Shown here piece after piece: positions 1 to 43,721 of a DNA stretch of 43,721 nucleotides (within the stretch, counting starts at the first letter, position 1; each line of letters opens with the position of its first letter). Source of the DNA: Thermoplasmata archaeon. Its GTDB lineage: Archaea; Thermoplasmatota; Thermoplasmata; SG8-5. A model generated the notes under the pieces. It ran no database searches. It was given only the letters and a program-made list of their open reading frames with translations, and was not told the DNA's origin. The position numbers were made by a program, and so were the translations under genes. Location: the NCBI GenBank assembly GCA_046485165.1, contig JAWOHM010000083.1, forward strand, positions 1 through 43,721, written 5' to 3'.

Positions 1-3000
1 GCGAAGCTGTCCAGGGTCAGGTAGTCAACCGTCGGGGTGGGGGCGGCTGTGAAGTCGTTGTCGAATACCATCAGCATGTTCGGCTGCCCGTAGGGGTCGT
101 AGGACGCTTTTCTGTGGCCGAAGACATAGGTGTAGTTGTTGATGTGCTCCAGGTCGAAGACGAATCTGGTCCCGTAGTCATGGTCGCTCATCACCGGCCC
201 GTATGGCCCGTACCCGGTTTCGAACAGGGGATTCGGGCTTGTGGGGTTGTCGCACCATGTCAGGTACAGTTCCCTGTCGCCGTCAGTGTGCGCCCCTTTC
301 AGGTAAGCGCCGTAGGCCCTGTTGCTGTTGACGCCCTCCTCCGAGGTGGTGGTCTGAGGCATCATGAGGTTGTCGGTGGTGTCCCATACAGACCACATCG
401 GGCTCCATGTTCCCGTGTAGTATTGGAAGGTCGCATCCCTGTCCTGGCTGGCATCGCTGCTGTCCCTTTCGTAGTAGAACAGAACCATGTTTCCCAGCCT
501 GTCAATCTCGGTGCTCGGGAAGAAGTAAAACTTGCCCCCGACTGCCGCATCGATGCGGGTCTGCGAGCTCCATGTGGCGCCGCCGTTTGAGGATGATTTT
601 CCGACGCAGGCGATGAGAGTCTGGGTTGCGGTGTTGAGGTCAGTTCCCGAATATCCGAACACTTCCACAGTGATGTAGAACCTGTCCGCGTTCGGGACCC
701 AGTTGACGTTGACCGTCCTGTATGAGTTGCCAGCATCAACACCCTCGCCAAGGGCCCAGGCGTCCTTCTCGGTCCATTCGGTGTATGGCGGGTCTGCGTA
801 GTGCACCTTGATGTAGGAGCATCTAGTGTCTGCCGTGTTATCCATATACCCGCCAGGATTCCATGCGTTGTAGACAATCATCAGCCTGCCCTGGTATGCT
901 CCCGTTGTTGCGCGGGTGATGCCCAGGTAACCCGGGTTCCAGGAGCGTTGGCTGATCGGTATCGGGGGGGACCATTCCCTGCCTCCGTCGGAGGAGAGCG
1001 TGAAGTACACCCTGTCGCCGAACTGCTCGTCCTGCCTGTAGGCACAAGCGATGTAATCCTTGCCGCTTGCGGACCATGAGACGAATGTGGGTGCATCTTC
1101 ATGTGCAGGCGAAGCCGCCACCTCGTACACGGGGGGCGTCTTGCTCGTTACGACATCCACCTGGAACTTGATTTGTGATTGCGCAATCGGAGCCGCGCCG
1201 TCGTTGTTGGACTGTGCTTTCAAGGCCAATGTGTATGTTCCGTTGGCGACCGATCCCACGAGTATCCTGGCGTATCCGTGCACCCTGCTGCCTGCGCTGA
1301 CTGAGACCGGTGATGTCGGTTGATAGCTGTGTAACGTGAAACCGCTCGGCAGTGTCGCGCTCAATGTATAGGCATCATTGGTCGTGCCGCCGTTGTTTAT
1401 CCAGTATGGCACTACGAAGCTGCCGCTCGGCGCGCACTTGAACACCGCTTCGCCGAAATCGTCGCGCTCGGGCACGATTCTCGGCATGTCCATGTTCATG
1501 TTGACCTTGTAATTGGACCCTACGACTCCGTTGTAGGCTGAGTTCACGTCATAGCTCGCGGCCATTCCTCCTGTCACAGCGATGGTGAAAGGCCTTGCGG
1601 TGGATGATTTCCACACGACTTGTATGTTCCAAGTGCCTGTCCTGGGTGTCTCGATGCGGACTATCTCCACGTTGTTCTTGTCGTCGCCGCCGTCTTGGGC
1701 AGTGTCCCAGTCATAGGCGCCGCCGCCGACCCATGAGGGGAAGGCGCAGGTCGCCCAGTCTCCCGGGAACCCTGCCCGTATCGGTGTGGACCATGATTCT
1801 TTGAATGCATTTCCTTCATATCGCGTTCCGTCCGGACCAGTCACAACCAGGTCGAGGTCGTAGGTCAATGCCGGGTCTCCCACAGCATCCCAGTGAACCA
1901 GGGTGACCTTCAGCGGCACGGTCCTGTCGATGACGACCGTGTTCAATTGCGTCGAGGCGTCCCACGACCCGCTTCCGATGCCGGAAGCATGGTGGTACCA
2001 CTGCAACACATTGGGGAAGGCCGGCGCTATGGAGTTCCTGACATTCACGCGGCCCCAGCCCTGGTCAAAGGACGGGTATCCCAATCCCATGTCCTCAGCA
2101 CCGTGGATGAGGAGTGCCTTCATGAGCGTGGAGTGGGGCGCGGCTATGCCCTTTACGTCAACCAGGTAATCCCTTATCAGGATGGTGTCGCCGGCCGCTG
2201 CCGGGCAGGCCATGGAAGTTCCCTGGAGTGACACGTAATCTCCCTTGCCATCGGTGTTTTGGTCGATTAGTTGGTTCTCATTGTAAAGCCCGGGCACTTC
2301 CGCCTCGGACATGGCGCTGTTCTTGGTGGAATAAAATGCGGTCCCGATCTCCACGACGTCCGGTTTGAGCCTGCCGTCCGCGGTCGGGCCCCTGCTGCTG
2401 AAGGATGCCAGTTGGTTGTAGTCATCCGATGAATCGAAATCAATCGGGCGGAAGTTCTCAACTGCGCCCACCGAGATTCCCAGCTTGCCGTTGCCGCCGC
2501 CGCTCACCGTGTTCGTCCTGGGGCCGTCATTGCCGGCCGCGAACATGACCAATGAGTTGGCATTGCTGTTCATGAACGTGTCTGCCGCTGAATCATACCC
2601 GTTGGATATCCTGCTGGGCCCCCAGCTGTTGGTGAAAATCCTCGCTCCGGCCGTGTAGCCGAGGCTCCATTCGGTATCCGTCAGTTCTTCTCTGTAATAG
2701 AGGGTAGCCTCGGGTGCCCTGCCAGCGAACCCCATCCTGTCCGGCCTGTTCGCATCATTAGAAGTGGCGAGCTCGTTGTAGATGCGGTTCGTTGTGGTCA
2801 GGCCAAGGTATTGCTCCATGCTGTAACCGTTGCCTAGCGCACATCCGGCGACATGCGTTCCATGGTATTCACTGGTGCTGCTTGCCTCGGAAAATGTGAT
2901 TCTGTTGCCAAGGGGTCCCTGGGTGAAGTCCCTGTGCGTATTGTCGAATCCGATGTCCTGGACGTGAAGAATTTGCCCCTGGCCCATGATATTGGCCGGC

Positions 3001-3878
3001 AGGTTTGAAACGGTGTTCACCCAGACGTCATGGGCTTGCACAATCCTGCCGCCCACGTTGCCGAGAGTCTTCATCTCTGGGAGATTCCATACGAGCTTCA
3101 CGGATTCCATTCCCGCCACCGTGGGCAGCGCGGTTGAGTCGATGTAGCATTCGGCGCCGCCGAAATTGTTGTCGGTGATATCAAAGGCACCGAGGTTGGC
3201 CAGTTCGTCCATGATGCCGGGCACGTCATCCATGCCGTATGCCTCAACAGTTATCTTGACGATGCCGGTCGAGGGAATGTCCTTGTCCACCTTGAAGCCC
3301 GGTTCATAGACGCCGACCCACTGGACGTAGTCGAGCTTCTCGACATTAGCCCTCTGGTTCTCGGTCATCTTCACGACTACGAGGTTGTCGCCTATCTCGC
3401 GGAGTATCTTCCCGGAGAAGGCCTTAACGCCATCGTTCCAGGCCGTTTCGGTTGGTGCAACGAATTGCACCAGGTACTCATTTGAGTTCGGGTTGCGCCA
3501 TTCGGCCGCAAGCTCATAGCCAACCAGGCTGTCGAACTGTATTCCCTGCTCTGGCAGGTTGACAACCGTTCTTTCCGGCATGTCACTCATTTCGAAGCGC
3601 TGGGAGAGGTAGGTTTTTTGGCTCTCGGTCACTTTGACGTATGCTCCATACTCTCTCAAGCTCACAATGTTGGCTCCAATATCCCTGGCCGCATTTGCGT
3701 GTTCCGGTGCGGCGAAGTTCACCCAGGCGTAGGCAGTCGGACCCGCGGCATCCGGTTGGATGCCAGTTGCATCCGTTTCAATGCCTTGTGTCAATGCTAT
3801 GCCCGGCACAATCATCGCGAGCGCGATGATTATTGTTGCCATTCTCAAAATAGTCTTTCCATATTTGTCATTGCCCAT
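1..3878 (-). CDS. Secreted subtilisin-like (S8) serine protease with a C-terminal Asp-box/BNR beta-propeller-like region. Partial: the 3' end runs off the left window edge (at least 1292 aa).
   Basis: The ORF track omits it because there is no stop inside the window. My own minus-strand translation is open from ATG 3878 to position 1, and the track lists no other ORF in that frame. GGAGG lies 8 nt upstream of the ATG. The N-terminus MGNDKYGKTILRMATIIIALAMIVPGIALTQG looks like a signal peptide. S8 motifs seen: HVQDIGFD (about 2944-2970), EYHGTHVAGCA (about 2850-2880), FAAGNDGP (about 2527-2545) and LQGTSMACPAAAG (about 2200-2225). Asp-box motifs SSDGGREWS (about 965-1000) and SSNGGATWS (about 567-600) follow. 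Confidence 0.85.
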   Translation of the reverse strand, partial: MGNDKYGKTILRMATIIIALAMIVPGIALTQGIETDATGIQPDAAGPTAYAWVNFAAPEHANAARDIGANIVSLREYGAYVKVTESQKTYLSQRFEMSDMPERTVVNLPEQGIQFDSLVGYELAAEWRNPNSNEYLVQFVAPTETAWNDGVKAFSGKILREIGDNLVVVKMTENQRANVEKLDYVQWVGVYEPGFKVDKDIPSTGIVKITVEAYGMDDVPGIMDELANLGAFDITDNNFGGAECYIDSTALPTVAGMESVKLVWNLPEMKTLGNVGGRIVQAHDVWVNTVSNLPANIMGQGQILHVQDIGFDNTHRDFTQGPLGNRITFSEASSTSEYHGTHVAGCALGNGYSMEQYLGLTTTNRIYNELATSNDANRPDRMGFAGRAPEATLYYREELTDTEWSLGYTAGARIFTNSWGPSRISNGYDSAADTFMNSNANSLVMFAAGNDGPRTNTVSGGGNGKLGISVGAVENFRPIDFDSSDDYNQLASFSSRGPTADGRLKPDVVEIGTAFYSTKNSAMSEAEVPGLYNENQLIDQNTDGKGDYVSLQGTSMACPAAAGDTILIRDYLVDVKGIAAPHSTLMKALLIHGAEDMGLGYPSFDQGWGRVNVRNSIAPAFPNVLQWYHHASGIGSGSWDASTQLNTVVIDRTVPLKVTLVHWDAVGDPALTYDLDLVVTGPDGTRYEGNAFKESWSTPIRAGFPGDWATCAFPSWVGGGAYDWDTAQDGGDDKNNVEIVRIETPRTGTWNIQVVWKSSTARPFTIAVTGGMAASYDVNSAYNGVVGSNYKVNMNMDMPRIVPERDDFGEAVFKCAPSGSFVVPYWINNGGTTNDAYTLSATLPSGFTLHSYQPTSPVSVSAGSRVHGYARILVGSVANGTYTLALKAQSNNDGAAPIAQSQIKFQVDVVTSKTPPVYEVAASPAHEDAPTFVSWSASGKDYIACAYRQDEQFGDRVYFTLSSDGGREWSPPIPISQRSWNPGYLGITRATTGAYQGRLMIVYNAWNPGGYMDNTADTRCSYIKVHYADPPYTEWTEKDAWALGEGVDAGNSYRTVNVNWVPNADRFYITVEVFGYSGTDLNTATQTLIACVGKSSSNGGATWSSQTRIDAAVGGKFYFFPSTEIDRLGNMVLFYYERDSSDASQDRDATFQYYTGTWSPMWSVWDTTDNLMMPQTTTSEEGVNSNRAYGAYLKGAHTDGDRELYLTWCDNPTSPNPLFETGYGPYGPVMSDHDYGTRFVFDLEHINNYTYVFGHRKASYDPYGQPNMLMVFDNDFTAAPTPTVDYLTLDSF

Positions 3879-4289
3879 TTTACTATCCTCCTTACCATTC
3901 TCAATTTGTGGGAACCGGCCGCATTTGAACAATAACGGCACGAATCCGTTTGTCACTATCGTATATGTTTTTGACCCTATTTAATATTTCTGCAATATTC
4001 TCTTTATCGGTATTAAAGGGTTTTGATGCAATGGTATTAATTGTTTTTGCCGATAAATCCGCTCCGCGACAATCGGGGCAAGCGCTCCGGGGGTGCGGCA
4101 TTCTTTTTTGCCAGCCGAGAGAATTTTTGCCTCGGCGCCGCTTTTTTCAATAAAATTATTGTATTCAAACAATAATAATATGTGGTGTGGATTCAGCAAA
4201 TTATAAATAAGAAGCTAACATATCCTTTTTTACAAAAATTACTTTATCATAATATAGCATTGATAAAGCAAGACCGGGAGAGGAAGGAT
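3879..4289. promoter_or_regulatory. AT-rich divergent control region between the two giant S8-family genes
   Basis: This 411-bp block is visibly AT-rich next to GC-rich coding DNA. TATA-like runs include aaattataaataag (about 4198-4211) and cataatatagc (about 4249-4259), about 30-35 nt before ATG 4290. There is a palindrome TTATTGT-N6-ACAATAA (4156-4175) and a hairpin GCCGAG-N11-CTCGGC (about 4113-4135). SD-like GGAGG or GGAGAGGAAGG precedes each start. Confidence 0.5.
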
Positions 4290-4403
4290 ATGCCGACCAA
4301 CAAATCGACAAGCTTTGTTTGCGTGATGATGACTGCCGCTCTGATATGGAGCTCTTTCGGCGTGGGCCTTCTGTCCGCGCCTGCGATGGTGGAGGCGGAA
4401 GCC
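4290..4403 (+). other. Predicted signal peptide of the giant protein
   Basis: Basic N-terminus (MPTNK), hydrophobic core (FVCVMMTAALIWSSFGVGLLSAPAM) and an Ala-x-Ala-like VEAEA end. Judged by eye only. Confidence 0.6.
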
Positions 4404-7400
4404 ATCGAGTTGAATGATGTGTCCGGCCAGATGTCGGAAGGAACCCCCACAAGCACACAAAAGCCGGGCTTCAACGAAATGGAGGTATCTGGCGACGGTT
4501 ACCGCTCCAACTCATATGGCGGTTGGAGCTATGACCCCGCATCAGCCCCCGCCAACTGGAGCTTCAGAGACGCCCACAATGTTCCCCAGACAGGTTACAC
4601 GGGTGAAGGCGTCACCGTGGCAGTTGCGGATACCGGCATTGACTTTGGACTCCTGAACCTAGCCGGCAAGTACATGGTGGACGACGACCCCGAATCGCCG
4701 TACCATGGCTGGCCCGTCGCTTTCGATGCATACGGGCTGCCCGAGTTCATTCTCGCCAAGGAGGCCAGGCCAGACATGGGGGGGATTGCCAACACAACGC
4801 TGAATGGCACAGGTCCATTCGACATTGAGCATACCATAAAGGTTGATGGCCAGAAGGACTTCACCCGCAACGAGCTGGTCAGCGAGGACAAGATGGACGA
4901 TGTCAAGACCAGCGGAACCGCATCCGGTTATGAATTTGATTTAACAGAGTTGTGGGCAACCAGGGACGCTGATTTCTGGTATGCTGGACTGAAGACGCGC
5001 TACGGGGCAATGAACAGGACATTCGGTTTCGCCCTGGATTTCGACGGCCCGGCGAGCGGCTCGATTGATGACCCCCACGGCAACCTTCTCGACTTCGAAG
5101 CGTCTCATTCGGCACCCATCGAGCAGGTGTCATATTCCCCCATAAAGAACCTGGTCGCCTCATGCGCGGCATCGGGCTCAGACATCGCGACAACGAAAAG
5201 TTATGAGGTGAATTCCGTAAAAATATGGGATGTGGATGGAGCCCTAGTCCGAGCCCTCCCGAATGAGCAGTACCCGGTATTCTCGGCGATATGGAACCCC
5301 AACGGCACGCTCCTGGCATATGAGACCACCATGGAGATCGTGGTTTACGAGACAAACACATGGACAGAGGTCCATCGCGTGGAACACTCCAGTTCACCCA
5401 CAACATCATATTATCGTGAGGCCATGTCCTTCAGCCCCGACGGCACAGTGCTGGCGGCAGGGTCCATCGAGGCAACCAACCGGATACAGATATTGAATGT
5501 GGTGACCGGTGAAACGCTTCGCCCGTTGGTCCCATCCCCCGCCATGTCCGTGGTTTTCAGCCCCGACGGGACAAGCATAGCCCTCGGCCTTTCAAACGGA
5601 AAGGTCCAGCTCATCAATTCAACGAATTATCAATACACGGGCCTTCTGGAGAGCTCGGACACCAGCGCCGTAGAGACTCTGGCATGGGACCCGGACATGA
5701 AATTCATTGCCACCGGGCGAAATCTCGGGGGCCAGGTAGAGATATGGAACCTGACGAACGGCAACAACAGCTGCCAGTGGGGCGATGGCGCGAGCGTCAT
5801 TGAAAACATCACGATAATGAACAACACAGGCAACAGGATTAACGAGATAGACAGGTTTTTCTTCCGTGGCATCCCGAACGAGGTTAATGTCAGCGGCATC
5901 GAATCCTATCAGATAAGCACCAACTATTCACAGAACCTGCAATATTCGGCCATCATGCCGTCCGGCCAGAACTTCACCTGGGGCATGAGAGTGTGGGTGC
6001 GTAACCCTCTTGGAACGGAAGATGAGCTGACTGGCGGTGCCGCGGAGGCAATTGTGTACAGGAATGTCGATGGCAGTGGAATCCAACAAGGCGTTTGGAC
6101 GCCACCGAACCGGACCCTCTCCGCAACCGATTCCCTGGTGATAAGGATATACCAGGGCAGCGATGTGCCTGTCCCCGACCAGTTGGTGACCGAATTCACA
6201 ACGCATTTATTCGGCAACATAAATGGAACAATCGCAAGCCTCAATTCCAGCGCCTGGCGTGTCAACTATTTCACGAGGCGGAACATGGCAAGCATTGAGA
6301 CGGCGATGGCCGGTCACGATGTGAACTCCCCGGTCAACACAATTAAATGGACTGATTCCCAGATAATCTCGGGTTCGGATGATGGCACGGTCATATTCTG
6401 GAATCCGGTCACTTTCACAGCGACAAGCACGAAGGAAAGCCGATACAATTCTCCGGTTCTTTCCCTGGATATCAAACCGGGCACCGGCGAGCTGTTCGTC
6501 GGAACCCAGGACTGCACCGTGAGGAAGTACCCCGCAACCTGGACGAATGAACCGATTCCATTCGCGGCCCACAAGCCGGATATAATGATTTACATACGTT
6601 ATGAAAGAGAGTACTATAACCAGAACATGGAGCTCACGGTATTTGATGAGATTGGGGAGCCAGATGTCTACAAATGGAATGGGGCAGAGTGGCTCAAGAC
6701 AACCATGGACGAGATATTCGGCAAATCATTCTACAAAGGCAATCTTGCCGGGGAATGGACCGAACACGGCTTCATCGAGATAGCGCTGCCGCGCAACTTC
6801 ACGGCATACCCCGACCAGTATGAGATGTACATCAACGCTTTCATCTGCGGAGATAATGCATCAAGGCCGCAGGACACAGTGCCATCGGACTGCAACGTGC
6901 CCTCGGTCAATGTGGACTGGTCCGGCACCAGGATGACCACGCTCAGCGCGTGGGGGAAGGTCGAGATGCAGAAGGTCGCCCTCAACCACTCCGCAATAGC
7001 AAGTGTCCGGCCATTGGACAATCGTTCATACCATTTCGGCTACCACCCCAGTGGTGCCCTGACGAATCTGTTCGGCTCGGCACTCCCGATGATAGTCACC
7101 GAATCCGCCACAGCCGGAATTTGGGACCGGGTGTATGTCGATATGAATCTCGACTATGTCATAGATTCCAACGATCCTTTCGTGGACAAGGACAACCCAT
7201 TGCTTACCGTGGATATCTGGGACTATGACCCGGTTTCCCGAACCGCCGTGCCGGGCGAGGATGGCGTGCCGGACATATCGGGCGGGTTGCTGTATTTCAT
7301 AGCAGACGGTGAGAACCTGATGCCGTACTCTGAGAGAGTTTCAGACATACTGGTAGATGCCGAGAGGGTGTTGATACCATTCGGCACAACAGACAATCCC

Positions 7401-10400
7401 TGGAACATACCCAGGAATGGCGAGGTCGTGGCCTTCTTCGGGGATTTCGATTACGACAGCAACCAGGACATTGTGTTGTCGAGCGGCACCAAGATGGCAT
7501 CTGCCATTGCTGGCTCCGGCCTCACGGAGGGGCTGTTTTCCCCGATAGAAGGGGTCAGCCCGAACATAACATTCCTTCCGATATGCAATGCCCATTATGA
7601 CCTGCCGATGGCCCTGTACTTTGCTGTCGAAGGCTATGATGGCATTCCGAATTCCGGCGACGAGGCTCAGATAGTGTCGGTCGGCCCCTATGTTACAGGT
7701 TATGGCAATGGCTTGGATTCAACAACCCAATTCGTGGAATACCAGGTCAGCAGGACAAACAACAGCGCCGTCTTCATATCGCCCGCGGGCAATGATGGCA
7801 GCGGATACGGGACTGTTGCGGCGCCTTGCGGAACGAACACGCTCGTCGTCGGCTTTGCCGAGGATAACACATTCATTGCCAGCGGCGGAGATGTCCATCA
7901 TTTCGGCCAGGTCAGCGAGCTATCTTCCAGGGGCCCGACCGCAGCGGGCCTCGCAAAGCCCGATGTGATTGCGCTCGGAATAGGTGAAGTCGATACGCCA
8001 TTGGTAATATCCAAGTCATTGCAGAATGCCGTTGGGGGAAAGAGCCAAGAAGTCTGGAAGGGGAGCGAGATGGCCACGGCAGTCACAACGGGCGTCATGG
8101 CATTGATATTCGAATCTTACGCAGAGAAACATGGCGGCGCTTATCCCTCTACCCAGGTGGCGATGGACATTATCCGTTCCTCCGCGACAGACCTGGGCTA
8201 TGATCCTCTGGCCCAGGGCGCGGGATTCGTGGACGCCCTCGCTGCTGTCAGGACAGCCAAAAATGAGGAAGGCCTTGTGATATCTGCCCAGAAGACGTCC
8301 TTCGGAAACACATTCGGCTCTTCGTATGATTCGTTCATAAACGTCCTTGCGCCTGGAGAAAACAGCGCATTGCCAATGAACATTCAGAACCCCACAAATT
8401 CATCAAAGAATGTCAACTATGGATTTGAGTATATGACCAGAACCAAGGCCGATGAGATGACCCAAATAATCGAATCAAGCTCGTTGGACGGGTTCAAGGG
8501 CGACATCTCCGGGATGGTTTCCATAGATGCCGAATTGGTCAAGGTAACCGCCCAGACCGATTATGTCTGGACGGAGCCATGGGTGAACGGCACCGGCGTG
8601 GATGTCAAGGACTTCGCATCCGTGAGCGGTTCCTTCTTCATGAAACTCTGGGACTGGGTGGACGCCCAATCTCCCGGGGACCCCAAGCACGGAATAATCG
8701 ACACAGATGATGATTTAAGTTATCTGACCGGCGTCGATTACGGGCATGTCAATTCGATGATATGCACATTGTCCAACCCCCATCGCAGCCTGGCTGGAAA
8801 ACTGGTTGTGGAGATAAAGGCCGATATGGCCGCGGGCAGTTCAATTCCGGATCGGCCTTGGAAGATAACGGTCGAGTCATTCGTCACAACATCGATGGAC
8901 TGGTTTGACACATCCAAGACTGCAGCGAGCATTGCGGGCGGCAACACGGACACAGTCAATCTGAATGTTGACGTCCCTGCAGACGCCCAGTCCGGGACAT
9001 ATTCGGGCGCTTTCGTGGCGTCCTATGGCATAAAAGAAGTAAATTGGACGCAAAACATAACGCCCGCCGCCATCGATGCGGAGTTCCTCACATCATGGAA
9101 CGCAGCTTCCAAAGGCAATTACTGGGACGGGGACATCACAACGCCGCATCCCATTGATTACGGGAAGTTTGACTACCACCCGCTGGCCACTCCCGCCGAT
9201 ACTTACTCAACGAGCCGCACCCCAATGCCGCCAATTCTGATAGTCGGCAATGCGAATTTCACCGAGGGCAATGGGGTTTTGCGCGGCGACGGTTCCGTCG
9301 CGGATCCGTACATAATCGAGAACTATGACATCGGTGGCACTACCCATAAACACGGTATTGAGATCATGGATACGGATGCGCACTTCATAATCCGCAATTG
9401 CGCCATACATGGCAGGACGGATACGATGAATGGCATATCAATGAACAATGTCACGAACGGTGTCATCCGCGAGAGCGAAGTATATACAAACACGGGAAGC
9501 GGAATCTACATTCTGGATTCCAATGGATTGTTGATAGAAAACAACCGCATAGAAGGGAACGACCAAATGGGAATAGTGATATCGGGTTCAATTGCTGTCT
9601 CCTCAGACATCATAGTTCAAGATAACGATATATCACTATCTGTCACAACCATTTTGTTGTCCTATGCCAACAACATCACCATTATCGGAAATGACTTGCA
9701 CCATTCCGCTCTTGGCATGGAGCTATACACAATAGTCGATAATTTGATTGCTGGCAACAGCTTCCACAATATTTCAATGTATTGCATGTATCTCTATGGG
9801 GTGCAACGCAATGAGATATCATCGAATTGGTTCGATGGCTTCAGCGATGTCGTACCATCGCTATGGCTGGACTCGACATCCGATCCGGTCGGCAACGCGA
9901 CCATCAACAACATAATCTCCGGAAATGATTTCGTGAACTGCGTCGCCACCCATGCCTATGACGATGACCCTGGTGCCACCAACAATTGGACCGGTAATTA
10001 CTGGGGGGGCAGCTACGGCATCAATGATGGGGGAAGCGGTTCCGGGGTGGCGGACAATGCCCAGGAAACAGGCCCGGTTGCCTCGGCCCGGGATTATTAT
10101 GTCCCCAGAGTCCCGATAACGATAGAGGCCAATGCCGGTTTCACGCCGGCAAACGGTGTTGTCAGCGGCAACGGAAGCGAGCCCAATCCCTATGTCATAG
10201 CCGGATGGGGCTTGAACAACAGCGGCAGCCCCCACGCCATACTCATACAGGACACAACCGCCCACTTCGTGATAATGGACTGCCTGATATATGGCAACGC
10301 TACAGGCAGTGGCATCATCCTTTCCAATGTAGCCAACGGCACTGTCAGGTCCAACGAATTCCACACGCTTGCCGATGCGATTCATGTAGAGGAATCGATT

Positions 10401-13400
10401 GATTTCTCTATTATTATGAACAACATTCACGACTCAGCAACAGCCATTCATGTTCTGGAATCAGAACTCGGAATGATATCATACAATGATATAAGTTCAT
10501 GCATTCATGGCATATACCTGCAGTCCTCAACGTCATGTGAACTTTCCTGCAACCAGATTGCAGGGAACGCCCTCACCGGCATATTCAACGAATTCTCGGA
10601 TGAGAGTATAATTAAAGACAATACTATCATTGGAGTAACCAAGGACGGAATTCATCTCAAGGAATCTGGGGATTGCGAGTTAACTTTCAACAACCTCACC
10701 TCGAATGGGTATGGCATTCATTTGTCCAATGCCACAGGTATAAATGAGCTGAACAACAACAACTTCTTCGGAAACACGGTCCATGCATGTGACGATTTCA
10801 CCTACGAGCAGATTGTTTCCCTTGTCAAATTGCCCAACACCCGGGTCACAGATATCAATGTCGAAATCGTGGTGATGAAGCCAGATGGTTCGATTGAGGA
10901 ACTCGGGCCAGGCAATTACACAATCTACCAGAAGGCCGGAATGATCGAGATGGCCGTCCCGGTTCGGCTGGATCAGTTCAGAATGGATGTGGACAGGGCA
11001 TTCTACATATGGGCAAATTACACTTACTTCAGCAATACGGGCATAGTGCCAATTACCCTGAACGTGATGGCGTCCACAACCGCCGAGTTCAGTTTCGGCG
11101 ACATGAACGCCACCGAGACGCCAAACATCATGCCAGTCTGGGGCCTGAGAGCCGGCCAGGGCAATTCCCTGGAGAGTGGCGACCGCAGGTACTTCTATGT
11201 CAATGTCCCGAACCAGGGCAGGTTCGGCCCAGGGCAGGCCGAGAATTTCTACCTGTACACGGAATTGATGTGGGGCCTGAATCGCAGTGACATCAACATT
11301 GTCGTCTATGGCAAGGGCGGTGCCCCAATATCCGGCCAAGTGGCGCCTTATGTCATGTCAAAGCTCGGCGGCAGCGAGGAGAAGGCGGATTTCAGCCCGA
11401 CAACCGCAACCGGCGGGCCCAAGGACATATTGGTCACATCATTCAATCATGAGATACTGGCGATTTGCGTCTCATCCAAGACATTTAATGGATCTGGCGA
11501 TTCGCTGACAAGGTTCGAGGGCAGGGGCGGATGGCTGAAACTCGGCGAGACCAGCCCCAAGACCTGGACGAACAGCCTGGTCGGAAGCATGGATGTTTCA
11601 ATACAATCCAATTTGGAGCTGTCCTCGGGGATTTATGCGTCCATCGTGGGCCCAGCCCAGGGCGCCAGAACCACCGAAGACATATACCAGGATGACCTAT
11701 CGCTGTACGACCTAAGCACCATGGAAGGGTGGCTCACAATGAATGCCGTGGCCGGTTTCACCAAGGTGTTCACGGTGGAGAACGCGCTCAGCTGGGATGT
11801 GCACATATTTGGCGATGCCACATGCCCGGACCTTGACCTTGCGGTGTTCATGGACGGTTTGAACGGCCAACCGAAAGACGGAATTGCCCAATGGCAGGAG
11901 ATAATCACCCAGGACGACATGGATTTCGAATCATATGGTCAGACCTATGGGACCGGAAGGTACGCCTACAGCGCCGATGCGGATGCGGACGAGGCAATCA
12001 AGTTCATCAGCCCCCCGAATGGCGATTACATCGTGAAGGTGCTGGCCTATACGGTCAACGCAGCACCCGGCCATTTCGACCTCGAGGTCAAGACGATATT
12101 TGCAGGTGTCGAGGGTTATAAGCTCCTGAGTGTCAACACGCAGTACACCGACGAGAATGCCACCAGCGGAACTTACCTGAACGCATCCGCGGTGAAGCGT
12201 TTCGATGTGAGAACGTTCAATGTGTTGTGGTCCTTCCCTGAGGACACCAAGGACGATGTCTACGGCGGCATATTCGTTCTGGGCATACCGGAAGCCCCAC
12301 AGCTGTTGGTGTTCTCCATCGACATCGTATTGGACAGGGAAGCCCCCCTCCTCTTCCCCGATTTCACCGGACCAAATTCCATAGTCTCCAATAATAGGCC
12401 GACCATCAGCGCCAAGATAGAGGACTTCGAGAGGGGCGAGATAGACCCCAATGGGGCCAAGGTCATTTTCGATGGCGTGGACATTACCAGCATCGCTACG
12501 ATATCCATACCGCTCACCGAGAACTCCGCGGAACTCGAAGCCTACTGGTCCGGGAATATAATCTACAAGCCGGCCGGGCCATTGTCAGAAGGCGGCCACA
12601 ACATATTCGTCGAGGTCAAGGACAAGGCCGGGAACGCCCGCTCGATATCCTGGGGCTTCACGGTGGACACGACAAGGCCGTTCATAACAATCAACGGTCC
12701 CGTCGAGACAATCAATACCAATTCAAGGGCATATAGGTTGGAAGGGGCCACCGAGGCGAGTTCCACATTGAGCATCGCTGGCGTCACCGGGGCCGTGAGG
12801 CAACGCAGCGACAATACGTTCACCATAGACCTGGAACTTGAAGAGGGCGCAAACCTCCTCACCATCAGAAGCACCGACCAGGCAAATAACGTACATGAGG
12901 TGTCCAGAACGCTGATACTTGACACCCAGCCATCAACCTTCAAGCGGGTCGTGGCGCTGGACGGCACCACAACCAACAGGAGGACGACCGGCATATACGG
13001 CGAGATGAGCGAACCCGGTTCCCTGCAAATCAACGGAATGCCTGTTCGGGTCAACAGCGACGGCACGTTCAGGCATGAGGCTATCTCCCTGATAGAGGGC
13101 CGCAACCCGCAGGTTCTGGCATTCACCGACCTTGCCGGAAATGTCGCGTACAACTACATGAACATCACGCTGGACACCGCAGCGCCGGTGCTCACGCTGA
13201 CGGACATCGATGCAACGGTCTATTCCGAGGCGCTCAACATCACGGGAAAGACCGAAGCCGGTGTTGCCTCGCTCACCATCAACGGGTGGCTGGCAGCCGT
13301 GGACTCCGCCGGCAACTTCCAGCAGAGCCTGAGGCTCAGCCCCGGGACCAACACCATCGTCGTGGAGACCAAGGACCGCGCAGGCAATTCCGCCCAGGAG

Positions 13401-13916
13401 ATACTGACAGTGAATTACGTCACTGATACTGGCGGAAGGAACTGGGGCGCGATAGGCCTGATGATAGGCCTGTTGATAATCGGCCTGATACTCGGGATAT
13501 TGCTGGCTCCCATCGTCCTGGGATTGTTCGGTGACAAGGAACCGGCACCGGAAGCGGAAGTGCCGCCGGAAGGTGAGGATATACTATCGGAATCGGGCAT
13601 GCCGCCTGAGGAATTCCCCGAAGGCGAGGCCCTGCCCGAAGGTGAGGCAGAGCCCGCCAGCGTCCCGGATGGCGAGGAACAGCCGGCGATGGATGATGCC
13701 GAGATAGCCGATGCCGAGACAGAGCCCATTCCCGCCGAGGAGTCAATTCCCGAGGAACTGCCAGCCGAACCCGTGGCAGAGACGGAAGAGCTCCCTCCCG
13801 AGCCTGCGCCGGCCGAAGAGGACCCCAGGATAGCAAAGCTCACGCAGGCATACGAGTCCGGGAAGATATCCAAGGAGCTATACGAGAAGAACCTGGCGAA
13901 ATTCAAGGGCCAGTAA
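4290..13916 (+). CDS. Giant (about 3208 aa) membrane-anchored surface protein. It has a subtilase-like scaffold split by a beta-propeller insertion, two parallel beta-helix modules, a PPC-like domain, Ig-like repeats, a TM helix, an acidic tail and a SHOCT-like end.
   Basis: The track ORF is 4182..13916. ATG 4290 is preferred because it has an SD-like ggagaggaagg upstream and the signal-like MPTNKSTSFVCVMMTAALIWSSFGVGLLSAPAMVEAEA begins there. Motifs seen: GVTVAVADTGID (Asp codon 4629), SPYHGWPVAF (His codon 4704), FISPAGNDGSG (Asn codon 7791) and WKGSEMATAVTTGVMALI (8055-8110). WD40-like strings include SPDGTVLAAGS, FSPDGTSIALGLSNGKVQLIN and SGSDDGTVIFWN. NosD/PbH1-like repeats, a PPC-like DLDLAVFMDG...DYIVKVLAY segment, Ig-like AGN..xxxFTVDT repeats and the TM helix GLMIGLLIIGLILGILLAPIVLGLF are also present. 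Confidence 0.85.
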   Translation: MPTNKSTSFVCVMMTAALIWSSFGVGLLSAPAMVEAEAIELNDVSGQMSEGTPTSTQKPGFNEMEVSGDGYRSNSYGGWSYDPASAPANWSFRDAHNVPQTGYTGEGVTVAVADTGIDFGLLNLAGKYMVDDDPESPYHGWPVAFDAYGLPEFILAKEARPDMGGIANTTLNGTGPFDIEHTIKVDGQKDFTRNELVSEDKMDDVKTSGTASGYEFDLTELWATRDADFWYAGLKTRYGAMNRTFGFALDFDGPASGSIDDPHGNLLDFEASHSAPIEQVSYSPIKNLVASCAASGSDIATTKSYEVNSVKIWDVDGALVRALPNEQYPVFSAIWNPNGTLLAYETTMEIVVYETNTWTEVHRVEHSSSPTTSYYREAMSFSPDGTVLAAGSIEATNRIQILNVVTGETLRPLVPSPAMSVVFSPDGTSIALGLSNGKVQLINSTNYQYTGLLESSDTSAVETLAWDPDMKFIATGRNLGGQVEIWNLTNGNNSCQWGDGASVIENITIMNNTGNRINEIDRFFFRGIPNEVNVSGIESYQISTNYSQNLQYSAIMPSGQNFTWGMRVWVRNPLGTEDELTGGAAEAIVYRNVDGSGIQQGVWTPPNRTLSATDSLVIRIYQGSDVPVPDQLVTEFTTHLFGNINGTIASLNSSAWRVNYFTRRNMASIETAMAGHDVNSPVNTIKWTDSQIISGSDDGTVIFWNPVTFTATSTKESRYNSPVLSLDIKPGTGELFVGTQDCTVRKYPATWTNEPIPFAAHKPDIMIYIRYEREYYNQNMELTVFDEIGEPDVYKWNGAEWLKTTMDEIFGKSFYKGNLAGEWTEHGFIEIALPRNFTAYPDQYEMYINAFICGDNASRPQDTVPSDCNVPSVNVDWSGTRMTTLSAWGKVEMQKVALNHSAIASVRPLDNRSYHFGYHPSGALTNLFGSALPMIVTESATAGIWDRVYVDMNLDYVIDSNDPFVDKDNPLLTVDIWDYDPVSRTAVPGEDGVPDISGGLLYFIADGENLMPYSERVSDILVDAERVLIPFGTTDNPWNIPRNGEVVAFFGDFDYDSNQDIVLSSGTKMASAIAGSGLTEGLFSPIEGVSPNITFLPICNAHYDLPMALYFAVEGYDGIPNSGDEAQIVSVGPYVTGYGNGLDSTTQFVEYQVSRTNNSAVFISPAGNDGSGYGTVAAPCGTNTLVVGFAEDNTFIASGGDVHHFGQVSELSSRGPTAAGLAKPDVIALGIGEVDTPLVISKSLQNAVGGKSQEVWKGSEMATAVTTGVMALIFESYAEKHGGAYPSTQVAMDIIRSSATDLGYDPLAQGAGFVDALAAVRTAKNEEGLVISAQKTSFGNTFGSSYDSFINVLAPGENSALPMNIQNPTNSSKNVNYGFEYMTRTKADEMTQIIESSSLDGFKGDISGMVSIDAELVKVTAQTDYVWTEPWVNGTGVDVKDFASVSGSFFMKLWDWVDAQSPGDPKHGIIDTDDDLSYLTGVDYGHVNSMICTLSNPHRSLAGKLVVEIKADMAAGSSIPDRPWKITVESFVTTSMDWFDTSKTAASIAGGNTDTVNLNVDVPADAQSGTYSGAFVASYGIKEVNWTQNITPAAIDAEFLTSWNAASKGNYWDGDITTPHPIDYGKFDYHPLATPADTYSTSRTPMPPILIVGNANFTEGNGVLRGDGSVADPYIIENYDIGGTTHKHGIEIMDTDAHFIIRNCAIHGRTDTMNGISMNNVTNGVIRESEVYTNTGSGIYILDSNGLLIENNRIEGNDQMGIVISGSIAVSSDIIVQDNDISLSVTTILLSYANNITIIGNDLHHSALGMELYTIVDNLIAGNSFHNISMYCMYLYGVQRNEISSNWFDGFSDVVPSLWLDSTSDPVGNATINNIISGNDFVNCVATHAYDDDPGATNNWTGNYWGGSYGINDGGSGSGVADNAQETGPVASARDYYVPRVPITIEANAGFTPANGVVSGNGSEPNPYVIAGWGLNNSGSPHAILIQDTTAHFVIMDCLIYGNATGSGIILSNVANGTVRSNEFHTLADAIHVEESIDFSIIMNNIHDSATAIHVLESELGMISYNDISSCIHGIYLQSSTSCELSCNQIAGNALTGIFNEFSDESIIKDNTIIGVTKDGIHLKESGDCELTFNNLTSNGYGIHLSNATGINELNNNNFFGNTVHACDDFTYEQIVSLVKLPNTRVTDINVEIVVMKPDGSIEELGPGNYTIYQKAGMIEMAVPVRLDQFRMDVDRAFYIWANYTYFSNTGIVPITLNVMASTTAEFSFGDMNATETPNIMPVWGLRAGQGNSLESGDRRYFYVNVPNQGRFGPGQAENFYLYTELMWGLNRSDINIVVYGKGGAPISGQVAPYVMSKLGGSEEKADFSPTTATGGPKDILVTSFNHEILAICVSSKTFNGSGDSLTRFEGRGGWLKLGETSPKTWTNSLVGSMDVSIQSNLELSSGIYASIVGPAQGARTTEDIYQDDLSLYDLSTMEGWLTMNAVAGFTKVFTVENALSWDVHIFGDATCPDLDLAVFMDGLNGQPKDGIAQWQEIITQDDMDFESYGQTYGTGRYAYSADADADEAIKFISPPNGDYIVKVLAYTVNAAPGHFDLEVKTIFAGVEGYKLLSVNTQYTDENATSGTYLNASAVKRFDVRTFNVLWSFPEDTKDDVYGGIFVLGIPEAPQLLVFSIDIVLDREAPLLFPDFTGPNSIVSNNRPTISAKIEDFERGEIDPNGAKVIFDGVDITSIATISIPLTENSAELEAYWSGNIIYKPAGPLSEGGHNIFVEVKDKAGNARSISWGFTVDTTRPFITINGPVETINTNSRAYRLEGATEASSTLSIAGVTGAVRQRSDNTFTIDLELEEGANLLTIRSTDQANNVHEVSRTLILDTQPSTFKRVVALDGTTTNRRTTGIYGEMSEPGSLQINGMPVRVNSDGTFRHEAISLIEGRNPQVLAFTDLAGNVAYNYMNITLDTAAPVLTLTDIDATVYSEALNITGKTEAGVASLTINGWLAAVDSAGNFQQSLRLSPGTNTIVVETKDRAGNSAQEILTVNYVTDTGGRNWGAIGLMIGLLIIGLILGILLAPIVLGLFGDKEPAPEAEVPPEGEDILSESGMPPEEFPEGEALPEGEAEPASVPDGEEQPAMDDAEIADAETEPIPAEESIPEELPAEPVAETEELPPEPAPAEEDPRIAKLTQAYESGKISKELYEKNLAKFKGQ
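5100..6540 (+). other. WD40/beta-propeller-like repeat region inserted between the His and Asn motifs of the subtilase scaffold
   Basis: Repeated SPDG/WxPxG plus hydrophobic-strand patterns: VKIWDVDG, AIWNPNGTLLAYET, MSFSPDGTVLAAGS, VVFSPDGTSIALGLSNGKVQLIN, LAWDPDMKFIATG, VEIWNLTNG, SGSDDGTVIFWN, LSLDIKPGTGELFVGTQDCTVRKY. Confidence 0.6.
9226..10800 (+). other. Two tandem right-handed parallel beta-helix (PbH1/NosD-like) modules
   Basis: Both modules open with a similar header. Module 1 has PPILIVGNANFTEGNGVLRGDGSVADPYIIENYDI (from about 9226). Module 2 has PRVPITIEANAGFTPANGVVSGNGSEPNPYVIAGWGL (from about 10105). Each is followed by periodic xxNxIxxNxxxGIxL repeats. Confidence 0.65.
13441..13913 (+). 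other. C-terminal TM helix, Pro/Glu-rich acidic tail and SHOCT-like terminal motif
   Basis: NWGAIGLMIGLLIIGLILGILLAPIVLGLFG is followed by KEPAPEAEVPPEGED...EELPPEPAPAEEDP and then RIAKLTQAYESGKISKELYEKNLAKFKGQ. The last segment fits the pattern of the short C-terminal SHOCT domain. Confidence 0.55.
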
Positions 13917-13925
13917 TCGAATAAT

Positions 13926-13958
13926 GGGCGGGGAAACCCCGCCCCTTTTCTCTATTTT
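13926..13958 (+). terminator. Hairpin plus T-rich tract after the giant gene
   Basis: GGGCGGGG-AAA-CCCCGCCC (13926-13944) is followed by cTTTTcTcTaTTTT, 10 nt after the stop codon. Confidence 0.65.
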
Positions 13959-14026
13959 AGATTTGGTGATTGTAGGGGAACGATTATTGACATAAATCTA
14001 AAATCTAAGTTCTAAAATCTACAATA

Positions 14027-15244
14027 TCAATCCCTTAATATCGCATCGAACGCCCTCATGCACCTGACCACCCACACCTCTTCCTTTGTCAGGCCCTTTG
14101 TGTCAATGGTCTTCCTGATCTCATCGGAGTTGACCAGCTTGATGGCGAGCGGGTGGCCCTGGGTCATGGCGAACACCCTGTCCCCGTCCTCCGGGTCCAT
14201 GCCCATGGATGTCATGAGCCTCATAGCGCTATCCCTTTCCAACCCTTTCAAAACCAGCTCGTTGCCCCCATCCATTCCCGGGAATGTCATGAGCGACTCC
14301 CTGTCCCTGGTCATGATGATGATGGTGGAATTTTCCATCTTATGCGACTCCTCGCAGACAAGGTGCACGAATTGCATGACCTCCTTTTTCAGGTCGAATA
14401 TGTTGTCCAGCACCATCACCGTATCGCTGTCCCGGATGTCCCTGAAGAGGGCGGCCGCCCCCTGCCCGACATCCACATCCCTCGTCACCCTCAGGTATTT
14501 CCTGAGCTCGTTTCTTCCCAGATGGACAAGGAATTCGGAGATGCGCTCGAGCATGCTGCGCACTGAATCCCACTCGTGGGCCGAGTACCACATGATGTTC
14601 TTCCTGCCCTCGAATTCTTTCAGGACCTTCCATCCGAGCGAGGTCTTGCCTATGCCCTTGATGCCGCTTATGACCAGCAATCTCTCCCCGTTCCCTATCC
14701 TTTCTCGGAGAAATCCCATCTCCGCGGCACGGCCTATGAAATTGATTGGGATTGGCAGCACATCCAGGTTGGATATGAACCCCCTGCCGGCTTCTCCGGC
14801 GAGGGATGCTTCGAGAACGACGCCGTCCCTGAAGTAGGCCATTATCACCGAGGATGGCGTGGCATTCTTCGCATTGAACAGGATGTCCTGGATGGTGAGG
14901 CTCTTTTCCGCGCCCTCCAGGTCCCTGAACATGACACTCTGCCCCTTGAGCTTCGAGATGAGGCCCAGGGACATCTCCATGCCTTTGGCGGTTAGGGAGA
15001 AAGCCTTCCTCTTCCTCTTGAGGCCACCGATATGGACGAGCGCCTCCTCCACATACCCATCCCCGAGCAGATTGCCCGTCGCCCTCGGAACATGGTTTAT
15101 CCGTATCCCGATGGCCTCTGCGATGCCTTCCTGTGTCTGGCCGAGGGATGCGCCCTCGTTCACCGGGTCCATGCTGAAGTCCCTGAGATGGATGAGTATG
15201 CGCTCGTTCACGCTGAGGTCTTCTATTCGCATCAAATAGGGCAT
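14027..15244 (-). CDS. Winged-helix DNA-binding domain fused to an NB-ARC/STAND-like P-loop NTPase, with no C-terminal sensor repeats (405 aa)
   Basis: The N-terminal roughly 95 aa look like a wHTH (LGQTQEGIAEAIGIRINHVPRATGNLLGDGYVEE...KRKRKAFSLTAKG). Then come Walker A ISGIKGIGKTSLG, Walker B VMVLDNIFD, an RNBS-B/sensor-like TIIIMTRDRE, LVLKGLERDSAMRLM and a GxP motif TQGHPLAIKLV. Spacing is typical of NB-ARC. The protein ends about 37 aa after the GxP motif. Confidence 0.7.
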   Translation of the reverse strand: MPYLMRIEDLSVNERILIHLRDFSMDPVNEGASLGQTQEGIAEAIGIRINHVPRATGNLLGDGYVEEALVHIGGLKRKRKAFSLTAKGMEMSLGLISKLKGQSVMFRDLEGAEKSLTIQDILFNAKNATPSSVIMAYFRDGVVLEASLAGEAGRGFISNLDVLPIPINFIGRAAEMGFLRERIGNGERLLVISGIKGIGKTSLGWKVLKEFEGRKNIMWYSAHEWDSVRSMLERISEFLVHLGRNELRKYLRVTRDVDVGQGAAALFRDIRDSDTVMVLDNIFDLKKEVMQFVHLVCEESHKMENSTIIIMTRDRESLMTFPGMDGGNELVLKGLERDSAMRLMTSMGMDPEDGDRVFAMTQGHPLAIKLVNSDEIRKTIDTKGLTKEEVWVVRCMRAFDAILRD

Positions 15245-15333
15245 TCGGCACAGCGTATATTAATGTTGGCGAATCTCCGGTGACATCCCGAAGATTTAAC
15301 TACTTTCATCCTTTATTATGCCATGGTGATAAC

Positions 15334-16440
15334 ATGGAACCCCGCGTCAAGCGCATTTATGAGAATCTCGAAAGATTGAATGAGAAATCCCCCGATGTCA
15401 TAGTCCTCGCCAATGCCACCGAGCCGATGCTGGACATGACGTTCTTCTACGTGACGCGGCTGGAGGTCGGCCGGTACGAGGGCAGCATCGCTTTTCTTTT
15501 CCCGGACGGTAAATTGTCCATGGTCACATCCCTGCTGGAGGCCGAGAGCGCCTCGAAGGGTGATTTCGAGCTCCATGTTTTCAAAACGCTCAACGAGCTC
15601 GTGGAGATAGTCGAAAAGATGCTGAAGGACGCCAAGAGCATCGGAATAAACTCAGATGAGCTGACCTTCAAATCCTACAATTTCATCAGGGAGCATGCCG
15701 GAAAGGGCGCGGAGATATTTGATGTCTCGAAGGCGATAAAGGCCACCAGGCTGGTGAAGGACGAGGCCGAGATAGACACCATGAGGGAGGCATGTCGCAT
15801 CGCATCCGTGGTCGCGGACAGGATAACCGGCATTGCCAAGGCTGGGATGAAGGAATATGAGGTCGCGGCCGAACTCTCATACATGATGCAGAAGCTGGGT
15901 GCTGCAGGCCCGTCGTTCGAGACCATATCCGCCTTCGGAAAGAACAGCGCCGAGCCGCATTACAGCGCCGGCGACGTGGTACTGAAGGATGGCGATTTCA
16001 TGCTCCTGGACTTCGGTGCGCTTTACAGAAAATACTGCTCGGACATAACAAGGACATACTTCTGCGGCCAGGCATCGAAGAAACAGAGGGAGATGTACGA
16101 GACAGTCCTGGAGGCGCAGAGGCGCGCCCTGGATGCGATATCTGTCGGGGAACCATGCAGCAAACCTCACATGGTTGCGGCCGAGTACATAGATTCCACC
16201 GAGTACAAGGGCCTTTTCACCCACGGCCTCGGGCACGGCCTTGGCCTCGCGGTCCACGACGGTGGCGGATTGAATCCCAGGGCCGCCGACACCCCGATGG
16301 AGGAAGGCATGGTTTTCACGGTCGAGCCAGGTGTCTACGTGCCCGGGTTCGGCGGTGTGCGCATCGAGGATGACATAGTCATCAGGAAGGATGGCCCCGA
16401 GTTGCTGACCAGCGCCAAGAAGGAGCTCATCGAGTTCTAG
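15334..16440 (+). CDS. M24 family Xaa-Pro aminopeptidase/dipeptidase
   Basis: The track ORF starts at 15280. ATG 15334 (MEPRVKRIYENL) is preferred. The pita-bread fold metal-ligand context DFGALYRKYCSDITRT, HGLGHGLGLAVHD and EPGVY..GFGGVRIEDD is present. Confidence 0.85.
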   Translation: MEPRVKRIYENLERLNEKSPDVIVLANATEPMLDMTFFYVTRLEVGRYEGSIAFLFPDGKLSMVTSLLEAESASKGDFELHVFKTLNELVEIVEKMLKDAKSIGINSDELTFKSYNFIREHAGKGAEIFDVSKAIKATRLVKDEAEIDTMREACRIASVVADRITGIAKAGMKEYEVAAELSYMMQKLGAAGPSFETISAFGKNSAEPHYSAGDVVLKDGDFMLLDFGALYRKYCSDITRTYFCGQASKKQREMYETVLEAQRRALDAISVGEPCSKPHMVAAEYIDSTEYKGLFTHGLGHGLGLAVHDGGGLNPRAADTPMEEGMVFTVEPGVYVPGFGGVRIEDDIVIRKDGPELLTSAKKELIEF

Positions 16441-16492
16441 CCCCGCACCGGCCGCATCCCACAAGTTTAATCTCCAATAAGCGCATTTGCAG

Positions 16493-16560
16493 CCTGCCAC
16501 GATGATGACATTGCTATTTGTGCTGACAGGTGATGACAGACGGGCGAACTGAGTGGCAGG
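16493..16560 (+). ncRNA. Archaeal C/D box sRNA (2'-O-methylation guide)
   Basis: An 8-bp terminal stem (cCTGCCAC 16493-16500 with GTGGCAGg 16553-16560) encloses the four boxes. They are C box ATGATGA (16502-16508), D' box CTGA (16523-16526), C' box GTGATGA (16530-16536) and D box CTGA (16549-16552). The guides are CATTGCTATTTGTG (14 nt) and CAGACGGGCGAA (12 nt). The element is intergenic. Confidence 0.85.
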
Positions 16561-16691
16561 GCAATCCTCCTTTGGGAGGAATGCCCAGCTGGGTAAGCCA
16601 TTTGCATAACCGTTTCAAGCGCCCGACTTGAATTTCCCTTGGGACAAAATGGCATGCAAATGGCGGCATATCCGCCGACTATGCGAACAAT

Positions 16692-17465
16692 ATGGTGAGC
16701 CATATGAGAATAATATCCTGGAACGTGAATGGGATCCGCGCAATCGCCAAGAAAGGCTTTTTGAATTGGGTGGCCGCAGCCCAGCCAGACATCCTCTGCA
16801 TACAGGAAACGAAGGCATGGCCGGAGCAGGTGCCCCCGGAGATACAAAATCCGGTAGGTTTCCATTCCTACTGGTCCCAACCCTCAAAAAAGGGCTACAG
16901 CGGCGTGGTCACGTTCATCCGGGACCGGCCGGGTGCGGTATCGCGTTCAATCGGCGTTGACGAGTTCGATTCCGAGGGCAGGGTGGTGATGGCCGATGCG
17001 GGCGAATTCATTTTGTTCAATGTCTATTTTCCGAATGGGAAGGCCAGCCCGGAGAGGCTGCGGTACAAATTGGCCTTCTATGACCGCTTCCTTGAGGCCA
17101 TCGAGGCGGAACGAAAGCGCGGCAAACCCGTCATCTTCTGCGGGGACCTGAACACCGCTCACAAGGCCATAGACCTGGAGCACCCCAAGGCCAACGAGAA
17201 TGTGTCTGGCTTCCTGCCCGTGGAAAGGGCATGGATGGACAAGGTAATCGAGCATGGTTATGTAGACACATTCAGGCATTTTGACAAGTCCCCGAAAAAG
17301 TACACATGGTGGGATTACAAGACCGGCGCCAGGGAAAGGAACGTCGGTTGGAGGCTGGATTATTTCTTTGTCTCGGATGAGATGCTGCCCCGCCTCGGAA
17401 ATGCCTTCATAATGTCCGATACCATGGGCTCGGACCACTGCCCGGTGGGCATCGAACTGCGATGA
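16692..17465 (+). CDS. xth: Exodeoxyribonuclease III (AP endonuclease, EEP fold)
   Basis: MRIISWNVNGIRA, LCIQETK, FCGDLNTAH, WWDY and SDHCPV are classical Xth/ExoIII motifs. The start could also be ATG 16704. Confidence 0.9.
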   Translation: MVSHMRIISWNVNGIRAIAKKGFLNWVAAAQPDILCIQETKAWPEQVPPEIQNPVGFHSYWSQPSKKGYSGVVTFIRDRPGAVSRSIGVDEFDSEGRVVMADAGEFILFNVYFPNGKASPERLRYKLAFYDRFLEAIEAERKRGKPVIFCGDLNTAHKAIDLEHPKANENVSGFLPVERAWMDKVIEHGYVDTFRHFDKSPKKYTWWDYKTGARERNVGWRLDYFFVSDEMLPRLGNAFIMSDTMGSDHCPVGIELR

Positions 17466-17531
17466 ACTCTGTGGAATGCTTAAGAAGTCAAAACCCCCGA
17501 TTCGGCGGCTGCTGGATGCAGATTTCCAAAA

Positions 17532-17540
17532 CTATATATA
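17532..17540 (+). promoter_or_regulatory. TATA box candidate for alba
   Basis: ctatatata is preceded by the A-rich ccaaaa. It lies about 20 nt before ATG 17560 and about 53 nt before the in-frame TTG 17593, which has GGGGGT 5-8 nt upstream. Confidence 0.5.
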
Positions 17541-17559
17541 CCCCATGTGAAAATTATGG

Positions 17560-17952
17560 ATGCTTAATTCAACCTTGAAAGGGGGTAAAACTTTGGCAAA
17601 GGAAAAAGAAACCACAGAGAAGGCAGACAAGGCAGACAAGGCAGACAAGACAGACAAGGCAGGCAGGACAGACAAGGCAGGCAGGACAGACAACACGGTG
17701 TACATAGGCAAGAAACCGACAATGAGCTACGTATTGGCCGTAGCCACGCAATTCAACAGCGGCTCCGACAGCGTGACCATAAAGGCCAGAGGCAGGTCCA
17801 TCAGCACGGCAGTGGATGTTGCAGAGATTGTCCGGAACAGATTCGTCCAGGGATTGACCGTGGACAATATTAGGATTTCCACCGAGGTCCTGGAAGGCGA
17901 GGAAGGCAAGACATCCAACGTCTCTTCCATCGAGATATTCCTCAAGAAGTGA
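17560..17952 (+). CDS. albA: Alba chromatin/RNA-binding protein with a charged repeat N-terminal extension
   Basis: The C-terminal roughly 90 aa ([50 protein letters not shown]...EIFLKK) match the Alba fold pattern. The start is uncertain between ATG 17560 and the SD-preceded TTG 17593. Confidence 0.85.
17622..17693 (+). repeat. 8 tandem 9-bp units (GGCAGACAA / GACAGACAA / GGCAGGCAG) inside the alba 5' coding region
   Basis: Read directly: 3x ggcagacaa, then (gacagacaa ggcaggcag) x2, then gacagacaa. These encode [23 protein letters not shown]. Confidence 0.9.
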
Positions 17953-18009
17953 TCCGGAGTTTTGTTTCGGAATCCCTCAAATTTGCCGGACGCATGCGGG
18001 GTTTTTTGA

Positions 18010-19251
18010 ATGGAATCAGATTCACTCAGGGAGGAAATGGCCGTTGCGGCCGGGAAACTAAATAAAACGGCGCTTGCCCAGTACCCTCTCTGCGATTCCT
18101 GCCTGGGGCGGCTCTTCGCAAAGGTCGGCAGGGGATTCGAGAACAGCGCCCGGGGTGCTTTGGCCAGGCAGTTTCTGTCGCCTGAGGCTGCCGATGGCTA
18201 TGACGCATGTTTCATCTGCAAGGGCGTGACCTCTAAGAAACCTCTCTACGCAGAACTGGCTATGGTCGCCCTGGGTGACTGGGAGCACTCGACATTTCTC
18301 ATAGGGACAAAGTTCGAGCCCGAGATTCTGGCGGCAGAAGAGACGGTCTGGTCCGAAACCGGTGCCGACCTCACCGAACCCATAAAGGCTGAGATGAACC
18401 GCGAAATTGGCAAGCTGGTCGAAAAAATGAGCGGCAAGCCCGCGGAGTTCCGGAAGCCGGACATCGTTGCCGTGGTGGATACCACTTATGAATCAGTAGA
18501 CGTGCAGGTCTCATCGCTTTACATCTATGGGAGATACCAGAAATTTTCCAGGGAGATACCGCAGACCCGATGGCCGTGCAGGGAGTGCCGGGGAAAGGGC
18601 TGCGAGCGCTGCAATGATACGGGAAAGATGTACTCGGACAGCGTCGAGGAATTCATCGGCCGCCCGGCTCTTGTTCTCACCGGCGGCAAGAACCACAGCT
18701 TCCACGGGATGGGGCGCGAAGACATAGACGCCCTGATGCTGGGCAACGGCAGGCCATTCGTCCTGGAGGTCAAGGAGCCGAGGGCCCGCACGATAGATCT
18801 TCGGGAGCTCAGGGAAAAGATTAACGCCTCCACCGACAAAGTGCAGGTGTCGGAACTCAGGATGTCCGATGGCGAAGAGGTCGTTCGGATCAAGGATGCC
18901 AGACATCAAAAGAGCTATCGCGCCAGAGTGACTTTCAGCACCCCCGTGAATGAGGAAAACCTTAAAGAAGTAGTTGTTTCTCTCGGTGGCACACGCATAG
19001 CGCAGCAGACCCCGAAAAGAGTGATGCACCGCCGCTCGGACCTGAACCGCGAAAGGGCGGTTGTGGATATCAAAGCCAGGTTGCTCAACCCGCTGGAGGC
19101 GGAGTTCGACATCCTCGCGGAGGCAGGTACATATATAAAGGAGTTCATCCATGGCGATGGAGGCCGCACCGTGCCCAGCATCGCCGAGCGATTGGGCGTG
19201 GGCTGCGAGGTCAGGGCGCTGGACGTCCTGAACATAATGGATAACGAATGA
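18010..19251 (+). CDS. pus10: tRNA pseudouridine synthase Pus10
   Basis: The N-terminal Zn-binding CDSCLGRLF...CFICKG is followed by a THUMP-like region and a second cluster CRECRGKGCERCNDTGK. The catalytic-domain strings GREDIDALMLGNGRPF and GTYIKEFIHGD are present. Length is 413 aa. Confidence 0.85.
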   Translation: MESDSLREEMAVAAGKLNKTALAQYPLCDSCLGRLFAKVGRGFENSARGALARQFLSPEAADGYDACFICKGVTSKKPLYAELAMVALGDWEHSTFLIGTKFEPEILAAEETVWSETGADLTEPIKAEMNREIGKLVEKMSGKPAEFRKPDIVAVVDTTYESVDVQVSSLYIYGRYQKFSREIPQTRWPCRECRGKGCERCNDTGKMYSDSVEEFIGRPALVLTGGKNHSFHGMGREDIDALMLGNGRPFVLEVKEPRARTIDLRELREKINASTDKVQVSELRMSDGEEVVRIKDARHQKSYRARVTFSTPVNEENLKEVVVSLGGTRIAQQTPKRVMHRRSDLNRERAVVDIKARLLNPLEAEFDILAEAGTYIKEFIHGDGGRTVPSIAERLGVGCEVRALDVLNIMDNE

Positions 19252-19260
19252 GGTGAATAC

Positions 19261-19554
19261 ATGGTGAAAAGCTCGAAAGGTATACGAAAGAGAACGCGGA
19301 ACATACTCAGAAAGAGCCCGCGGCATAGAGGCATGCCGCCAATAACCCATTCGTTCATCACGTACGAGGAAGGGGACAAGGCCGCCGTGGTCATTGACCC
19401 CAGCGTCCACAGCGGCCAGCCCCACGTGAGTTTTCAGGGGCATACTGGCACGGTTGTCGGGAAACAGGGAAAGGCATACATCCTGCATCTGAACATCGGG
19501 AAGCACGGAAAGGACATCATCGTGGGCCCGGAGCATATGAGAAAGCAGGGTTGA
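19261..19554 (+). CDS. rpl21e: 50S ribosomal protein L21e
   Basis: SKGIRKRTRNILRK...GDKAAVVIDPSVH.G.PH..F.G.TG.V. It is 97 aa and sits at the head of the conserved archaeal L21e-Rpo4-DUF655 cluster. Confidence 0.9.
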   Translation: MVKSSKGIRKRTRNILRKSPRHRGMPPITHSFITYEEGDKAAVVIDPSVHSGQPHVSFQGHTGTVVGKQGKAYILHLNIGKHGKDIIVGPEHMRKQG

Positions 19555-19567
19555 TGGGGGAGTTCGA

Positions 19568-19885
19568 ATGGCCGAGCAATATTTGACACTTGCAGAGATA
19601 AAGGAGTTACTCTTGAAGGAGCAGTCCACCAGGATTTTGACCCTGGAGCAGAACTACGCCTTGGAGCATGCCACCAAATTCGCCAAGCTGGATGCGAAAG
19701 AGTCAAGAAAACTCGTCAAAGAATTGATGAAGATTGAAAACGTGGGCGAACCAGTCGCCTGCAAGATTGTGGACCTCATGCCAGTGCACAGGGACGAGGT
19801 GGATTCCATATTCCTCAAGGAGCGGATGACCCTTGACGAAGCTGCATTATCTCAGATACTGGATACGGTGAAGCAGTACCTATAG
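19568..19885 (+). CDS. rpoF: DNA-directed RNA polymerase subunit Rpo4 (F)
   Basis: This 105-aa helical protein follows rpl21e directly, in the conserved archaeal gene order. The sequence pattern LTLAEIKELL...KLVKELMKIE...ACKIVDLMP fits Rpo4. Confidence 0.75.
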   Translation: MAEQYLTLAEIKELLLKEQSTRILTLEQNYALEHATKFAKLDAKESRKLVKELMKIENVGEPVACKIVDLMPVHRDEVDSIFLKERMTLDEAALSQILDTVKQYL

Positions 19886-19893
19886 GTGATTTC

Positions 19894-20442
19894 TTGGAAG
19901 ATTATGCGTACATACTTGATTATTTGCCCCAAGGGCGGTCTGACCAGCGCGGGTTCCACAGGGAGCCGATCGCGTATGCCCTGGGCGACATGGAATTCAA
20001 GCTGTTCGAGCTCACGCCCAAGGAAAACATCAACCTCAGCATCGGGGAGAGGGTGTACATCGGCAAGGATGTGAAACTGAGGGATGCCATACTCCACGTT
20101 AAGAGGCGCGTCAGGTATGAGGATCTCACCAATGCATCCCACAGCGAACTGCCCTTCGTGATACAGGAGATTGTCATTGCCAGGGAGAAGGACTTCGTCA
20201 AATTCTTCAACGATGCCAGGGCCATCACCACGCGGTTCCACATGCTTGAGCTCCTGCCCGGCCTGGGCAAGAAATCAATGTGGGCCGTGATTGACGAGAG
20301 AAAGAAGAAGCCCTTCGAATCCTTCAAGGATCTGGGAGTGAGGGTCACATCCCTCCACAAGCCGGAGAAGCTCGTCGCCAAGCGCATCGAGGCAGAACTG
20401 GCAGAGGCAGAGCAGAAGTATCATATATTCGTTGCAAAATAG
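19894..20442 (+). CDS. DUF655 family protein (OB fold plus helix-hairpin-helix, nucleic-acid binding)
   Basis: EDYAYILDYLPQGR is the typical N-terminus, and LELLPGLGKKSMWAVIDERKKKPFESFKDL is an HhH-like segment. It holds the conserved position after rpoF. Confidence 0.8.
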   Translation: MEDYAYILDYLPQGRSDQRGFHREPIAYALGDMEFKLFELTPKENINLSIGERVYIGKDVKLRDAILHVKRRVRYEDLTNASHSELPFVIQEIVIAREKDFVKFFNDARAITTRFHMLELLPGLGKKSMWAVIDERKKKPFESFKDLGVRVTSLHKPEKLVAKRIEAELAEAEQKYHIFVAK

Positions 20443-20454
20443 GGAGATAATAGA

Positions 20455-20724
20455 ATGAAAACAAAAGGAACTTGCAAAGGCTGTGAACGCAGAAGGATAA
20501 TCAATATTTTCGGATTGTGCAAGCGTTGCAACAAGGAACCGTCAAGGTTCCTGAGCCAGGCCGAGATCGCTAAGATTCAGGCAGAGGCGGCAGCGGCGGC
20601 GGCAGCAGCAAAGGCAATGGAAGCCGAGGAAGCAGCAGCAGAGGCAGCCAAGGCGGCGGCCGCAGCAGCAGAGGCACCGGCGGAAGGCGGCGAGGCAAAG
20701 CCCGAGGAAAAGAAGGACGAATAG
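20455..20724 (+). CDS. Small Zn-ribbon protein with a poly-Ala/Glu low-complexity tail (hypothetical)
   Basis: CKGC-x13-CKRC is followed by AEAAAAAAAAKAMEAEEAAAEAAKAAAAAAEAPAEGGEAKPEEKKDE. SD-like GGGAGA lies upstream. Coding status is plausible but unproven. Confidence 0.5.
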   Translation: MKTKGTCKGCERRRIINIFGLCKRCNKEPSRFLSQAEIAKIQAEAAAAAAAAKAMEAEEAAAEAAKAAAAAAEAPAEGGEAKPEEKKDE

Positions 20725-20832
20725 GCAAGCAGCCGGTTCGAAGCATCGTCGCGGTGCATTGCCAATGCTGAACAGATGCAATGACCAAATCCCTTATATT
20801 GCCCCACACCATTTCCAATAGGGAGAATAGAT

Positions 20833-22116
20833 ATGCTGGACATAAAACTGGTTCGCGACAGCCCGGACATTGTGAGGCAGAACCTGGGCAAGCGCAACGA
20901 TAATGCCAAGATGGAGATGCTGGAAGAGCTCATCCAGAAGGACCTGCAATGGCGCCGGAGCCTCGAGAAGGCCAACACCCTGAAGGCCGAGCGCAATGCC
21001 CTTTCCAAGAAGATTGCAGAGACGAAGAAGGCAGGCGGGGACGCGGCCGAATTGCTTGCACGCAGCGCCCAGATACCCGAAGACATCGCCGCCCTCGACA
21101 AAGAGACCCAGGCCCTGAAATCCCGCGTTGATGAGATACTCATGCGCCTCCCCAATCTTCTCCATGACAGCGTGCCTGTTGGCGCGGACGACTCCAACAA
21201 CGTGGTCGTGAGGACCTGGGGCAAGCCCCGCGAGGTGGATTTCGAATTGAAGAGCCACGGGGACCTCGCAGAGTCAGCCGGTCTCGCGGACTTCGACAGG
21301 GCCACCCGAATAGCGGGTTCAGGATTCAATTATCTCAAAGGCGACCTGGCCCGTTTGGACCTGGCGCTCGTCAACTATGCCGTGAATTTCCTCGTGGAGA
21401 AGGAATTCATGGTCATAGAGCCCCCATTCATGATGCGGCGCTCCGCTTACGAGGGCGTCACCGACCTGGGGGACTTCGAGCAGGTCATGTACAAGATAGA
21501 GGGCGAGGACCTTTACCTGATAGCCACATCCGAACATCCCATGGCTGCCATGTTCATGGGCGAGATCATCGACGAGGACCTGCTGCCCCTCAAGTTCGTT
21601 GGCTTCTCTCCGTGCTTCAGGCGGGAGATCGGCGCCCATGGCGTGGACACGAGAGGCCTTTTCCGCATGCACCAGTTCAACAAGGTGGAGCAGTTCGTGT
21701 TCTGCAGGCCCGATGATTCCTGGGCAATGCATGAGGAACTGCAGGCCAACACGGAGGCAATGTTTCAGAATCTTGGTTTGCCCTACCGCGTGGTGAACGT
21801 CTGCACCGGCGACATCGGCACCCTGGCCGCCAAGAAGTACGATATCGAGGTCTGGTTCCCCAGGCAGGGCAGGTTCGGCGAGGTCACTTCCTGCTCCAAC
21901 GATACGGACTATCAAGCCAGGCGCCTGAACATCAGGTGCGGGAAGCACGGTTCCGATAAAAAATCGGTGCCCCACACCCTGAACAACACCGCCATCGCCA
22001 CATCAAGGACCATGGTCGCCATACTGGAGAACTGCCAGAATGCGGACGGCACTGTGACGGTTCCGAAAGTTCTGAGGCCGTACATGGGTGGAAAGCAGAC
22101 CATCGGCGCCCCTTGA
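20833..22116 (+). CDS. serS: Seryl-tRNA synthetase
   Basis: An N-terminal coiled-coil arm (MLDIKLVR...) is followed by class II motifs FRREIGAHG.DTRGLFR.HQF.KVE and TLNNTAIATSR. Length is 427 aa. Confidence 0.92.
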   Translation: MLDIKLVRDSPDIVRQNLGKRNDNAKMEMLEELIQKDLQWRRSLEKANTLKAERNALSKKIAETKKAGGDAAELLARSAQIPEDIAALDKETQALKSRVDEILMRLPNLLHDSVPVGADDSNNVVVRTWGKPREVDFELKSHGDLAESAGLADFDRATRIAGSGFNYLKGDLARLDLALVNYAVNFLVEKEFMVIEPPFMMRRSAYEGVTDLGDFEQVMYKIEGEDLYLIATSEHPMAAMFMGEIIDEDLLPLKFVGFSPCFRREIGAHGVDTRGLFRMHQFNKVEQFVFCRPDDSWAMHEELQANTEAMFQNLGLPYRVVNVCTGDIGTLAAKKYDIEVWFPRQGRFGEVTSCSNDTDYQARRLNIRCGKHGSDKKSVPHTLNNTAIATSRTMVAILENCQNADGTVTVPKVLRPYMGGKQTIGAP

Positions 22117-22164
22117 TAACCTGTATGCGCAATCCTTATGTATCCCTAGATTTTCCGAACCCTC

Positions 22165-23100
22165 ATGGCAGAAGATGTGATAACAGTCAAGGACCTCGTC
22201 AAGGTCTATGATGATGTTCGTGCAGTGGACGGCATAACATTCTCGGTCGAAAAGGGCGAGGTATTCGCTTTCTTGGGCCCCAACGGCGCCGGGAAGACAA
22301 CCACCGTGGAGATGATAGAGACCATACGCACCCCCACATCCGGCGCCATCGGCATTCTGGACAAGGACATCAAGAAGGACCGCATGGAGATTCTGAGGCG
22401 CATCGGCGTCCTGCCGCAGGAGTTCAGCTCGTTCGACCGCCTGACCGTGGAGGAGACGTTGAAGTACTATGCCGACCTCTTCGAGGCGAAATGCGATATA
22501 GACAGGCTCATCAAGCTGGTGAATCTGGAGGACCAGAGGAAGAAGCTGTACAAAACCTTGTCCGGCGGCCTGAAGCAGAGGGTCGGCATCGCAGTCGCGC
22601 TGGTCAATAATCCCGAGATAGTGTTCCTGGACGAGCCGACTACCGGGCTCGACCCGCGCGCCAGGCACGACGTCTGGGAAGTGATAAAGGGCCTGAGGAA
22701 GGAGGGAAAGACAATCTTTCTCACCACCCATTACATGGAGGAGGCGGAGGTGCTGGCAGATTATATAGGCATCATATCCAAGGGCAGGATAATCGCCTAC
22801 GGGACCACGACCGAACTCATTGACAAGCACTTCAAGACAGTCAAGGTGACGATAAAGGGCGGCACCGGGGGCGTGGACGCACTGGCAAGGAAGATGGGCA
22901 TGCCAATCCAGTCGATGGACAACGGCAACATCACGATTGAGGCAAACGGCAACGACCAGATAGTCGAGTTCCTGAACGCGCTGAAATCAAACAATATCTC
23001 TTACCTTGGCATGGATATCAGAAAACCCAACCTGGAGGAGCTGTTCCTGGCATTGACCGGCGAGCAATTGGTCCAGGCGGAAAAGGAGGTGCAGAAATGA
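22165..23100 (+). CDS. ABC transporter ATP-binding protein (ABC-2/DrrA-like)
   Basis: Walker A GPNGAGKTT, signature LSGGLKQR, Walker B IVFLDEPTTGLD and H-loop TTHYMEEA. Confidence 0.9.
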   Translation: MAEDVITVKDLVKVYDDVRAVDGITFSVEKGEVFAFLGPNGAGKTTTVEMIETIRTPTSGAIGILDKDIKKDRMEILRRIGVLPQEFSSFDRLTVEETLKYYADLFEAKCDIDRLIKLVNLEDQRKKLYKTLSGGLKQRVGIAVALVNNPEIVFLDEPTTGLDPRARHDVWEVIKGLRKEGKTIFLTTHYMEEAEVLADYIGIISKGRIIAYGTTTELIDKHFKTVKVTIKGGTGGVDALARKMGMPIQSMDNGNITIEANGNDQIVEFLNALKSNNISYLGMDIRKPNLEELFLALTGEQLVQAEKEVQK

Positions 23101-24206
23101 ATTTCAAGAGAGTGCTGGCCAACCTGACCGTTCATCTCAAGCAATTCTCAAGGGAGAAGAGCACGATTTTCTTCGTGCTGCTGTTCCCCATCCTGCTGAT
23201 GGTCCTTTTCGGATTCATATTCTCGGACATGGGCAGCAGCATGGGCACCCTTGTTGTCCAGAACATGGACGGAGGAATCCATGGGGACATGCTTGTTTCC
23301 ACCCTGAATGACACGGGCCTGTTCATTATGGTGGAGGTTGACCCGGCACTCGATTCGGATCAGTACTTCCGTGACAACAAGCTCAATCTCCTGGTGATTA
23401 TTCCGGCGGGCTATTCTGATGCAATCAATGCCAAACTGATGGATGCCAGCAACCCCCAGTCCAATATCACCATGCTCTATGACCAGGGCAATTCCTACGC
23501 CCAGACCAAGATTTCCGTGGTGTCCTCGGTGATAGGCGGGATGAACAAGGGCCTTTCCGGCTCCGTGGATTACATCGGCATCGAGATGGAAGGCACCCAG
23601 AACGAGCAATTCGAGTTCATTGACTTCTTCGCCCCCGGCATCATAGCCATGTCCGTCATGACCACCTGCCTCTTCGGCACTGTCGGAATGAACACCGAGC
23701 TGCGGCAGAAGGGCATACTGAAGAAGCTTGCCACCACGCCTCTCACCCGTTCGGAATGGTTGATATCCAACATCCTGTACCAGCTGTTCATGTCCCTGAT
23801 ATCCACCGCTTGCATACTTGCGGTCGGCATGGTGGTGTTCGGTTTGCGACCGCACATCAACATCTACATGTTCGTCTTTATCCTGCTCTGCGTCTTCAGC
23901 TTCTCCGGCATCGGCATGCTCATCACCCGGTACGTGAAGGAGGCGGAATCCGCCCAGGCCGCGGCAAATGCGGTCATGTTCCCCATGATGTTCCTGTCAG
24001 GCACGTTCTTCCAGCTGGAGATGATGCCTGGATTCCTGCAGACCTTCGCAAAGTTCCTTCCACTGTATTACGTCAACGAAGGCCTGCGCGCATCGATGAT
24101 ATCCCTCGATATGAACGTGATACTGGAATCGGCCCTGGTCATAGGCGTGTTCGGGATAGTTGTATTCGTTATGGGCGTGTTCCTGACGGACTGGAAGGAA
24201 AACTGA
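23097..24206 (+). CDS. ABC-2 type transporter permease
   Basis: It overlaps the ATPase stop by 4 nt (ATGA). It has an N-terminal TM helix, a large loop and about 5 C-terminal TM helices typical of ABC-2 permeases. Confidence 0.8.
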   Translation: MNFKRVLANLTVHLKQFSREKSTIFFVLLFPILLMVLFGFIFSDMGSSMGTLVVQNMDGGIHGDMLVSTLNDTGLFIMVEVDPALDSDQYFRDNKLNLLVIIPAGYSDAINAKLMDASNPQSNITMLYDQGNSYAQTKISVVSSVIGGMNKGLSGSVDYIGIEMEGTQNEQFEFIDFFAPGIIAMSVMTTCLFGTVGMNTELRQKGILKKLATTPLTRSEWLISNILYQLFMSLISTACILAVGMVVFGLRPHINIYMFVFILLCVFSFSGIGMLITRYVKEAESAQAAANAVMFPMMFLSGTFFQLEMMPGFLQTFAKFLPLYYVNEGLRASMISLDMNVILESALVIGVFGIVVFVMGVFLTDWKEN

Positions 24207-24250
24207 GGAGATGGCAAGGCCCAGTTCATCCTTGCCAGCGTATTCAAACG

Positions 24251-24670
24251 GCATGCCCCGCCTGTACGAACTTTGTAGTACCCCATTGATGTGCTAACAT
24301 CAAAGTGAGTGAGACGATAAGTCTCCTGGCTTTTACCCAGGCTTATCGTTGTACGAGGATTGTAGCTCAGAGGCAATTTATGAACATCAATCCGAGCCAG
24401 ACGAGGCACAGCCTCGTCCTTTCTCAGCCTGAGGGCTTCGAGCAAGCCGAATTGCGCACAATTCGGCGACGAGGGCGGGGTCTGGAAGCATTTTATCAAC
24501 GAGTGCGAATGTCCAACCATTCTGAGGCATTTTCCAAACCCTATTTTGGGAAGCCCCGCCTGATATTTTCTCTACATTTTATTAGGGCGGGGAGGAAAGG
24601 TACTCGCCCCGCGTCTCGAATGCGGGGCGAAACTTGTTGCGCGGATCTGGCATGGGTGCTTTTCTCTCAT
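24251..24670 (+). repeat. Copy A of a hairpin-rich noncoding element, carrying a 205-nt insertion (24266-24470)
   Basis: GCATGCCCCGCCTGT (24251-24265) is identical to 27748-27762. GAGGGCGGGG (24471-24480) equals 27763-27772. From there to about 24670 it aligns with 27763 to about 27941, including GTGCGAATGTCC..CATTCTG and GGTACTCGCCCCGC-N9-GCGGGGCGAAACT..GCGGATCTGGCA. Confidence 0.8.
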
Positions 24671-24796
24671 CCTTCGCGTTGCAGGAGGGCCTGTGGGCGC
24701 GAACTGGGCTAATGATTGTTTTGGCCAGTTCGTCGAAGTTTCATTTGATATTGTTTCTGGAAACTTCGGAATGCATGATAAATCGGGTCTGCTTTG

Positions 24797-24887
24797 AAGT
24801 ATAGACCAAGCTTTGCTATATTTTATATAATCATATCCAATCGGATATAGCAGTAACAGGGCCTGTGGGCTAGCTTGGTCTATACTT
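24797..24887. repeat. 91-nt composite palindrome in an AT-rich noncoding block
   Basis: A 16-bp inverted repeat AAGTATAGACCAAGCT (24797-24812) pairs with AGCTTGGTCTATACTT (24872-24887). Nested inside are GCTATAT/ATATAGC (24815-24821, 24845-24851) and ATATCC-aatc-GGATAT (24833-24848). Confidence 0.85.
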
Positions 24888-25163
24888 GTTGCTTTGGGAG
24901 CAATAGACCCCAGTTCAAACGGCACATTCCAACGGATGTGCCTTGAAAATCTGGGCAGGCCCATTAATTTTTAACAAGTAATGTTAAAAATATTGGGATT
25001 GGGGGAACACGCAGGAAAAATCAATAATGACCGGTATCCGTAGAACAGCGAATGAAAACAGAATACTGGCTGAGCTGTTCGCGCCCACGAACCCCGTTAC
25101 AGCAGCATAACTTTATAATTCGAGTTGTTTTGTAATATGGCGGATACATCGGAGGAATATTAA

Positions 25164-25289
25164 ATGAAATGTCTGTGTGGAAATATACTTAAATGGGTAG
25201 TCAAGGACAAATGGATTTGCGATGTGTGTAACAGAGAATATACTACCGCGGAACTAGAGGCTAAGGAAAAAAGTGTTAAGGAACAATAA
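25164..25289 (+). CDS. Untracked 41-aa Zn-ribbon ORF (MKCLCGNILKWVVKDKWICDVCNREYTTAELEAKEKSVKEQ)
   Basis: I translated it codon by codon. GGAGG lies 8 nt upstream of the ATG. The Cys pattern is CxC-x13-CxxC and the stop is TAA 25287-25289. It is below the 60-aa track cutoff and sits in the AT-rich block. Confidence 0.45.
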   Translation: MKCLCGNILKWVVKDKWICDVCNREYTTAELEAKEKSVKEQ

Positions 25290-25327
25290 ATGCAAAGCCT
25301 AAATACACCGGCGCCATTCTAGTTCCC

Positions 25328-25951
25328 ATGACCTCCGGCTTCATCACCCTCGAAGGCATAGACGGCTGCGGAAAATCGGTGCTGGCCAAGATCATAGTCG
25401 GCCGCCTGAGAGGCGCCGGCATGAGGGTCACCCAGACAAGGGAGCCAACCAGGTCCTGGCTGGGCGGAGCGGTGCGCCGCAGCTACCGGGAGGAGATAAG
25501 CCCCTACACGGAGGCATTCCTGTTTCTTGCCGACCGCGCGACCCACACCCTCTGGATAAAGGAGCAGATGGCCCTGGGCAAGGTCGTTGTGTGCGACCGG
25601 TACTCGGACTCAACGGTCGCCTATCAGGCCGCTTTGCTCCACCAGAAGCTGGGCGGGGACACCGATGAATACATGAGATGGCTGCTGGACATGAGCAGGC
25701 CGGCGATAATTCCGCCGGACATCACGTTGCTTCTGGACGTTGATCCGAAAGTATCGCTGAAACGGCTCAAGAGCCGGAAGGAGATGGAGAAGTTCGAGAC
25801 CCTGGAGAACCTGAGACAGGTCAGGAGAAATTATCTGGAACTGGCCAGGATGGACGGCCGGATAAAAATCATAGACGCCTCGAAATCCATAACCGATGTG
25901 AAGGAGCAGGTCTTCACGGTGCTGGGGCAGCACTTCGGCATTGAGTTGTGA
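25328..25951 (+). CDS. tmk: Thymidylate kinase
   Basis: The P-loop ITLEGIDGCGKS, DRY-like CDRYSDST and the LID region are present. Length is 207 aa. Confidence 0.9.
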   Translation: MTSGFITLEGIDGCGKSVLAKIIVGRLRGAGMRVTQTREPTRSWLGGAVRRSYREEISPYTEAFLFLADRATHTLWIKEQMALGKVVVCDRYSDSTVAYQAALLHQKLGGDTDEYMRWLLDMSRPAIIPPDITLLLDVDPKVSLKRLKSRKEMEKFETLENLRQVRRNYLELARMDGRIKIIDASKSITDVKEQVFTVLGQHFGIEL

Positions 25952-26201
25952 AATCAGATCTCAAGATCCTCATCATCGGGCACTGTTGCACAGGTGGAGA
26001 ATGCGAAGCATTGCCCAAGCGTTTCCTCAGAATCGCCCCTCAGCCCAAGAGTTCATTCATCACGTCTCCCGACATGTGCTTTCCGGATAAAAACCCCCCC
26101 GGTGCGCATTGCATCGGAATGTGGCAGAAATTCTTTATACATCCCCACATTATCAGGTTTAACAATTTCACAAGTATTATTCCCGCAAGGGGGGCAATCG
26201 C

Positions 26202-27623
26202 ATGGCAAAGAAAAAACAGACACTTGAGGACAAGCTGGCCGCAAAGACAGAATCTTCATGGCTGGCAGTGGATAAGAAGACCGAGAAGGAGATTTATGAC
26301 TTCGCCGACGGATACATGAAGTTCCTGTCCGAGGCCAAGACAGAGCGCGAAGTGGTCACTTTCATTGAAAAGGCCGCAAAGAAGCACGGATTCAGGCCCA
26401 TAGAAAGTTACAAATCCCTGAAAGCCGGGGACAAGGTCATAATCACCCAGATGAAGAAGGTCGCAGCCCTCGCAATAATCGGCAAGGAACCCATCGAGAA
26501 GGGCATGAAGGTCGTGGGCAGCCACATTGACTCGCCCCGCCTTGACCTCAAGCAGAAGCCGCTCTACGAGGACACGGACGCCGACATGGCCCTGTTCAAG
26601 ACCCACTACTATGGCGGGATAAAGAAATACCAGTGGGTGAACGTTCCGCTGGCCCTGCACGGCGTCATCGTTCGTGCAGACGGCAAGATAATCGATGTCA
26701 ACATCGGCGAGGACGAAAACGACCCGATATTCGTCATAGGCGACCTGCTTCCGCACCTGGCCAGGAAGGTCCAGGGCGAGCGCAAGCTGTTCGAGGGCAT
26801 CACCGGTGAAGAGTTGCGCATAATCATCGGCAGCCGCCCGTCCAAGGACAAGGACACCAAGAACAAGTTCAAGCTCAACGTCCTGGAGATACTCAACAAG
26901 AAATACGGCATTGTGGAGGAGGACCTCATAAGCGCCGAGCTGCAGGCGGTTCCGGCCACCAAGTGCCGCGACATAGGTTTCGACCGCAGCCTCATCGGCG
27001 GCTACGGGCAGGATGACAGGGTGGACGCCTACGCATCGCTGATGGCCATCTGCAATATCCAGAATCCCAGCAAGACTGCTCTCGCCCTGTTCTTCGACAA
27101 GGAGGAGGTCGGCAGCATCGGCGCCACCGGCGCCCAGGGCGGGTTCTTCGAGTACTCGCTCGTCCAGATGATGGAGAGATTGGACCCCAAATTCCGGTTT
27201 GCCACTCTGAAGAAGGTGCTGGCCAACTCCCGGGCATTATCGGCCGACGTTGACGCTGGCGTGGATCCGATGTTCAAGACCGTTCACGAACTGGGCAATG
27301 CGGCCAAACTGGGGTGCGGCATAGGCATCTGCAAGTTCGGGGGCGCTGGCGGCAAGGGCGGCTCCAACGATGCCAATGCCGAGTTCCTGGGAGAAATCAG
27401 GCAACTCCTCAACGACAAGAAAATCCCATGGCAATACACGGAGCTGGGAAAGGTCGACGAGGGCGGCGGCGGAACTGTCGCCCGGTTCCTGTCTCAGCAC
27501 AACCTCCAGGTCATAGACTGCGGCCCGGCGCTGCTCAGCATGCATGCTCCATTCGAGATATCCAGCAAGGCCGATGTGTATTACACGTATCGTGCCTTCT
27601 TGGAGTTCCACAAAGCCAAGTAG
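26202..27623 (+). CDS. M18 family aminopeptidase (aspartyl aminopeptidase-like)
   Basis: GSHIDSPRLDLK, GGYGQDDRV, FDKEEVGS and LSMHAP match the M18 metal-ligand contexts. Length is 473 aa. Confidence 0.85.
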   Translation: MAKKKQTLEDKLAAKTESSWLAVDKKTEKEIYDFADGYMKFLSEAKTEREVVTFIEKAAKKHGFRPIESYKSLKAGDKVIITQMKKVAALAIIGKEPIEKGMKVVGSHIDSPRLDLKQKPLYEDTDADMALFKTHYYGGIKKYQWVNVPLALHGVIVRADGKIIDVNIGEDENDPIFVIGDLLPHLARKVQGERKLFEGITGEELRIIIGSRPSKDKDTKNKFKLNVLEILNKKYGIVEEDLISAELQAVPATKCRDIGFDRSLIGGYGQDDRVDAYASLMAICNIQNPSKTALALFFDKEEVGSIGATGAQGGFFEYSLVQMMERLDPKFRFATLKKVLANSRALSADVDAGVDPMFKTVHELGNAAKLGCGIGICKFGGAGGKGGSNDANAEFLGEIRQLLNDKKIPWQYTELGKVDEGGGGTVARFLSQHNLQVIDCGPALLSMHAPFEISSKADVYYTYRAFLEFHKAK

Positions 27624-27747
27624 AATCGCGGGTTGAACCGACAAGCGCAATCTCCCGTCAGAGGTTCGACCATGGCCCGTGAGCATATGGGTGCTGAATG
27701 GAGGGGCCATGAATTCCCAGCATATTATTGCAAAACATATGATTGCA

Positions 27748-27941
27748 GCATGCCCCGCCTGTGAGGGCGGGGTTTTGAATTATTTTTGTATCAAGTGCGA
27801 ATGTCCCTTCATTCTGGAGCATTCTGTTGCTCTGTTTTGGAAAACCCCCGCTGTGAGGCGGGGGATGTCGGGTACTCGCCCCGCATCTCGCGAGCGGGGC
27901 GAAACTCATTACGCGGATCTGGCACTGTTGCTATTCTCTCT
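27748..27941 (+). repeat. Copy B of the hairpin-rich noncoding element (uninterrupted form)
   Basis: See copy A. It contains three GC hairpins: CCCCGCC-TGTGAG-GGCGGGG, CCCCCGC-TGTGAG-GCGGGGG and CGCCCCGC-N9-GCGGGGCG. Confidence 0.8.
27753..27787 (+). terminator. Hairpin plus T-tract downstream of the M18 peptidase gene
   Basis: CCCCGCC-tgtgag-GGCGGGG is followed by TTTTgaattaTTTTT. It forms the 5' end of repeat copy B. Confidence 0.6.
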
Positions 27942-27963
27942 AACTTTTGTGGAAGCACGGGCA

Positions 27964-28244
27964 TCTAGCCGGTGTCGGGGCCGAGAACCGGGTTTAACGT
28001 CGAAGCCTGCTCGAAAATCGAAATGGTTGACCGGTGCCAGGACCAAGAACCGGGTTGAACATCGATTTAAACACCTCCCCGCCCTCACAGGCGAGGCTTC
28101 CTAAGGATGAGCTCAATTGTCACCAACCGGGTTCCGGAAACCCGGTCACAACCCCGCGCTTACACGCGGGGCATGATTAAGTTGAACGGGTGCCGGACCC
28201 ATGGACCGGGAAGGGGAGGTGTGGCGCTGACAGGTCCGCCTAGA
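27964..28244. repeat. GC-rich 280-nt noncoding block with repeated 35-nt hairpin modules, a candidate structured RNA
   Basis: R1 is CCGGTGTCGGGGCCGAGAACCGGGTTTAACGTCGA (27969-28003). R2 is CCGGTGCCAGGACCAAGAACCGGGTTGAACATCGA (28031-28065), and 29 of 35 positions are identical. A degenerate third copy lies at about 28181-28215. Extra hairpins include CCGGGTT-ccgga-AACCCGG, CCCCGCG-cttaca-CGCGGGG and an inverted copy of the TGTGAG hairpin at about 28077-28096. The ends are complementary: TCTAGCCGG 27964-27972 with CCGCCTAGA 28236-28244 (8 of 9). Confidence 0.6.
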
Positions 28245-28321
28245 CCGGATATGCATGTATTTTCATGACACCGAAGGTTTTAACTACTTGTTTAAACATA
28301 CGGTATTCACAGGGAACATGA

Positions 28322-28597
28322 ATGTTCAATCTGAGGTACGAGGGCAAGCTGTGCGTTCCCAGCCATGACGCGCTCAAGGATATGGCCAGGCACGATGTTC
28401 CACCCCGGTTGGTGGAAGTCATGATACTGGATGGCCAGGACTATGAGGACAGGATGATGGCCAAGGGCGAGATCGGGCGGATGGTAAGAAAGGACGGCTT
28501 CATAATATTCGCGAAGCTCGTGCCCAGTTGCTCCCGCTGGGATGGCGAGGAGGTATGGCTGATCAAACACATAGGAAAAAGGAGGTGCAAGAGATGA
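28322..28597 (+). CDS. Small DUF4258-like protein (putative toxin of a TA-like pair)
   Basis: This 91-aa protein has SHDALKDMARHDVPPRLVEVMILDG, which resembles the HA..RM..R.I....V motif of DUF4258. Its stop overlaps the next start (ATGA). The family assignment is by eye only. Confidence 0.45.
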   Translation: MFNLRYEGKLCVPSHDALKDMARHDVPPRLVEVMILDGQDYEDRMMAKGEIGRMVRKDGFIIFAKLVPSCSRWDGEEVWLIKHIGKRRCKR

Positions 28598-28917
28598 CCA
28601 AGAAAAGATTGGAGGAAAAATCGCTAGTATGCCCCGAATGCGGCGGGGACGCGAAGCCCATGATGATAAACGTGAGTGGCCTGGGCGTCACCGGTTGGAG
28701 ATGCCGATGCGGCTACGAAATGCTGCATCCCGAAGAGCTGGAGAAGGCCTATATGTATCTCCAGGCGCAGAAGCGGGAGAAGGTCAAGATATCAAAGCGC
28801 GGCAACTCCTACATGATAACCATACCCAAAGCCATAGCGGATGCCATTGGCGCTGACGAACTGGACTTTGCCGAGGTGTTTCTGAAGGACAGGAAGACGA
28901 TTGTGGTGGAGGTTTGA
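28594..28917 (+). CDS. Zn-ribbon plus AbrB/MazE/SpoVT-type DNA-binding protein (putative antitoxin)
   Basis: MTKKRLEEKSLVCPECGG...CRCG forms a Zn ribbon. KISKRGNSYMITIPKAIADAIG then matches the swapped-hairpin AbrB motif. The track ORF starts at 28528, but the coupled ATG 28594 is preferred. Confidence 0.6.
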   Translation: MTKKRLEEKSLVCPECGGDAKPMMINVSGLGVTGWRCRCGYEMLHPEELEKAYMYLQAQKREKVKISKRGNSYMITIPKAIADAIGADELDFAEVFLKDRKTIVVEV

Positions 28918-28927
28918 ATTCGGTATC

Positions 28928-30115
28928 TTATAAAAGATCCTCGAACTCCTTCACCAGCTCCGGATGCTTCTCCTTGATGGCCTTCAGTATGTTGATGACC
29001 GAGATGTTATTCATGCCGACTTCCGTCAGCAGGCCGATGAGCTTGTCGAATGTCTCATCTGAAAGCGTGACGCATTTCTCCTTCGCCATCCAGTTCCGGA
29101 ACAGCTTCTCCTCGATCTCCGCCCTCCAGGCTTTCTCGTACTTCTGGAAGAACTCCTTGGAGCAATCCCCGATTTTGATTGCTTCGGCAGCCACTTTGCC
29201 CGCCTCTCTGCCGGAAATGCAGGCATGGGCTATCCCGCCCCCCGTCATGGGGTCTATCATTCTGGCAGCATCGCCAACGAGCATCATGTTGTCGCAGACC
29301 ACGCTGTCAAGCGGGGCGTTTATGGAGCACCCGCCGGCGACCATGTCCAGTTGCACCGCGTTCTTCATGCCCGGCTGCTTGGCAATCCACCGGTCCAGGC
29401 ACTCCTTGGGCTGGCCTCCGTGCTTGACCATATGCGCACCCATGCCTATTCCGACATTTGCGGTATTGTTGTTCTTGGGGAACACCCAGATGTACCCGCC
29501 GGGCGCGTCGCTGCCCGCGTAGAATTCCGTGTATTTCGGGTCAATCTTGATATTTGTGAGCCTGTACTGGACGCATGTCATGATGTCGCTCAGTGCCAAG
29601 TTGGTGTCTATGCCAGCCCATCTGCCGACCTGCGATTCGTAACCATCCGCTCCGATGATTATCTTGCACCTGACCTCTTTCGGCTCGCCTTTCTGGATGA
29701 GCTTCAGCCCGACAATCTTGCCGTTCTCTTTTATGATCCCGGTGGCGGAAGTCTTGACCTCTATTTGCGCACCAGCCTGGCCGGCCAGTGCGGCAAGCGC
29801 CCTGTCGAACATGTCCCTTTCTATGACATAGCCCACTTCATTGCCCGCCCTGGCCTCGTCTACCTCGAAGGTTTTTCCCCCGGGCGATATTATCCTGGCG
29901 CCGTCCATCTCGGCCGCAATCCATTTTCTGTCGACGGGTATCTCAGCTTGCTTGAGCAATTCCCTGGCCAGTCCTTCGCCGCATCTCACATGCGTGCCTA
30001 TCTCCTGGCGCTTCTCGATGAGCAGGGTCTTAGCCCCGCCCATCGCCGCGAACCTGGCGGCCGTGCTTCCGCCGGGCCCGGCCCCGACAACAACCACATC
30101 GTATTCAGCGTCCAT
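28928..30115 (-). CDS. Geranylgeranyl reductase family flavoprotein (digeranylgeranylglycerophospholipid reductase-like)
   Basis: The FAD-binding YDVVVVGAGPGGSTAA, RCGEG, IIGADG and LVGDAA motifs are present. Length is 395 aa. It is the last gene of the radical SAM-ferredoxin operon. Confidence 0.85.
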   Translation of the reverse strand: MDAEYDVVVVGAGPGGSTAARFAAMGGAKTLLIEKRQEIGTHVRCGEGLARELLKQAEIPVDRKWIAAEMDGARIISPGGKTFEVDEARAGNEVGYVIERDMFDRALAALAGQAGAQIEVKTSATGIIKENGKIVGLKLIQKGEPKEVRCKIIIGADGYESQVGRWAGIDTNLALSDIMTCVQYRLTNIKIDPKYTEFYAGSDAPGGYIWVFPKNNNTANVGIGMGAHMVKHGGQPKECLDRWIAKQPGMKNAVQLDMVAGGCSINAPLDSVVCDNMMLVGDAARMIDPMTGGGIAHACISGREAGKVAAEAIKIGDCSKEFFQKYEKAWRAEIEEKLFRNWMAKEKCVTLSDETFDKLIGLLTEVGMNNISVINILKAIKEKHPELVKEFEDLL

Positions 30116-30116
30116 C

Positions 30117-30290
30117 TCACTTCCTCCCCGGCGTCAGTGCCCCCACGGGGCATATCCTGGAGCACAGGCCGCATTCAACGCAATCCTCGTTGAACTCCAG
30201 CCTCACCTCGTTCAGGAATATCGCATTCTTCGGGCATGAGCCCACGCACAATCCGCAGTGCAGGCATTTGTTGACGTTCTCCGTGGGCAC
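30117..30290 (-). CDS. 2x[4Fe-4S] ferredoxin, 57 aa (not in the ORF track)
   Basis: My own translation gives (GTG)VPTENVNKCLHCGLCVGSCPKNAIFLNEVRLEFNEDCVECGLCSRICPVGALTPGRK. There are two CxxCxxCxxxCP motifs. The GTG start is 2 nt after the upstream stop, and the TGA stop is 1 nt before the GGR ATG. Confidence 0.8.
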   Translation of the reverse strand: MPTENVNKCLHCGLCVGSCPKNAIFLNEVRLEFNEDCVECGLCSRICPVGALTPGRK

Positions 30291-30292
30291 GT

Positions 30293-31870
30293 CTATCCCT
30301 CCACTTCACCTTCCGGGTGCGAGTTGGGTCCGTACCTCTTCCTGTATTCGTCGAATGTCATGGAGAATTTCTTCTCCACCTGCTTCCTGTATTCAGGCCC
30401 GGTGTTGTAGGCGCAGAACGGTATGAGCCTTCCATCTGGTACCACATAATGGATGACACACCGCCTGACCCTTTCAATGTCGTAATTGTAGAGGTCCTGG
30501 AAGTGCATCCCGCCGACCATTATGAGACCCCAAGATATATCTGCTGTAGCCTTCTTGTCAGTGGTCGAGAACACCCCCTCCAGCTGCCTCAGGAACTTGT
30601 TGACGCTCAAGCCCTTCGGGGCAAATTCCTTCTTGAAATGTTTTCTTATCAGCCCGTAGGCCTTTATCAGCGCAGCGGACTTGATGGTCTTATCCTCTGT
30701 CTCGGCTGCCAATTTCTTAAGGTCCCTGAACAGCCCTTCCGCGTCAAGGAACCTGGTTATGGGTATTGCAACGCCATCCTCTCCAACATAAAGGTAGGTG
30801 GCCAGGCCACAGTGCGGGTGCGAGGTGAATGCGATTTGAGGAACGCCCTTCAGAACCGAGAGAAACTCGGATATCGGCGTGACGACCGGCACAGGGAACC
30901 AATCCTCTCTCTTGATGTAATTCGTCTGCTCATCGAGATATTTGACCATGTCCGGAAGCGTGAACCTCCCCCTTTCCCTTTCTTCATTATCGATACGGCC
31001 GGAGAAGGACACTGGCTGGAAGTTCACGCCGCGCACCGCATCGCGGTTCTCGATGGCGAATTGCATTATCTCGCCCATCTGGTCCTCGTTCATCCCCTTC
31101 ATCATTGTTGGCACAAGGACGACTGAGAGTTTGGGTTTGCAATCCTTGCAGGACTGTATCGCCTTCTTCTTGATATCCAGCATCGGGCGGCCCCTGGCTT
31201 GTATGTAATTCTCTTCCCTCAGCCCATCGAACTGCAGGTAAACAGTGTGGAGGCCCGCATCCACCATCCTCTGGGTGAATGTCGGGTCGGTGGCCATCTT
31301 TATTCCATTGGTTGCCACCTGTATCTGGGCGAATCCCAATTCTTTTGCTTTGGCTATGGCCTCGAAGAATTGCGGGTATATCGTCGGCTCGCCGCCCGCG
31401 AACTGGACGACGGTGCATGCCACGGGGCGCTCAGCTCTGAGGGTCTCCAGCATCTTGGTGACCTCCTCGAAAGTTGGCTCATAAACATATCCCGCATCAT
31501 TGGCATTGGCAAAGCAGATGGGGCATCTCAGATTGCACCTGTTCGTGAGGTCTAGATTGGCCAGTGAGGTTCCGCTCAGATGGGCTTTGCACAGCCCGCA
31601 GTCATCCGGGCAGCCATTTTTGACTGGAACGGCCGGATTGTCCACCCCTATTCCGTCCACGGCCCATGTCTCGGCCATTTTATAGAGCCCGACATCGGAC
31701 CAGTAGATGTCCTTGAAGTCGCCATGTTCCTTGCAGGTCTTTTTGATCATGACCTTGCCGTCCTCCTCATAAATATCCGCCTGGATTCTGGCCTTGCACT
31801 CCGGGCACAAGCTTCCTGTCTTCTTCGGCAATTCCAGTTTCAGGGCGGTTTCCTTGATGACCATCGACAT
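30293..31870 (-). CDS. Radical SAM enzyme resembling tetraether lipid synthase (Tes / GDGT-MAS family)
   Basis: The N-terminal CPEC...CKEH is a rubredoxin-like site. The radical SAM motif is NRCNLRCPICF. Length is about 525 aa from ATG 31870. The track ORF extends to 32002, which would overlap the trmB promoter. It is co-operonic with ferredoxin and GGR. Tes assignment is by family resemblance, not proven. Confidence 0.7.
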   Translation of the reverse strand: MSMVIKETALKLELPKKTGSLCPECKARIQADIYEEDGKVMIKKTCKEHGDFKDIYWSDVGLYKMAETWAVDGIGVDNPAVPVKNGCPDDCGLCKAHLSGTSLANLDLTNRCNLRCPICFANANDAGYVYEPTFEEVTKMLETLRAERPVACTVVQFAGGEPTIYPQFFEAIAKAKELGFAQIQVATNGIKMATDPTFTQRMVDAGLHTVYLQFDGLREENYIQARGRPMLDIKKKAIQSCKDCKPKLSVVLVPTMMKGMNEDQMGEIMQFAIENRDAVRGVNFQPVSFSGRIDNEERERGRFTLPDMVKYLDEQTNYIKREDWFPVPVVTPISEFLSVLKGVPQIAFTSHPHCGLATYLYVGEDGVAIPITRFLDAEGLFRDLKKLAAETEDKTIKSAALIKAYGLIRKHFKKEFAPKGLSVNKFLRQLEGVFSTTDKKATADISWGLIMVGGMHFQDLYNYDIERVRRCVIHYVVPDGRLIPFCAYNTGPEYRKQVEKKFSMTFDEYRKRYGPNSHPEGEVEG

Positions 31871-31911
31871 AATATCACTGAACACGCGCATGCATGACAA
31901 AGACTTAAATG

Positions 31912-31936
31912 TTTTGTAGTTATACCCACTACAAAA
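31912..31936. promoter_or_regulatory. Perfect 9-bp inverted repeat (TTTTGTAGT-N7-ACTACAAAA) in the tes/trmB divergent promoter
   Basis: Read directly. The spacer tataccc, together with flanking T, forms a TATA-like ttatac. It ends 5 nt before the trmB ATG (31941) and lies about 42 nt upstream of the tes ATG on the other strand. Confidence 0.6.
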
Positions 31937-31940
31937 GGTG

Positions 31941-32678
31941 ATGCATTTGGAAATAGAGGAACTAGCTGGAATGGACATGGGGACGTTGCTTGAGAGATAC
32001 AAGAAGGTTCGAGATGACCTTGCTCTGCTGGATTTTTCGGAATATGAGACGAGGGCTTACATCGCGCTGGTGGCGCTTCAGCTGAGCGACGCCGAGACCA
32101 TCGCCATGACCGCACAGGTGCCCAGGACCTCCATGTACAAAGTCCTCGAGGGCCTGGTGAAGAAGGGCTATGTCACCGAGACCCAGGGCCGCCCGAGGCA
32201 GTACGCGCCGGAACCCCCGTTGGTGCTCAAGGAAAGGCTGTTCTCCAGATTGGGCGAGACCTTTGAGGACCTAGAGTCCATTCATGGTATATTGCGGGAG
32301 AAAGGCATGCCGCAGATTATCTACACTATCACGGGAAAGGAGAAGGTGCTGAACAAGATGAGCGAATTCTTGGGCATGGCCAAGCAGAGGATAATGATAT
32401 CCACGTCCAACGCCGGATTGCTGAGGGACCACCTTGAGAAGAGATTCTTGGATGCCAGGAACCGGGGGGTCGAGATATCCGTCATCGCCCTCCCGGGCCA
32501 GAAGTTCATTCCCGGCATCAGCATCATGCGGCGCTCAGGGCTCATAGCCACCGACATGGTGGTGGACAGCAGGAATGCCCTCATCGCAGGGGCCAACCTC
32601 GACGTCTGCGGGTTCACGGACAATGTCGTTCTGGCGCAGCACCTGGAAGGGTTCCTTGCAATGATGATGCAAACTTAA
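31941..32678 (+). CDS. TrmB family transcriptional regulator
   Basis: The N-terminal wHTH FSEYETRAYIALVALQLSDAETIAMTAQVPRTSMYKVLEGLVKKGYV..QGRP is typical of TrmB. The track start is GTG 31938. Confidence 0.8.
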   Translation: MHLEIEELAGMDMGTLLERYKKVRDDLALLDFSEYETRAYIALVALQLSDAETIAMTAQVPRTSMYKVLEGLVKKGYVTETQGRPRQYAPEPPLVLKERLFSRLGETFEDLESIHGILREKGMPQIIYTITGKEKVLNKMSEFLGMAKQRIMISTSNAGLLRDHLEKRFLDARNRGVEISVIALPGQKFIPGISIMRRSGLIATDMVVDSRNALIAGANLDVCGFTDNVVLAQHLEGFLAMMMQT

Positions 32679-32729
32679 TAACCCGGAGGGCAATCTCATG
32701 CGCATGGAGATAATTTATCCGGGGTGCTG

Positions 32730-34094
32730 ATGATGGCCGGGGAATATTGCGGCGTCATCGCCGCGGCCGGCGGCGAGGTGAACCTCATACTCTACAATGG
32801 TCTCTGGATAATCCAGCATCGCGGCCAGGAATCCGCAGGCATCGCCACTTTCACTGACCGCCTCCTTCTCAAGAAGGGCTCGGGCCTTATTCATGAGGCA
32901 ATATCGCCCCGGGATGTCGAAGCGCTCTCGGCCACCAGAGGCATCGGCCATGTGCGATACTCGACCCTTGGCGGCCAGGACAGGGAATGCCAGCAGCCCA
33001 TGACGGTTCGTGCGAGGTTCGGTGAGATGGCCCTCGCTCACAACGGCGAGATAGTGAACTCCTCCATGCTGAGGGAGGGGCTCTTCTCCGGCGGCTGGGG
33101 TTTCGTCACCGACTCCGATTCCGAGGTCATACTTCGCCTTTTATCGGTCAAAATGGCATCCACGGGGGACATAGTATCCGGCATCCGGGAGGCCATGAAG
33201 GAACTCGTGGGCTCATACTCGTTGGCCCTGATGGTCGGCCCCAGGGTATTCGCCGTCAGGGACCCGCTGGCCATACGCCCGTTGTGCCTCGGGCGTGTCG
33301 GCGATGTGCACTGTGCGGCTTCTGAGAGCGTCGCCTTCGACTCCCTGGGGGGCGAGTTCATCCGGGACCTGCTCCCGGGCGAGATAGTCGAGCTCACGGA
33401 CAAGGGCTTCGTGACCCATTCCCAGATATGCGAACCCCCAACCGCGCACTGCATGTTCGAGTGGGTTTATTTCTCAAGGCCAGACAGTTACGTGGATGGA
33501 AAACTGGTGTACGATGTACGCAGGAAGATGGGGATAAGGCTAGCCCAGGAATCGCCCGTGGAAGCAGATTTTGTCGTCCCGATTCCGGACTCCGGCAGGG
33601 CGCTGGCCATCGGATACAGCGAGGCATCCGGCATCCCGCATGCCGAAGGCTTGATAAAGAACAGATATGTGCAGCGCACCTTCATCATGCCCGACCAGAA
33701 GGACCGCATCAGCAGCATGGCACTGAAACTCAACCCGCTGAAGCCAGTCGTCGATGGAAAACGCATAATCCTGGTGGACGATAGCATAGTCAGGGGGACC
33801 ACCATGAAGCAGATAATCAAGATTGTCAGGAAAGCCGGTGCCAGGGAGGTCCATCTCAGGATCGGCTGCCCGCCGATAGTATCCCCCTGCTACCTGGGCG
33901 TGGACATGAAGGAGAAGAAGGATTTCGTCGCACATGGCCGCGACATCGGGGCCATCCGCGAATATCTGGGTGCCGACTCCCTCGCCTACGCATCCATGGA
34001 CAATCTGCTGGCATCGATTGGAAAAAACAGAAACGAGCTATGTCTGGGGTGCATCACCGGGGAATACCCGCTGCCGGTTCCTGATGGGGAATAG
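32730..34094 (+). CDS. purF: Amidophosphoribosyltransferase
   Basis: A short propeptide precedes the Ntn Cys (MMAGEY-CGVIAA). RGQESAGIA and the PRPP loop IILVDDSIVRGTT are present. The exact start is ambiguous (GTG 32724, ATG 32730 or ATG 32733). Confidence 0.9.
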   Translation: MMAGEYCGVIAAAGGEVNLILYNGLWIIQHRGQESAGIATFTDRLLLKKGSGLIHEAISPRDVEALSATRGIGHVRYSTLGGQDRECQQPMTVRARFGEMALAHNGEIVNSSMLREGLFSGGWGFVTDSDSEVILRLLSVKMASTGDIVSGIREAMKELVGSYSLALMVGPRVFAVRDPLAIRPLCLGRVGDVHCAASESVAFDSLGGEFIRDLLPGEIVELTDKGFVTHSQICEPPTAHCMFEWVYFSRPDSYVDGKLVYDVRRKMGIRLAQESPVEADFVVPIPDSGRALAIGYSEASGIPHAEGLIKNRYVQRTFIMPDQKDRISSMALKLNPLKPVVDGKRIILVDDSIVRGTTMKQIIKIVRKAGAREVHLRIGCPPIVSPCYLGVDMKEKKDFVAHGRDIGAIREYLGADSLAYASMDNLLASIGKNRNELCLGCITGEYPLPVPDGE

Positions 34095-34100
34095 GGACTC

Positions 34101-34257
34101 GGGATGCGGGAAAAGGAAAACGTACGAAATGGATGTTTCTCCATCCATTGAATCCGTCGCCGCTTCCCGATACTTCAACAATCAATCAAATTCCCGCTTC
34201 CCTCCGTACGAATCCCGCTTCCCGCAATTACAATAGCCAAACAGATTCCCGCTTCCC
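34101..34257. promoter_or_regulatory. Array of a 12-bp motif TYCCCGCTTCCC (4 direct copies plus 1 inverted) upstream of argF
   Basis: Direct copies: tcgCCGCTTCCC 34157-34168, TTCCCGCTTCCC 34191-34202, ATCCCGCTTCCC 34212-34223 and TTCCCGCTTCCC 34246-34257. The inverted copy is GGGATGCGGGAA 34101-34112. Start-to-start spacing is 34, 21 and 34 bp. Confidence 0.7.
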
Positions 34258-34321
34258 CCATAAAGCAGATGACAACAAGATATTTCTACTAATTCCATTA
34301 TGGGCAGGATAAGGTGACACC

Positions 34322-35260
34322 ATGAAGCGCGACATGATATCCATACTGGACTTCGAGAACGAGATCGACGAGACGTTGGACCTGGCCATGAAGCTTAAGT
34401 CCCACATCAAGTCGGGAAAGACATTCCGGCCCCTGGAGGGAAAGCACATGGGCATGATATTCGAGAAGCCCAGCCTGCGCACCAGAATAAGTTTCGAGAT
34501 TGGTTTCTCACACCTGGGCGGCGACGCGCTTTACATCTCCCCCAGCGAGATCCAGATAGGAAAGCGCGAGAGCGTCCACGATGTCGCGAAGGTGATTTCC
34601 AGGTACGCCGATATAATCATGTACCGCGCCTTCAGCAACAAGATAATGCGGGAGTTGGCCCTGAACGCCGACGTCCCGGTGATAAACGCGCTAGACGACC
34701 TGGAGCATCCATGCCAGATAATGGCGGACTTCCAAACCATAAAGGAGCAGAAGGGCAAACTGAAAGGCCTGAAACTGGTGTACATTGGCGACGGAAACAA
34801 TGTGTGCAATTCCCTCCTACTGGGGGCAGCTGCAACCGGCATGAACATGACTGTGTGCTGCCCACTCGGCTACGAGCCGAACAATGAGGTATTCACCAGG
34901 GCGCAGAAGCTGGGCGAGAAGAACGGCGTGAAGATCGAGATTGTTCGCGAGCCGGACATCGCAGCCAAGAATGCCGATGTCATATACACAGACACCTGGA
35001 CCTCCATGGGCCAGGAAGCGGAGAAGGAGAAGCGCCTCCAGGTATTTCCCCCATACCAAGTCAACAAGAAACTTGTCTCGAATGCGAATCCGGATTACAT
35101 ATTCCTGCACTGCCTGCCTGCGCACCGGAATGAGGAAGTTACCGATGAGATAATTGACTCCCCGAATTCAAAGGTGTTCGACGAGGCTGAGAATCGGATG
35201 TGGGCGCAGATGGCCATAATCTTGAAGCTGTTGGCACCAGATTCGGTTAAGAATCTGTAA
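34322..35260 (+). CDS. argF: Ornithine carbamoyltransferase
   Basis: SLRTRISFE (the STRTR motif), HPCQ, DTWTSMG and HCLPA are present. Length is 312 aa. Confidence 0.88.
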   Translation: MKRDMISILDFENEIDETLDLAMKLKSHIKSGKTFRPLEGKHMGMIFEKPSLRTRISFEIGFSHLGGDALYISPSEIQIGKRESVHDVAKVISRYADIIMYRAFSNKIMRELALNADVPVINALDDLEHPCQIMADFQTIKEQKGKLKGLKLVYIGDGNNVCNSLLLGAAATGMNMTVCCPLGYEPNNEVFTRAQKLGEKNGVKIEIVREPDIAAKNADVIYTDTWTSMGQEAEKEKRLQVFPPYQVNKKLVSNANPDYIFLHCLPAHRNEEVTDEIIDSPNSKVFDEAENRMWAQMAIILKLLAPDSVKNL

Positions 35261-35519
35261 TAAACCCCACCTACGTTCAAGAGTTGAATGCAACAATAAT
35301 CAATGAATAGCAACGCATTCAACCATGGCGCGGAAACAAAGAATGACTAAATCCAGCGCCATGTGACTCACTTTATTTTGCAAACAAATGGTGAATGCGA
35401 TAGCTAAATCCAAACCAAAAATAGCATTCGCCTTGAATCGGCATTATGAAAACAATGAGATTCACAGCGTTTTCCGGTAATCGGCAATCTGCAAACGATG
35501 AGATTACCGCTCCGAAACC

Positions 35520-35527
35520 CTAATATC
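35520..35527 (+). promoter_or_regulatory. TATA-like box about 26 nt upstream of the RuBisCO ATG (leaderless-type arrangement)
   Basis: cTAATATc lies at 35520-35527. ATG 35549 has no SD-like sequence in between. Confidence 0.4.
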
Positions 35528-35548
35528 CCGGACAGCCATTCCATCATC

Positions 35549-36967
35549 ATGAACAAGAAGGAGTTGCTGAAGACCCTGAACGCCCACCAGCAGGCGTACG
35601 TGAATCTTGATTTGCCGAACCCCGCCAACGGGGAATACATGCTTGCCGTATTCTCGATGAAGCCCGGCGGCAAGCTGAACATGCTTCAAGCGGCATGCGA
35701 GGTCGCGGCGGAATCATCCACCGGCACTAATTTTCTGGTGAACACGGAGACCCCATTTTCCAGGGAGATGAATGCCCTTGTCTACGACATAGATTCGGAG
35801 CATGTCTGGATTGCATTCCCCACACGTCTGTTCGACCGGGGGGGCAACATCCAGAATATACTCACATATGTCGTCGGGAACGTTCTCGGCATGAAAGAGG
35901 TGAATGCCCTCAGGCTCGAGGATGTATGGTTCCCGCCCGCAATGCTGGAGCAATACGACGGCCCCAGTTACACAATAGATGATATGAGGAGATACCTGGA
36001 TGTGCATGACAGACCAATTCTGGGCACCATAGTCAAGCCCAAGATGGGCTTGACATCCGCAGAGTACGCCGAGGTATGCTACGACTTCTGGGTCGGGGGA
36101 GGCGATTTCGTGAAGAACGATGAGCCGCAGGCCAACCAGGATTTCTGCCCGTATGACAAGATGGTGCGCCATGTAAAAATGGCAATGGACAAGGCGGTGA
36201 AAGAGACCGGCCGGAAAAAGGTCCATTCGTTCAATGTATCCGCTGCGGATTACGATACAATGCTCCAACGCTGCGAGCTCATAAGGAGCGCGGGATTCGA
36301 GCCGGGCAGCTATGCATTTCTCATAGATGGAATCACCGCTGGATGGATGGCGGTGCAGACCCTGAGGCGCATGTACCCAGACGTTTTCATACATTACCAC
36401 AGGGCATCCCACGGCGCCTACACCAGGCCCGAGAATGCATTCGGGTTCTCCGTGCTCGTGCTCTCGAAGTTCGCACGCCTGGCAGGCGCCTCTGGCATAC
36501 ACACAGGGACCGCAGGTGTCGGAAAGATGAAGGGCACTCCCGAGGAGGACATCACCGCGGCCAATGCCATATTAAGGATGAAAAGCAAGGGTCATTTCTT
36601 CGAGCAATCTTGGGCCACAGTCGGCGAGGGAGACAGCGACATTGCAGTTCTTATCAAGCAGGACGCCAGGGGCAAGGAGGTACTGAAGGATGATGACTGG
36701 CGAGGAATGAAAAAATGCTGCCCGATAATTTCCGGCGGCCTCAATCCCACACTTCTCAAACCGTTCATTGATGTGATGGGCCACACGGAGTTCATCACCA
36801 CCATGGGCGCGGGTTGCCATGCACATCCCCGCGGGACCAAGGCCGGCGCGGCCGCATTGGTGCAGGCCTGCGACGCATATTTAAAGGGTGTGGATATCCA
36901 CAAATACGCAAAGAACCGCAAGGAACTGGCCGAAGCGATTACTTTCTTCGGGAAGGTCAAGAAATAA
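35549..36967 (+). CDS. rbcL: RuBisCO large subunit, form II-like (form II/III type in an archaeal context)
   Basis: Strings shared with form II enzymes as I remember them (for example Rhodospirillum rubrum): YVNL, AAESSTGTN, ALVYD, GTIVKPKMGL, GGGDFVKNDEPQANQ, HYHRASHGA, ARLAGASGIHTGTAGVGKMKG and CCPIISGGLN. The track ORF starts at 35498. ATG 35549 (MNKKELL) is preferred. Confidence 0.88.
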   Translation: MNKKELLKTLNAHQQAYVNLDLPNPANGEYMLAVFSMKPGGKLNMLQAACEVAAESSTGTNFLVNTETPFSREMNALVYDIDSEHVWIAFPTRLFDRGGNIQNILTYVVGNVLGMKEVNALRLEDVWFPPAMLEQYDGPSYTIDDMRRYLDVHDRPILGTIVKPKMGLTSAEYAEVCYDFWVGGGDFVKNDEPQANQDFCPYDKMVRHVKMAMDKAVKETGRKKVHSFNVSAADYDTMLQRCELIRSAGFEPGSYAFLIDGITAGWMAVQTLRRMYPDVFIHYHRASHGAYTRPENAFGFSVLVLSKFARLAGASGIHTGTAGVGKMKGTPEEDITAANAILRMKSKGHFFEQSWATVGEGDSDIAVLIKQDARGKEVLKDDDWRGMKKCCPIISGGLNPTLLKPFIDVMGHTEFITTMGAGCHAHPRGTKAGAAALVQACDAYLKGVDIHKYAKNRKELAEAITFFGKVKK

Positions 36968-37012
36968 CTGCCTTCCGCAACAAATTTATCGCAGATACGG
37001 ATACTGCAGTCC

Positions 37013-37879
37013 ATGAATATCATCCCACTGGCCGCCGAGAGCCTCGGCGTCCGCAGCATGGCGGTTTTCGTTGAGACGCCGGGCCTGAAACTCCTCATCG
37101 ACCCCGGGGTCAGCCTCGCCCCGAAAAGGTTCGGCCTGGGGCCCAGCAAGATGGAATTGGCGAGGGAGAAGGCGCTGTGGAAGAAGGTCATGTCCTGTGC
37201 AAGAAAGGCCGATGCGCTCACAATCTCTCATTATCATTTCGACCATTACAATCCGGATAGGCCAGATATGTTCAGTGGCAAACAACTCTTCATAAAGCAC
37301 CCGGCCGATAACATCAACCAGAGTCAGAAGGGGCGGGCCGAGATTTTTTTCAAAGCCATCGAAGGCATTCCGAACAGCGTGGAATTTGCTGACGGCGCGG
37401 AATTCGAGTTCGGCAATACCGCAGTCAAATTCTCGAAAGCCGTGCCCCATGGGACGAACACGCGCCTGGGTTATGTCATCCAGACAGGAATCGAATGCAA
37501 GAGAGACATTTTCCTTCATACCTCCGATGTGGAGGGGCCAAGCCTTGACAGCCAGCTTGATTTCATCCTGGAAATGCAGCCGACCGTGGTCGCCTGCGAC
37601 GGCCCCATGACCTACCTGATGTACAAGTATGGGAACAAAGCCATGGAGCGCAGCCTGGCCAATCTTGAGAGGATAATGCGGGAGACCCCCTGCAAGACCC
37701 TGATGCTGGACCATCACCTGCCACGGGACCCGAATTGGCGTGGCAAACTCCAACCTGTGTTCCAGGCCGGTCGAGAATGTGGCTGCAATGTCACCACATT
37801 CGCCGGATCTTTGGGTAAGGAAGATGACCTTTTGGAGGCTAGGAGAAGGGAAATAGTCACCGGCGGGCGTGACAAATGA
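37013..37879 (+). CDS. Metallo-beta-lactamase fold hydrolase (UPF0282-like)
   Basis: The ISHYHFDH metal-binding motif is present. Length is 288 aa. It starts 45 nt after the RuBisCO stop on the same strand. Confidence 0.7.
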   Translation: MNIIPLAAESLGVRSMAVFVETPGLKLLIDPGVSLAPKRFGLGPSKMELAREKALWKKVMSCARKADALTISHYHFDHYNPDRPDMFSGKQLFIKHPADNINQSQKGRAEIFFKAIEGIPNSVEFADGAEFEFGNTAVKFSKAVPHGTNTRLGYVIQTGIECKRDIFLHTSDVEGPSLDSQLDFILEMQPTVVACDGPMTYLMYKYGNKAMERSLANLERIMRETPCKTLMLDHHLPRDPNWRGKLQPVFQAGRECGCNVTTFAGSLGKEDDLLEARRREIVTGGRDK

Positions 37880-37940
37880 TTATATAGTTGGGCATTTTTC
37901 GGAGGATTGCCCTGGCTAGGCCCGGGCCCAAGGTGAAATC

Positions 37941-39839
37941 ATGGTTTCAAAGACCAGAAGCGTGCTCGAGAAGAATCTGAATGTCCGTGAACTGAAAAAG
38001 CTGGACAAGATAGGCAATCCAGAAGTCCATGAGACAATAGCCAAGTACATCGATATCTGCCAGCCTTCGGGCGTTTTCGTTGTCACCGATGACCCGGCCG
38101 ACTGGAATTATGTCAGGCAATCAGCAATGCGCCATCACGAGGAGGCGCCATTGAAGTTCAAGAACCACACGGTTCACTTCGACGCCTATGACGACCAGGG
38201 TAGGGACAAGAAGAACACTGCATACCTGTTCGATGACCCGAACTACCTGGAGCCGGAGCTCAACCAGAAGAACAGGAAGGAAGGGCTTGCCGAGATTCAC
38301 GAGATAATGAAAGGCATCATGAAAGGAAAGGAGTTGTACATCTGTTTCTTCAGCCTCGGGCCGGTGCTTTCTGAGTTTGCCATACCTTGCCTCCAGCTCA
38401 CCGACTCTGCTTATGTTGCGCACAGCGAGGGTCTGCTCTACAGGACAGGGTACAAGCTCTTCACCACGGTCAACGGCGGTTACAAGAGATTCTTCAAGCT
38501 AATCCATTCCCAGGGCGAGAATGCAGAATCAAGCCTCGGGCTCAGGGTCAGCAAGAACCTGGACAAGCGCAGGATATACATCGACGTGAAAGAGGAGATT
38601 GTGTACAGTGTGAACACCCAGTACGGCGGAAATACAATCGGCTTGAAGAAGCTGGCTATGCGCCTGGCCATAAACCGTGCCTGCAGCGAGGACTGGCTCA
38701 CAGAGCACATGTTCATTATGAGGGTCACGGCGCGCAACGGCCGACGCGTGTATATGACAGGCGCCTTCCCATCAATGTGCGGCAAGACATCCACCGCGAT
38801 GGTCCCGGACGAGGCCATACTCGGGGACGACATTGCGTTCCTCAGGATAGTGGGCGACAACGTGCGGGCCGTGAATGTCGAGAAAGGGATGTTCGGGGTC
38901 ATACACGGCATCAACTCCAGGGACGACCCGCAGCTCTGGAATGTTCTGAAGAACCCGGAGAACGAGATCATCTTCTCCAACATCCTGGTCAAGCCGTACG
39001 GAGGCATATATTGGCAGGGAATGGACGGCGCCTGCCCGGAGATGGGTTTCAACCACTCGGGGGAATGGAGGAAAGGGAAGGTCGATGCGGCCGGGAAGGA
39101 GATACCCCCATCACACAAGAATGCAAGGTTCTGCCTGTCCCTGAACTGCCTTGACAACGTGGAGCCGAGGCTGGAGGATCCGGAGGGCGTGAGGATTCGC
39201 GCCATAATCTACGGCGGCAGGGATTCGGATACCTGGGTGCCGGTCGAAGAGGCATTCGATTGGCAGCATGGCATCATAACCAAGGGCGCCAGCCTTGAGT
39301 CCGAGACCACCGCGGCAACCCTGGGCCAGACCGGAGTAACTGTTTTCAACCCGATGTCCAACCTTGATTTTCTCTCGGTACCGGTGGGCACATATGTGAA
39401 GAAGAACCTGGAATTCGGCGCCAGATGTGAAAATCCGCCCAGGATATTCAGCACCAACTATTTCATAAAGGACTCGAAGACTGACAAATACCTCAACGAC
39501 ATAGCCGACAAGAGGGTGTGGCTGAAATGGGTGGCAAACAGGGTGCATGACGACGCGGACGCCATACGCACACCGACAGGCATGATTCCGACCTATGATG
39601 ACCTCCGCGATATATTCAGGGACGTTTTGGAGAAGGAATACTCCAAGGAGGCGTATGTCAAGCAGTTCGCGCTCTGGTGCTCCTCCCACCTGACCAAGAT
39701 CGACAGGTTGATGGTCCTCTACAGGGACAGGGTGAAAAACGCGCCCCCCGAGGTATTCGAGGTCATGATGGAGCAGAGAGCCAGGATAGAGAAGCTGCAG
39801 AAGGAGAAGGGCGACATGGTGTCGCCGTTCGACATGTGA
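37941..39839 (+). CDS. pckG: Phosphoenolpyruvate carboxykinase (GTP)
   Basis: The kinase-1a-like FPSMCGKTS is present. Length (632 aa) and the blocks YGGNTIGLKK, ILGDDIAFLR and FSTNYF are typical of GTP-dependent PEPCK. Confidence 0.88.
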   Translation: MVSKTRSVLEKNLNVRELKKLDKIGNPEVHETIAKYIDICQPSGVFVVTDDPADWNYVRQSAMRHHEEAPLKFKNHTVHFDAYDDQGRDKKNTAYLFDDPNYLEPELNQKNRKEGLAEIHEIMKGIMKGKELYICFFSLGPVLSEFAIPCLQLTDSAYVAHSEGLLYRTGYKLFTTVNGGYKRFFKLIHSQGENAESSLGLRVSKNLDKRRIYIDVKEEIVYSVNTQYGGNTIGLKKLAMRLAINRACSEDWLTEHMFIMRVTARNGRRVYMTGAFPSMCGKTSTAMVPDEAILGDDIAFLRIVGDNVRAVNVEKGMFGVIHGINSRDDPQLWNVLKNPENEIIFSNILVKPYGGIYWQGMDGACPEMGFNHSGEWRKGKVDAAGKEIPPSHKNARFCLSLNCLDNVEPRLEDPEGVRIRAIIYGGRDSDTWVPVEEAFDWQHGIITKGASLESETTAATLGQTGVTVFNPMSNLDFLSVPVGTYVKKNLEFGARCENPPRIFSTNYFIKDSKTDKYLNDIADKRVWLKWVANRVHDDADAIRTPTGMIPTYDDLRDIFRDVLEKEYSKEAYVKQFALWCSSHLTKIDRLMVLYRDRVKNAPPEVFEVMMEQRARIEKLQKEKGDMVSPFDM

Positions 39840-39868
39840 GTTATTGCATCAAGCAATAAATTAATAAG

Positions 39869-39941
39869 TGCGGTTGGCCGGATTTGAACCAGCGACAACC
39901 TGATCTTCAGTCAGGCACTCTCCCAGCTGAGTTACAACCGC
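39869..39941 (-). tRNA. tRNA-Phe (GAA), 73 nt, no encoded CCA
   Basis: The reverse complement is GCGGTTG-TA-ACTC-AGCTGGGA-GAGT-G-CCTGA-CTGAAGA-TCAGG-TTGTC-GCTGG-TTCAAAT-CCGGC-CAACCGC-A. This folds into a full cloverleaf with a GAA anticodon. Confidence 0.95.
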
Positions 39942-39991
39942 ACCCGGGACATTGGCGCAATGGGTGAATGCATATTAACCTTTTTGTCGTC

Positions 39992-40546
39992 TCAGTCCAG
40001 GAACTCCACGCTGCCATCCTCTAGATGATAAACCGCGCCTTTCAGGGTTGTTTCCCCCGATTCCACTGCTTTGGATATTGCTTGGCTTTTCTCGAGCAGG
40101 TGCCCCATCTGCATCCGGATATTGGCCTTGACGTGGTCCTTCTCCCTCAGGAAGCAGCACCTTATCTCATCCACTATCTCGCCGACATTGGAATCATCGC
40201 CCGGTCCCTGTTCGGCCGCGTGCAGGGCGCCGCATCTGGTATGCCCCATCACAACGACAAGGGGGACATGGAGATGCTCAACGGCATATTCCAGGGAGCC
40301 GATTGCCGAGGCGTCCATGGCGATATTCCCCGCGTCCCGGACCACGAATATCTCGCCTATGCCAACATCAAAAATCAATTCGGGCGGAACTCTTGAATCC
40401 GAGCATGTCAGTATGGCTGCAAATGGCTTCTGGCCGTCGAGATGTTTCTGGATGATACCATCGTTCTTGGAGACGAACTTCCTGTTGCCTGTCAGTAGGC
40501 GCTCGATGTGTTCTCCGGCTGACATCTCATCACCTGCAATATCCAA
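39992..40546 (-). CDS. Beta-class carbonic anhydrase
   Basis: CSDSRVPPE and HTRCGA Zn-ligand motifs are present. Length is 184 aa. Confidence 0.88.
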   Translation of the reverse strand: MDIAGDEMSAGEHIERLLTGNRKFVSKNDGIIQKHLDGQKPFAAILTCSDSRVPPELIFDVGIGEIFVVRDAGNIAMDASAIGSLEYAVEHLHVPLVVVMGHTRCGALHAAEQGPGDDSNVGEIVDEIRCCFLREKDHVKANIRMQMGHLLEKSQAISKAVESGETTLKGAVYHLEDGSVEFLD

Positions 40547-40550
40547 AACA

Positions 40551-42068
40551 TCATGGGCGCCTGGATGACCGGGCTGCGTATCTGGTCGCCCTCAGCGCGG
40601 CTCTGTACATCCGCCTCATTTCCATTATGAACGGGCTGGGCTTTCTGGCCCTCCTGACCGTCTTGCTTGCGGCTGCTGCCTCAGGCTTGTAAAGGAATGC
40701 CAGCCCTGCAGCGATGAAGCAGAGCAATGCAGCGGGCAGGAATGCATATGTGAATGCCAATCCCGCATCCTGGACAGCGCCTGCAATGAAGGGGCCGGCT
40801 ATGCCGCCGATTCCGTATGAGGTGAAGACATATCCATAATTGATTCCCACGGTGTCCGAGCCGAAAGAATCTGCGGTCGCTGCCGGGAAGAGGGCAAAAT
40901 TGCCTCCGAAGTTGAAGCCGATAAGGGCTGCGACGATGTAGAATAAATATTCGCTGCCGGTCGTGTAGAAGAAGAAGGCCATCATCGCGCCCTGGAACAG
41001 GAACATGGCGATGAGAGCATTTTTGCGGCCTATCTTGTCAGAAACCTGGCCCCATACGATTCTGCCTGCACCGTTGAATATGGGCAAGCATATGGCCGCG
41101 CCGAGCACTGCGAAATCTGCGGCCTGCTGGGCTGTGAATCCATGGCCCTCGAAACCATCTGTAGCGTGCTTGGCGAAGTTCTGAACGTTGCCTATGACCA
41201 TGAGGCCGGCCAAGGCTCCGAATATGAACATTGTCCAGAGCATCCAGAACTGGGGGCTCCTCATCATCTCCTTGGGTGAGAATCCTTTGAACGCGGCCTT
41301 TCCGGGCGTCGGGGCAGGGGGGTTCCACCCAGCTGGCTTCCAGCCATCCGGGGGGTTGACCATGACGAGCGATCCCAGCACAACGAGGGCCAGGAACAGA
41401 ACTCCGTAAATCATGAAAACCATGTCCACATTGGCCACAGTGTAAACGAAGGGGTGAGCCGCATCTACAATTGTCTTGGTTATCAAGCCGCTGAATCCCA
41501 GGACGCTGGGCGGGTTGGCAAGCAATATCCAGATGAATGCACCGAACCCGAATCCCGCGACCGCGATACCGCTGACCAGGCCCTTCTTGTCCGGGAACCA
41601 CTTGACGCCGGTTGCAATCGGAACCACATACGCCAGACCTATCCCGGCACCGCCGATTATTCCGATTGTGGCGAGTTTCCCTATGAAACTTGCGCCGACG
41701 AGGCCGCCGAGGATGTAACCAAGACCGAGAACTATGCCGCCCATGAGAGCCATTGTCCGCGGCCCGTATTTTTTCATCATGCGGCCGCCGATTATGGTCA
41801 TGATAGCGAAGGCAGCAAGCCCTGCGCTGAATATCAGCTGGGTTTCCAACTTTGTGAAACCGTACTCGCTGGTTGCTCCGGAGAGTGGGGTTGTGAAAGC
41901 CGACCACGCATAGATGGCCCCGAGGGCCAGCTGTATAAGAATGGCCCCTATCACCACCAACCAGCGGCTCATAACTTTCTTTGGCTGTTCTGCCATCGCG
42001 TTCAGTTGCGCAGCGTTCTCTGGAGCCGGGATTCCGGCACTATTGTCGTCTGACATGCTCGCGGTCAC
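40551..42068 (-). CDS. MFS transporter, oxalate/formate antiporter (OFA)-like family
   Basis: It has about 12 hydrophobic segments and GGRMMKKYGPR in the loop 2-3 position. The Arg-rich C-terminal tail is TVRRARKPSPFIMEMRRMYRAALRATRYAARSSRRP. Its stop lies 4 nt before the carbonic anhydrase start. Confidence 0.75.
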   Translation of the reverse strand: MTASMSDDNSAGIPAPENAAQLNAMAEQPKKVMSRWLVVIGAILIQLALGAIYAWSAFTTPLSGATSEYGFTKLETQLIFSAGLAAFAIMTIIGGRMMKKYGPRTMALMGGIVLGLGYILGGLVGASFIGKLATIGIIGGAGIGLAYVVPIATGVKWFPDKKGLVSGIAVAGFGFGAFIWILLANPPSVLGFSGLITKTIVDAAHPFVYTVANVDMVFMIYGVLFLALVVLGSLVMVNPPDGWKPAGWNPPAPTPGKAAFKGFSPKEMMRSPQFWMLWTMFIFGALAGLMVIGNVQNFAKHATDGFEGHGFTAQQAADFAVLGAAICLPIFNGAGRIVWGQVSDKIGRKNALIAMFLFQGAMMAFFFYTTGSEYLFYIVAALIGFNFGGNFALFPAATADSFGSDTVGINYGYVFTSYGIGGIAGPFIAGAVQDAGLAFTYAFLPAALLCFIAAGLAFLYKPEAAAASKTVRRARKPSPFIMEMRRMYRAALRATRYAARSSRRP

Positions 42069-42118
42069 CTATGCGCCCGCAAGTACCATTTACTAATATA
42101 ACTTTCTCAATATGTAAT

Positions 42119-43126
42119 TTACAAATTCCAGTGCTTCGAATGTACATTCTGGGCTTCAGATATCCATTTGGAGCCGTTGAGTTCCGCGTCCGCGACATCG
42201 TCGAAGCAGGTGGTGGCCTGCTCCCCCCCGGCCATGGCCATCGCATTGCCGACCACATCAGCCAGGGCGTGGATGTTGTATCCGCCCTCCAGGAACACGG
42301 CCCATCTGTTCTCGCAGATGTCCTCCGCAAGCTTCGCCATCCTTTCCATCATTTTCAAGTATCCCTTGCTGGACAGTGTCAGTGATGATAGCGGGTCCAT
42401 GTAATGCGCGTCAACGCCCAAACTGACGAGCAGGGCATCCGGCTTGAACTGTTCCAGTATGGGGATTATCAGCCTGTCCCTGGCCGCTTCAAATGTCGCA
42501 TCGCCACAATGGGCGCCCATTGGTATGTTCACGGTATATCCCTCACCTTCGCGCACCCCGGTCTCTGAAGTCGGGCCGGTTCCGGGGTAGATTCCCCACT
42601 GGTGGGTGGAAATGTAAAGGATGTCGCTCCGGTCCAGGAAGGCATCATTGGTGCCGTTGCCATGGTGCACGTCTATGTCCACGATAGCGACCCTATCCAA
42701 TTTTTTCCTGAGCCAGTTCGCTGCAACTGCGACATTGTTGATGTAACAGAACCCCATGCCCTGGTTGGTTGTGGCATGGTGGCCGGGCGGCCTGACCAGC
42801 GCGAATGTCGGTTCCCTGTGGTCCAGCATGTTGGCGGCCGCTGCAATGCCGCCCCCCGCCGCCAGCATTGCCATGTCATAGGTGTAAGGATAGACCGCGG
42901 TATCCGCATCCAGCCGTCCCCTGCCGAAATGTTTCAGCAGGTTCAGATAATCTTCCGAATGGACCGGGGTGATGTCCTTCAGGTCAGCCGGTTCGGGGGT
43001 GATGATGCCGGGATGGAGTTCATGCTCGTCCATGTGGGCCATGATCGAGGACAGGCGCTCCGGGCACTCGGGATGGCTGGCGGCCTGGGTCTGCTTCAGG
43101 AAATCCTCATGATAGACAATCTTCAT
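42119..43126 (-). CDS. Histone deacetylase / acetoin utilization (AcuC) / acetylpolyamine amidohydrolase family protein
   Basis: RPPGHHA, DIDVHHGNGT and LEGGY are present. The track ORF starts at 43192. ATG 43126 (MKIVYHEDF) is preferred because it overlaps the upstream stop (ATGA). Confidence 0.85.
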   Translation of the reverse strand: MKIVYHEDFLKQTQAASHPECPERLSSIMAHMDEHELHPGIITPEPADLKDITPVHSEDYLNLLKHFGRGRLDADTAVYPYTYDMAMLAAGGGIAAAANMLDHREPTFALVRPPGHHATTNQGMGFCYINNVAVAANWLRKKLDRVAIVDIDVHHGNGTNDAFLDRSDILYISTHQWGIYPGTGPTSETGVREGEGYTVNIPMGAHCGDATFEAARDRLIIPILEQFKPDALLVSLGVDAHYMDPLSSLTLSSKGYLKMMERMAKLAEDICENRWAVFLEGGYNIHALADVVGNAMAMAGGEQATTCFDDVADAELNGSKWISEAQNVHSKHWNL

Positions 43127-43698
43127 TGTATCAGTCCGCATTTCTCGCACTGGAGCTTCTCGTCCGGCAACAACATCAGCTTGCCGCCGCATTCCTGGCA
43201 GGCATCTTTGCTGTCATCATTTTCTTTCTTTTCGCCTTCGGAAACGGTCTTCAGCGCGTTCTCATATCTCTCCGTCTCGCTGAAATGGACAACCTTGGTA
43301 CCTGCAAGCCTGTCGAACATCTTCTGCCTGGGGTCGCCCCTCGTCGCCATGCCGGCTGCGAAGTCCAGGGGCGGAAGCGCGAACCAGAAGAATCTCGGGA
43401 TGTTGCGCAGGCAAGCCTTTCCCGCGAGGCTATCTCCCGTTGTTGGATAGACCCTGAGCCCCATCACACGCTTTCCCGCGGACGCGCCCGTCAGGGACTC
43501 CGGAACAGATGACAATAGATAGAAAACCACACTGTTCACCAACCCAACCAGGATGATTTCTTCTATGTTCAGGAAATAGAGAATGAGCGAGGTCGGGACG
43601 AATGCGATGACAGCGTCTATGATGAATGCTGCAAATCGCACCCTCCAGTGCCTGCGCAGTGAAGGGTCATGACCCCAGATGTCGAAGCCGGTTACCAT
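43123..43698 (-). CDS. RDD family membrane protein with a C-terminal Zn ribbon
   Basis: RVRFAAFIIDAVIAFVP (RDD motif) is followed by TM segments. The C-terminus is CQECGG...CEKCG. Confidence 0.7.
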   Translation of the reverse strand: MVTGFDIWGHDPSLRRHWRVRFAAFIIDAVIAFVPTSLILYFLNIEEIILVGLVNSVVFYLLSSVPESLTGASAGKRVMGLRVYPTTGDSLAGKACLRNIPRFFWFALPPLDFAAGMATRGDPRQKMFDRLAGTKVVHFSETERYENALKTVSEGEKKENDDSKDACQECGGKLMLLPDEKLQCEKCGLIQ

Positions 43699-43721
43699 GT
43701 TCCCACGGGTATATGCTTATT

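Follow-up and report, generated by a model that had tools for sequence, protein, structure and literature searches.

In tripeptidyl-peptidase II (TPPII, S8A; PDB 3lxu) and the pyrolysin-type subtilases, which are big multidomain proteins, a long insertion separates the catalytic Asp from the His of the S8 fold. TPPII is an active cytosolic exopeptidase and its triad is intact. Subtilase folds with substituted triads have also been described. In the S8 fold of Clostridioides difficile CspC, T170 stands in place of the catalytic His and G485 in place of the Ser (PMC7200643). The pseudoproteases CspA and CspC function together with an active paralogue, CspB, to which they are genetically linked, and pseudo-active-site residues of Csp proteins can be both conserved and important for structure (PMC7200643). 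CspA and CspC occur in bacterial spores, are about 550 aa long, contain prodomains but no domain insertions, and act as small-molecule germinant sensors.

We analyzed a stretch of 43,721 nucleotides (the window) from a Thermoplasmata archaeon. It encodes a 3208-aa protein, here called BIG, which shares the large Asp–His insertion and the multidomain organization with TPPII and the pyrolysin-type subtilases. Unlike the triad of TPPII, that of BIG is broken; this feature, an S8 fold with substituted catalytic residues, is shared with CspA and CspC. BIG differs from the Csp proteins in being archaeal, 3208 aa long and predicted to be membrane-anchored, and in having Glu/Asp rather than Gly at the Ser position. 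Pseudo-subtilases as such are already known; what appears to be new is an archaeal clade of giant ones with nested inserts. The original prediction had not recognised this architecture as described. We likewise found no paper describing this dead-subtilase clade architecture. It is not unique to BIG: public metagenomes contain at least 43 cluster representatives that share it.

The S8 domain and its catalytic positions

The gene of BIG lies on the forward strand in an uninterrupted ORF (4182..13916). The likely start is ATG 4290, just behind an SD-like GGAGAGGAAGG, giving 3208 aa. The gene (4290..13916 including the stop codon) is complete, as indicated by the ORF translation and by colinearity with a 3326-aa relative, P0206. 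Translation confirmed the predicted ORF, its motifs and the positions of D114 (codon 4629), H139 (4704), N1168 (7791), S1259 (8064) and E1260 (8067).

Pfam Peptidase_S8 (PF00082) matched aa 1066–1305 of BIG over profile positions 57–279 (E = 1.7e-14, 54.2 bits; cut-off 21.8). Solved subtilases matched the S8 core at E = 1e-11 (phmmer), and the N-terminal segment matched relatives with iE 1e-13 to 1e-15. On Tk-SP (3afg, E = 8.5e-32), the N and C segments of the family profile were consecutive, covering residues 14–64 and 55–304, respectively, and about 200 relatives contain both the N segment and the C core. Judged from these alignments, the Asp-bearing N segment (aa 85–160, 4542..4769; strand e1 with Asp114, then SPYHGWPVAFD with H139; AF2 pLDDT 88–95) and the Asn/Ser-bearing C-terminal core (aa 1061–1335, 7470..8294; Pfam, subtilase alignments, family HMM and AF2) are one S8 domain, in agreement with the original prediction.

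Asp114 is the D32 equivalent, so the catalytic Asp is kept. Asn1168 aligns to the oxyanion-hole Asn155 and is kept as well. The His motif of BIG is at aa 1062–1074 (VLSSGTKMASAIA), where Ser1065 (codon 7482) fills the His64 column; BIG lacks the catalytic His of an active S8 peptidase. Glu1260 fills the Ser221 column, and the nucleophilic Ser of an active S8 peptidase is also missing. The Glu1260 placement was obtained with three independent alignments, namely phmmer against the solved subtilases 5fax and 1wmd, the family alignment, and an HMM built from 120 triad-intact relatives plus subtilisin BPN', with BIG and its clade excluded. In this triad-intact-only HMM, GTS paired with G-S1259-E1260 at high posterior probability (PP '*'), and SSGTKMAS of BIG aligned to HGTxxAS of relatives. 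Ser1259 is at the Thr220 position. Ser occupies the nucleophile column in 158 of 158 canonical relatives. Thus the predicted Ser-to-Glu change was correct, and the profile puts Glu, not Ser1259, at the nucleophile position. The change is not confined to Ser as had been proposed: besides His, the equivalents of Ser125 (Gly1132, codon 7683) and Pro225 (Ala1264, codon 8079) are lost. These substitutions suggest that the S8 domain of BIG is a pseudo-subtilase no longer able to act as a serine protease.

The AF2 model of BIG was moderate (mean pLDDT 74, pTM 0.59), and Foldseek on it ranked the propeller only. In the model, a strand at model residues 10–14 is followed by Asp114, a strand precedes the G-N of Asn1168, and helices begin at model residues 966 (S1065) and 1160 (S1259) with pLDDT 87–94. 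The pLDDT at the four catalytic positions is 81–95. All four appear in the canonical subtilase secondary-structure context in this model.

Nested insertions and domain organization

Asp and His are 951 aa apart in BIG, compared with family medians of 224 aa for canonical and 779 aa for non-canonical members. Because the catalytic His motif stands after the insert, the insertion lies in the Asp–His interval, the same inter-motif interval as in TPPII, and not between His and Asn as first proposed. The TPPII insert is about 200 aa, unlike the 951-aa distance in BIG with its nested X, WD40 and extra domains. No sequence similarity was found between the TPPII insert and the family insert; the family profile matched 3lxu (E = 6e-18) only over profile positions 354–634, starting about 11 positions before the His motif.

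The SPYxGWP motif is followed by an X domain and then by a basal beta-rich insert. A seven-bladed WD40 propeller lies within the X domain and itself contains a 180-aa insert. The X domain is split into a beta-rich N-terminal half (aa 161–271, 4770..5102), present in 32 non-canonical relatives, and a C-terminal half (aa 761–910, 6570..7019), delimited by the alignment of relatives and architecture comparison. The propeller consists of a first part (aa 272–493, 5103..5768; Pfam propeller families, AF2 pLDDT about 90, Foldseek) and the last blades (aa 673–760, 6306..6569; Pfam WD40 at aa 673–705, 42.6 bits, cut-off 27). It matched the seven-bladed WD40 domains 5yzv, 7bie and 3ow8 with Foldseek TM scores of 0.85–0.87, normalised to the targets. 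The propeller accounts for only about 310 of the 951 aa. A WD40 propeller of about 1000 aa filling the gap, as originally envisaged, is not present; the gap also holds the X domain and the two other inserts. The 180-aa insert (aa 494–672, 5769..6305; AF2 pLDDT <50) was found only in BIG and P0206 and is absent from P0001 and P0121. The basal insert before the His helix (aa 911–1060, 7020..7469) is family-wide and aligns to all WD40-free relatives, e.g., to P0124 at 291–415. Its consensus is YHxGxHPD ... VLVVDE..AGVYDTVYVDLN ... DISGGLLYFIADG ... NGELVAF.

Two proteins from JGI metagenomes, P0161 and P0162 ('WD40 repeat protein'), share with BIG the S8 subfamily, the X domain and a WD40 propeller in the Asp–His interval, and the NJ tree places them as neighbours. 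Unlike BIG, they keep H, N and S (GTSLASP), and their propeller is inserted after a contiguous X domain rather than inside it. WD40 propellers entered the Asp–His interval at two different points in related lineages, and the subtilisin fold tolerates three levels of nested domain insertion in the loop just ahead of its His helix.

The N-terminus of BIG is hydrophobic and signal-like (aa 1–35, 4290..4394), as inferred from a hydropathy peak at aa 9–30. The S8 domain is followed by a beta-sandwich region common to the family (aa 1341–1600, 8310..9089; weak NPCBM_assoc/WxLIP-like Pfam hints). Two right-handed parallel beta-helix (NosD-like) modules (aa 1601–1930 and 1931–2250, 9090..11039) were recognised by Pfam and TIGR03804 repeats (NosD PF05048, E = 2.5e-34, 119 bits; Beta_helix PF13229, E = 9e-28, 97 bits) and are present in the nearest relatives only. 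Next come a conserved 'mid' region of the giant-protein family (aa 2251–2700, 11040..12389) and an Ig-like stalk (aa about 2701–3045, 12390..13424; Glucodextran_B, E = 2.6e-25; Big_13, E = 2.9e-17). The Pfam search gave no match for the X domain, the 180-aa insert or the 'mid' region. The only transmembrane segment is the C-terminal anchor (aa about 3050–3083, 13437..13538; hydropathy >2.5 in 19-residue windows). The acidic Pro-rich tail (13539..13913), kept in 25 relatives, ends in a conserved motif, ...AYESGKISKELYEKNLAKFKGQ; P0159 ends in ...AYDEGKISKEVYEENLRKITGE. BIG contains 48 N-x-S/T sequons, compared with 32.8 ± 5.2 in shuffles. No homology to known S-layer proteins was found. The signal-like N-terminus, single C-terminal transmembrane segment and sequon enrichment point to a C-terminally membrane-anchored cell-envelope protein of this Thermoplasmatota archaeon, which is probably N-glycosylated.

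Non-canonical relatives and readings of the active site

About 43 cluster representatives from public metagenomes have non-canonical active sites. They are mostly 2000–3700 aa long, form one contiguous clade in the NJ tree and, where named, come from Thermoplasmatota MAGs. Their conserved architecture is Xn-[WD40]-Xc, mid, Ig, TM and tail. P0206 (MBU4144229.1, Candidatus Thermoplasmatota archaeon, 3326 aa, 'right-handed parallel beta-helix repeat-containing protein') is 67% identical to BIG over the S8 region. Its domains, nested insert and beta-helices included, follow one another as in BIG, and its gene is flanked by the same genes. P0206 differs from BIG in keeping the catalytic His (THGTQMAS) and in having Asp at the Ser position (SSDLAS) and Tyr in SPYxGWP. 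In the clade, all canonical-invariant Gly and Pro columns are retained, and H64, S125, N155, T220, S221 and P225 are changed. This combination is typical of a fold that has been kept while its chemistry was lost. Asn155 is replaced by Asp in 24 of 43 members. His is kept in 28 members. His-lost members have Ala, Gly or bulky residues at the Ser position, although BIG retains Glu.

The possibility that Glu1260 is a sequencing or assembly error, or that the gene is a decaying pseudogene whose true form reads GTSMA, is negligible. No point in its favour was found. The ORF is intact across 9.6 kb, Glu1260 (GAG) and Ser1065 (AGC) are each at least two substitutions from Ser and His codons, respectively, and relatives in independent assemblies with the same architecture and synteny have D or E at the position of Glu1260. 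The originally proposed layout placed Asp114 and H139 in the triad, with the propeller between His and Asn and only Ser changed. YHGWPVA does superficially resemble HGTHVA and stands 25 aa after Asp. Against this, the H139 column is Y, F, D, A or N in at least 130 triad-intact relatives (Y52, F17, D17, A13, N10; His only 2), each with a separate HGT(L/M)CAS after the insert; its equivalent in Tk-SP is Asp, four residues before the catalytic His; and the AF2 helix starts at the segment of BIG that aligns to HGTxxAS. Column composition, the triad-intact-only HMM and the family alignment refuted H139 as the S8 catalytic His, and the layout as a whole is highly improbable. H139, in the SPYxGWP loop, might instead have replaced the lost His at position 1065. 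Within the pseudo-clade, only BIG and P0121 have His in this column, and their true His is replaced by S and Q, respectively; the nearest relatives of BIG (P0206, P0207 and P0001) have Tyr there together with the true His. BIG and P0121 are closely related, however, and this may be a single event. The column lies about four residues before His64, in the D60 region of BPN', which is outside bonding distance of the nucleophile in the subtilisin structure, and the Ser nucleophile would still be absent. Such a relocation is very unlikely.

Another reading is that the clade has a re-tooled active or metal site, an Asp/Glu-His-Asp constellation with Asn155 often Asp, for new chemistry or metal/ligand binding, and that BIG belongs to it. 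D, E or H is found at the Ser position in 27 of the 28 His-retaining members. Among 27 His-retaining members (median identity 41%), 24 have Asp or Glu there, and Asp alone, in 21 of 27, is above the mean column conservation of 0.57. Three lineages (the large His-lost group, P0209/P0210 and P0218) lost both His and the acidic residue, and the frequent Asn155-to-Asp change also fits. In the new chemistry a carboxylate would serve as nucleophile or general base, for which Asp-nucleophile alpha/beta-hydrolases offer a parallel. The retention of an acidic residue hints that the site still does something. However, the nucleophile column is only the 76th most conserved of 281, E, D and H replace one another in it, the substrate-binding Ser125 equivalent is lost, and the covariation comprises about three to four independent events on an NJ tree only. 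BIG itself has no His (Ser1065) and cannot form an Asp/Glu-His-Asp triad. We regard a re-tooled site that includes BIG as unlikely. It is similarly doubtful that the clade site was converted rather than decayed, into an Asp/Glu-His-Asp(-Asp) carboxylate-nucleophile or metal centre from which BIG (Ser-Asn-Glu plus the new His139) is further derived. To our knowledge, such a centre in the subtilisin fold has never been described for clan SB.

A putative surface pair with an active protease

A triad-intact S8 protease gene (1..3878, reverse strand) is divergent from BIG and runs off the window. The two genes share an AT-rich intergenic region of 411 bp (3879..4289). The neighbour covers profile positions 2–288 of Pfam S8 (E = 6e-33), and its motifs are HGTHVAG, AAGNDGP and GTSMACP; it keeps the canonical GTSMA, as predicted. 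A triad-intact S8 orthologue divergently adjoins the giant-protein gene in five loci, with giant proteins 33–67% identical to BIG. Orthologues of the window neighbour are at loci L001, L003, L004/L005 and L006. Those of L001, L003, L004 and L006 are complete and have no hydrophobic C-terminal end, in contrast to BIG with its transmembrane anchor; the window copy is cut by the window edge.

BIG is probably a surface protein whose head serves for binding or as a scaffold and has no catalytic role; the neighbouring protease may be its partner. This agrees with the original suggestion, which is the best reading of the evidence, of a pseudoprotease taken over for binding or scaffolding. The distal N-terminal head would be a dead S8 fold, with Asp114 kept, His replaced by Ser1065 and Ser by Glu1260. 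Its cleft and the propeller may form a protein-binding head, which the beta-helix, beta-sandwich and Ig-like modules would keep away from the membrane. The most likely partner would be the triad-intact S8 protease of the divergent gene, a secreted protein that lacks an anchor. The head may dock, present or regulate this protease or its substrates, as CspA/CspC do with CspB; synteny is the basis for docking, which is a possibility. BIG fits the concept of a pseudo-subtilase with a clade-wide substituted triad linked to an active paralogue, by functional analogy only and not as a member of the Csp family. The precedent of this pairing in the Csp system was counted in favour of a binding head. 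The occurrence of H139 only in two clade members without the true His is left unexplained by the binding-head reading.

The giant relatives are auto-annotated as 'S8 family serine peptidase', and these labels on giant Thermoplasmatota proteins are misleading in public annotation. Since at least 43 cluster representatives cannot be serine peptidases, the protease inventories of Thermoplasmatota would be inflated. The acidic residue recurring with His at the nucleophile position leaves a small chance that the subtilase fold has gained a new functional site here; if true, the change at the clade site would resemble the switch from a Ser to an Asp nucleophile in alpha/beta-hydrolases. The conserved pair of an anchored dead subtilase and an anchor-less active one suggests protease/pseudoprotease partnerships on archaeal cell surfaces.

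Gene layout and active-site residues of BIG

The giant envelope protein BIG is encoded by a single unbroken ORF (4182-13916, + strand). The start was set at ATG 4290, the first ATG with GGAGAGGAAGG upstream, giving a product of 3208 aa. The Pfam Peptidase_S8 match was confined to aa 1066-1305, corresponding to profile positions 57-279 of 288 (E = 1.7e-14). Pfam also detected WD40-type propeller families (aa ~272-512 and 664-744), two NosD/Beta_helix blocks and Big_13/Glucodextran_B Ig-like domains. A hydrophobic segment lies at the N-terminus. Near the C-terminus there is one TM segment (aa ~3050-3083), and an acidic, Pro-rich tail of ~125 aa follows it. BIG contains 48 N-x-S/T sequons, against 32.8 ± 5.2 in shuffles. 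A Pfam scan of sub-regions (E up to 1) returned nothing significant for the tail, the beta-rich X domain that hosts the propeller, the insert nested in the propeller, or the mid region (aa 2251-2700). The tail (window 13539-13913), presumably cytoplasmic, was detectable in 25 family members. It ends in AYESGKISKELYEKNLAKFKGQ, and the distant relative P0159 has the same ending (AYDEGKISKEVYEENLRKITGE), suggesting a conserved intracellular contact.

The residues named in the original prediction were all present at its codons: D114 in VAVADTGID, H139 in YHGWPVA, N1168 in SPAGNDGSG, and S1259 and E1260 in KGSEMATAVTTGVMALI. A phmmer search against solved structures aligned 'kGSEMAT' of BIG with 'gGTSMAT' of subtilases 5fax and 1wmd. 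An HMM was built from 120 triad-intact relatives and residues 50-275 of subtilisin BPN', with BIG and its clade left out. It aligned VLSSGTKMAS of BIG with gggHGTlvAs, and KGSEMATAVTTG with sGTSlAtPvaAG at posterior '*'. As H64, N155 and S221 of BPN' fell in the same columns as their BIG counterparts, S1065 was equated with His64, N1168 with Asn155, S1259 with Thr220, E1260 with Ser221 and A1264 with Pro225. The key observation of the original prediction, a Ser-to-Glu change at the nucleophile position, thus held against a triad-intact profile. Its motif map required correction, as the His motif of the relatives comes after the insert. H139, taken there as the catalytic His, lies in a column that is seldom His in triad-intact relatives (Y 52, F 17, D 17, A 13, N 10 and His just 2), and the true His column holds S1065. 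In the alignment with Tk-SP (3afg), the counterpart of H139 is an Asp four residues ahead of the catalytic His.

Two other explanations of the Glu were considered. S1259 could serve as a shifted nucleophile, which would require a one-residue bulge in helix F. The spacing from E1260 to G1268 is 8, equal to that from S221 to G229 in BPN', and this reading was rejected. A sequencing error was excluded by codon distances, as E1260 (GAG) and S1065 (AGC) are each more than one substitution away from the canonical residue.

Within the pseudo-clade, only BIG and P0121 have a His in the SPYxGWP motif (H139, window 4704-4706), both with the true His replaced (by Ser and Gln, respectively). The nearest relatives of BIG have Tyr in this column and keep the true His. 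H139 in these two proteins could be a one-lineage coincidence or a compensating His.

Anatomy of the Asp-His insertion and predicted structure

The alignments indicate that the break in the S8 fold of BIG falls in the Asp-His interval rather than between His and Asn, because the H139 column is not the catalytic His in relatives and the true His column is a Ser located after the insert. The insertion as originally placed and described therefore needed revision: the propeller is only one nested part of it. In BIG, Asp and His are 951 aa apart, against medians of 224 aa for canonical and 779 aa for non-canonical relatives. WD40-free relatives (P0124, for example) match BIG 85-154 and resume at 911-1402. 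Since they skip the stretch between, aa ~155-910 of BIG are extra, added to the family-wide basal insert (911-1060). In P0161 and P0162, the regions matching BIG 134-271 and 760-962 form one contiguous X domain, and this comparison places the BIG propeller (272-760) inside X. BIG 494-672 is missing from P0001 and P0121, so this segment is a further insert within the propeller. This 180-aa nested insert (window 5769-6305) had no Pfam match and an AlphaFold 2 (AF2) pLDDT below 50, and its counterpart was detected solely in P0206 (MBU4144229.1).

The triad-intact P0161 and P0162 have the WD40 propeller after X; in the clade of BIG, the propeller lies inside X (window 4770-7019). From this difference in position, it seems that the Asp-His interval took up WD40 propellers at two distinct sites.

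BIG aa 100-1299 were modeled using AF2 with a 40-sequence alignment (mean pLDDT 74). Predicted strands and helices fitted the mapping: a strand ended at D114, a helix started at S1065, a strand preceded G-N1168, and E1260 was framed by a strand and a helix starting at S1259. Local pLDDT at the mapped positions was 81-95. The secondary-structure limits of BPN' served as the comparison. Foldseek indicated that the model resembled 7-bladed WD40 domains (target-normalised TM 0.85-0.87). With the 1200-aa model, the top 50 matches were all WD40, giving no structural ranking for the S8 part. An insert-deleted chimera (aa 85-162 plus 907-1340), predicted by AF2 in single-sequence mode, had a mean pLDDT of 31 and was not usable.

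A non-canonical clade of subtilases

A homologue query with BIG aa 61-1400 returned mostly unrelated WD40 proteins, P0001 being the sole useful match; WD40-free queries were then used. The exhaustive search covered 1.84 billion cluster representatives and gave 996 matches at E ≤ 1e-3, of which 117 reached E ≤ 1e-30. On sequence grounds, these delineate a distinct S8 subfamily around BIG, with the consensus VAVxDSGIDFAHPDL...SPYxGWPxxFD, the insert, xHGTLCASxIAGQG, GNGGxGYGT and WGGTSxSxPVxAG. H/N/S occupied the His/Asn/Ser positions in 167 of the 231 relatives scored. In an NJ tree, the non-canonical relatives grouped as 43 leaves beside the triad-intact, WD40-bearing P0161 and P0162.

Members that keep the His showed H/D/D (13), H/N/D (7, including the nearest relatives P0206, P0207 and P0208), H/N/H (3) and H/N/E (P0001), as well as H/E/D, H/E/E, H/D/E, H/S/D and H/D/Y. 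In His-lost members, the His was replaced by Q, G, K, R, I, S, Y, W, A or D, and the Ser position held A, G, V, F, W, M or Y. BIG (S/N/E) was the sole member with the His gone yet an acidic residue at the Ser position. Gly/Pro structural columns invariant in canonical relatives were retained across the clade, and the columns that changed were H64, S125 (G1132 in BIG), N155, T220, S221 and P225. The nucleophile position was D, E or H in 27 of the 28 His-retaining members, and the His and the residue at the nucleophile position vanished jointly in ~3 lineages. This pattern suggests some structural or functional role for a His-carboxylate pair. There is a small chance of a new catalytic or metal site in the clade; for BIG this is unlikely, because it is without the His.

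About 37 representatives (2000-3700 aa) share the architecture Xn-[WD40]-Xc within the S8 domain, the mid region, an Ig stalk, a TM segment and the conserved tail. The named members come from MAGs of Candidatus Thermoplasmatota, Thermoplasmata or 'Euryarchaeota', and their automatic annotation reads either 'S8 family serine peptidase' or 'right-handed parallel beta-helix repeat-containing protein'. At L002:10001-16795, the P0001 gene ends at 1795 aa, just past the first beta-helix block, and is followed by a separate 432-aa Beta_helix/NosD ORF; the two may be a split or frameshifted giant gene.

In topology, BIG is akin to S8 proteins of the TPPII and pyrolysin types that carry Asp-His inserts (family-profile matches to 3lxu, E = 6e-18, and Tk-SP, E = 8.5e-32), but no similarity was detected between the BIG and TPPII inserts. 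The match 8jmw, from Bacillus Vpr fibrils, had no specific relationship. Our literature searches turned up no account of archaeal subtilases with a WD40 insert or an Asp/Glu substitution; sequences of this type are public yet uncharacterised.

Neighbour protease and proposed role

The neighbour protease (window 1-3878, - strand, running past the window edge) is a subtilase whose motifs are canonical (HGTHVAG, AAGNDGP and GTSMACP), which bears out the GTSMA originally read there. Four other genomes have its orthologues in divergent orientation upstream of the giant gene, each with canonical GTS(M/A): L001:4678-9717 (GCA_022848865.1), L003:2743-7806 (GCA_046761005.1), L004:3290-9310 (L004/L005; JGI 3300020171 and ENA) and L006:2742-7628 (GCA_016214785.1). 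Thus, a divergent, triad-intact S8 protease of 1600-2000 aa lies beside the giant gene in five genomes, and the giant proteins at these four other loci are just 33-67% identical to BIG. The four complete orthologues share a C-terminal '...AYWV..W..P' motif, and none of them has a C-terminal hydrophobic anchor; the window copy ends at the window edge. The protease was not present at the P0001 locus (L002).

L004 is syntenic with the window for NB-ARC, M24, Exo_endo_phos, Pus10, DUF655, SerRS and ABC genes. The NB-ARC/AAA_16 (STAND-like) ATPase ORF (405 aa, window 14027-15244, - strand) is directly downstream of and convergent with the giant gene, and is conserved in this position in L004 and L005. 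Past the partner protease lie further giant surface-protein genes (L004:1-2729 and L006:1-2450), one encoding a Cleaved_Adhesin-domain protein of >1700 aa and the other a protein of >2400 aa with Peptidase_C11, M14 and CARDB. These genes hint at a surface protease and adhesin neighbourhood. The remaining window is archaeal housekeeping (Pus10 with an archaeal THUMP domain, DUF655, SerRS, geranylgeranyl reductase). Its right part holds a RuBisCO large-chain homologue (489 aa, 35498-36967), a GTP-type PEPCK (37941-39839) and tRNA-Phe(GAA) (39868-39941), with no tie to the finding.

Judged from its residues, BIG cannot be a classical serine protease, because it has lost the nucleophile, the general base and further invariant positions, and it falls outside the active S8 peptidases. 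Loss of catalytic positions with retention of fold-determining residues is, at the sequence level, the signature of a pseudoenzyme, and we liken BIG in function to a subtilase pseudoprotease. The proposed pairing with an active paralogue resembles that of CspA and CspC, which pair with CspB in C. difficile (PMC7200643). The best-supported reading is that BIG is a membrane-anchored surface scaffold with a protein-binding head. This distal head, composed of a dead substrate-binding cleft and a WD40 platform, would bind proteins. Its ligand would be the anchor-less active neighbour subtilase or the substrates of that protease, which are the most likely candidates, judged from synteny only, because the pairing with an anchor-less active subtilase is conserved.

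Follow-up and report, generated by a model that had tools for sequence, protein, structure and literature searches.

A short archaeal STAND-lineage NTPase with an N-terminal winged helix and no nucleotide latch, probably a simplified ATP-dependent gene regulator

The locus described here raises the question of what the NBD-HD core of a STAND NTPase can do by itself. STAND/NLR switches are understood as ADP-latched, closed by the MHD histidine of the WHD and opened by a sensor; the STAND NOD is defined by a WHD that follows the HD and whose MHD-type histidine clamps ADP (PMC6468293). In the contig of a Thermoplasmata archaeon that we analysed (43,721 nucleotides; the whole stretch is referred to as the window), one gene encodes a protein that belongs to a conserved natural lineage that keeps the nucleotide pocket of these switches but has neither latch nor sensor nor catalytic acid, and the lineage is thus a test case for the core alone. 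The lineage bears on the evolution of simpler relatives of MalT, AfsR and PH0952, and its conserved protein is probably a simplified ATP-dependent gene regulator; its importance is limited, as we infer the function and as truncated NLRs and sensor-less SARPs are already precedents.

The features of the locus are collected in Table 1. The gene caller's version of the ORF is four residues shorter than the one that begins at the first ATG, and translation probably begins at Met5 (ATG at 15232, giving a protein of 401 aa) because the orthologues begin there and a TATA box is located 23 nt upstream. Approximately 60 homologues (~402 aa each, 28–69% identity) keep both the length and the C-terminal helix, and 35 columns of their alignment are invariant, Walker A and GxP included; G194, G197, G199, K200, D280, G363 and P365 are invariant, and T312, R313 and H364 are kept in at least 90% of the homologues. 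The protein is intact and its C-terminus is conserved. The preliminary description of this DNA, made from its letters alone, had placed the end of the protein 37 aa beyond GHPLAI, which is correct, and had allowed that a frameshift might have cut the C-terminus; the conserved length and C-terminal helix in the homologues rule out such an artefact.

Table 1. Features of the STAND gene, its protein and its flanks (positions in the window; residues counted from the first ATG).
Feature	Position	Strand	Remarks
Whole ORF	14027..15244	-	405 aa from first ATG; stop codon 14027-14029
N-terminal wHTH, MarR/ArsR/PadR type	14948..15220	-	residues ~9-99; AF2, VIA, Foldseek, conservation
Small alpha/beta middle domain	14795..14947	-	residues ~100-150; beta-hairpin and three helices
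P-loop NBD	14240..14752	-	residues ~165-335; includes FxGR motif (R172)
Walker A	14642-14665	-	within NBD; G194-x4-G199-K200-T201
Walker B VMVLDNIFD	14393-14419	-	Asn281 where catalytic acid expected
Sensor 1 (T312-R313)	14303-14323	-	within NBD
Helical domain (HD/ARC1)	14087..14239	-	residues ~336-386
GxP motif G363-H364-P365	14150-14158	-	within HD
C-terminal amphipathic helix GLTxEE..LKAFD	14030..14086	-	residues 387-405, conserved
M24 Xaa-Pro peptidase/prolidase gene	15334..16440	+	Creatinase_N and Peptidase_M24; head-to-head neighbour
Divergent promoter region, 101 nt	15233..15333	.	between STAND gene and M24 gene
TATA box of STAND gene	15256-15263	-	TTAATATA; flanked by conserved TAGCG block
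TATA-like TTTAAC of M24 gene	15295-15300		in divergent promoter region
GGTG	15325-15328		upstream of M24 ATG at 15334
Hairpin, perfect 8-bp GC then T-run	13926..13944	.	between STAND gene and convergent giant gene

All five motifs quoted in the preliminary description are present and in the order given there: Walker A GIKGIGKTS (residues 194–202), Walker B VMVLDNIFD (276–284), sensor 1 IIIMTRD (308–314), LKGLERDSAMRLM (332–344, between the sensor 1 and GxP motifs) and the GxP motif GHPLAI (363–368). In the AF2 model (mean pLDDT 86.9) the C-terminal end is a short helical bundle, and the bundle of the HD occupies residues 337–386. The N-terminal winged helix, also proposed at that stage, is supported by the AF2 fold (pLDDT 85 for the N-terminal model) and by structural matches: residues 1–99 match MarR-family chains, AF1382 and BldR with VIA Z of 9.8, 9.5 and 9.4, and Foldseek of the N-terminal model yields MepR, ZitR, SlyA and AspA, all at prob 1.0, as is the match to a MepR–DNA complex, with nothing at E ≤ 1e-3 (the best value is 1.5e-3). 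Almost no variation is seen in the recognition helix (RINHVPRA) or in the basic wing (GGLKRKRKA); R48, H51 and R54 of the recognition helix are kept in 29–32 of 32 short forms such as this protein, compared with 30–55 of 92 long forms, that is, paralogues that continue beyond the HD. The middle domain is common to the long paralogues, with alignments that are continuous from query residue ~10 to ~375.

The NB-ARC family (PF00931) is matched at 28.6 bits (Pfam gathering score 23.5) over profile positions 18–202 of 248, and 17 of 20 family members match it; a profile built from the family finds PH0952 (6mfv) with an E-value of 9e-23 over the NBD-HD, and PH0952 is also the top fold match (Foldseek rank 1; VIA Z 17.0 over 206 residues). 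Judged from these relationships, the protein is a STAND-lineage NTPase by descent, nested in a tree of TPR-bearing STAND regulators. The STAND/NB-ARC assignment made from the sequence therefore stands, and the possibility that the protein is an ordinary archaeal ATPase with no NB-ARC relationship falls with the 17 matching members. ATPase_2 (PF01637) is matched at E ≤ 1e-3 by 19 of the 20 members; for the window's protein the score is 16.0 bits, below the gathering cut-off of 33.2. The STAND features that are present are Walker A (GxxxxGK[ST]), the sensor-1 Arg (RNBS-B), the HD with its GxP, and the NBD-HD homology itself. The Walker A Lys is found in 31 of 32 short and in all 92 long forms, and the Gly and Lys positions of this motif are invariant in the homologue alignment; together with R172 and GxP, they are invariant or nearly so in short and long forms alike. 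The NBD-HD fold is as near to Orc1/Cdc6 and to plant NLRs as it is to PH0952 (within 1 VIA Z unit), and the ESM Atlas clusters of the protein, from Thermoplasmatota, are unnamed or auto-named ‘Orc1-like AAA ATPase’.

The preliminary description went too far in crediting the protein with the full NB-ARC motif set, as the ARC2/WHD part with the MHD-type histidine is absent. Beyond the HD there is only one helix, which aligns with WHD helix H8 of the long paralogues; the long forms run on to an H[DE]ΦΦ[RK]x[FY] motif ~86 aa past GxP (H[DE]..[RK].F in at least 45 of 92), a region that is reached by 0 of 80 short forms. The protein stops one helix into the WHD and is therefore without the MHD-type histidine latch; the remainder of the WHD is absent as well, as are the arm and the TPR, and with the latch and the arm missing the protein therefore does not have the architecture by which a STAND NOD is defined. 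That the protein, which ends at residue 405, is sensor-less was recognised from the sequence and is confirmed by Pfam, in which no TPR, WD40, LRR or other repeat family is matched at E ≤ 10; the extent of the loss was understated, however, because the latch and the arm are gone besides the sensor.

The second acidic residue of Walker B is also missing: the motif reads VMVLD280-N281, that is, D-N and not D-D/E. Asn281 is nearly invariant within the orthologue group. The same position is Asp in 85 of the 92 long forms, while among the 32 short forms it is Asn in 18, Gly in 4, Ser in 1 and Leu in 1, with Asp kept in 6. From general knowledge of AAA+ and STAND proteins, the D-to-N change would be expected to slow hydrolysis.

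In the tree, 31 of the 32 short forms are located in one clade (SH-like support 96), and when the trait columns are left out 3 changes suffice, compared with ~28 expected by chance; the short forms are essentially one lineage, the truncation and the Walker B change are close to a single evolutionary event, and the clade has since diversified into several subclades. All 22 genomes of the order contain a match and 17 contain a close orthologue (E ≤ 1e-60); close orthologues were found in this order only, and the other sampled genomes of the phylum have mostly long forms. Long paralogues with the full PH0952 architecture, carrying TPR_12, TPR_MalT and similar families, are found both in this genome and in roughly half of the Thermoplasmatota sampled. 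In one orthologue (G019) there is an in-frame TAA. Our literature searches found no description of the short clade.

PH0952, a STAND protein from Pyrococcus and a predicted transcription factor, resembles the window's protein in its N-terminal wHTH effector and its homologous NBD/HD (23–25% identity), and the two have FxGR, Walker A, the sensor-1 Arg and GxP in common. However, PH0952 also has an ADP-contacting WHD histidine (H382), an arm and a TPR, and its Walker B is D-D; in addition, it appears to be without the extra ~50-aa middle domain that separates the wHTH from the NBD in the window's protein, as residue arithmetic places the P-loop at 139–144 in PH0952 and at 194–200 here. MalT from E. 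coli and AfsR/SARP from Streptomyces are STAND transcription factors in which a DNA-binding domain is fused to a STAND NTPase to form a transcriptional switch, and medium SARPs combine a DBD with NB-ARC and are without TPR (PMC10427625, PMC10972967). The HTH of MalT (VIA Z 16.1) is C-terminal and of the LuxR type, however, and SARPs have an OmpR-type DBD and a BTAD; neither Trans_reg_C nor BTAD is matched in the window's protein in Pfam at E ≤ 10. The medium SARPs as described carry NB-ARC, whereas the window's protein is without the WHD, and the MalT/SARP regulators are bacterial, not archaeal; the likeness to medium SARPs is one of design only. The archaeal ATPase_2 proteins (PF01637; e.g., 2qen, VIA Z 15.1) are also short P-loop proteins without repeat sensors, but the profile match to 2qen has an E-value of only 0.18 and the wHTH of the window's protein is N-terminal.

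The neighbors of the gene (the M24 peptidase, exonuclease III and Alba) are housekeeping genes. The head-to-head pairing with the M24 gene is found in three of four families (f1, f2 and f3); f4 and one f3 genome do not have it, and it may therefore reflect the inheritance of gene order and not regulation; gene order alone makes the M24 gene a candidate regulatory target. No inverted repeat is found within 15180–15400, and a conserved operator is also not found, the nine orthologous intergenic regions sharing only the two TATA boxes, the TAGCG block and GGTG. Together with the M24 prolidase gene, the wHTH-NBD protein would make up a first candidate regulator–target pair in uncultured archaea that are without genetics.

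In our preferred reading, to which we assign a probability of roughly 55%, the protein is a DNA-binding regulator without a latch that binds ATP and hydrolyses it weakly. It would have originated from a PH0952/MalT-type STAND transcription factor by deletion of everything past the first WHD helix; the deletion would have taken away the TPR sensor along with the WHD latch and the arm, and left the MarR-like wHTH, the middle domain, and an NBD and HD in which P-loop, sensor-1 Arg and GxP are intact. With the histidine that clamps ADP, the autoinhibitory arm and the sensor gone, and with Asn in place of the Walker B catalytic acid, ATP would be bound but turned over only slowly, if at all; the protein could not take up the closed, ADP-locked state of canonical STAND proteins and would therefore resemble a NOD that is always ‘open’. 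Its head-to-tail self-association, dependent on ATP, could then array the wHTH domains on DNA, as in AAA+ initiators, with control exerted via nucleotide availability, the middle domain or the expression level of the protein itself; the likeliest targets would be the leaderless promoter of its own gene and the M24 Xaa-Pro peptidase gene that diverges from it. Two precedents are relevant: disruption of the MHD latch leads to autoactivation of the STAND transcription factor AfsR (bioRxiv 10.64898/2026.09.02.748808), and the medium SARPs function as transcription factors with an NB-ARC domain in the absence of TPR (PMC10972967). As a more tentative proposal, which we regard as possible and no better than doubtful, the clade, by giving up latch, arm and sensor and exchanging the Walker B catalytic acid, may have reverted to a bare AAA+-like NBD-HD, that is, to a latch-free, ATP-trapped, constitutively open oligomeric transcription factor that depends on the ATP level and serves an uncultured Thermoplasmatota order as a core regulator, with Xaa-Pro peptide catabolism as a possible target.

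Alternatively, the protein might be a partner or modulator of the long paralogues that, having no sensor of its own, assembles with these wHTH-NOD-TPR proteins of the same cell through NBD-NBD contacts; it would then either help to lengthen the oligomers that they form on DNA or restrict those oligomers as a cap or decoy, in the manner of the truncated or helper NLRs of plants. Several long paralogues that share the wHTH, middle domain and NBD-HD are encoded in each genome of the order, and catalytic residues are progressively lost in the short forms, with a second short paralogue in this genome having lost the Walker A Lys; progressive loss of this kind is typical of the non-catalytic subunits of mixed AAA+ assemblies. 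However, the identity of the short protein to the long paralogues is only 24–32%, the contigs listed for the order's genomes show no systematic adjacency between short and long genes, and the wHTH varies less in the orthologue than in the long forms, which suggests a DNA target of its own; we therefore consider a partner role unlikely.

A role as an initiator- or loader-like DNA-structural ATPase, with ATP-bound remodelling of DNA as in Orc1/Cdc6, MuB and TnsC and a core chromosomal function, is suggested by the fold. Orc1/Cdc6 proteins combine an NBD-HD module of the AAA+ type with one winged-helix DNA-binding domain in ~400 aa, and the VIA Z values for Pyrobaculum Cdc6 (16.6), Sulfolobus Orc1 (15.6), and MuB and TnsC (14–14.2) are within about 1–3 of the top match; the gene is near-universal in the order and is located among housekeeping genes, and the automatic Atlas name is in the same direction. 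The sequence relationships differ: sequence profiles yield E-values of only 0.2–0.3 for Orc/Cdc6, compared with 9e-23 for PH0952, and the tree places the protein inside the TPR-bearing STAND regulators. In addition, the winged helix of the window's protein is N-terminal and MarR-like, whereas that of Orc1/Cdc6 is C-terminal and of another type (the window's protein has no C-terminal WH), and the confinement of close orthologues to one order, with mostly long forms in the rest of the sampled phylum, also argues against a core chromosomal role, which we judge to be quite improbable.

An antiviral (Avs-like) STAND immune sensor, or a remnant of one, would fit membership in the STAND superfamily and the weak matches to Avs4 (profile E 1e-3) and Avs3 (VIA Z 14.6); it is very hard to reconcile with the zero families found by PADLOC at E ≤ 10, with the absence from the protein of a sensor domain and of any nuclease, protease, SIR2 or TIR effector (Pfam, AF2 model), and with a housekeeping synteny that is stable in three families and an orthologue in most genomes of the order, unlike defence islands. 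A decaying, functionless fragment of a long STAND gene, as the shorter length, the non-canonical Walker B and the stop codon in G019 might suggest, is effectively refuted by the conservation pattern, that is, by length and a C-terminal helix that are kept in homologues down to 28% identity, by the invariant columns and by the diversification of the clade into subclades.

The preliminary description had also attached significance to the adjacent giant gene, which contains WD40 repeats; the adjacency does not carry that weight, as it is found only within the window's own family. A functional link was rejected, as the genes converge with a hairpin between them and the M24 pairing is more widely conserved. 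The palindrome of the giant genes' promoter (TTATTGT-N6-ACAATAA) occurs once only, at 4156–4175, so the STAND gene is not linked to the giant genes by a common operator. The giant gene ends at 13916, and the strong hairpin between it and the STAND gene marks them as separate transcription units.

The minus-strand ORF at 14027-15244 encodes 405 residues, and the five motifs quoted in the preliminary description are all present in the order stated, with the C-terminus 37 residues past GHPLAI, that is, soon after GxP as had been claimed. The orthologues begin at the residue aligned with Met5, and a TATA box (TTAATATA, coding strand, 15256-15263) is located 23 nt upstream of the Met5 ATG (15232) but just 11 nt from the first ATG, so that translation probably yields a 401-aa product from a leaderless mRNA. 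In Pfam, the protein matches NB-ARC (28.6 bits, gathering score 23.5; residues 187-372 on profile positions 18-202 of 248), AAA_16, AAA_22, nSTAND3 and ATPase_2 fall under their cut-offs, and no repeat family is found; the claimed absence of a sensor thus holds, the protein stopping before both arm and sensor. The only NCBIfam match is to the N-terminal NTPase part of FxSxx TPR STAND.

Features of the protein (residues), its surroundings (window positions) and related loci in the same genome
Feature	Position	Description
wHTH	1-99	AF2 model
Small alpha/beta middle domain	~100-150	AF2 model
P-loop NBD	~165-335	AF2 model
Helical bundle	337-404	AF2 model
Walker A	194-202	
Walker B	276-284	
Sensor 1	308-314	
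Conserved strand-helix segment	332-344	
GxP	363-368	
Perfect 8-bp GC hairpin GGGCGGGG-AAA-CCCCGCCC + T-run	13926-13944	between this gene and the convergent giant gene
Exonuclease III-type gene (Exo_endo_phos)	16692-17465	after M24 gene
Alba gene	17560-17952	after exonuclease gene
Long paralogue L002		827 aa, canonical, D-E Walker B, TPRs
Second short paralogue (G000:C178)	L003:359-1495 (-)	378 aa, Walker A lysine lost (GYGAS), D-C Walker B, GKPP for GHPL
L004		paralogue fragment at contig end
wHTH-only relative (G000:C49)	L005:1087-1851 (-)	254 aa, only wHTH region in common

An exhaustive HMMER search yielded 1,381 cluster representatives at E ≤ 1e-3 (151 at E ≤ 1e-30), with bimodal lengths: short forms (393-427 aa) stop exactly at the C-terminus of the profile, and long forms (717-1,086 aa) have 370-670 extra residues that are TPR arrays (TPR_12, TPR_MalT and others). 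The helix that ends the short forms is conserved and aligns with the first helix of the winged-helix domain (WHD) in the long forms (..L[ST]xxEkxLLxxASVYRYPV..), which run on through the remainder of that domain. The WHD is the STAND-specific part of the NOD and clamps ADP via its histidine (PMC6468293). With a strict pattern, no fewer than 45 of the 92 long forms have H[DE]ΦΦ[RK]x[FY] where an MHD-type latch would be expected, a median of 86 residues past GxP; none of 80 short forms is long enough to reach this region. Because the short forms end at the first WHD helix, before the latch region, the "full NB-ARC motif set" of the preliminary description is incomplete: the quoted motifs are real, and ARC2/WHD, arm and sensor are all missing. 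The protein is a STAND by descent that fails the architectural definition of the STAND NOD.

Both forms retain Walker A, the upstream FxGR arginine and GxP with little or no variation. The position following the Walker B Asp holds Asp in 85/92 long forms, vs Asn 18, Asp 6, Gly 4, Ser 1, Leu 1 and Glu 1 among 32 short forms, and is Asn throughout the orthologue group of this protein; three residues later, the long forms have H/Q and the short forms F/Y. The sensor-1 Arg is kept in 90/92 long and 23/32 short forms, and R48, H51 and R54 of the wHTH recognition helix in 30-55/92 and 29-32/32, respectively. In AAA+ and STAND proteins generally, exchanging the Walker B catalytic acid for an amide leaves nucleotide binding intact and slows hydrolysis; we infer slowed ATP hydrolysis here from that substitution. 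In a tree of 124 sequences, 31 of the 32 short forms group in a single clade (SH-like support 96) embedded among long forms; without the C-terminal and Walker B columns, the short/long label requires 3 changes, vs ~28 with shuffled labels, and a single origin is conceivable. Since the short forms are nearly all one clade with few label changes, the truncation and Walker B change approximate a single evolutionary event with later diversification, not many independent correlations.

We read the protein, with a probability of roughly 0.55, as a DNA-binding, ATP-binding regulator that descends from STAND transcription factors of the PH0952/MalT type and no longer has a latch or sensor. The closed, ADP-bound state of canonical STANDs is maintained by the WHD histidine together with the arm/sensor (PMC6468293); the STAND transcription factor AfsR is autoactivated by destroying its HD latch (bioRxiv 10.64898/2026.09.02.748808), and medium SARPs are a case of transcription factors that have NB-ARC but lack TPR (PMC10972967). 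Having neither latch nor sensor, and with a hydrolysis-impairing Walker B, the protein would occupy an open, ATP-bound, multimerisation-competent state, so its activity would be set by ATP, its own abundance or the middle domain. The earlier observation thus stands with corrections and its interpretation in part; what is new is the predicted PH0952-type STAND regulator lacking both WHD and sensor with a Walker B D-N, its general kind being already known. The genome (1.83 Mb, ~80% complete) also encodes a canonical long paralogue, and a role as non-catalytic partner or cap for such proteins is conceivable, if unlikely. The second short paralogue is probably a nucleotide-blind pseudo-NTPase, judging by its motifs.

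The family profile matches PH0952 of Pyrococcus horikoshii (PDB 6mfv) at E 9e-23 over the NBD and helical domain; the next matches (a TPR protein, MuB, Avs4, Apaf-1, Dark) do no better than E 4e-5. The AF2 model (mean pLDDT 86.9) has four parts, and the top Foldseek match is 6mfv, ahead of plant resistosomes, Apaf-1, CED-4, MalT and Orc1/Cdc6. In VIA, 6mfv scores Z 17.0 with ZAR1, Cdc6 and MalT within one Z unit, so fold alone cannot separate STAND from initiator AAA+ proteins; the lineage is assigned by sequence profile, by which an Orc/MuB-like DNA-structural ATPase is improbable. An antiviral STAND is very improbable (a PADLOC search with the protein gave no match). Folded alone, the N-terminal 161 residues (pLDDT 85) resemble MarR/ArsR/PadR-type regulators (VIA Z up to 9.8; Foldseek probability 1.0 to MepR-DNA, ZitR, SlyA and AspA), bearing out the proposed N-terminal winged helix.

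A word-indexed search identified ~60 homologues in Thermoplasmatota MAGs, nearly all 400-409 aa (28-69% identity). An alignment of 20 sequences has 35 invariant columns (among them G194, G197, G199, K200, D280, G363, P365 and a large part of the wHTH); at least 90% of rows retain T312, R313 and H364, and the final 25 residues (GLTxEE..LKAFDxIF) rank with the best-conserved stretches. Accidental truncation is rejected by the shared length and strongly conserved terminus, and a decaying fragment is scarcely credible.

All 22 genomes of the order have a match, and 17 have a close orthologue (E ≤ 1e-60); the other five are 59-89% complete. Phylum-wide, 98/201 sampled genomes have a match at E ≤ 1e-25, almost all long forms; the long architecture is therefore widespread and the close short orthologue essentially order-specific. 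Nearly every genome of the order also has roughly one ~257-269-aa open frame of the L005 type; this ~260-aa family shares the wHTH and beta-hairpin N-terminus (query residues 9-122), differs in its helical C-terminal half, and gives only weak HTH_Crp_2 and ENT hints in Pfam.

The gene is monocistronic. Its position beside the giant gene had been considered odd; a functional tie is unsupported, as the 3,244-aa giant gene is downstream and convergent, adjoins it only in the window's own family (f1), is separated from it by the hairpin, a likely bidirectional terminator, and has a promoter palindrome unique to that site. In family f4, a ~1,160-aa CarboxypepD_reg/PKD/CARDB surface protein occupies the same convergent position (L018:5449-8946, L019:10931-14413); this tail-to-tail arrangement echoes the giant surface-protein neighbour, and no similarity between the two proteins was detected (no tblastn match at E ≤ 1e-5).

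Upstream, 101 nt away (15233-15333), is a divergent M24 Xaa-Pro peptidase gene (Creatinase_N + Peptidase_M24). Its listed ORF begins at GTG 15280; because alignments to orthologues start only at residues 12-19 and ATG 15334 follows a conserved GGTG (15325-15328), that ATG is the likely start. This head-to-head pairing occurs at all f1 loci whose flanks are long enough to show it, at L022 of f2 and in one f3 genome (L023), and is absent in f4 and the other f3 genome. The intergenic alignment retains two back-to-back TATA boxes, a TAGCG block beside this gene's TATA and the GGTG; the spacer varies in length, and no inverted repeat was found in it. A regulatory link to the M24 gene is suggestive only. 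Orthologue L007 (G019:C176) has one in-frame TAA; the region between it and the M24 gene exceeds that of the other genomes by ~250 nt, suggestive of an insertion. The M24-exonuclease-Alba block is syntenic in the same-genus genome L017, and in L020 the exonuclease gene also follows M24, up to the contig's end.

Follow-up and report, generated by a model that had tools for sequence, protein, structure and literature searches.

What is the hairpin-rich element that occurs twice between the genes of an uncultured Thermoplasmata archaeon, and how did one of its copies come to carry 205 additional nucleotides exactly inside a hairpin loop? The element had been noticed in a first-pass annotation made from the sequence alone. 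We have analysed the whole stretch of DNA concerned (43,721 nt, hereafter the window), a contig whose best protein matches are to Thermoplasmata MAGs at 83–89% identity, together with the corresponding loci of relatives and larger sequence collections. REPs, BIMEs and REPINs have long been studied in bacteria; comparable archaeal systems have scarcely been described. A split hairpin for which an empty orthologous site can be found constitutes a defined insertion event, and such an event could, given the full genome, reveal what targets these hairpins.

Results and discussion

Two copies of an intergenic element, one of them split

The gene order around the element is DUF655 protein, seryl-tRNA synthetase, ABC ATPase and ABC-2 permease, followed by the split element (copy A). 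Thymidylate kinase and M18 aminopeptidase come next, then the uninterrupted element (copy B) and two small ORFs, and finally the genes for geranylgeranyl reductase and for a radical-SAM enzyme that carries a zinc ribbon of the HMPTM type. The 43.7-kb window contains no transposase gene and no gene of any other mobile element. Copy A begins 45 nt past the stop codon of the ABC-2 permease gene (23097–24206). The features of the two copies, and of a third member that converges on copy B, are as follows.

24251–24685, plus strand: copy A, a type-i member carrying the insert (alignments; covariance-model match at 24593–24682, 92.4 bits; orthologous element in locus L066)
24256–24480, plus strand: first hairpin (H1) of copy A, with arms CCCCGCC (24256–24262) and GGCGGGG (24474–24480) 211 nt apart
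24266–24470, no strand assigned: 205-nt orphan insert, on the dyad axis between TGT and GAG, with five perfect palindromic stems
24554–24592, plus strand: second hairpin (H2) of copy A, with the 25-nt loop TGATATTTTCTCTACATTTTATTAG, a degenerate member of the long-loop class of the repeat family
24604–24630, plus strand: third hairpin (H3) of copy A, TCGCCCCGC-N9-GCGGGGCGA, with four covarying pairs in the family and none broken
27748–27953, plus strand: copy B, an uninterrupted type-i member (H1 27753–27772, H2 27845–27864, H3 27876–27902; covariance-model match at 27865–27953, 77.8 bits)
approximately 27960–28176, minus strand: copy C, a type-iii member with the CATG tag, converging on copy B; its 3′ limit is approximate

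Once positions 24266–24470 are removed, copy A aligns to copy B with about 80% identity (80.0%) over some 200 aligned bases, which bears out the duplicated noncoding element proposed at first pass. The copies share the start GCATGCCCCGCCTGT and the hairpin CGCCCCGC-N9-GCGGGGCG, whose loops differ; the 15-nt identical start and the N9 hairpin with dissimilar loops that had been described are thus both present in A and B. A covariance model of the 3′ half gives 92 bits for copy A (E ~1e-20) and 78 bits for copy B (E ~1e-16). Coding duplication was considered as a source of the likeness and rejected; the shared ORF-like frames do not agree in frame between the copies over the conserved 5′ block. 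The extents originally assigned to the copies (24251–24670 and 27748–27941) were right at their starts and too short at their ends, which lie at about 24685 for copy A and 27953 for copy B. The count of two copies likewise stands for A and B and falls short in number, since copy C, with a different tail, is a third member on the minus strand. In copy C, H1 reads CCCCGCG-TGTAAG-CGCGGGG (28152–28171) and H2 reads CCTCGCC-TGTGAG-GGCGGGG (28077–28096); two CCGGT..ACCGG hairpins follow.

In copy B the shared start GCATGCCCCGCCTGT continues as GAGGGCGGGG, and H1 is the compact hairpin CCCCGCC-TGTGAG-GGCGGGG (27753–27772). In copy A the same two arms (24256–24262 and 24474–24480) are held apart by TGT, the 205 nt at 24266–24470 and GAG, with arms and coordinates exactly as first reported. 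The bases at the ends of the insert differ from the bases that they displace, so both junctions are unambiguous. Inspection of the junctions found no target-site duplication. The insert ends, ACGAACTTTG... and ...TTCGGCGAC, are not inverted repeats of each other, no terminal inverted repeats were found on the 205-nt insert, and no base is common to the insert ends and the flanks. A classical MITE was rejected as an identity for the insert, which has neither terminal inverted repeats nor a target-site duplication. The flanks that the split copy A and the intact form have in common amount to only 15 and 11 nt. A second indel lies in the loop of H2, which is 25 nt long in copy A (24561–24585) and 6 nt long in copy B.

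Only a tRNA-Phe passes the Rfam 15 gathering score in the window. An E-value scan of positions 24100–28400 against Rfam 15 returned three sub-threshold matches, none of them over the insert, and a scan of the relatives' loci returned tRNAs only. The earlier statement that no known RNA family can be recognised therefore holds, as far as Rfam 15 extends, for copy A, copy B and the insert. We note that a tRNA-Pro gene in the same intergenic region, 400 nt downstream, has a 30-nt insert in its T-loop that fits a bulge-helix-bulge-like motif.

A modular repeat family

A 24-nt probe comprising the H1 hairpin and its 5′ tag, CATGCCCCGCSTGTRAGSGCGGGG, was used to search for the family in JGI metagenomes. 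The probe sequence is conserved in copy A (where it is split), in copy B and in the minus-strand copy at 28150–28175. Matches were obtained at 44 loci, so that the family is far larger than the two copies with which the analysis began. At least 27 of the matches come from a single assembly, Ga0180732, of a related Thermoplasmata archaeon, where they are spread over 15 large contigs; this assembly is also the source of the syntenic relative L001. Further matches came from Ga0315274 (the genome of L009), from White Oak River sediment and from other samples. The element was not present in the syntenic relatives that were fetched by way of the M18 protein. A covariance model of the type-i tail identified 20 copies in 412 kb, eight of which it had not been trained on, and none in the window beyond A and B.

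Members of the family follow a modular plan: a CA(G/T/A)C-ATG tag, hairpin H1, a variable linker, a similar hairpin H2 and one of three tails. The CATG-tagged H1 of the family is CCCCGCC-TGTRAG-GGCGGGG. The tag was found in all 65 copies examined, although its ATG was part of the probe. Copies A and B have the type-i tail, GGTACT-H3-GAAAC..CGCGGATCTKGCA..TTCTCTC..TTCGCGTTGC. Convergent pairs like that of copies B and C are frequent; they are bounded by inverted CATG-tagged hairpins and measure 330–430 nt across. A mini-ORF, ATG-CCC-CGC-CTG-TGA/TAA, spans H1; its ATG, too, belongs to the search probe, and the H2 hairpins are without it.

Copies A and B, paralogues about 80% identical, are two old members of a family of modular intergenic repeats, rich in hairpins and present in many copies. 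A clade of uncultured Thermoplasmata archaea shares this family, with dozens of copies per genome. The first-pass annotation had listed a modular noncoding family among its possibilities, and this suggestion is now strongly supported by the dozens of copies per genome, the modular plan, the covarying stems and the placement just past stop codons. Identity between copies is about 77–82%, the same within as between genomes, a pattern more like retention over a long time than like a recent burst. Nothing specific on such repeats in archaea was found in the literature searched, nor any entry in Rfam 15, and the family appears to be undescribed.

Stems, loops and the folding strand

Covariation, which had been put forward as a check on the hairpins, was found in family stems H2 and H3 across 14 type-i members. 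In this set 96.7% of cells are paired, as against at most 63% when the partners are slid. Four pairs of H3 show compensatory changes (C-G/U-A, G-C/C-G/A-U and others) and none is broken. Compensatory switching in H2 takes the forms CCCGCC/GGCGGG, CUCGGGG/CCCCGGG and CCCGGC/GCCGGG, among others. The loops consist of a U-G pair closing GUGA or GUAA (a GNRA loop, read as UGUGAG or UGUAAG), or of CUUG. GNRA and CUUG are stable RNA tetraloops. We also considered a kink-turn reading of the UGUGAG loop; on inspection a K-loop does not fit, and a U-G-closed GNRA tetraloop is the better reading.

The two strands of the hairpins are not equivalent. At the non-Watson-Crick positions of 85 unique TGTRAG hairpins, T-G occurs 28 times and C-A or A-C five times, which shows that it is the sense strand that folds. 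Selection on a single strand maintains the hairpins. Loop lengths across the family hairpins fall into classes. Most loops are 6 nt long (162 raw matches, with both strands counted), a few are of 12–14 nt, about 18 copies have loops of 24–27 nt, and one has a loop of 45 nt. The 24–27-nt loops have conserved sequences; that of L041, with TGATGA...CTGA, is one of those that resemble box C/D. Extra sequence is thus tolerated at the apex, but an addition of 205 nt is exceptional.

Position relative to genes and a possible role

H1 often lies 6–50 nt past the stop codon of a codirectional gene; of the 39 non-overlapping cases for which an upstream gene was called, 26 have that gene on the strand of the element. 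Ten of the upstream genes, assigned with Pfam, are unrelated to one another, and most can be recognised as housekeeping genes, GluRS, FttA and Ogg among them. When 549 ORFs of the matched loci were clustered all against all and the neighbours scanned with Pfam, ordinary genes only were identified, with no recurring transposase beside family members. No clear TATA-like signal of an own promoter was seen upstream of H1, where there is only a mild enrichment in A/T from −33 to −26. What is selected on the folding strand is most probably readthrough RNA of the upstream gene, as with bacterial REP/BIME, and the element would then serve as a 3′-UTR or terminator-like sequence. We infer that the elements may be transcribed as 3′ extensions of the upstream genes and have a role in termination or in protection of the mRNA end. 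Alternatively, it is possible that the same strand folds as single-stranded DNA.

The family resembles the bacterial REP/BIME/REPIN systems in several ways. Features of the bacterial repeats used for this comparison were taken from published accounts (PMC3733652, PMC3116915). Like these, the archaeal repeats are short GC-rich imperfect palindromes with a conserved one-sided tag; they are extragenic, occur in dozens per genome and often lie just past stop codons. As in REP/BIME, G-T pairs favour one strand, units form mosaic combinations, and pairs occur in inverted orientation (here 330–430 nt across). The palindromic, extragenic, high-copy and mosaic character is therefore shared, whereas the GTAG or CGTC tag is absent and CATG takes its place. 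The family also differs in its archaeal host, in its longer units, each of about 200 nt and made up of three hairpins and a tail, in its GNRA/CUUG loops and in the fact that copies are only about 80% alike within and between genomes. The bacterial systems include a single-copy RAYT (Y1 transposase) gene that the repeats flank; in the window and the relatives' loci covered here no RAYT-like gene was seen. With dozens of ~80%-identical copies, stems that covary across species, stable tetraloops and a preference for the 3′ ends of genes, the family is a tractable candidate: it may act in archaea at 3′ ends, as a terminator or in mRNA stability, or it may be what an unknown single-strand DNA transposase works on.

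The insertion is derived

The nearest relative by permease protein (87% identity), L066, has a type-i element 27 nt past the permease stop codon, in the position that copy A occupies. The H1 of this element is unbroken (GCATG-CCCCGCC-TGTCAG-GGCGGGG-T), and the loop of its H2 measures 8 nt. Copy A without the insert is 81.9% identical to this copy and 80.0% identical to copy B. The empty counterpart to the filled site, which the first-pass annotation had advised looking for, thus exists at the orthologous position, and it follows that the insert is lineage-specific and derived. No family hairpin other than that of copy A, out of some 100, contains a large insert. The comparison indicates that the lineage leading to this contig gained 205 bp, placed precisely at the dyad axis of the H1 of copy A.

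An assembly chimera, or the reverse polarity in which the 205 nt would be ancestral and lost from copy B and from the relatives, could in principle give the same picture, and the window is indeed a single metagenome contig. We consider either to be barely credible, the least probable of the accounts discussed here. The shared flanks of 15 and 11 nt are too short to mislead an assembler, and both arms are restored exactly. As for a loss, short loops are seen in the roughly 100 family hairpins from several genomes, the positional orthologue in L066 among them, and independent precise deletions that each restored a GNRA loop are implausible.

Structure of the insert

The insert is highly structured. 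Its folding relative to shuffled sequences gives z = −4.45 on the plus strand and −4.32 on the minus strand. The four hairpins named at first pass, and the estimate of at least five strong hairpins in all, are real; the insert has five perfect palindromic stems. All of the stems are perfect Watson-Crick palindromes, with 38 stem pairs and no G-U. Hairpins stand close to both ends of the insert: TTGATGT-GCTA-ACATCAA at a distance of 20 nt on the left, and GCCGAATTG-CGCA-CAATTCGGC at 3 nt on the right. Since all 38 pairs are Watson-Crick and both strands fold equally well, the stems point to DNA-level palindromes rather than to an old RNA domain.

This bears on the idea that the 205 nt are an expansion segment, and not a transposition, in a functional structured RNA whose apical loops would accept additional domains; the segment would have been acquired by recombination from a paralogue or from another repeat and kept as harmless or useful. 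The discrete sizes of the H1 and H2 loops in relatives (6, 12–14, 24–27 and 45 nt) are in keeping with such accretion, the H2 loop of copy A is also long, and the H1 arms are intact on either side of the insert. The GNRA/CUUG loops and the bias of wobble pairs to one strand (T-G 28, C-A/A-C 5) speak in the same direction. The insert itself, however, has no G-U among its 38 stem pairs and folds equally on both strands; its sequence is unrelated to the 25–27-nt loop class, and the L066 orthologue is without it. Furthermore, in the minimum-free-energy fold of the full copy A the H1 stem is not kept. We regard accretion of an RNA domain as improbable.

The first-pass annotation had also suggested an intron-like insertion in an sRNA gene. 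An intron in an RNA gene, removed after transcription, could be either of the bulge-helix-bulge type cut by the tRNA splicing endonuclease or self-splicing. The T-loop insert of the nearby tRNA-Pro, being 30 nt long and bulge-helix-bulge-like, indicates that loop-located introns exist in the lineage. The likeness to the non-canonical tRNA introns of archaea extends to extra loop sequence in a conserved RNA hairpin, found in one lineage and absent in a close relative. The 205-nt insert, by contrast, is several times longer and has no bulge-helix-bulge motif. Inspection of the junctions, CCCCGCC-TGT/ACGAAC and GGCGAC/GAG-GGCGGGG (the slash marking the junction), found no 4-bp helix with 3-nt bulges, the most that can be formed being 2 bp in either arrangement. 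Catalytic group I and group II introns are several hundred nucleotides long. A group I or II intron was rejected because 205 nt is too short for self-splicing and the insert gave no match to these or to any other introns in Rfam. The intron suggestion accordingly fails on each of these points, and we consider it very improbable indeed.

Search for relatives of the insert

Further copies of the insert, which the first-pass annotation had proposed to seek, were not found. A blastn search of the 43.7-kb contig gave no second copy, nor did blastn and nhmmer searches of relatives' sequences totalling about 430 kb. A 25-mer from the right end, searched as an exact string, had no match in JGI metagenomes. 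A degenerate 33-mer (IUPAC), which fits both the insert and the element tail, matched in GTDB genomes only a conserved Pyrinomonadaceae gene, by chance. Four probes searched in IMG/VR gave two matches, both to unrelated terminator hairpins, and blastn against plasmids and phages gave no copy.

One partial resemblance was obtained. The right end of the insert (positions 131–204) aligns over 77 nt, at 64% identity, with a CATGCCC-headed repeat beside a tRNA in L028. The likeness is marginal (E 0.077 against all loci), and the L028 repeat is itself single-copy in the data. The two have an identical CGAGCAAG and one hairpin that differs by a single compensatory pair. This hints that the insert may belong to the same pool of mosaic repeat modules.

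Decay of a coding sequence was rejected as the source of the 205 nt. A six-frame pseudo-protein of the insert and both copies, compared with a set of 5.8 billion proteins, gave nothing at E ≤ 0.1. The set includes the called proteins of this contig, and the exclusion applies to families represented in it. The alternative that the segment might prove to be decayed coding sequence, raised together with the first description of the insert, is answered to that extent.

In IS110/IS1111 elements the bridge RNA has guide loops complementary to target and donor, and a core dinucleotide is common to the target and the element ends. The only guide-like matches in the insert are one 7-mer (TGAGGGC) to the target, one 6-mer to the reverse complement of the target and two 6-mers to the circle junction or its complement. 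As about 0.4 chance 7-mer matches are estimated to be expected, the search for bridge-RNA-like guides in the insert found nothing beyond chance.

Origin of the insert

We rank the possible origins in the order integration of a non-autonomous element, capture during break repair and acquisition of an RNA domain by recombination. The first, to which we give somewhat less than an even chance, holds that a non-autonomous element of small size, or else a module from some other mosaic repeat, was integrated without target duplication. H1 would have been extruded as a hairpin, exposing a single-stranded apex, and the small element or mosaic-repeat module would have integrated there. The route would be one that leaves no target duplication, that is IS200/IS605-, RAYT- or IS110-like. 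Hairpins near the ends, the absence of target duplication and of terminal inverted repeats, and a site on the dyad axis are together the marks of elements that enter single-stranded or extruded hairpins. Points against such an element are that the two end hairpins are unlike each other, which is atypical for IS200/IS605, and that no core dinucleotide of the kind left by IS110-type elements is repeated at the junctions. A hairpin-targeting mobile element had been among the first suggestions for this locus; the derived state, the exact dyad-axis site and the lack of target duplication agree with it, whereas the expected second copy of the insert was not found in the searches described above. Both the mechanism of integration and the mobility of the insert are what we infer. 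An IS110-type transposase gene adjoins the M18 gene in the relative L019.

The event could instead have begun with a break. The tip of the H1 hairpin or cruciform would have been cut, for example by a nuclease of the Mre11-Rad50 type, and end joining would have trapped an unrelated 205-bp fragment, neither mobile nor functional. Hairpin tips are nuclease-sensitive. A single event among about 100 family hairpins is in keeping with capture, as are the exact dyad axis, the absence of both target duplication and junction microhomology, and the failure of the searches to find another copy of the insert. Less easily explained is the nature of the captured piece. With z about −4.4 on either strand and five perfect palindromes it is structured to an exceptional degree, something unlikely for a random, mostly coding, genomic fragment, and it is without detectable coding ancestry. 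The junctions are also clean, no loop bases having been lost. We consider capture to be unlikely, though a serious contender to integration of a non-autonomous element.

On present evidence the insert is a single unexplained event, and its weight is limited by this. The most far-reaching interpretation is that the family is the first archaeal REP/REPIN-like system persisting by vertical descent, or a new class of 3′-end RNA, and that the insert is a new apex-seeking non-autonomous element; it should be viewed as a long shot.

Relation to known mobile elements

If the insert is a non-autonomous element, its closest parallels are the insertions into bacterial REP palindromes. IS110-family and other insertion sequences enter REP palindromes, sometimes on the axis of palindromy, and IS110-family elements are without terminal inverted repeats (PMC1525189). 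In T. roseum, GTAG-23 REPs are nested in CCGSSCC(n3,4)GGSSCGG palindromes (PMC3733652), a form that the H1 target described here closely resembles. In these cases (IS1397, IS621, ISPpu9/10, ISPa11, ISRm22 and the nested REPs), as in copy A, a foreign element lies inside a repeated palindrome. The difference is that the present insert is of 205 bp, contains no gene, is single-copy and has no demonstrable parent element. With IS110/IS1111 it has in common the lack of terminal inverted repeats and a palindromic-repeat target (H1); it has neither the shared core dinucleotide nor the guide-loop complementarity.

A second comparison is with PATEs, non-autonomous derivatives of IS200/IS605, and with HgcC/sotRNA; these are archaeal and structured, have hairpins near their ends and are without terminal inverted repeats or target duplication. 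The insert likewise has hairpins near both ends and neither terminal inverted repeats nor a target duplication. In a PATE the left and right hairpins, bound by one TnpA, are alike, and a parent IS with tnpA/tnpB has the same ends; the hairpins of the insert are not alike and have no sequence in common. No tnpA or tnpB was found in the window, in the relatives' loci or beside any family copy, though a parent element may lie elsewhere in the genome.

HgcC RNAs derive from the right (3′) ends of IS1341-type tnpB elements and of PATEs (PMC4615843, PMC4247193). No HgcC signal (RF00062) was found in the 205-nt insert, and five other loci bearing type-iii members gave no match at E ≤ 1. Two type-iii members do resemble the model, weakly but along its full length: copy C scores 22.6 bits at 28057–28146 on the minus strand and L029 scores 28.0 bits at 6707–6821, both over model positions 1–130 and both far below the gathering score of 50 bits. 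This likeness is a lead to a possible IS200/IS605 ancestry for part of the family rather than a sign of membership.

A tRNA-Pro gene with a split T-loop

The window contains a previously unannotated tRNA-Pro(UGG) gene, which went undetected by ARAGORN and by the Rfam tRNA model. All 75 exon positions (75/75) match the intron-less tRNA-Pro of a relative's locus, L067.

24859-24963 (+): tRNA-Pro(UGG) gene
24686-24919: inverted tRNA-Pro segment (L001 4228-4422; L067 2659-2892)

The T-loop is split by a 30-nt insert (24917-24949), which can form a bulge-helix-bulge-like fold. In L001, a second related locus, the tRNA-Pro is interrupted at the same position by a different insert. Compared with both L001 and L067, the window carries the tRNA-Pro segment in inverted orientation, together with about 135 nt of conserved sequence upstream of it. 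The tRNA's opening 12 nt, GGGCCTGTGGGC, reappear in the window at 24688, and the promoter-proximal part is duplicated in L001.

Surroundings of the M18 gene

The spacer between the M18 aminopeptidase and geranylgeranyl reductase genes measures 1.3 kb in the window (27624-28928) against 235 nt in L067 (5298-5531). In the window it holds copies B and C of the repeat family, a 91-aa ORF and an AbrB/MazE-like ORF; in L001 other genes (267-aa and 878-aa ORFs) are inserted. In relatives, the spaces between genes around M18 are filled by a palindromic repeat of another kind, GCCATGCACC..ATCAAAG-loop-CTTTGAT..GGTGCATGGC, which the window lacks.

L001 5560-5930: palindromic repeat
L019 ~1000-1080 and 2790-2870: palindromic repeat

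L019 comes from a close relative (M18 proteins 89% identical). Directly 5′ of its M18 gene, at the contig edge, lies a gene for an IS110-family transposase (Pfam Transposase_20; L019 1-772).

Convergent pairs and related hairpins

Family members are frequently paired convergently, with inverted CATG-tagged hairpins at both limits and a span of 330-430 nt. Examples, among others, are:

Window 27749-28175: convergent pair
L024 10151-10550: convergent pair
L036 1492-1871: convergent pair
L060 2535-2907: convergent pair

This arrangement recalls REPIN doublets or, alternatively, a MITE with hairpin termini. The HgcC RNA model gave weak full-length matches (gathering score 50) to window 28057-28146 (-), at 22.6 bits, and to L029 6707-6821, at 28 bits; both fall over members with the type-iii tail.

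About 18 copies of a second class of hairpin are also found in relatives, with the form (T/G)CATG-CCCCGTC-[24-27-nt conserved loop]-GGCGGGG, for example:

L028 6821 (-): long-loop hairpin
L062 5181 (-): long-loop hairpin
L024 10151 (+): long-loop hairpin
L041 624 (-): long-loop hairpin

Some of these loops contain a box C/box D-like sequence (TGATGA...CTGA) and may be binding sites for L7Ae.

Elsewhere in the window, about 11 units of a 9-nt sequence (AGACAAGGC and variants) are repeated in tandem at 17598-17696, just 3′ of the ORF at 16692-17465.
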